Position numbers and translations under genes: made by a program
Shown: positions 1-20,988 of the stretch, piece by piece
How positions within the stretch are numbered: the first letter of the stretch is position 1
How the letters are laid out: each line of letters starts with the position of its first letter
The notes under the pieces: generated by a model
What the model saw: only the letters and a program-made list of their open reading frames with translations
Databases searched by the model: none
What the model was told of the DNA's origin: nothing
DNA from: a virus
DNA length: 20,988 bases
Virus record (IMG/VR): IMGVR_UViG_3300027863_001748
Strand: one strand, 5' to 3'

Positions 1-753
1 GGCGTCTGGATGCTGGGACGAGATTACCCTGAAATTGCCTTTCTCGGTTTGCTTGGAGACGATTTTGAACCAGCTACGTGGGAAGCTTTATCATACATGA
101 ATTCGCATAGAAAACTGTCACTTGGCTACATCCAAGGAATTTTGGACGAGAATCAAGTTGATAAGGCTTGCAGGAATACCGGATGCGTCATAAAGACTAA
201 GGATTGGGTGTACTATAAAGAAGAATCTTGGCCCACAGAGATTTTTCTGGCAATGGAGGAGAACGGATTTCCTTATGAATTGTCTTTACCTGACGCATTA
301 AAACATAATGCAAGCCATTGGACTTGGAAAGTGTGGTCAAAACAAATTCGGCGCTTTTTTCGCATCAATCCTCATTTGTTAGAGCTTTACCGGTCAAAAG
401 TACCACTCGACATGTTTAGGAAAATGCACGAGTTTTCAGAAAAAGAGAAGGAAGCAGCCGCAAAATTGACCGTGTACGTCGAAGAAAAAGTCGTATTGAT
501 TCCTTTTTCAAGCAGAGAAAGGAGCAAGATTCTGAATGTCTCTCGAAGTCTTTCAACATTAGGATATACCGCTTGGGATTTGTTCTCTCCTGAATGGAAA
601 AACGGAGGATACGCGCTTGAAAGAAGGTGGTTGCACTTAAGGTCACGCCAGAAGCAAGTTTTATTGGACGAAATGACCTCTGCACTGCTGTTTATCCTCT
701 CAATGAGAGGAGAAGTCAGAATTCCTCGAGAAGCGATAAGTAGGCTTGATTAG
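1..753 (+). CDS. Hypothetical protein, probably 5'-truncated by the window edge; candidate restriction endonuclease partner of the convergent methyltransferase
   Basis: The frame is open from base 1 (GGC GTC TGG ATG), and the track ORF 10..753 is 247 aa. No catalytic motif recognised; the REase idea rests only on position. Confidence 0.5.
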   Translation, partial: GVWMLGRDYPEIAFLGLLGDDFEPATWEALSYMNSHRKLSLGYIQGILDENQVDKACRNTGCVIKTKDWVYYKEESWPTEIFLAMEENGFPYELSLPDALKHNASHWTWKVWSKQIRRFFRINPHLLELYRSKVPLDMFRKMHEFSEKEKEAAAKLTVYVEEKVVLIPFSSRERSKILNVSRSLSTLGYTAWDLFSPEWKNGGYALERRWLHLRSRQKQVLLDEMTSALLFILSMRGEVRIPREAISRLD

Positions 754-815
754 AATTCAATTATTCTTTCTATTATCGATAACTCGCGAGCTCAATTCTT
801 GCTTAGATTAATGCT

Positions 816-1511
816 TTATCTGCGTGGTAGACCTTGAGAGAAATAGTCGCATAATCCTTTCAATGGGCATTTTACACATCTAGGAATTCCATAAGTGCAA
901 ATAAGAGCCGACAAGTCCAATAAAGCAAAGTTGTATGTCTGGTGCTTGTCAAGTGGCACATACATAGAGGCGATACGCTCAATGAGATGCTTTCGTCGTC
1001 TCTTTGGTAAATGTAACAAGAAAACTCTGCCATAGATTCTTTCCACGTTCGTGTCTACCATAGCGGAAGGTTCACCACATCCAAGTGACAAGACCGCCCC
1101 CGCGGTATAGGAGCCGACGTGGGGAATTTCCAACAATAATTCCTTTGAACAAGGAACAGTGCCTTCAAATCTTTCAACCAAGTATTTTGCGATAGCCTTG
1201 AGTATTCTTGTTCTCTGTTTATGATATCCGATTGTCGAAAGTGTTGATTCTAACTTCGTTTCTTCAGCCGCTGCGATTTTCTGAGGATGACTGTACTCTT
1301 TCATGAAGGACTGATAAATCCGAAGCACTGCAGAAGCGGTGGTTCTTCTCAATAAGACTTCGGCAACCAAGGTTCCGAAAGGTGTTGGATCCTTTCTCCA
1401 TGGAAAATCCCTGAGGTGCTTCTTAGCCCACTCCAATAAAAGGCGTTGGAAATCTCCTTTTCTTGTAGCTGCCACAGCATCTAGTATTTTTTGGTCATCA
1501 TATTTAATCAT
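816..1511 (-). CDS. mig: HhH-GPD DNA glycosylase with 4Fe-4S cluster, Mig/thymine (T:G) mismatch glycosylase type
   Basis: RDFPWR; EVLLRRTTA (Mig.MthI-like LLRRTT, not MutY MLQQTQ); HhH LLEIPHVGSYTA; catalytic MVDTN; FeS motif C-x6-C-x2-C-x5-C (CTYGIPRCVKCPLKGLC). ATGA overlap with the methyltransferase stop. Confidence 0.85.
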   Translation of the reverse strand: MIKYDDQKILDAVAATRKGDFQRLLLEWAKKHLRDFPWRKDPTPFGTLVAEVLLRRTTASAVLRIYQSFMKEYSHPQKIAAAEETKLESTLSTIGYHKQRTRILKAIAKYLVERFEGTVPCSKELLLEIPHVGSYTAGAVLSLGCGEPSAMVDTNVERIYGRVFLLHLPKRRRKHLIERIASMYVPLDKHQTYNFALLDLSALICTYGIPRCVKCPLKGLCDYFSQGLPRR

Positions 1512-2584
1512 CGGCTAACTTCCCCATCAATCGCGGCAGACCTGATGATTTTACTTACAACCGTGGAGAGATGCAAAGGCACAGCATTGCCTATCATTTG
1601 GTATTTTTCCTTGGTCGACCCGCTGAATTTCCAAGATTTGGGAAAACCCTGAATAGCAGCATATTCCTTGATGCTTAACGGTCGAATTTCATCTGGGTGC
1701 GCAAGGCACGTAGCTTTCCTAATCGGAGAACTTACTAAAGTTGGCACCGGTCTATCCCAATGAAGCCTTCTAAAAAATCCTGTACGTCCACCTTGAGAAA
1801 AGAAAGCTCTTCCCATCGCTTCCTTCTGTATTTTAGGCGGTAGATCCCGCCAATCACCGCCTGGAGGGACATACTTAAGATATGCTCCCCAAGGGGGGAA
1901 AGGTAAAAACTCGGGGTCAGTATCATCTAGTCCTTTGAGAGCGTCTCTGAGGGTAGTGCAACCACGCTTCCGTTCTCTTATGTCCAATAGTTGCCCATCG
2001 CGAGACCCCATAATAAATAATCGTCTACGTTTTTGTGGAGCACCATAGTCGGCAGCATTCAAAACTTCAACCGTTAGTCTGTATCCAGTTCTCCTAAACT
2101 TTTTGAGGAGAAGAGCGAAAGCCTTTCCTAGCCTAGATTCTTCCTGTATTTCATGTGGTTTTTTCTCTGCCCTTTCATAAAAAGAAATATGCTTGAGTGT
2201 TGCTGATCGTAGGCCTGGCACATTCTCAAAGACAAAGAACATGGGCTTAATCTGCCTTACTATTCTAATGAATTCGAAGACAAGTGCGCCTCTCTCATCA
2301 CATAATGAAAGCCGTCTTCCTGCCGTCGAGAAAGGTTGACAAGGCGGTCCACCAATAACAACAGTTGGCTCTGTTTTCCGCAGACCGGCTTTTTTGAGAA
2401 TAGCATGAGCTGAGACGTGTCTTATGTCTTCGTTGATTATTGGTATGAGTGGACGATTTGCGCGAATAGTATCAAAAACAGCTGGATGATTATCCACAGC
2501 AGCGCGTATTTCGAAGCCTTTCTTTTCGAAGCCAAGGTCAAGCCCCATAGCACCTGTGAAGAGAGAAATGGCCGTCAAACTCAC
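1508..2584 (-). CDS. DNA (cytosine-5)-methyltransferase
   Basis: Motif I FTGAMGLDLG, motif IV GGPPCQPFS, motif VI ENVPG, motif VIII QKRRRLF, motif X IGNAVP. GTG start with GAGGA upstream. Confidence 0.95.
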   Translation of the reverse strand: MSLTAISLFTGAMGLDLGFEKKGFEIRAAVDNHPAVFDTIRANRPLIPIINEDIRHVSAHAILKKAGLRKTEPTVVIGGPPCQPFSTAGRRLSLCDERGALVFEFIRIVRQIKPMFFVFENVPGLRSATLKHISFYERAEKKPHEIQEESRLGKAFALLLKKFRRTGYRLTVEVLNAADYGAPQKRRRLFIMGSRDGQLLDIRERKRGCTTLRDALKGLDDTDPEFLPFPPWGAYLKYVPPGGDWRDLPPKIQKEAMGRAFFSQGGRTGFFRRLHWDRPVPTLVSSPIRKATCLAHPDEIRPLSIKEYAAIQGFPKSWKFSGSTKEKYQMIGNAVPLHLSTVVSKIIRSAAIDGEVSR

Positions 2585-2615
2585 TGATTATTCCTCTGAC
2601 CCTAGAATGTAACCC

Positions 2616-2630
2616 TATTTATAGATAAAT
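2616..2630 (-). promoter_or_regulatory. Putative TATA box for the MTase-mig operon, overlapped by a short inverted repeat
   Basis: The minus strand reads TATAAATA at 2623-2616, about 31 nt upstream of the GTG at 2584. ATTTAT-AG-ATAAAT inverted repeat at 2617-2630. Confidence 0.4.
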
Positions 2631-2734
2631 CTTTGGACCAGCGAAGACTTAGTAACCGCAGCAGTTACTCTTTTTCTTTCAATATGACGGAAAAAAGCTT
2701 AAGCCAGGTTCAAACAGAGTGAAAGAGAATTTCG

Positions 2735-2857
2735 TTAAAGCCTCTCTTCTATTAGCTTGTTTATGATTTGTCCTATTGTGGCGCCGTTCTTTTCTGCCAC
2801 TTTTCGTATTTTCTCATAGTTTGCTTGCCTAATGTAAACAGAAAGGCTAGGCAACAC
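2735..2857 (-). CDS. Small ribbon-helix-helix (CopG/MetJ/Arc-like) DNA-binding protein, absent from the ORF track
   Basis: Hand translation: (V)LPSLSVYIRQANYEKIRKVAEKNGATIGQIINKLIEERL*. It shows an alternating beta-strand SLSVYI, helix A, a G-x-T turn and helix B. GGAG lies upstream; start is GTG 2857 or TTG 2854. Confidence 0.75.
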   Translation of the reverse strand: MLPSLSVYIRQANYEKIRKVAEKNGATIGQIINKLIEERL

Positions 2858-2868
2858 TTTCTCCAAAA

Positions 2869-2925
2869 ATAACTGACTACCTAAGAAGTATATAACCATA
2901 TAACTGACTACTCAACTAGCTAGTT
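2869..2925. promoter_or_regulatory. Divergent promoter/operator: 12-bp direct repeats flanking a TATA box, plus a 12-bp palindrome
   Basis: ATAACTGACTAC at 2869-2880 and 2900-2911; TATATAA at 2889-2895 between them; perfect palindrome AACTAGCTAGTT at 2914-2925. Confidence 0.55.
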
Positions 2926-2991
2926 TCTCGCATATTTTTATCCCAAGCATCCAAAAATCTGGCTTGAAGACTCAACGGAGCTCAACAAGGC

Positions 2992-4293
2992 TTGCCTTGG
3001 GAAGAAACCGACCAATACATTCGTAGTGGTCATCGTAACCCAGACGATTTTAAACCCGATAGTCTCCGCACTATAACCGTAAGTGAAGAGGAAGGCATCA
3101 AAGCAGTAGTCGGCAAGCCTAAAGGCAAAGACACGATGGAAGTGCAAAGCTACCTTTTCAGCAAAGAGAAAGACTGGACGCTTGACAAGGCTAAGGCTTG
3201 GTTTGAAAAACACCGCGAAGAAACAGGAACCAAAGAACACGTTTCCTGCATCCTTCCTTTCCAAGTCTTAGAGAAAGTCGTTGACAAGCCTCTACGCATC
3301 AAAGGCATAGCCATGACTTCGGGCATAAGCAGAAACTTCAACATCTACACTCCCGAAGAGCTGCAGACTTTCGCCAACAAGCTTGTTTCTGCTCCCGTCT
3401 ATGTGGAACATGTTGCCGTTCCGAACGCTGTTGGAAAAGTAACTCAAACAAGCTGGGACGGAGAAAACCTCTGGTACGAAGCCGAAATCTACGAAAGCGA
3501 AATCGCCGACAAAATCCGCAAAGGACTAATCCAACACGTTAGCGTGGGAGCAGACTACGAAACACTAGACATCGTAGACGGCAAAATTCCACACGGACTA
3601 CACAATGCCGAACTGAGCCTTGTCGCGGTTCCAGGTATCCCAGAAACAAACGTGCAAGTCTTAGAAAGCCTAAAACCCAAGGAACAGATGGCAGAGCCCA
3701 TCATTGCAGGCGAATATGTTCTGGGCTTTTACCAAGATCAGGCTGCGTTCATGCCTGAACATTTCCGAACAGTCTGGCTTGATCAGCAGAACGGCGTTTT
3801 GGCTGTCATGTCTAAGGTTCGAGAAGATCCTTCCAGAGAGCTGTGCCAAGCAATCCTATTTTCAAAAGCCAAGCTGTGGGATCAGAACAGCATCCGCGAC
3901 TGGTTGAGCCTTCACCCTGACTACATCAAGCCTGCAGTTGTCTCCGAAAAGACAGAGCCAGTTAAAGAGAGTGCGCCAAAAATGAGCGAAAAAGTTGAAA
4001 ACACTCCAGAACAGCCACCTAAAGACGAGAACCCGAAGGAACAGATTGAAGAGAAGAAACAGCCAGAAGAGCAGCAAAGTATTGCTGAGAAGCTTCTGAA
4101 GAAACCCGAAACAAAAGAGCCTATGATTTCTGTAAAAGAAGCCAAAGCCCTAATCGAGGCTGTTTTGCCAAGCCCCATGGTTGAGCGAAGCTGGAGCCTA
4201 GGTCCTCAGAGGCTCTGTCAAGAACTGCGCGGGGTCATCCGCAATCTTGAATCAAGGTCATATGAGGTGACAAACGGGAGTAGGCAAGGCTGA
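2992..4293 (+). CDS. Prohead (maturation) protease, flanked by two copies of an unknown ~68-aa domain, with a charged scaffold-like tail
   Basis: Core LRIKGIAMTSGISRNFNIYTPEEL...PVYVEH...VGKV...YEAEI...IQHVSVGAD...ELSLVAVPG is typical of HK97-type proteases. It lies just upstream of the cement and MCP genes and has an E/K/P-rich C-terminal region. Confidence 0.8.
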   Translation: MPWEETDQYIRSGHRNPDDFKPDSLRTITVSEEEGIKAVVGKPKGKDTMEVQSYLFSKEKDWTLDKAKAWFEKHREETGTKEHVSCILPFQVLEKVVDKPLRIKGIAMTSGISRNFNIYTPEELQTFANKLVSAPVYVEHVAVPNAVGKVTQTSWDGENLWYEAEIYESEIADKIRKGLIQHVSVGADYETLDIVDGKIPHGLHNAELSLVAVPGIPETNVQVLESLKPKEQMAEPIIAGEYVLGFYQDQAAFMPEHFRTVWLDQQNGVLAVMSKVREDPSRELCQAILFSKAKLWDQNSIRDWLSLHPDYIKPAVVSEKTEPVKESAPKMSEKVENTPEQPPKDENPKEQIEEKKQPEEQQSIAEKLLKKPETKEPMISVKEAKALIEAVLPSPMVERSWSLGPQRLCQELRGVIRNLESRSYEVTNGSRQG

Positions 4294-4330
4294 ACTTGCT
4301 GAAACCGAACCAAAAGGAGAGTGATGTGTT

Positions 4331-4750
4331 TTGGCTGACGTTTCAGGCAAAACGTGGATGGCAATAGGCGAAACAGACGACCCATACGCTGTCATAGAAC
4401 GTTTCGAAGCTGCAGCAGCAATAACCAAAGGCGACCCAGTCTATCTAAGCGCAGACGACAAGGTCAGTCCCGCAACATCTGCTCAAGACTGCATAGGCAT
4501 CGCAGTGCAATCAGTTGCTTCTGGAGCCATGTGTCCCGTTCTGATTCGTGGAAGAATCAAAGTGAAAGCTGGTGGCGCAATAACCCGTGGCAAAGCAGTC
4601 TACGGAGCAGATGCAAGCAAAAGAGTCGTAGCATTAGCTGACATAAACGAAGGCGGATCCTCAACGATTTCTTGGACCAGAAAACTCGGGTGGGCTCTCG
4701 AAAACACAACAGCAGCAGACGACCTGCTCTTCATCATCGTGGAGAAGTGA
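4331..4750 (+). CDS. Capsid cement/decoration protein (DUF2190-like)
   Basis: FEAAAAITKGDPVYL...IGIAVQSVASG...VLIRG.IKVKAGGAITRGKAVY pattern; between protease and MCP. Confidence 0.7.
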   Translation: MADVSGKTWMAIGETDDPYAVIERFEAAAAITKGDPVYLSADDKVSPATSAQDCIGIAVQSVASGAMCPVLIRGRIKVKAGGAITRGKAVYGADASKRVVALADINEGGSSTISWTRKLGWALENTTAADDLLFIIVEK

Positions 4751-4755
4751 CAAAC

Positions 4756-5709
4756 ATGAAGCCTAAACTATTTGAAAGCCTCACGCAAAAAGACGGCGAA
4801 GTCAAGGAATTCTACGAGAACGTAAAAGGCAGAGCAACAACACACCCGTTCTTCAAACGCTATGCTGAAGTTGGAATAAAAGAAGGCTTGTTCAGCGACA
4901 TGGCTGGCGCACTAGGCAAGATGCATGACACGCTCATAGAAGCTGCTTATCCCGAAATGATAGGCAGAAACATCATCAACGTCAAACCAACAACCGAAGC
5001 CCTAGAACGATTCCCACTCGACGAAAAAGCTGTAGCCTACCTCTACACAGAAGGCTCAATAGCGAGATTATCTGGCAAGAAAATAAGCACCATCGACATT
5101 CAAACCAACACCTTCGCAGACGCTTCAGAAGAATGGACACGCGAATTCGCAGAAGACGCAACATGGAACGTCATGGACAACATGGTTGAAAAAGTCGGCA
5201 GAATCTTGGGCGAAACCGAAACAAACAAGATACTAGCGCTTTACGGAGCCATCGCAGACGCAGACCTAGCTGGTGGCGCACCAATTGCAGGCGGTGGAGC
5301 AGCCTTAAGCTGGGCTGGTCTCCTCAAGCTTCACAATGCCGTGCGTGGTGAAAACTGGCGCCCCTCAGTGCTTGTGGTGCATGAGACGCAACTGCATCAA
5401 CTGCTAAATGACGACAAGTTCATTCACGCCCAATACTTGCCTTCTGGACAAACCGACATTGAACGCGGAATCGTTACAAGCGTTTTAGGCATGAGAGTTC
5501 AAGCAAGCACGCTTGTGCCTAACGGAACGGCTTATGCGATTGATACTCGAGTGGCAGCAGTCATGCTTCTGCGCAGAGACGTTACTGTCGAAGACTGGGA
5601 AGACCCGAAAACTGGCAAGTTTGGAGTCAGAGCGACCACAAGGTTCGGCATGGGAGTCTTACGAAGCAAAGCAGTTGCCAAAATGACTAACATAAGCACA
5701 AGTCTGTAA
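4756..5709 (+). CDS. Major capsid protein (HK97 fold), 317 aa
   Basis: Start reassigned to ATG 4756 (GGAGAAGTGA SD, 5 nt after the previous stop). MCP-like segments include DNMVEKVGRILGETETNKIL, VLGMRVQASTLVP and DVTVEDWED...GVRATTRFGMGVLRSKAVAKM. Confidence 0.85.
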   Translation: MKPKLFESLTQKDGEVKEFYENVKGRATTHPFFKRYAEVGIKEGLFSDMAGALGKMHDTLIEAAYPEMIGRNIINVKPTTEALERFPLDEKAVAYLYTEGSIARLSGKKISTIDIQTNTFADASEEWTREFAEDATWNVMDNMVEKVGRILGETETNKILALYGAIADADLAGGAPIAGGGAALSWAGLLKLHNAVRGENWRPSVLVVHETQLHQLLNDDKFIHAQYLPSGQTDIERGIVTSVLGMRVQASTLVPNGTAYAIDTRVAAVMLLRRDVTVEDWEDPKTGKFGVRATTRFGMGVLRSKAVAKMTNISTSL

Positions 5710-5730
5710 GCCTGAGCATGGTTTTGAGAA

Positions 5731-6009
5731 GTGCTCAAACAAACAAGCTTTCAAGGCAAATGCTCACGATGCGGTCGAATCTACCATAGTCAATACAGAA
5801 CTGATATCATAGTCTGTGATTGCTGGCGAAAATGCCCCCTATGCGGAGCTGAGATGCAACCGTACACGCCTGATCCAGCAAGTAACACTTACGGCAAAGA
5901 TGACAAACGCGAACTAACCATTCTAATGGTCTGCAACAACACCTCAGAACATCCGTCCAATTCCCAATTTTACAGCACACAAAAACCAGTCGAAGTCGAA
6001 CTGACATGA
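5731..6009 (+). CDS. Small Cys-rich, probably Zn-binding protein
   Basis: CSRC, CDC, CPLC and a late C...H; ATGA overlap with the next gene. Confidence 0.65.
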   Translation: MLKQTSFQGKCSRCGRIYHSQYRTDIIVCDCWRKCPLCGAEMQPYTPDPASNTYGKDDKRELTILMVCNNTSEHPSNSQFYSTQKPVEVELT

Positions 6010-6248
6010 AAAAATTCGAGGAGAAACTAACCCTCGCAAAGATTCTTTTATTTCCGCTTAGCAGACAGCCTCTACGCAGAAAACAGCTTGAAACCATAGC
6101 CTTCAGAAAGTCTGCAACACACGCCACTTTTGAACCCATGTTCAATTTTCTCGTTCAGAAGGGATTGATACAGAAAAGCGAGCAGAGACACACCGCTCCT
6201 TACACTATAACAGAGAAAGGCAAGAAGTTTCTGGAGGGCCTTCCCTGA
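6006..6248 (+). CDS. Winged helix-turn-helix DNA-binding protein
   Basis: C-terminal FLVQKGLI...YTITEKGKKFLE is typical of archaeal winged-helix proteins; 80 aa. Confidence 0.7.
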   Translation: MKKFEEKLTLAKILLFPLSRQPLRRKQLETIAFRKSATHATFEPMFNFLVQKGLIQKSEQRHTAPYTITEKGKKFLEGLP

Positions 6249-7483
6249 GCAGTGTTTTAAAGCGGATTGTAGACGCTCTTTCTCGTTCGCCTTCGGCTGG
6301 CATCTCCTCTCCAAGTCAGCAAACAGTTTTTGAAACTTCGGTTATTCCGCTTGCTGACGTCATGAGGCTGTATGAAAGAGACCCAACATGCAAATCTAGC
6401 GTTGACTTACTCAGCGCTGCTACTGTGGGAATCGGTTTCTACACGACCTGTGAAGGCGGTTTTGAAAAGGCTAAACAAGTGATTGACGATTTCAATGAAG
6501 AGGTCAATCTTGACGGCCTTCTTAACCAGATGGTTTCACGTCTGATCGCTTGTGGAAACGATTTCTGGCTTAAACTGGTTCCAGACAAGCTTGAGGATTT
6601 GCGTAGGCTTCCGATAGACTCCATAGAGAAAATTCAAGAAAGCTTCATAGAAGGCAGCAATCTGAAGATTCCTTACAAGGTTGAAGGCTACAAACTCAAA
6701 TCTTCCTATGGCGGTGGAAGCCTCGACCCAAAGGCTGTTTTGCATTGGTCGATAGGTTCAGAGAATCCATGTGGATTTGGAGTCGGTGTCTTGCAAGTTC
6801 TTTTACACACTTTGACCGTTAACAATGATAAACGCCCTTCGTATGCTTGGATGAAAGCCAAAATCGAGCGGTTAATGCCAAAAATATTCGAGAGATACGC
6901 CGCTCCAGATGTTGTCGTTCAGTTGGAAGGACAGAAAGAGGACACCATTAAGAAGTTTGAAGCCAAAATCAGAAACAGATCCGAAGAAGGAGCATGGATC
7001 TTCAGCGGCGCTAAGACCGCAAGCGTCAACAGTGTAGCCATAGACCCAAGAGCCAGCGGTTTCGCACCCTACATCGACCACATGGTTAACCAGTTCTATC
7101 TCGGATGCGAGACTCCTCTTCCACGCCTTTTCAGCACACCTGGCTTCACAGAAGCTTCAGCCAATGCGGCTCTTGACCTTCAAAGCATGCTAATCAAACC
7201 TTTACAACGGTATATCAAGCGTCAAGTAGAAAGGGAAATCTTCGCGTTGGTTTTGTCGCAAGCTGGCTTTAACCCTGCAGAGGCCAAGGTGCGACTGAAT
7301 TGGGGTTCTCCAGAAACGCCTGAAATAGTGCCCACTGACTTGATTAAAGCGGCTGAACAGAATCTCATTCGCCCTGAAGAGTTCAGAAAGAATGCAGTTA
7401 AGGTTTTGAATTGGGAACTCTGGGACGAGCAACCCAAAGATTCTGCTTCTCAACAGTCAAAAGGAGGTGAAAACAAGCATTGA
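6245..7483 (+). CDS. Portal protein (probable CTG start at 6245, 412 aa; track start ATG 6362)
   Basis: Portal-like segments LYERDPTCKSSVDLL, LIACGNDF, VLHW, GFGVGVLQVL, CETPLPRLF and ALDLQSMLIKPLQRYIKRQVE. The frame is open to CTG 6245, which overlaps the upstream TGA (CTGA), with GGAGG at 6233-6237. Confidence 0.75.
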   Translation: MSSVLKRIVDALSRSPSAGISSPSQQTVFETSVIPLADVMRLYERDPTCKSSVDLLSAATVGIGFYTTCEGGFEKAKQVIDDFNEEVNLDGLLNQMVSRLIACGNDFWLKLVPDKLEDLRRLPIDSIEKIQESFIEGSNLKIPYKVEGYKLKSSYGGGSLDPKAVLHWSIGSENPCGFGVGVLQVLLHTLTVNNDKRPSYAWMKAKIERLMPKIFERYAAPDVVVQLEGQKEDTIKKFEAKIRNRSEEGAWIFSGAKTASVNSVAIDPRASGFAPYIDHMVNQFYLGCETPLPRLFSTPGFTEASANAALDLQSMLIKPLQRYIKRQVEREIFALVLSQAGFNPAEAKVRLNWGSPETPEIVPTDLIKAAEQNLIRPEEFRKNAVKVLNWELWDEQPKDSASQQSKGGENKH

Positions 7484-7734
7484 ATCCGTTAAATATCGGC
7501 TTGGGAGTCGTTGCAGCGTTAATCTATGCCTTCTTGGGCTACTCAGCACAGGACAAGCCTTTCGACTGGAAAAAGTTTCTGCGGACAGTTGCCATAGGCA
7601 CGTTTTCAGCGTTAGGCTTGGATTTGGCTGGCTTGACCTTTGACGTCTACACCGCTCTAGTGGGTCCTACAGCGATAACAGTGTGGCTCACAAAACTGGT
7701 TGACACTGCAAAACCCGAGCCCATACCGAAATAA
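7480..7734 (+). CDS. Small membrane protein, holin-like
   Basis: 84 aa with 2-3 hydrophobic segments separated by the charged loop QDKPFDWKKF; TTGA overlap with the portal stop. Confidence 0.5.
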   Translation: MNPLNIGLGVVAALIYAFLGYSAQDKPFDWKKFLRTVAIGTFSALGLDLAGLTFDVYTALVGPTAITVWLTKLVDTAKPEPIPK

Positions 7735-7797
7735 CGCATGAAATCTGAAGCATCATCACCGTTTTCCAGTTTTAAGGCTCATTGGAGAAAATGACGC

Positions 7798-8199
7798 TTG
7801 TCTGTTCCATGGGGGCAATATGCGGAAGCATACAAAGCGATACATGATAAGTTAGTGGAAATTCTTGTCCAGCTCTCAGTAAAAATTGAAGATGCAAATC
7901 AATACACAGGCACATATGCTCCTACTGGTGCAGGCTCTACAACTATTGTTTCATCAGTTTCAGGCAAGACTATCAAGATTTATGACTTTTATCTCTGGAA
8001 TAGCGGAACAGCAGATGTTGGTGTTCGCCTCTACTTTGGCGCAAGCGGAAAAAATGTCTTTAAGGGAAAGTTGGCAGCGAAGACAGGCGTCATTCGAAGC
8101 ATGGTAAGGCATTGGGAAAGCAATGCTGATGACTCGCTTGTTCTGTATTTGGACGCGGCTGGAACTGTTGATTATGGTGTAGGAGCAGTGCAAAGCTAA
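7798..8199 (+). CDS. Hypothetical beta-rich protein, probable virion component
   Basis: 133 aa; N-terminal helix followed by a G/T/S/V-rich beta pattern; inside the structural operon. Confidence 0.55.
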   Translation: MSVPWGQYAEAYKAIHDKLVEILVQLSVKIEDANQYTGTYAPTGAGSTTIVSSVSGKTIKIYDFYLWNSGTADVGVRLYFGASGKNVFKGKLAAKTGVIRSMVRHWESNADDSLVLYLDAAGTVDYGVGAVQS

Positions 8200-8200
8200 A

Positions 8201-9325
8201 ATGCCTACGGTGTCAAAGAACCCTTGGCAAACAGAAGTTATTGTTTCGGGCTGGAATTATCCAGAAAGAGCTTATGGAGAGGATGGAATAAACACTTATG
8301 CAAGTCCGCCAGATGAAAGCACAAAGCCTGAGCAAAAATACTCTGGATTTAACTTCACAGAAAGCGACATTCCACCAAGCAGTCAAATAACTAAAGTTGA
8401 AATGGGAGCAAAACACTACGAGACAGATCCAAGCGGATACATTCAATACACGACTCTGAAACACGTAAACTCCTTAGGGTCAACATCTACATATCAGTTG
8501 ACAAGACGAACATCCTTAACATGGGACTGGATAGACATAACAAGCAGAGAAACAAGCTGGGATCTAGCAAAACTAAACAATGCTGATGTCCGCATAATTT
8601 CTGAAATCCACTCGGCAGGTGGAGGCGGAGGCTGTAACCCTACAGATGTCTATTTTTTGGGAAAGGATGAAGGGGGGTGGATAATGCGTAGAGCAAAAGA
8701 GCTTAAAGAAGGTGATGTCCTTCTGGCATGGCACCCAGAAAAAGGTCTAATCTTCTCAAAAGTCAAGTCTATACAAAGCTTCACAGGATTGCAGAAACTT
8801 ATAACACTGTTCTTACCCAAACTCAAGTTTCCAAGCTTGTCTAAAAAGGGTGAAATATTCGAGTGGCAGCCTCACTTAACTGTGACAGGACAGCATCAGC
8901 TTTATTTTGCAAAGAAAGGCAGCAGACGAGGCGAGTACGCTTGGTTCATGCTCAAGTCTGAAGAGTTGCACACTCGTATGATGTCCGGAGAGAAAGACTT
9001 CTATGTCGGGACGCTATGGAAAGCTGAAACGTTAGCACCCTTACCTCTTGAAAGGGTCGACCTCCACGAAAAAGTTGAAACCGTTTACAAAGTCACCCTA
9101 ATCGATGAAGCAGCCACATTATTTGCTGACCAATACTGGCATGAAGATTTGGCGTTGCTTAAAACACATGGTTACGGATTGCGGGAAACACCTATGTCAA
9201 TGCCATTGCTCAGCCAACTGCTAAAACAAACATCGTACGTTGACACTATAGTTTTGCGTGCAACGTACGCTTTGCTTAAGGAAATGCAGATAACAGGAGA
9301 AGGGTTGACTTGTGTCATAGCCTAA
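8201..9325 (+). CDS. Probable virion/adhesion beta-sandwich protein interrupted by a Hint (intein-like) domain
   Basis: GGGGG|C145 N-terminal junction, block B LTVTGQH and block F VYKVTL...LFA; the host domain resumes at TSYVDTIVLRATY. Confidence 0.7.
   Translation: MPTVSKNPWQTEVIVSGWNYPERAYGEDGINTYASPPDESTKPEQKYSGFNFTESDIPPSSQITKVEMGAKHYETDPSGYIQYTTLKHVNSLGSTSTYQLTRRTSLTWDWIDITSRETSWDLAKLNNADVRIISEIHSAGGGGGCNPTDVYFLGKDEGGWIMRRAKELKEGDVLLAWHPEKGLIFSKVKSIQSFTGLQKLITLFLPKLKFPSLSKKGEIFEWQPHLTVTGQHQLYFAKKGSRRGEYAWFMLKSEELHTRMMSGEKDFYVGTLWKAETLAPLPLERVDLHEKVETVYKVTLIDEAATLFADQYWHEDLALLKTHGYGLRETPMSMPLLSQLLKQTSYVDTIVLRATYALLKEMQITGEGLTCVIA
8633..9229 (+). other. Hint / mini-intein-like domain (Cys145 to about Gln343), no homing endonuclease
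   Basis: Cys1, TxxH and block F present; proposed C-terminal junction LLKQ|T. The C-terminal boundary is uncertain. Confidence 0.65.
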
Positions 9326-9378
9326 CGCCAGATAAATCCGTCTTTAATCGAAAGAAGTCCTACCGCAATACGCTTTGA

Positions 9379-10149
9379 CTAATATCTCCGAAATGGAGCT
9401 TCCTTGATCGAGTCTATTCCTCTTCTGGAATCTGGCCAATGGTATATTACTAGCCTAGAATCTTTTTCCATTTTAGCCAGTTCGTCCTGAAAATAGGGAA
9501 TCCGCCTTCTGTCAAGTGCATCGAGAAGAATGAAGAATGCATTTCTAGTAATGCTACTCTTGAGACAAGCTTCGAGTTTTCTAATATCTTCCCTTACTCC
9601 ATCTTCGTAAAACGTTCTTCCCCAACCAGGCAATATCATCTTGATCTCAATCATTGCCTCATAAGGTGGAAAATCTGTTTCATTTCGCCATGCCTTTTTG
9701 AACTTATTATGATCAATCACGACAAGATCCGCACGTCGTGTTCGCGGCCATTTCTCTGTCCTCACGTACTTAGGTCTCTCTATACTGCCTTCTGCATGAA
9801 CACACCATTCCGATCCAATGGAACGAGATACTGTCCTTTTCCTAAGATGACTATACAATGCCCATTGCACATCTCGTTCATTCCAATAATAAGCTCCGCC
9901 ATAGTTCTCGTCCAGATGAGAATTTTGTCTGTAATCTTTCAAAAAGTGTTTTATGCAAGCTTCAACTGCCAGTGCCTTCTTGCTTCTTCGTGGCAAATTC
10001 TCAACCAATTTTACAAGAACACTCGTTAAGCCTTTAACTTTTTTCACATTAGGACAATTGTTGAAAAAGACAAGTATGTTAAGATTTCCAAATCCAAGTC
10101 TTACGGTTTCTGTTTGAATCACTTGTTTTTCATGCTTATTTTTCAGCAA
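9379..10149 (-). CDS. PD-(D/E)XK-fold nuclease-like protein, antisense insertion in the structural operon (true start possibly TTG 10008)
   Basis: NERDVQWAL helix, RADLVVI, IEIK and EDIRKL match the E-PD-ExK arrangement; AT-rich 5' flank. Confidence 0.6.
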   Translation of the reverse strand: MLKNKHEKQVIQTETVRLGFGNLNILVFFNNCPNVKKVKGLTSVLVKLVENLPRRSKKALAVEACIKHFLKDYRQNSHLDENYGGAYYWNERDVQWALYSHLRKRTVSRSIGSEWCVHAEGSIERPKYVRTEKWPRTRRADLVVIDHNKFKKAWRNETDFPPYEAMIEIKMILPGWGRTFYEDGVREDIRKLEACLKSSITRNAFFILLDALDRRRIPYFQDELAKMEKDSRLVIYHWPDSRRGIDSIKEAPFRRY

Positions 10150-10215
10150 GATTCCTTATGTTTACCGTTTTTCCCATTTTATTTTGAATTTAGAGCTATT
10201 TGAGGTCTAAAGCCG

Positions 10216-10569
10216 TTGGTAGACGTGTCTGCTGATGATGTTCGAGATGTTATAAACGTTAGTTCAGCGGATATACCTGATGATAAGATTCTGAAGATGA
10301 TTAAACGTGCAGAAGTCACGCTTGAACTTGAAACAGGCAAAGACATAGACTATAGCGAATGCTCAGATGCTGAAAAGGAATTCATAACGGTTCTTGCTGC
10401 CGTCTATGCTGTCTGTTATCTTACTGGTGGTTCAGCAGTTGGCTTAAGCTTCACAGTAGGCGACCAAAACGTCAACATTCTAAGCAAGGCTCCACCGTTG
10501 GATGTGCTGCAATCTGAGTTAGAGCGAATCTTGCGCAGTCTTAAACTGCCTTATGTGGGGAGTGCTTGA
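10216..10569 (+). CDS. Head-tail adaptor (gp6/gp15-like)
   Basis: 117 aa, helical; VSADDVR...IPDDKILKMIKRAE...SFTVGD pattern; first neck gene, preceded by GAGGT. Confidence 0.65.
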   Translation: MVDVSADDVRDVINVSSADIPDDKILKMIKRAEVTLELETGKDIDYSECSDAEKEFITVLAAVYAVCYLTGGSAVGLSFTVGDQNVNILSKAPPLDVLQSELERILRSLKLPYVGSA

Positions 10570-11960
10570 TGGTAACAGTGCCTGAAGCCTACTACCAATT
10601 CATAATGGATTATGCGCCTTACGTTTACGTGATTCCGCCAGACACTCCAGACCCAGCTTGGGGAAGAGCAGCCTTTGCCGCAGCCTTCGCCATCGACTTC
10701 CTCTCCGAAGCCTATAACAGTAAGCAGTTTGAAAACAAAAAAACAGACATCTACAACAAAATCGTGAATCTCGCCGACTGGATTCTAACCCAACAATGCA
10801 CAGACCCAGCCAAGAAAGCTTATGGCGGATTCAAAAGCAACGAAACAAGCACATACTATTACAGCGTTGACGCTTGCCGAGTCATCCCGTCGCTTCTACG
10901 AGCCTACGACGTGACAAACGATGAGGATTATCTGAATGCTGCCAAGCTTGCCGGAGCCACGTTTCTCAAAACCATGCAGGATCAACAAGCCTATGGCGGA
11001 TTCGCAAGAGCCGTCACAATCGCAGACGCTTGGCTTTTGCAAATGGATGTTGAATGTCTCTATGGGCTTATAGGTTTGAAGATGCTTGCTGAAAAATACG
11101 ACACAGCCAACGCCTCAACGTATGAGGACATAATGAACAAGGCTGCCAACTTTCTCAGGCAAGGACTCGAAAACCTCTGGCTATACTACGACCCTGCAGA
11201 TGACAAATGGCACAGAATCGGTCTAAGCGAAAACGAGATTTACGATGACCCCTTCGCTTACGCTTTGCTCGGCTTGTATGAATACGAAGGCTGGAGCCTC
11301 ACATGCCAAAAAATCTACAACTTCATCAACTCAATCCGAGCAAGCGCCCAATACCCCGCCTACAACCCCGCAGTCTGCTGGGCAGGCTACATAGACGTAA
11401 TAAGCCGATTCGCAGCATGCGACTACTACGATGCAGTCACAAGCGGAATCCTCTGGAAAATCCGCAAAGCTCATGACAAGCCAAGCTTTGAATTTAGCAT
11501 GAAAATTATCGACAAGCATCAAGATGAGTTTATGTTCTGGGGCGCCAAGCACACAGACTACAGCTATGTGGAAAACAAGAAGGCGATGGCAACCGTATGC
11601 TGGCTTTCTCTCCTCTATCTAAACTACGAGGAACCGACAACACGTTTCAAGCAAATCCTCCGCTCAAACGGAGAAAACATCACATTATACCAGATCCGTG
11701 AAGCCTCAGAACAAACCAGCTACGGCGAAGACATAGACATAAAAGCCATAGTCTCACCAGCAAGAGCAGAAGAAACCCTCATAGAACCTGGCTACATCCT
11801 AAACGACTACATAACCATCCACGTCTTTGCTCCCATCAGACATCATGACAAAATCCGCAGAAAAGGAACAGACTACGAGGTTCTGGACCTTCAAACTTTC
11901 GATTTCCGAGGCGAAACAATCTACTTCAAAGCATACTGCAGGAGGCTTCTCGGACAATGA
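10566..11960 (+). CDS. Fusion of an alpha/alpha-toroid domain (six-hairpin glycosidase or prenyltransferase-like) with a C-terminal head-closure/stopper-like domain
   Basis: Helical repeats with LADWILTQQ...YGGF and FLKTMQ...YGGF. The last ~110 aa are beta-rich (GENITLY...IKAIVSP...HHDKIRRKGTDYEV...YFKAYCRRL) and occupy the stopper position between adaptor and terminator. Confidence 0.6.
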   Translation: MMVTVPEAYYQFIMDYAPYVYVIPPDTPDPAWGRAAFAAAFAIDFLSEAYNSKQFENKKTDIYNKIVNLADWILTQQCTDPAKKAYGGFKSNETSTYYYSVDACRVIPSLLRAYDVTNDEDYLNAAKLAGATFLKTMQDQQAYGGFARAVTIADAWLLQMDVECLYGLIGLKMLAEKYDTANASTYEDIMNKAANFLRQGLENLWLYYDPADDKWHRIGLSENEIYDDPFAYALLGLYEYEGWSLTCQKIYNFINSIRASAQYPAYNPAVCWAGYIDVISRFAACDYYDAVTSGILWKIRKAHDKPSFEFSMKIIDKHQDEFMFWGAKHTDYSYVENKKAMATVCWLSLLYLNYEEPTTRFKQILRSNGENITLYQIREASEQTSYGEDIDIKAIVSPARAEETLIEPGYILNDYITIHVFAPIRHHDKIRRKGTDYEVLDLQTFDFRGETIYFKAYCRRLLGQ

Positions 11961-12943
11961 GCGAGTCGGAAGATCCAACAGCAACAGTTGTTAGGCTTTT
12001 GCAGAAGAACATCCGAGTAGTCAAAGAAGACAATTCAATCGCAAGCATTCTCGTAAGCCAAGAATGGTATGACAGAGAACTTTTCAAAAACTATGATGGA
12101 CAAATAACCGTAGGTCTCGTAGAAAGCAGAGACACAAAAATCGAAATGTCTGGACGAATCCGCAGACGCTTAGGTTCTCTACGAGTCAACGTATGGGCTA
12201 CTGACAAGCAAGGGTCATCTGACAACGGCAAGCAGATCAGAAATAAGACCGTTGAAGAAATAAACCGCGTCATAAGACAAAACCGCAACAAACCCAACAC
12301 GACAGAATACAACTTCGCTGGTTTAGGCTATCCAGAAGGCGACCCCCACAAGGCGTTCCAAACAGGCGCAGCCTCAGAGCTTCAACCAGAACATGCAAAC
12401 TGGAATGAGTTAACAAGCTTGGAATATCAGAAAATCTGGTACAGCGATGACCAGAGACACTCTAAATCTCACAATATCAACGGCGAATATGCTCTCATGC
12501 TTTTCCGATTCAAGATTGAAAGCCGAGAAAAAGCTGTCAAGCAGATTGTTTTGTCTTTTGAGGGCTACGGTTCTGCTCCTGTTGGATTCGGCGTCACTGT
12601 AAAAGTTTGGAACCATGTTGCTGGCGCTTGGCAAAATGCTCATTACGGGACTGACGAAGCAGACGAGACCGTAACCATTACGTTAACCTCAAACTTGACG
12701 GATTACATCGATGATGAGCAGTACGTATGGCTTCTAGCTAGAACAACGAATCCAAGCGATGGAATGACATCAGCCATCTTATACTGCGACTATGCATGTT
12801 GCACGGTCACCGTCAACGGCATAACATACTTGGACATTGTCAGTTTCCGAGACGCCGACCGAGTGGATACTAAGCCCTTCATTTACAGAACCGAGTTTAC
12901 GCTCAAATCATGGTGCTTTGAAGATGTTGGAGGCGTTTTCTAA
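11957..12943 (+). CDS. Tail terminator/completion protein with a ~170-aa inserted beta-sandwich
   Basis: Directly upstream of the tail tube. LRVNVW...EEINRVI and the C-terminal FRDAD...RTEFTLKSW bracket an insert at about 12296-12814. Confidence 0.55.
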   Translation: MSESEDPTATVVRLLQKNIRVVKEDNSIASILVSQEWYDRELFKNYDGQITVGLVESRDTKIEMSGRIRRRLGSLRVNVWATDKQGSSDNGKQIRNKTVEEINRVIRQNRNKPNTTEYNFAGLGYPEGDPHKAFQTGAASELQPEHANWNELTSLEYQKIWYSDDQRHSKSHNINGEYALMLFRFKIESREKAVKQIVLSFEGYGSAPVGFGVTVKVWNHVAGAWQNAHYGTDEADETVTITLTSNLTDYIDDEQYVWLLARTTNPSDGMTSAILYCDYACCTVTVNGITYLDIVSFRDADRVDTKPFIYRTEFTLKSWCFEDVGGVF

Positions 12944-12945
12944 AG

Positions 12946-13815
12946 ATGCCAGAAACTTATGGAGCGCATGAATGCCGTGCCTACTTCGTTCAAGAATCAG
13001 TCTACGGTCAGACACCAACAAACCCGTCAATGCTTGGCATAAACAGCGAAGACATTGAACCATCATTAGACCCATGCCTACTCAAATTGCGAGGCGTTGG
13101 CTCCAGAGACCTTCAAGCCTTGAAGAGAGGACTGCGCAATTCAACATTGAAGATTCTGCATGTCTTGTCCAGCGAGGCACCCATATCTTTCGTTCAACAT
13201 GCTCAAACGCTAAACAGCTTAAGCCTTCAAGTGCTGTATTACAAAGGCTTGTTTGCCTCGGCAACCGACATAATAAGCCTACTCTACAAAGGCTGCAGAA
13301 TACACAAACTAAGCGTAGAATGCAGCATAGAAGACATCGTAAAGGCTACAGCCGAGCTTATTGGGCAAACTGTTGAAATAGGGACCTCAAAAATAACAGG
13401 AGCCACCTACGCAGACTACGCGGGAGCGGTTTCTTACAACGAAAGCTATATTCAAAGAGGAGCGGGTGACGGCTCAGGCTTAACCGCACTCGAAAGAGTG
13501 ACAGACTGGAAATTTACAATCGAAAACAACCTCAAGCCAGTGCCAGTAATCCGTAGCGAAGAAGGCTATCTGCTAAAGTATCTTCCAGCACGCCACCGCA
13601 ACCTGATGGGCGAGTTAACCTTCGAGTTTGAGAGCAAACAAGAATACGACGACATCATAAACGACAGTGAATTCAGCCTCAAATTCGGCTTAGGCGGAAC
13701 AACCAGCGCCCTTTTCAAGTATTGCAAATGGGAGAAAGTGGCAACTCCAACACGAATCGAAGACCTTGTCGCCTTGAAGGCTTCCTTTGTTTCAAGAGAC
13801 GTTTACATCAGTTAG
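12946..13815 (+). CDS. Major tail tube protein
   Basis: N-terminal YFVQESVYGQTP, VTDWKFTIENNL, RNLMGELTFEF; 289 aa; upstream of the chaperone and TMP. Confidence 0.8.
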   Translation: MPETYGAHECRAYFVQESVYGQTPTNPSMLGINSEDIEPSLDPCLLKLRGVGSRDLQALKRGLRNSTLKILHVLSSEAPISFVQHAQTLNSLSLQVLYYKGLFASATDIISLLYKGCRIHKLSVECSIEDIVKATAELIGQTVEIGTSKITGATYADYAGAVSYNESYIQRGAGDGSGLTALERVTDWKFTIENNLKPVPVIRSEEGYLLKYLPARHRNLMGELTFEFESKQEYDDIINDSEFSLKFGLGGTTSALFKYCKWEKVATPTRIEDLVALKASFVSRDVYIS

Positions 13816-13831
13816 GATGGAGGCTTCTGAA

Positions 13832-14044
13832 TTGAGTGTTGAAGTGAAAATCTTGGAGAATTTTGGTCAAGAGGCTGACTTGCGAAAGAAATGGTTGAAG
13901 ATGTGGGAAACACTTGGAGTTAGAATTCTCAAGCTTCCAAAGTGGATGCAGGACATCGTGCTTGAAGATGTCAATACAGCCATCAGAAACCGTATAGCCA
14001 CAATGGAGATGATTCAAAACGCAAACAGAAAGCATCGAGCTTGA
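13832..14044 (+). CDS. Hypothetical 70-aa protein
   Basis: TTG 13832 behind GGAGG (ATG 13817 also possible); the track start at 13787 overlaps the tail tube gene. Confidence 0.55.
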   Translation: MSVEVKILENFGQEADLRKKWLKMWETLGVRILKLPKWMQDIVLEDVNTAIRNRIATMEMIQNANRKHRA

Positions 14045-14483
14045 CGAACGATTTGGTAGCGAATTCGCAGGCAAATACGTCTTCAGCGAAATCAGTTGGG
14101 CGAAGCGTAATCGCATCATCCAGAAGCACACTAAGTATCACCCGTTAACGGGACAAGTCGTAAGCAGCGACTTCATTGCTATACAAGCTGAAACCATATG
14201 GGCTTCGCTCAAAGAACAGCCACAACACAAACCCATAACACTCGAAAAACTGCTAAATGAAGAAAACGGGATTTCAATAGGCTTAGGTGAGTTGTTCAGC
14301 CAAATCGTCAACAAGCTGAACAGCGTCACACAAGAGGAAACCGCTTTTTTATCAGAGCGATCCGAAGACAAAAGCCAAACTCAAGCCTCACAGAGTTCCG
14401 CCTCTGCAAAGAATTCGGGTGGACACCACTCCAACTTAGAAAACAGCCAGCCAAAACCATCCAGCAATTCATCACGATTCTAA
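14019..14483 (+). CDS. Tail assembly chaperone (gpG-like), proposed ACG start
   Basis: The frame is open from TGA 14010-14012 with no ATG/GTG/TTG until 14292. Translation (M)QTESIELDERFGSEFAGKYVFSEISWAKRNRII...; GGAGATGAT upstream. Confidence 0.7.
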   Translation, partial: TQTESIELDERFGSEFAGKYVFSEISWAKRNRIIQKHTKYHPLTGQVVSSDFIAIQAETIWASLKEQPQHKPITLEKLLNEENGISIGLGELFSQIVNKLNSVTQEETAFLSERSEDKSQTQASQSSASAKNSGGHHSNLENSQPKPSSNSSRF

Positions 14484-14554
14484 ATGAGATGGACAAGCAA
14501 ACGGAGGAAGAACGCAGAAAAGCGGAGAAAGAAGTAAAATGGCGGTCGAAGTAA
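14345..14554 (+). CDS. -1 frameshift extension of the tail chaperone (gpT-like part of gpGT)
   Basis: In-frame slippery heptamer T TTT TTA at 14345-14351. The -1 frame reads IRAIRRQKPNSSLTEFRLCKEFGWTPLQLRKQPAKTIQQFITILNEMDKQTEEERRKAEKEVKWRSK*, with stop at 14552-14554. Confidence 0.75.
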   Translation, partial: FFIRAIRRQKPNSSLTEFRLCKEFGWTPLQLRKQPAKTIQQFITILNEMDKQTEEERRKAEKEVKWRSK

Positions 14555-14910
14555 CATGCGACGTTGAAGGCATTGAAGAGTTCAAGGTTGCCATGCAGAT
14601 GTTTGATTCTGCGATGCAGAGGCATGTTTATCGCCAGTTGGCAAGTTGGGCTGCAGACGTCAAAGCCTTAGCCAAACAACTCGCTCCTGTCAGAACAGGA
14701 CACTTGCGAAGTTCCATATATGCCAAGATTCAGGACTGGGTCGCCGAAATCGGTGCAGAAGCCACCTACGCATTATTCGTTGAACTTGGCACACGATACA
14801 TGCAAGCATGTCCATATCTTTACCCCGCAATCCAAGAGCATCTTCCAGAGCTTGAACGGATAATCCTTGAAGCCTTAGAAGCAGCAAAAGCGGAGGCTGG
14901 TTTACAATAA
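14539..14910 (+). CDS. HK97 gp10-like tail/neck protein
   Basis: AKQLAPVRTGHLRSSI...YALFVELGTRYMQACPYLYPA motif. Confidence 0.85.
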   Translation: MAVEVTCDVEGIEEFKVAMQMFDSAMQRHVYRQLASWAADVKALAKQLAPVRTGHLRSSIYAKIQDWVAEIGAEATYALFVELGTRYMQACPYLYPAIQEHLPELERIILEALEAAKAEAGLQ

Positions 14911-15452
14911 GCTTCAGAGAAATCGCCGTCACCATAAGAGCCGTTAACCGTGCCAGCAGCGAGTTCACGAGAATACAGACAGACGCTGAAGCATTATCTG
15001 TTCGAATCAAAAGCCTCGGTGCAGCCATAGCTGGTTTAGGCGCCACTGGAACGGCTATTGGACACATAGCCCATCAATTTGGCTTACTGAATGACCAGCA
15101 AGCCAGAGCTTTCAACAGTGCCATGATGGTTGTCACAGTTTTAGGCATGTTCATGAGGACAAGCTGGGGCGTAGCCGTAGCTCAGAAAGTCTATGCTGCA
15201 GCCTGCTGGATCGCTACCGCGGCTCAGAACGCCTTGAATATTTCTTACGCCACCTGGCTCGCCTTAACCGGGGTCGGAATCGCAGTTATTGTTGCTGCAG
15301 CCGCTGCCATGTGGTATTTCGCAAGTCAAATGAACTCTGCAACCGCAAGCGTTCAAAGCTTCAACGAGGCTGTGGCTGAAATGCCTGAACGTGGACGCAG
15401 CATCCGCAGAGTTGGAGAAGAAGAATACTACAGACGGGGGATAGAAGATTGA
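14907..15452 (+). CDS. Very short tape-measure-like protein (181 aa), proposed ATA start
   Basis: 72 open codons upstream of track ATG 15123 give (M)SFREIAVTIRAVNRASSEF, a TMP-type N-terminus, followed by Ala/Gly-rich hydrophobic helices. GGAGG at 14892-14896; ATAA overlap with the gp10 stop; directly before the hub gene. Confidence 0.65.
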   Translation: MSFREIAVTIRAVNRASSEFTRIQTDAEALSVRIKSLGAAIAGLGATGTAIGHIAHQFGLLNDQQARAFNSAMMVVTVLGMFMRTSWGVAVAQKVYAAACWIATAAQNALNISYATWLALTGVGIAVIVAAAAAMWYFASQMNSATASVQSFNEAVAEMPERGRSIRRVGEEEYYRRGIED

Positions 15453-17110
15453 GCAGCGATATTCCAAAGATAGCCATTGCTTTCGGCGCTGTTGCTCCGC
15501 CTCAAGGCGACATCATCGATTTGAGAGTGCACCTAGGCTGTACAAGAGAAGTCAGCAGCTTCGAGTGTCTGCTTCAGAACTGGGACAAGAAATACAGTCC
15601 AAACGGTTCCTACCCAATCAACGTGGGAGTCGACGGGCACATTGACATAGGCAGAAGCACGAACGTTCCGCAGATCATAACGTGTCGTGTTGAAGCTGTC
15701 AAATATGAATCCACACCTAATGAGAATTATTTGCGTGTTTCTGGCAGGTGCTGGGGCGAACGCCTCTTTAGAAGAGTCGTCACCAAAACGTATGAAAACC
15801 AAAAAGGCGAAGCCATCGTCAAAGACCTAATTGACTACTACGTCGGCTTGAGCCATGTCAGAGATTCAAACGAGCTGGTGGAAGACACTGACACCACGTA
15901 CACGAAGCTGGAATACCAAGACACGCCTGTTTTTGACATTCTAAGCTTCATCGCTGGAAGCGCAGACAAAGCTGGAGTCATAGGCTTTGACTTCCGTTTA
16001 GCACCAGACGGAAAATTCGAGTTTTTCCATCGCAACAGCAAAACCTCACCACTCAATCTCAATGACAGAATCGAGTCAAGCGAATACAGAAAAGACATCC
16101 ACATGATAAGAAACAAAATCACAGTCTACGGCGTAGCTGACAAACCCTTCCCAGTGGATGTTGACGGCAGACCTTGGAGCGACACGCTTACCGAGGATTT
16201 AACTGTTAGCGAAGGCACTGGCTGGGGCGGTTCAAACGAACTAATACATGCGGTTTATGGCAAATGGAGCGTTATGACGGGCAGCACAAACCTTGCTTTG
16301 GACACAGCCATTAAGTATGCTGGGGCTAAAAGCGTTAAGGTCATTGAATCAGCTTACATGTATTACACAAGAGTTGACTGGATATTTTATGAAGGCCAGA
16401 CCATAAACCTCAACGAGTTTCCAAAAATCAGCCTTGCACTCATGGTTGATGACAAACATTCTAAGTTCTGCTGGATAAATCTAATCGACATCTGGAACAA
16501 TAGCGCAACAAAAAGCTTCAACCTCTCCAAAATCAACCAATGGGAAAAAGTCGTCATCAACGCTGGACTAAAATATGCTGACGAGTGGGACTGGGTTGAC
16601 GACCTCTTCCGCTGGGACTACGTAAAGCAGATAGGCATAGCAGTCGACCAAGAATACGCAAGCGCAGGAAACTGGTGGATAGACCAGTTTCATTTCGGAT
16701 ACGGCAAATGGAAAAGCACACAAGAAGACACAACCAGCCAAACAACCTATGGCTTAAGAGAACTTGTCGAAGTTGATGAGGAGCTTTACAGCGACAACGC
16801 ATGCACGCTGAGAGCCAAAGCCCTTCTTAACCATCTCAAAAACCCTGCTGAATACCTGACAATAAAAAGCACAGTCATAGACTATGGGAACACGCCTCTT
16901 TTGCCAGGCGACAAAATACATGTGACATTGCCAAACGAGAACATAGACGCAGATTTTCGCATCTTAAGCGTTGAATACCGTGTTGACGCCAAGTCGCAGA
17001 CGCTTGAGGTGACCTTGGAGCTTGGAAGAGAAACACCATTCTTGGCTGATTACCTGTATGCGCTTCGCAGCAAGACAAGCCACTTGAGCAGACATAAAGT
17101 AGCAAGGTGA
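15449..17110 (+). CDS. Baseplate hub/tail tip protein (gpD/gp27/Tal-like) with an inserted carbohydrate-binding-like domain
   Basis: LRVSGRC, IVKDLI, RNKITVYG, EDTTSQTTYGLRE and LLPGDKIHV...FRILSVEY are hub-like. A Trp-rich insert at about 16133-16699 ends WWIDQFHF. Confidence 0.65.
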   Translation: MSSDIPKIAIAFGAVAPPQGDIIDLRVHLGCTREVSSFECLLQNWDKKYSPNGSYPINVGVDGHIDIGRSTNVPQIITCRVEAVKYESTPNENYLRVSGRCWGERLFRRVVTKTYENQKGEAIVKDLIDYYVGLSHVRDSNELVEDTDTTYTKLEYQDTPVFDILSFIAGSADKAGVIGFDFRLAPDGKFEFFHRNSKTSPLNLNDRIESSEYRKDIHMIRNKITVYGVADKPFPVDVDGRPWSDTLTEDLTVSEGTGWGGSNELIHAVYGKWSVMTGSTNLALDTAIKYAGAKSVKVIESAYMYYTRVDWIFYEGQTINLNEFPKISLALMVDDKHSKFCWINLIDIWNNSATKSFNLSKINQWEKVVINAGLKYADEWDWVDDLFRWDYVKQIGIAVDQEYASAGNWWIDQFHFGYGKWKSTQEDTTSQTTYGLRELVEVDEELYSDNACTLRAKALLNHLKNPAEYLTIKSTVIDYGNTPLLPGDKIHVTLPNENIDADFRILSVEYRVDAKSQTLEVTLELGRETPFLADYLYALRSKTSHLSRHKVAR

Positions 17111-17116
17111 AACAAG

Positions 17117-17515
17117 GTGGACAAGCAGCTTTTGAAACAAATCAGAAGCCTTCAGATCGGAGCGCTAGTCCGCGTGGATTGGACAGATGCCTCAATAGGG
17201 AAAAGCCTCAGCGGAGGCTTAGGGGGCATAGATGTTCCAGTCACCAGTTTTGGCATCTTCATAGGAATACTCGGCGAAAAGAACAAGCACATCATATTGG
17301 GTCAGAACCACTTTCGCTATGCAGATGGACTCTACGACATTGACTACACAGCCGTCCCATTGTCATGGGCTGTAAGCATAAAGGTCATCGAAAACCAGCA
17401 CATGAATTCTGAAGAGTGCAAGCAGCTTTTGAACAGCTTTTTGATGGGTGGAAGACGCGTCTTTCCAAATCGGTGCAGACAACAGAAGGTGAGAAACCAC
17501 GACAGACTGGATTAG
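17117..17515 (+). CDS. Hypothetical protein
   Basis: 132 aa; GTG start 6 nt after AGGTGA; beta-rich core LVRVDWTDAS. Confidence 0.65.
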   Translation: MDKQLLKQIRSLQIGALVRVDWTDASIGKSLSGGLGGIDVPVTSFGIFIGILGEKNKHIILGQNHFRYADGLYDIDYTAVPLSWAVSIKVIENQHMNSEECKQLLNSFLMGGRRVFPNRCRQQKVRNHDRLD

Positions 17516-17756
17516 AAAAGCATTAACCAAAACAATACAGCGCAAGGGTTCACGGGGAAAAGAGTACATACTCGTTGTTCAGCCAAACGAGAAGCTTGTC
17601 TATGGAGTCAAGTTTGCTATTGCCATGACTGTCTGTCTTTCAGCCTTAGAAATCGCTCACATGTCTTTCTTAGGCAGTTGGAACAGCGAAGTCTTTGCAG
17701 CCATAACGGGTTTAATTGGAACCATAAGCGGCATTCTAATCTCTCAAAAAACCTAG
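17499..17756 (+). CDS. Small two-helix membrane protein (85 aa, holin-like), proposed ACG start, absent from the ORF track
   Basis: (M)TDWIRKALTKTIQRKGSRGKEYILVVQPNEKLVYGVKFAIAMTVCLSALEIAHMSFLGSWNSEVFAAITGLIGTISGILISQKT*. AGGTGA at 17487-17492; fills an otherwise empty 240-bp gap. Confidence 0.65.
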   Translation, partial: TTDWIRKALTKTIQRKGSRGKEYILVVQPNEKLVYGVKFAIAMTVCLSALEIAHMSFLGSWNSEVFAAITGLIGTISGILISQKT

Positions 17757-17772
17757 AGGGGGTAGGCTTCGA

Positions 17773-18108
17773 GTGTATAGTCATAGGCTTAGGGGCAAGG
17801 TAAGACGTGCTCAAAAGGAAGTTGAGACTGGAACGCAAAGGCTCAGGCAGAAGCTGATAACGCAACTCGAATCAATGTTTGACCTGGCTGAACAGTCTGC
17901 AAGAAACGCCAAGACACCCAAACAACGTGAAGGATTCATGCGCATTACAGGCTACATCGCCCAAGTCTTGAACAGCCTCAGCCGCTCTTTCGACGAGGCT
18001 CTGATTAACGAGGAACTGGACCGTTTGGAGAAGATGATTGATGAGGCAATCACAAAAGACAAGGATAAAGGAACTGCAACAGCGGTTCAAGGATCATCTG
18101 GAAGCTAA
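17773..18108 (+). CDS. Putative terminase small subunit
   Basis: 111-aa helical, basic protein immediately upstream of and overlapping TerL; positional call only. Confidence 0.45.
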   Translation: MYSHRLRGKVRRAQKEVETGTQRLRQKLITQLESMFDLAEQSARNAKTPKQREGFMRITGYIAQVLNSLSRSFDEALINEELDRLEKMIDEAITKDKDKGTATAVQGSSGS

Positions 18109-19501
18109 GGCAAAGCGGATTCCAGAAGACTTTGTCAAATTCACAGAGCATATGCTGGGCTTAAAGTTAACCGCTTACCAGAAAGAAGCCGCAGAACTTC
18201 TGAGCAAGAATGATTCTGTTGCTTTAAGATGGAGTAGGCAATCGGGAAAAACGCATTTGATCTCTGCTTGGCTACTGCACTACGCTCTGTTGCATGATGG
18301 TTATCAAATCGCAATTGTGGGTCCTAGCTGGCGCCAAACAAAAATTCCCATAACCAAAATCAACGGATTCCTTACTAGAATTCCGAAAGGCTACTATCAT
18401 AAGTTGCAGCAGACAATCGTTAGGCTGAAGAACCAGTCAGTCATCCAAGCCTTGCCATGTAGCCCAGAAACCGTGAGAGGGTTTTCGTTAAACTGCGTGT
18501 ACATGGACGAAGCCAATTGGATTAACCATGATGAGGAGCTGTATGATGCCATATTGTTTACTCTTGCAACCACTGGAGGCAAGTTTATCTGCAGCAGCAC
18601 ACCAGGCAGCGCCGACAGCCTATTCTGGAAAATCTTCAACAGACCACAATTCGCAAGGTTCGCAAAGAGCCACGTCACATGGGAGCAAGCCTTAGAACCT
18701 AATGGACCTATGAGGCGGAAGTGGCTTGAAGACCGCAAGCAAGAGTATGAGGGCGACCCATGGCGGTGGAAACGGGAGCTTGAGGCAGAATGGGCAGAAG
18801 ACGAGAGCGTCTGGATACCACTAAGCCTCATAACGAAGTGCATTGACAGCGAACTGGAGCTTTGGGATTTTGAAAGCCTCCACAGAGGCAAATTCTATGG
18901 CGGGCTGGATCTTGGCAAGCATCAAGACTATTCTGCATTCATCGTGATCGAAGATGTCGACGGCAAATACTTGCTGAGACACGTGAAAGTGTTTCCGCTT
19001 GAAACAAAATACGCCACAGTCATAGGTTACGTGAAAACCTTAACGGACAGATGGCAGACTTTTGAGAAAATCCGCGTTGACACAACTGGAGTTGGCGAAT
19101 ACATCACTGAGGACATGGCTAATGGCGGAATCGAAAACGTCGAAGCTGTAACCTTCACTAGCAGCAGAAAACAAGAGTTGGCAAGCATCTTGAAGCAGCG
19201 GATGCTGGATGCAGCTTATAGCTTTCCCTTTGTCAACATACAAGTCTCACCGAACAAGAGCCTCAGCTATGTCAACGAGCTTAACATAGAAAAATTCGAA
19301 CTCAGAAAGGACGGGGCACTGCATTTCTCGCACCCGCAAAACCAACATGACGATGTCTGGTGGGCAACAGCATTAGCAATATCCTGCGGAGTAAAACTGG
19401 CTCCAGACCCACTTCTAGCTGTAATACCCAGACGAGGCAACAAACTGCAACAGGTTCGCAAAAAACTGAACAAACGAAAGGTTCTGGGAGTTACGAGATG
19501 A
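18038..19501 (+). CDS. terL: Terminase large subunit
   Basis: YQ motif, Walker A RWSRQSGKT, Walker B VYMDE, coupling motif SSTP, nuclease GLDLGKHQD, VDTTGVG and HDDVWWATALA. Start TTG 18038 or ATG 18041. Confidence 0.95.
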   Translation: MMRQSQKTRIKELQQRFKDHLEAKAKRIPEDFVKFTEHMLGLKLTAYQKEAAELLSKNDSVALRWSRQSGKTHLISAWLLHYALLHDGYQIAIVGPSWRQTKIPITKINGFLTRIPKGYYHKLQQTIVRLKNQSVIQALPCSPETVRGFSLNCVYMDEANWINHDEELYDAILFTLATTGGKFICSSTPGSADSLFWKIFNRPQFARFAKSHVTWEQALEPNGPMRRKWLEDRKQEYEGDPWRWKRELEAEWAEDESVWIPLSLITKCIDSELELWDFESLHRGKFYGGLDLGKHQDYSAFIVIEDVDGKYLLRHVKVFPLETKYATVIGYVKTLTDRWQTFEKIRVDTTGVGEYITEDMANGGIENVEAVTFTSSRKQELASILKQRMLDAAYSFPFVNIQVSPNKSLSYVNELNIEKFELRKDGALHFSHPQNQHDDVWWATALAISCGVKLAPDPLLAVIPRRGNKLQQVRKKLNKRKVLGVTR

Positions 19502-20988
19502 GAAGGAAGCGCGAGTTTTTCCACATCACTAAATATGCACGTCGATATGATAGAAGAGAAGGCAAGTTTGTGATTAACATAAGCTATGAAACTGCTGCTC
19601 CAGAACCAAGTGAGCGGGTTGTTGCTGTTGCGGAAGGCTTCGGGCTGGGGCTTGACCAGTGGCAAAGATTTGTCATTTACGATGATGTTGAACTGAAGAT
19701 AGGATCTACGGACATTGTTTACATAACAGGTGATTCTGGAAGCGGAAAGTCTGTCTTGTTGAAAGCCTTGGAGAAAGATATACGAAGAGACATGGGAACA
19801 AGCTGCATAAATATTGTGGATATTCAGCCTGAACCAAACAGACCGTTAATCGAAACGGTCGGCAAAACAGTTGAAGAAGCATTAGAGCTACTGAGCAAAG
19901 TTGGCTTGAATGATGCATTCCTGTTCCTAAGAAGTTATGAACAACTGAGTGATGGACAGAAATACCGTTACAAGATAGCGAAAATGATTGAAAGCAAAGC
20001 GCAATTCTGGATCATGGACGAGTTTGCAGCCACACTGGACAGGGACACAGCCAAAATAGTGGCATACAACCTTCAGAAACTCGCAAGACAACAAGGTAAA
20101 GCAGTTTTAGCAGCAACAACACATACAGACCTACTTAAAGACTTGAACCCTTCAGTGCATGTTCACAAGCGATTTGGCAAGGAAATAACCGTAAACTACT
20201 ATCCAAACCAACCAGCCAAAGAATGTAGTCTCGTTAAGCAAATGCAAATTAAAGAAGGCACAACACAAGACTGGAGAAAACTCGCAGGCTTTCACTATCG
20301 TAGCCACAAGATAGCTGCGCCCCGAAAAATCTTCTGTCTGAAACGTGGCGAAGAACTGTGCGGGGTAATAGTCTTCAACTATCCGCCACCCACATGCTTT
20401 GGACGAAGACTTATCCTTCCAAAAATGAGCATGAAAGAATTAAACGAAAAGCTGAGCATAATCACCAGAGTTGTCATACATCCCAAATACCGCACGATAA
20501 GCTTAGGCGCAAAGCTTGTCAGGGAAACCTTGCCTTTAGCCGGGACACCCTACGTGGAAATGCCTGCAGTCATGGCAAAATACAATCCATTTGCAGAGAA
20601 AGCAGGGATGAAAAGAATAGCTGAACAGCCACCACCAAAAGAGGCCCTAAGAATTGTGATGACACTTCAACAATTCGGGTTCAACACTCAATTGCTTGGT
20701 AGCACTAGTTACGTATCAAGCAAGTTCAAAACTTTAGACAGCAAAGCTGTTACAGAGATAAAGAATGCATTCAAAAGAAACTATCATATACGCTTTCAAA
20801 AAGCGTTCACCCACCATTTGCCTTTTGGCAAAAGAAAAGCGTATAATCGCGAAATTGTAGATGCCAGCATCGAGAAGCTAGTACAGTTAACCAAAATCTG
20901 CAGTTTCTTAGCCCAAACGAAAGTATATCTTTGTTGGATGGCTTCCACAAAGAGTTCTCAACCAAACTGTCAGAGAATTGGGTACTGA
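19498..20988 (+). CDS. ABC-type ATPase fused to a GNAT acetyltransferase (496 aa)
   Basis: Walker A GDSGSGKS, signature LSDGQ, Walker B WIMDE, H-loop ATTH; GNAT acetyl-CoA motif RVVIHPKYRTISLG. ATG 19498 overlaps the terL stop (ATGA). Confidence 0.8.
   Translation: MRRKREFFHITKYARRYDRREGKFVINISYETAAPEPSERVVAVAEGFGLGLDQWQRFVIYDDVELKIGSTDIVYITGDSGSGKSVLLKALEKDIRRDMGTSCINIVDIQPEPNRPLIETVGKTVEEALELLSKVGLNDAFLFLRSYEQLSDGQKYRYKIAKMIESKAQFWIMDEFAATLDRDTAKIVAYNLQKLARQQGKAVLAATTHTDLLKDLNPSVHVHKRFGKEITVNYYPNQPAKECSLVKQMQIKEGTTQDWRKLAGFHYRSHKIAAPRKIFCLKRGEELCGVIVFNYPPPTCFGRRLILPKMSMKELNEKLSIITRVVIHPKYRTISLGAKLVRETLPLAGTPYVEMPAVMAKYNPFAEKAGMKRIAEQPPPKEALRIVMTLQQFGFNTQLLGSTSYVSSKFKTLDSKAVTEIKNAFKRNYHIRFQKAFTHHLPFGKRKAYNREIVDASIEKLVQLTKICSFLAQTKVYLCWMASTKSSQPNCQRIGY

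Follow-up and report, generated by a model that had tools for sequence, protein, structure and literature searches.

The window, a 20,988-nucleotide stretch of DNA recorded as virus IMGVR_UViG_3300027863_001748, probably belongs to a head-tailed virus or provirus of Bathyarchaeia in which one CTG, one ATA and two ACG codons are genuine translation start sites, judging from comparison with related genomes. Across the compared genomes, conserved viral genes and an essential ribosomal protein gene have long kept predicted ACG, CUG and AUA starts, with no other possible start. The trait is not special to one virus or to four genes; it spans the virus group and host genes.

The element and its four near-cognate starts

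The window contains the hallmarks of Caudoviricetes: an HK97-fold major capsid protein (MCP), a large terminase, a portal and a tail tube. Pfam matches are Phage_capsid, Terminase_6N/6C and Phage_tube_2, and the portal is supported separately (discussed below). No tRNA genes were found within the window. Bathyarchaeia are indicated as the host by 80 related loci, almost all within Bathyarchaeia MAGs or complete genomes, and the portal of locus L161 is 97% identical to that of the window. The described Bathyarchaeia head-tailed viruses “Fuxiviridae” and “Kunpengviridae”, some of which integrate as Bathyarchaeia proviruses, are likewise Caudoviricetes with an HK97 MCP, portal, TerL, and tail tube; start codons have 0 occurrences in that paper (PMC10848311). 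The relevant features are as follows.

4756–5709, + strand: HK97-type MCP (Pfam Phage_capsid), ATG start, canonical comparison gene
6006–6248, + strand: small DNA-binding-like gene upstream of the portal gene (phrog_11046 transcriptional regulator, E 2e-5)
6233–6237, + strand: SD motif GGAGG, 7 nt spacer to CTG 6245
6245–7483, + strand: portal protein, 412 aa, predicted CTG start at 6245
12946–13815, + strand: tail tube protein (Pfam Phage_tube_2, E 1e-14), ATG start, canonical comparison gene
14005–14008, + strand: SD motif GGAG, 10 nt spacer to ACG 14019
14019–14483, + strand: 154-aa protein in the chaperone position after the tail tube, predicted ACG start at 14019
14539–14910, + strand: Neck1/tail-completion protein (phrog_5, E 1e-18), ATG start in the window
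14892–14896, + strand: SD motif GGAGG, 10 nt spacer to ATA 14907
14907–15452, + strand: 181-aa protein in the tape-measure position, predicted ATA start at 14907
17487–17492, + strand: SD motif AGGTGA, 6 nt spacer to ACG 17499
17499–17756, + strand: 85-aa hydrophobic protein, predicted ACG start at 17499
17773–18108, + strand: small gene before TerL, GTG start in the window
18041–19501, + strand: large terminase (TerL; Pfam Terminase_6N/6C), ATG start, N-terminal alignment

A preliminary description of the window had proposed near-cognate starts with open frames behind normally spaced SD sites for four of these genes, and the relatives bear out both points. All four frames are open and have no in-frame ATG, GTG or TTG at the expected start; in-frame stops occur 0–2 codons upstream at three of the four sites, and the next canonical in-frame codon is 39–91 codons downstream. 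Homology to relatives begins exactly at the four codons, and at every site the matching codon in relatives of 40–99% identity is ATG, GTG or TTG, preceded by the same SD motif. The SD motifs (4–6 nt, with spacers of 6–10 nt) match those of canonically started neighbours (4–9 nt, with spacers of 6–15 nt); a motif at 5–10 nt was our criterion for a functional start. The change from a canonical codon, described earlier as silent in the overlapping gene at three sites, is silent at all four (in site order CCC/CCA Pro, AAC/AAT Asn, TAA/TGA stop, and CAC/CAT His).

All four frames overlap the upstream gene, by CTGA at 6245, by ATAA at 14907, and by 26 and 17 nt at 14019 and 17499. These overlaps, together with a CAAAAG run at 14885–14890 in the −1 overlap before 14907, could fit expression of the frames as upstream-gene fusions, through programmed frameshifting or readthrough of the stop codon, as in G/GT tail chaperones, but we consider this extremely improbable. 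Relatives have their own ATG, GTG or TTG there, often with an in-frame stop directly upstream, the frame relation varies between sites (−1, +1), and no upstream frame overlaps the ACG starts of Neck1 and uS3 described below.

CTG 6245–6247, the predicted portal start, overlaps the TGA of gene 6006–6248, and the first canonical in-frame codon after it is ATG 6362. The homologous codon is ATG, GTG or TTG in relatives, CTG also in L001/L081, L161, L195, L036, L041 and L035, ACG in L069/70, L175 and L230, and ATA in L180/187/189. The identification as a portal, made earlier from the window alone, is borne out by Atlas look-alikes, which are portal families, and by Pfam Phage_portal, matched by three of 12 family members (best E 5e-6). 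A profile search with the portal alignment against PDB sequences gave no match, and an AlphaFold portal model built on a 12-row alignment had a pLDDT of 38.5, too low for use.

ACG 14019 has an in-frame TGA two codons upstream, and the first canonical in-frame codon after it is TTG 14292. The homologous codon is canonical in 115 relatives and ACG in at least four clades. One of these clades, with 100% support, is entirely ACG and has internal synonymous divergence. dN/dS is 0.02–0.14 over N-terminal codons 10–40. The label “tail chaperone” given to this gene came only from its position, and a profile search had no match.

The 181-aa protein has its predicted ATA start on the TAA of gene 14539–14910, with ATG 15123 as the first canonical in-frame codon and an N-terminal dN/dS of 0.04–0.19. 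ATA is common to L001/L081, L082-85, L197 and L210; the homologous codon elsewhere is CTG in L026/L171, ACG in L134, and ATG, GTG or TTG in other relatives. Its earlier label, tape measure, agrees with its position, and the matches to four TMP PHROGs are weak (E 0.1–0.2).

The gene for the 85-aa hydrophobic protein likewise has an in-frame TGA two codons upstream of its ACG, and its first canonical in-frame codon is ATG 17625. ACG is common to L081 and L065 and ATG is present in 52 relatives. The N-terminal dN/dS is 0.16–0.20.

Conservation of the extended proteins

The codons just after the near-cognate starts evolve as coding sequence under purifying selection. Among relatives with near-cognate codons, dN/dS is about 0.02–0.2 between the near-cognate and the first canonical start, with pS of 0.2–1. 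This selection and the undegraded state of the elements disfavour decay, truncated proteins, and frameshift fusion.

Use of the next canonical in-frame codon would give N-terminally shortened proteins, as gene callers predict. The public Atlas record of the portal begins at residue 40 (ATG 6362) and so is without 39 residues, and ATG 17625 could yield a 43-aa membrane peptide. We regard shortening as very unlikely: the skipped 39–91 codons are conserved with low dN/dS, ATG 17625 has no SD at suitable spacing (GGAG is 17 nt away), and the next Met in ACG-started Neck1 forms is a conserved internal residue.

Start-codon loss, in which silenced genes of a defective or domesticated provirus are decaying, is unlikely. 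Integration into Bathyarchaeia genomes, several to a chromosome, is seen for many relatives, and L230 has a near-cognate plus two truncated genes. One relative (L170) carries ACA at the 14019 homologue, two changes away from ATG, and this may be a real loss of start. Against this, four start-codon changes in about 6000 codons otherwise free of stops and frameshifts are improbable under random decay, as the preliminary description had also argued. The codons ahead of the first canonical start are under strong purifying selection, ACG survives deep synonymous divergence, and essential host genes start with the same codons. Broken genes are not in excess at near-cognate loci, with truncated genes at 9/836 in loci bearing near-cognates vs 33/970 in other loci.

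Assembly or sequencing error has practically no chance of explaining the four codons. Each recurs in independent assemblies (IMG/VR contigs and MAGs L001/L081, L161, L197, L083-85 and L065) whose neighbouring bases are not identical, and this recurrence excludes assembly error.

Near-cognate starts in related viruses and in host genes

Tabulating start codons over aligned related loci, a check proposed in the preliminary description, gave canonical codons at homologous positions in relatives and recurrent near-cognates. Near-cognate codons are the only start for 77 of 1477 distinct starts in 14 gene families, with positions extrapolated from N-terminal HSPs, and would have arisen in at least 24 parsimony events. 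The codons are ACG (58), ATA (12), CTG (4), ATT (1), and AAG (1). ACG, ATA and CTG are transition neighbours of ATG and TTG, and the spectrum alone is not evidence of codon-specific selection.

The Neck1/tail-completion gene has ACG at the same start codon in 38 of 144 distinct relatives. All ACG-started forms are 122–123 aa, with pN/pS of 0.29 among them over codons 2–19. These ACG starts lie 55–79 nt beyond the upstream gene; near-cognate use therefore does not depend on stop-start coupling. In the small gene at 17773, the aligned codon is ATA, preceded by GGGGGGT, in at least 10 relatives.

The ACG and CTG cases, 62 of the 77, could be repaired by C-to-U mRNA editing (ACG to AUG, CUG to UUG). 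Conserved genomic ACG at start positions is the classic signature of start editing in plant organelles. We consider editing highly improbable here, as it cannot explain the ATA starts (12 cases, plus the clade of the 17773 gene) and no deaminase gene is found within the window. We know of no mRNA editing or editing machinery in archaea.

The MCP, cement and tail tube families have few near-cognates (2/408), which are common in the other families (75/1069), a bias for which shared ancestry and the low number of families are confounders. As the preliminary description had noted, the window's MCP and tail tube genes start with ATG (4756 and 12946); among relatives, the MCP start is canonical in 139 and near-cognate in two, and the tail tube start is canonical in all 126. 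The gene-class bias fits weak starts on low-demand genes. The earlier idea of start-codon choice as a dial of virion stoichiometry is compatible with this; an adaptive dial and drift on low-demand genes fit equally well.

The same description had supposed a host with relaxed initiation, and Bathyarchaeia genes now point to one. The uS3 gene starts with ACG in five and CTG in one of 30 genomes of one Bathyarchaeia family, with one further CTG case in a class-wide Bathyarchaeia sample, and NusA starts with CTG in one Bathyarchaeia genome. These uS3 and NusA codons have GGAGG-type SDs upstream and no alternative in-frame start. In G144 and four other genomes, which host the proviruses nearest to the window, uS3 starts with ATG. 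The host-gene scans cover Bathyarchaeia, including a sampled genome labelled “Methanocella sp.” (L163). Further near-cognates from these scans were antisense shadow ORFs and were discarded by inspection.

Judging from these genes, start codons that gene finders miss appear to be usable in the Bathyarchaeia lineage. We somewhat favour a wider reading, in which Bathyarchaeia, or at least one of its families, have a widened repertoire where ACG, CUG and AUA would be ordinary heritable starts even for uS3 and NusA, and their viruses inherit the rule. If so, the start-codon check (aIF1/aIF1A/aIF2/initiator tRNA) would be relaxed as in eukaryotic near-cognate initiation, and gene calling in these genomes would be systematically at fault, with genes cut short or missed.

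Initiation at these sites may proceed as follows. The SD motif 6–10 nt upstream would position the small ribosomal subunit, and initiation would then occur on codons one base off canonical (ACG, CUG, AUA), presumably by initiator Met-tRNA. Such codons would come from one-base changes of ATG or TTG, mostly transitions, that are silent in the overlapping upstream gene, and we propose that they persist because enough protein is still made. Initiation at ACG, CUG or AUA is probably weaker than at AUG, and would therefore be tolerated or favoured mainly in few-copy genes (portal, tail-assembly and tail-length proteins, small membrane protein) and be rare in MCP, cement and tail tube.

Relation to known start-codon usage

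Archaeal start choice is commonly taken as AUG, GUG or UUG, and a review of archaeal initiation names only these (PMC7531240). Like the codons described here, the GUG and UUG starts of bacteria and archaea are SD-led, one base off AUG, and commoner in less highly expressed genes (PMC7531240). NCBI table 11 does not contain ACG; it does contain CUG and AUA, which are considered rare exceptions. Unlike those rarities, the predicted ACG, CUG and AUA starts are conserved over large clades, and one of the genes that carry such starts encodes an essential ribosomal protein. Literature searches turned up nothing relevant on archaeal ACG starts.

In E. coli, the AUU start of infC and pcnB keeps the protein level low. 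Those cases are isolated, autoregulated, and tied to IF3 discrimination. The starts predicted here extend over many unrelated genes and comprise three types of codon, and initiation in the archaeon concerned is of the aIF1/aIF2 type.

The ACG start of AAV VP2 sets capsid stoichiometry, and the likeness to the window is the idea of a weak start setting a virion protein ratio. Eukaryotic and viral near-cognates (CUG: PMC4705826) include the same codon types, ACG and CUG, and eukaryotic initiation factors are homologous to archaeal ones. Use of eukaryotic near-cognates relies on scanning and on the Kozak context; in the case described here, an SD motif would bring the ribosome to the start codon within a polycistronic mRNA.

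Should protein data confirm them, the near-cognate starts would provide a natural system for how archaeal and eukaryotic-type initiation sets start-codon stringency, and a test case for viruses setting virion part ratios through weak starts. They would also mean that proteins of Bathyarchaeia and their viruses are annotated in truncated form, as in the public portal record.

Ribosome profiling of Haloferax volcanii found about 30% of putative alternative initiation sites to be near-cognate, and the authors set these aside as possible false positives (PMC7261190). Those sites are not primary starts of conserved genes; the codons described here are predicted, on comparative evidence, to be main starts.

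Morphogenesis genes and four near-cognate start sites

The plus strand of the window carries the morphogenesis module of a head-tailed virus. We list the annotated features below.

Features of the window
816-2584, minus strand: C5-cytosine DNA methyltransferase gene overlapping an HhH-GPD glycosylase gene
4331-4750, plus strand: cement protein
4756-5709, plus strand: HK97-type major capsid protein (MCP)
6245-7483, plus strand: portal, 412 aa (Atlas neighbours and Pfam Phage_portal)
9379-10149, reverse strand: gene 3' of 8201-9325
12946-13815, plus strand: tail tube
14539-14910, plus strand: Neck1/tail-completion protein (phrog_5, E 1e-18)
15449-17110, plus strand: tail protein with a Prophage_tail/YQBQ-like C-terminus
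18041-19501, plus strand: large terminase (TerL)

Four starts had been proposed in the preliminary description at codons other than ATG, GTG or TTG. A check of the sequence found all four codons in place and every frame without a canonical start.

Near-cognate start sites, with Shine-Dalgarno (SD) motif, spacer and next canonical in-frame codon
6245: CTG; overlaps upstream TGA (CTGA); SD GGAGG, 7 nt; ATG 6362
14019: ACG; 26 nt overlap with upstream gene, in-frame TGA 2 codons upstream; SD GGAG, 10 nt; TTG 14292
14907: ATA; overlaps upstream TAA (ATAA); SD GGAGG, 10 nt; ATG 15123
17499: ACG; 17 nt overlap with upstream gene, in-frame TGA 2 codons upstream; SD AGGTGA, 6 nt; ATG 17625

In SD motif and spacer the four sites cannot be told apart from neighbouring genes with canonical starts. 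At each of them, the departure from a canonical codon leaves the product of the overlapping upstream gene unchanged.

The 412 aa protein is a portal: its closest Atlas clusters are portal families, and 3 of 12 members of its family match Pfam Phage_portal (best E 5e-6). Its AlphaFold model, built from a shallow alignment, has a pLDDT of 38.5. The public portal record (ESM Atlas) starts at residue 40 (ATG 6362), so automatic annotation has dropped 39 conserved residues. The portal label of the preliminary description stands; "tail chaperone" (14019-14483) and "tape measure" (14907-15452) are position-based names. The latter product (181 aa) has only weak matches to tape-measure PHROGs. It is the sole protein in the tape-measure position and, if it is the ruler, its size predicts a very short tail.

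No homologue of gene 7798-8199 or 8201-9325 turned up in any of the first 160 related loci, which are viral contigs, and 7798-10149 looks like a variable cargo island within the structural module. A long ORF (19360-20988), with ABC-ATPase/AAA matches and a weak GNAT match, shares about 140 nt with the 3' end of TerL and leaves the window at its end.

Start codons in related loci and gene families

We compared 240 related loci (L-numbers) from two viral-contig scans and one genome scan. The frames had been proposed to begin at the near-cognate codons, and alignment of homologues bears this out: protein similarity starts exactly at the near-cognate residue at all four sites. Relatives have ATG, GTG or TTG at the homologous codon, with the same SD upstream. 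A frameshift or readthrough fusion with the upstream gene is unnecessary, since relatives have a start of their own at that position and no single frame relation holds for all sites.

The portal CTG is common to L001/L081 and L161 and to the more distant L195, L036, L041 and L035. ACG occurs at the 14019 homologue in L083-85, L197, the L042/46/47/114-118 clade, L137/L140 and L185, and at the 17499 homologue in L081 and L065; ATA occurs at the 14907 homologue in L001, L082-85, L197 and L210. Recurrence of the window's near-cognates in independent assemblies contradicts assembly error as the source of the four codons and excludes it. In the 14019 family tree, ACG is spread over four or more separate clades. 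One has full support, consists of ACG members only and shows synonymous divergence within itself; ATG and ACG also toggle between close relatives. The methyltransferase/HhH-GPD pair recalls methylase plus mismatch-repair modules; it could bear on this toggling, because deamination of 5mC turns ACG into ATG.

For 14 viral gene families, we extrapolated the start column from N-terminal alignments. A codon was scored as near-cognate only where its frame contained no canonical codon, either back to the preceding stop or in the 5 codons that follow. The tally was 1400 canonical and 77 near-cognate starts (ACG 58, ATA 12, CTG 4, ATT 1, AAG 1), with at least 24 changes by parsimony. On these alignments, near-cognate starts are a lineage-wide trait.

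The window's Neck1 gene starts with ATG; of 144 distinct sequences from relatives (such as those in L002-L043 and L164-L185), 38 have ACG in that position. The ACG forms make up a large, diverged clade drawn from viral contigs as well as Bathyarchaeia proviruses; no other near-cognate clade found was as large or as stable. They usually have an in-frame stop 2 codons before the ACG and the next canonical codon 18 codons after it, ORF length stays at 122-123 aa, and pN/pS over codons 2-19 is 0.29. The ACG lies 55-79 nt past the upstream gene, so stop-start coupling cannot account for these starts. For the small gene before TerL (17773-18108), the window has GTG, and a clade of at least 10 relatives (L046, L059, L061, L066, L073, L082, L084, L085, L116, L170) has ATA at the aligned position, with GGGGGGT upstream and the first canonical codon 19-34 codons downstream.

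Constraint on the extended frames and gene-class bias

The N-terminal extensions comprise residues 1-39 of the portal, 1-90 of the 154 aa product of the 14019 gene and 1-72 of the protein in the tape-measure position. We calculated dN/dS for the stretch that runs from the near-cognate codon to the first canonical start in frame, using near-cognate-bearing relatives only. Values were 0.02-0.14 for the 14019 gene (codons 10-40), 0.04-0.19 for the 14907 gene (codons 2-29) and 0.16-0.20 for the 17499 gene (codons 7-42), with synonymous differences of up to 0.2-1 per site in all three. Such constraint disfavours initiation at the downstream canonical codon, which would give truncated products. Together with the clade pattern and gene integrity (9 of 836 genes shortened in near-cognate loci vs 33 of 970 in others, no excess), it also disfavours gene silencing or decay. 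C-to-U editing of mRNA could restore canonical starts from ACG and CUG but not from AUA, and we know of no precedent for it in archaeal mRNA.

The preliminary description read the start codon as a translational dial for virion stoichiometry, with weak starts on low-copy proteins. Near-cognates account for 2 of 408 starts in MCP, cement and tail tube and 75 of 1069 in the other eleven families, a comparison of few families with related sequences. The two exceptions are the proviral MCP genes of L226 and L234, with ACG and ATT. This gene-class bias fits the idea, but the codons observed are just transition neighbours of ATG and TTG, so the data do not separate an adaptive dosage setting from drift that low demand permits.

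Known systems and host genes

Near-cognate initiation as such is already known; the nearest analogues of these starts are the AUU of E. coli infC and the ACG of AAV VP2. Start codons are not discussed in the paper describing Bathyarchaeia viruses, and our literature searches turned up no archaeal ACG starts. A review of initiation gives only AUG, GUG and UUG for archaea (PMC7531240), and ribosome profiling in Haloferax found putative near-cognate sites that were then set aside (PMC7261190). Conserved, recurrent primary use of ACG, CUG and AUA by archaea of one lineage and by their viruses appears, as far as we found, to be undescribed.

In ribosomal-protein and RNA-polymerase operons of 40 and 20 Bathyarchaeia genomes, tabulated as for the viral families, about 800 host starts included two near-cognate events: uS3, with ACG preceded by AAGGAGGA in two genomes, and NusA, with CTG preceded by GGAGG in one (L299:10566-11000, minus strand). 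Across 30 genomes of one family, uS3 starts with ATG in 14, GTG in 7, TTG in 3, ACG in 5 and CTG in 1; a class-wide sample added one CTG. Within the family, the near-cognate uS3 genes represent at least three independent lineages; the preceding in-frame stop is 0-11 codons away, and the frame offers no other start. The near-cognate uS3 loci (L301-L304, L314, L316 and L334), like the NusA locus, have strong SD motifs. In such genomes the essential, abundant uS3 appears to rely on an ACG or CTG start, which supports the earlier suggestion of a host with relaxed initiation. The genomes that host the proviruses closest to the window have ATG at uS3.

Bathyarchaeia genomes carry close integrated relatives of the element, often several per chromosome. 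One chromosome (OY970286.1) has four related proviral portal loci (L167, L171, L191, L204); several further genomes contain two or three apiece. The genome with L163 and L166 (JBLNCY01, "Methanocella sp. MAG113") groups with Bathyarchaeia in a class-level search, and its NCBI label looks wrong.

Follow-up and report, generated by a model that had tools for sequence, protein, structure and literature searches.

The product of one open reading frame in an uncultured archaeal tailed virus or provirus of the Bathyarchaeia is a jelly-roll/CBM-like β-sandwich that carries a 199-residue Hint domain in its last hairpin, as structural modelling confirms. The frame lies in a 20,988-nucleotide stretch of DNA (IMG/VR record IMGVR_UViG_3300027863_001748; hereafter the window), and its product, judged only from the position of the gene, is likely a virion surface protein. 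We place about even confidence in the reading that this Hint is a domesticated, BIL/Hedgehog-like autoprocessing module set into the last hairpin of a jelly-roll virion protein, where it would act through a thioester and either acyl transfer to Thr344 or hydrolysis.

A Hint Domain Nested in a β-Sandwich

The first-pass annotation, working from motifs, had proposed a Hint/intein-like domain inside a probable virion β-sandwich protein, and structure prediction does return a Hint fold for residues 145-343. In an AF2 model of the 374-aa protein, made from 17 homologues (mean pLDDT 78.8), this region superposes, over model residues 145 to 342/343, on the Hedgehog Hog domain 1at0 (VIA-align Z 15.9, rmsd 2.2, 141 aligned residues) and on the NpuDnaB intein 4o1r (VIA-align Z 15.6). 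Each of the 27 top VIA-align rows is an intein, a BIL or a Hog, and the best Foldseek match is the BIL2 structure 6tmm (E 7e-5, probability 1.00). Together with the Hint β-fold, the window protein has the Gly-Gly|Cys145 nucleophile and the block B Thr-x-x-His of the superfamily. The modelled strand 337-341 occupies the place of the last intein strand, and full-length intein alignments stop at residues 342-344. An insert of endonuclease size is absent from the model, which adds just two short helices and so agrees with the earlier description of an endonuclease-free Hint inside a β-sandwich; likewise, the model holds no sterol-recognition region after the Hint, with only the sandwich strand and a 17-residue tail beyond residue 343.

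The sandwich itself matches the GH78 accessory domain, CBM29, CBM16, CBM4 and the Eph LBD (VIA-align Z 9-10), a likeness of the predicted fold only that does not imply ligand binding. These matches cover model residues 1 to 355-357 and so take in the C-terminal strand, which superposes together with the N-terminal sandwich; the idea that both flanks make up one domain thus holds in the model, where sandwich matches run across residues 1-144 plus that strand. The AF2 model falls below pLDDT 50 at residues 140-144, 329-335 and 341-343, the first and last of which flank the junctions.

The layout of the protein is collected in Table 1. The reading frame is as first annotated, and the motifs read from it are all in place: the Hint begins at S-A-G5 | C145-N-P-T-D, the TGQH of block B is T229-G-Q-H232, and VYKVTL...LFADQ spans residues 295-311. 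The C-terminal junction reads L-L-K342-Q343 | T344-S-Y-V-D-T-I-V-L-R-A-T-Y.

Table 1. Coordinates in the window of the Hint gene, its parts and the gene upstream of it
Feature	Position (nt)	Strand	Remarks
Upstream partner gene UP, 133 aa	7798-8199	+	Stop codon separated from the Hint-gene ATG by 1 nt
Whole ORF: sandwich (N), Hint, last strand, tail	8201-9325	+	374 aa; coordinates include the stop codon
N-terminal part of the jelly-roll/CBM-like β-sandwich, residues 1-144	8201-8632	+	
Gly5 run closing the N-terminal sandwich part, residues 140-144	8618-8632	+	
Hint domain, residues 145-343 (199 residues)	8633-9229	+	From model and conservation
Block A nucleophile Cys145	8633-8635	+	Codon TGT
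Block B, T229-G-Q-H232	8885-8896	+	
Block F hairpin, residues 293-311, ETVYKVTLIDEAATLFADQ	9077-9133	+	Model shows strands 285-300 and 306-311
Insertion specific to the family, located between blocks F and G (residues 312-336)	9134-9208	+	YWHED, helix 314-322, low-confidence loop
Block-G-like strand L337-K342, then linker Q343	9209-9229	+	
Thr344 (9230-9232) and last sandwich β-strand, residues 344-357, TSYVDTIVLRATYA	9230-9271	+	
C-terminal tail, residues 358-374, G-[ED]-G-L motif	9272-9322	+	Modelled as disordered

Pfam returned no match for the window protein, either in the Hint or in the sandwich; four of its relatives match the Pfam Hint family PF01079 (best E 7e-8) and three match Intein_splicing PF14890. 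A tblastn search of 50,697 phage records gave no match, PHROGs gave only the non-significant phrog_5271 (E 0.021) for the window protein and nothing consistent for 49 relatives, and a family profile found nothing under E 0.9 among PDB sequences. In the ESM Atlas, residues 1-144 matched unnamed viral clusters with scores of ~0.8, which is chance level. No paper on such a family, or on a Hint in an archaeal virus structural protein, was found in a literature coverage that excludes most subscription journals.

Conservation of the Hint and Its Junctions

The Hint is the fastest-evolving part of the protein, with a mean identity to 16 homologues of 32% versus 65% for the sandwich, yet its catalytic residues are kept. 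G143, G144 and C145 are invariant in 17/17 sequences, and C145 is retained in at least 90% of 49 distant relatives, among which the sandwich residues W18 and P21 are invariant. Thr229 of block B is present in 16 of the 17; the His position of the same block holds His in 7 close-subfamily sequences, the window included, and Gln in the other 10, so activity could be weakened or lost in part of the clade. Across the wider family, the Hint starts with GG|C[YF]P, block B reads (L/V)-T-x-N-H-P, and block F follows G-x-V-Y-[DN/K]-h ... F.

At the C-terminal junction, Lys342 is found in 16/17 sequences, in place of the penultimate His (block G) of class 1 inteins. Thr344 is likewise kept in 16/17, the exception being P0014, which has a diverged C-terminus, and supplies one of the residues (Cys/Ser/Thr) expected at the +1 position of inteins. 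Alignments of intein precursors extend to model residue 344, and the placement of Thr344 at +1 is weak because the junction segment has low pLDDT.

The residue between the two varies widely. Position 343 is Gln in two sequences only, the window protein and a relative 88% identical to it, and is L/Y/T/S/A/E/V/W/K/F/R/G/C/P/D elsewhere, with Asn in 0/38, so that a conserved cyclising C-terminal residue (Asn, Gln, Asp or Glu) is lacking. In the alignment, the position acts as a linker, 0-5 residues long, that joins a conserved Lys to a conserved Thr. The earlier reading of Lys-Gln|Thr as the end of a Gln-type intein is therefore not supported in that form: with this position variable, splicing by cyclisation of a terminal residue is not a property of the family, and with Asn never present, canonical splicing is unlikely.

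At the position of Thr344 (D-4), Thr or Ser is present in all 43 Hint-associated forms, nested and split alike, versus 7 of 11 Hint-less ones. The chance that all four exceptions would be Hint-less is ~0.001, uncorrected for relatedness, and the Thr/Ser of the seven Hint-less forms means that part of this conservation may be structural or inherited.

A second possible junction, near YWHE, had also been raised. There, D316 aligns by sequence with the Asn of a canonical His-Asn in P0017, and P0017, P0053 and P0059 all carry HN followed by L/V at that place, which is the type-A BIL signature; in these three, and in P0050, P0058 and P0061, the 312-336 insertion is missing. The residue is always D/E in the window's subfamily, which has Asp/Glu-Leu and the start of a helix there, and the window protein lacks the type A C-terminal HN, its sequence being W-H-E-D-L where the HN aligns and K-Q where the model ends the domain. 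In P0017 and P0059, the Thr lies 5-8 residues past the Asn and not at +1, which weakens the case for Thr as acceptor.

Hint-Less, Nested and Split Relatives

Some 60 relatives fall into three forms: a Hint-less sandwich, a sandwich with nested Hint, and a split form. Hint-less homologues, for which the first-pass annotation had suggested a search, do exist, at about 160-175 aa with a continuous last hairpin, as in P0057 ('...STAG-TYYVNWIPV') and L039; excising residues 145-343 would thus restore a native-like domain of ~175 aa. P0065 (130 aa, sandwich only) was left out of the Hint-less count, as it is possibly cut at a contig end. Hint-less forms surfaced among distant relatives only, and a search for short (<205 aa) close homologues found just one 87-aa fragment. 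A degenerate DNA scan of IMG/VR for Y-V-D-W-[LI]-P-V returned 29 loci, six of which are in the family (L039, L041, L044, L050, L052; the neighbours of L050 for context only); the remainder were rejected as chance matches in unrelated proteins.

In the split form, the sandwich-Hint gene ends with the Hint, and an adjoining, separate ORF of 37-55 aa encodes the last strand. The C-peptide ORF overlaps the stop codon of the Hint gene (ATGA) in L029 (1227-1379) and L030 (1223-1297), it lies between UP and the sandwich-Hint gene in L026 (822-989) and L050, and in L028 the strand is encoded in a different frame. The sandwich-Hint protein of L029 is P0043, with 303 aa, and its companion peptide has 50 aa. 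Each split C-peptide keeps [K/R]-(x)-T-x-Y-h-D-W-h-P-V plus a tail, and the split Hint genes end at the Lys equivalent to K342 (...VEIK*, ...WEKK*, ...IVKV*). The tail motif of the window protein, in which G366 is nearly invariant across the family alignment, also ends the separate C-peptides (IGDGLSGVVVII; ...LLGVGR) and the Hint-less L039 (...GYSQGVIIG). In a tree of the N-domain, forms ending in the Hint fall at several places among nested ones; the well-supported branches require at least three changes.

The UP Gene and Virion Context

The Hint gene is preceded by a small partner gene, UP (Table 1), whose product is modelled by AF2 as an N-terminal helix followed by an eight-strand jelly roll (pLDDT 88.8). 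A UP homologue sits directly upstream of the Hint gene in 9/9 related loci (60-77% identity) and is also found in distant ones (33-35% in L016 and L017; 27%, E 9e-18, in L026), with Lys85, Lys89 and Lys95 nearly invariant. By fold, UP matches the A223 turret jelly roll of STIV (Z 10.6), the trimeric cement protein of KHP40 (Z 9.3) and a turret chain of HFTV1 (Z 7.8), all values of a size common among β-sandwiches; its BFVD matches include many 'virion structural proteins' of ~107-120 aa. In four loci (L001, L003, L005 and the window), the Hint gene lies between the portal and head-tail adaptor genes, always behind UP. A Pfam-type cement protein is encoded elsewhere in the window, at 4331-4750, and the capsid protein at 4672-5709.

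A Proposed Mechanism and Its Alternatives

For a domesticated autoprocessing module, the following chemistry can be envisaged. Cys145, aided by Thr229 and His232, would turn the Gly144-Cys145 bond into a thioester through an N-to-S acyl shift, and the acyl group, comprising the N-terminal sandwich that ends in Gly5, would then move to the hydroxyl of Thr344, the residue that opens the last strand. The third step of splicing, excision, could not occur in the window protein, because no Asn or conserved cyclisable residue precedes Thr344. One end state would be a branched, ester-locked sandwich with the Hint hanging from Thr344; if water were to win, the products would be a 16-kDa N-fragment and a 26-kDa fragment of Hint plus strand, joined by strand complementation. 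In split relatives, these two steps would suffice to join the sandwich to the peptide and free the Hint, with no need of a third. It counts against this scheme that a branched product with a tethered Hint has no obvious advantage over a Hint-less domain. Lys342 was considered as the acyl acceptor and rejected as first choice, because the equivalent Lys is the last conserved Hint-gene residue in the split forms and thus part of the Hint; its distance to the Thr, which varies by 0-5 residues, also speaks against such a role.

A bolder extension, which we regard as possible but rather doubtful, is that the Hint is a built-in ligase that would lock a β-strand into the jelly roll via a Gly144-Thr344 ester, with splicing arrested by design. 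On this ligase reading, the sandwich-Hint 'donor' of the split relatives would capture a separate 37-55 aa 'tag' peptide covalently and shed its Hint, making a natural tag/catcher system built on thioester chemistry. The virus might thereby fix a glycan-binding adhesin irreversibly to a turret/decoration complex made with UP.

Other outcomes must be weighed against these. True splicing, by which a mini-intein would exit through cyclisation of Gln343 and Gly144 would join Thr344 in a 175-aa (19.4 kDa) sandwich, appears improbable. The window does have Cys1, the block-B T..H, a +1 Thr and a terminal Gln, inteins that end in Gln can splice, such as Pab PolII and CIV RNR (PMC4031507), and the product would look like the Hint-less P0057 and L039. 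However, that Gln is limited to the window and one close relative and Asn never takes its place, the penultimate residue is Lys and not His, the Hint C-terminus of split relatives is not joined to the strand, and no Hint-less allele turned up in the search for short close homologues. The acyl group could instead pass to another molecule, an external nucleophile attacking the Gly144 thioester and mounting the sandwich covalently, as Hedgehog and BUBL do; this is unlikely. Candidate nucleophiles would be a Lys or Thr in UP or in the capsid, or else a glycan or lipid of the host. The Gly-rich end before Cys resembles the G|C of Hedgehog and the GG|C of BUBL, the pairing with UP is kept in distant relatives, UP has three near-invariant lysines, and the top Foldseek match, BIL2 of BUBL1, forms Lys isopeptides (PMC8616854). 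The last of these carries little weight, since all Hint folds match one another about equally; moreover, the acceptor is hypothetical, and transfer to an outside partner leaves unexplained both the association of Thr344 and the last strand with the Hint and the retention of a dedicated C-peptide in split forms.

We also assign a low probability to a catalytically dead Hint, serving as a structural or spacer domain with no bond broken or made. Such a loss would fit the missing Pfam Hint match of the window protein, the Gln that replaces the block-B His in 10/17 close relatives, the lost His-Asn of block G and the fast evolution of the domain (32% identity), but it is hard to see why, free of any chemistry, Gly-Gly-Cys would be invariant and Thr229, Lys342 and Thr344 kept down to ~21-25% identity, and there would be no point in a split form if neither transfer nor cleavage took place. 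That the Hint is the remnant of a selfish or once-mobile mini-intein, of no benefit to its host protein, is very improbable. The N-domain tree mixes Hint-less and Hint-bearing sandwiches, forcing at least four changes, and the insertion site is always one hairpin, as homing would give; this interspersion is weakly resolved, because the tree is short (137 columns) and its branches long. A homing endonuclease is found in none of ~50 members, and, having no Asn, the element cannot remove itself harmlessly. The first-pass annotation had preferred an autoprocessing switch to a selfish intein, and the Hint does behave as a domesticated, vertically kept module, its architecture and partner gene being conserved across deep divergence.

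Comparison with Known Systems

Known outcomes of Hint chemistry include splicing (inteins), cleavage (BILs), a cholesterol ester (Hedgehog) and an isopeptide (BUBL). The sequences of the present family show a further pattern, in which the residues that serve steps 1 and 2 of splicing are kept and step 3 is systematically lost, the Hint sits at one fixed site in the final hairpin of a binding-type domain, and the C-flank is repeatedly split off into a small gene of its own. If the proposed chemistry is true, a stable branched or ester-ligated protein would be a new Hint outcome, and the split forms would provide a natural means of capturing peptides that might find use in biotechnology. To our knowledge, very little is known of surface-protein maturation in archaeal viruses, and the same chemistry would add a maturation step for such proteins. 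If only cleavage occurs, this is still a well-defined family of autoprocessing proteins whose Hint-less, nested and split members can be compared.

Among virion structures, the capsid turret of HFTV1 consists of the turret base gp30 and the turret head gp31 (bioRxiv 10.1101/2024.12.09.627619). As in the window, adjacent genes of an archaeal tailed virus encode a small jelly-roll protein (the base in HFTV1) and then a protein with a jelly roll of the carbohydrate-binding kind; no sequence homology was found between the HFTV1 turret proteins and the UP/Hint gene pair, the turret proteins lack a Hint, and the window already has its cement protein. Class 1 mini-inteins with a C-terminal Gln, such as that of Pyrococcus abyssi PolII, share with the window protein Cys1, TxxH, a +1 Thr, the terminal Gln and the lack of an endonuclease. 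They differ in that the Gln of the window is unconserved, its penultimate residue is Lys and not His, its host protein is no conserved nucleic-acid enzyme, close relatives have no empty alleles, and splits fall after the whole Hint and not within it.

BIL domains have reportedly been divided into types A and B, in work of Amitai in 2003 and Dassa in 2004. The window protein resembles them in its Hint fold (Z 14.6 to 2lwy), its Cys1 and block-B TxxH, its lack of an endonuclease, and its home in variable surface or secreted proteins and not in conserved enzymes. Type B BILs lack block G and perform cleavage only, with no splicing (PMC4031507); going by motif alone, the pattern in the window (blocks A and B, no block G likeness) would fit this type. 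Unlike BILs, the window Hint interrupts the final hairpin of a jelly roll and closes with a conserved Lys; the strand after it opens with the conserved Thr344, a helix insertion of ~25 residues lies between blocks F and G, and the family includes split C-flank peptides and is hosted by archaea and their viruses.

BIL2 of Tetrahymena BUBL1 (6TMM/6Y75) ligates its upstream domain to a Lys side chain as an isopeptide, with no spliced backbone (PMC8616854). It is the top Foldseek match and shares the Gly-Gly|Cys junction, whereas its upstream domain is ubiquitin-like and it ends in Asn (N143A in the crystallised mutant), and the only homology seen with the window protein is the shared Hint fold. 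The Hedgehog Hog domain (1AT0), the best structural match, has a sterol-recognition region that the window protein lacks, uses cholesterol as acceptor where a protein side chain is proposed here, and places its Hint at the C-terminus, in contrast to the nested Hint of the window family (split relatives excepted). Hedgehog processing ends in a stable ester on a C-terminal Gly; with the same scissile Gly|Cys in the window protein, transfer to Thr344 would give a Gly ester as well.

The Hint gene and its surroundings

The window is the structural module of a tailed virus, and one IMG/VR record, classified as proviral, contains an identical copy of the Hint gene's product (hereafter, the window protein). 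The window protein matches no Pfam or PHROG family. Its 17 homologues, one of them named from a Candidatus Bathyarchaeia MAG, show 35-88% identity, and an exhaustive HMMER search yielded 54 cluster representatives; four relatives match Pfam Hint directly (best E 7e-8).

Features of the window and of the loci with a separately encoded last strand
Feature	Coordinates	Strand	Description
Cement protein	window 4331-4750		
HK97-type capsid protein	window 4672-5709		
Hydrophobic protein	window 7480-7734	+	84 aa
UP	window 7798-8199	+	133 aa; ends 1 nt ahead of Hint-gene ATG
Hint gene	window 8201-9325	+	374 aa
Gene following Hint gene	window 9379-10149	-	256 aa
Head-tail joining region protein	window 10566-11960	+	464 aa
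Tail tube	window 12946-13815		
HK97-gp10-like protein	window		
TerL	window 18038-19501		
L029 C-peptide	1227-1379		50 aa; ATGA overlap; 'MRKIDGKLRFYVDWKNKTVYVDWLPVRVTYTPPAVPRYIGDGLSGVVVII'
L030 C-peptide	1223-1297		ATGA overlap; 'MRRRKHSKTCYLDWIPVKVTYTPPV...'
L026 C-peptide	822-989		small ORF between UP and sandwich-Hint gene
L050 C-peptide	~200-330 of reverse complement	-	small ORF flanked by UP and sandwich-Hint gene
L028 last strand	1383-1556		+1 frame across Hint gene's end; no ATG

Directly after the Hint gene, a minus-strand gene without a family match breaks the plus-strand virion module; by eye, its product has a D...E-x-K-like motif (ADLVVID...IEIK), which suggests a putative PD-(D/E)xK nuclease. 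The same slot holds other minus-strand cargo in related loci (a 242-aa protein plus DUF488 in L003, Laminin_G_3/zinc-ribbon proteins in L005) and looks like a variable cargo island. The 464-aa protein, which has a syntenic 463-aa counterpart in L003, gives a sub-threshold match to PF06662, the D-glucuronyl C5-epimerase C-terminal domain (E 8e-5; 22.6 bits, cut-off 23.3). The hydrophobic protein between the portal and UP genes is conserved at the same length in L005; in the distant locus L006, another membrane protein is encoded ahead of the Hint gene.

Fold and insertion site

The motifs quoted in the first-pass annotation were all found at the residues it had assigned: S-A-G5/C145-N-P-T-D, T229-G-Q-H232, VYKVTL..LFADQ, and L-L-K342-Q343/T344-S-Y-V-D-T-I-V-L-R-A-T-Y (slashes mark junctions). 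Its proposal of a Hint domain at residues 145-343 is confirmed by an AF2 model built from a 17-sequence alignment (mean pLDDT 78.8) and by structural matches to the Hedgehog Hog domain (Z 15.9, 141 residues, rmsd 2.2), the NpuDnaB intein (Z 15.6), and the C. thermocellum bacterial intein-like (BIL) domain (Z 14.6). Rows 1-27 of this comparison are all Hint proteins, and the best Foldseek match is BIL2 of Tetrahymena BUBL1. The modelled Hint has no space for a homing endonuclease, the absence of which had likewise been noted. The sandwich resembles the GH78 accessory domain, PAPP-A, the Eph ligand-binding domain, and CBM29/16/4 (Z 9-10); since these matches run from model residues 1-4 through 355-357, strand 345-357 completes the N-terminal sandwich. 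The Hint domain occupies the loop of the sandwich's last hairpin.

Sandwiches lacking Hint occur in three settings, namely large Bathyarchaeia ORFs, protein P0057, and stand-alone proteins of ~160-175 aa on IMG/VR contigs (L039, L041/L052). Within the Bathyarchaeia class, 12 of 401 genomes had matches, eight of them to the sandwich only. Hint-less hairpins read '...RIRITQIKQGGQDTTYVDWLPVRVTH', '...KVRMKLYSTAGTYYVNWIPVRVQYY', or '...QVTHKKSGGSDFVSLDWIPVEVIY', and the Hint-bearing hairpin reads '...GG/C-Hint-K-(x)-T-x-Y-V-D-W-L-P-V-R-V-T-Y'. The Hint-less homologues that the first-pass annotation had suggested seeking were thus found among distant relatives, with none among close ones. One cellular Bathyarchaeia locus (L024; G225:C19) contains a giant ORF, with an open frame of 1938 aa, in which tandem Hint-less copies repeat W-x-N-P-x-x-A ... 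D-W-I-P-V-E-V-T-Y.

The partner gene and a possible virion role

Translation of UP, the upstream partner gene, is coupled to that of the Hint gene. All related loci have a UP homologue immediately 5' of the Hint gene, at 60-77% identity (above that of the Hint protein), and UP is kept even in distant relatives, including split ones; the homologues in L005 and L012 carry a middle insertion of ~80-145 residues. The UP model (pLDDT 88.8) comprises a helix and a jelly roll. Its closest folds are the turret jelly roll of STIV (Z 10.6), a trimeric cement protein from a phage (Z 9.3), and a turret chain of HFTV1 (Z 7.8), and BFVD contains many small "virion structural proteins" similar to it. The turret base of HFTV1 and its turret head, the latter with a carbohydrate-binding module, are the products of neighbouring genes (bioRxiv 10.1101/2024.12.09.627619). 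UP and the Hint protein may analogously make up an appendage on the capsid or neck that displays a glycan-binding sandwich; this is offered as a lead only, because many beta-sandwiches reach such Z values. PKD domains and hydrophobic ends resembling signals or anchors occur in longer family members; therefore, the module is used on archaeal cell surfaces too.

Split relatives

Several family members stop right after Hint, at the Lys342 equivalent (...VEIK*, ...WEKK*, ...IVKV*, ...MYKVPW*), and these stop codons are real. At five such loci, the last strand is separately encoded, and all five keep a Thr four residues ahead of the Asp in Y-x-D-W, along with a C-terminal G-x-G tail motif. The L029 peptide has a duplicated strand start (RFYVDW-KNK-TVYVDW). 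The L028 and L050 last-strand ORFs lack an ATG, GTG, or TTG start; from their sequence, translation would have to begin at a near-cognate codon or depend on frameshifting out of the Hint gene. At the D-4 position, Thr or Ser occurs in 43/43 nested and split forms versus 7/11 Hint-less forms, where F, C, D, and P are also seen; the chance of all four exceptions falling in the Hint-less group is ~0.001 by our own calculation, with related sequences counted as independent. In an N-domain tree, which is short with long branches, Hint-terminal forms fall at several places among the nested forms, at least three changes being forced by well-supported branches, and Hint-less forms are interspersed as well.

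Conserved residues and proposed Hint chemistry

In the close subfamily, identity is 65% in the sandwich and 50% in the last strand but only 32% in Hint. G143-G144-C145 is invariant, T229, K342, and T344 are each present in 16/17, and the wider family keeps GG/C[YF]PxNT and (L/V)TxNHP. The Gln terminus (343) of the first-pass annotation does not extend to the family: Gln occurs in the window protein and its closest relative only, and across 38 Hint-bearing sequences position 343 takes ~16 different residues, with Asn in none. In three relatives (P0017, P0053, and P0059) the canonical His-Asn is retained with Leu or Val after it, the type A BIL pattern, which aligns by sequence with W-H-E-D316-L of the window protein; this site is Asp/Glu-Leu throughout the subfamily and begins a helix in the model. 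The last modelled Hint strand is residues 337-342, past a ~25-residue insertion, in a region of low pLDDT. By either the sequence-aligned or the modelled end, no cyclisable residue is conserved ahead of a nucleophile.

Canonical splicing is unlikely as the family's function because step 3 requires Asn (rarely Gln, Asp, or Glu), usually with a penultimate His, and BILs without block G only cleave (PMC4031507). For the window protein alone, splicing is kept as a minority possibility because Gln343 happens to be present. Cys1, block B, the Hint-terminal Lys, and the downstream Thr, without Asn, fit splicing steps 1 and 2 only, and it is from such features that we infer all Hint chemistry for the window protein and its relatives. 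A thioester would form at Gly144/Cys145, and the C-terminal Gly of the sandwich would then move to the hydroxyl group of Thr344. Where the forms are split, these two steps alone would ligate the sandwich to the peptide and set Hint free; in nested forms like the window protein, they would yield a branched, ester-locked sandwich with Hint still tethered, or, if water intervened, fragments of 16.0 and 26.4 kDa joined by strand complementation. Hedgehog processing provides a precedent for an ester end product. Side-chain ligation by a BIL is known from BUBL BIL2 (PMC8616854). The proposed mechanism is, however, weakened by the position of Thr in the His-Asn relatives, 5-8 residues past Asn, by the frequency of Thr at the same position already in Hint-less forms, and by a model that is weakest at both Hint junctions. 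It is also weakened by a block-B His that is Gln in about half of the close clade (H in 7, Q in 10; H in the window protein).

Comparison with known Hint systems

A literature search found no paper on the Hint-sandwich family, which is filed with the Hint/BIL autoprocessing domains. Relative to known members, it stands apart in several ways: it conserves a hydroxyl at +1 but has no cyclisable terminus, its block G ends in Lys, a helix is inserted between blocks F and G, natural split forms encode the C-flank as a separate peptide, and in archaeal tailed viruses its partner gene is conserved.
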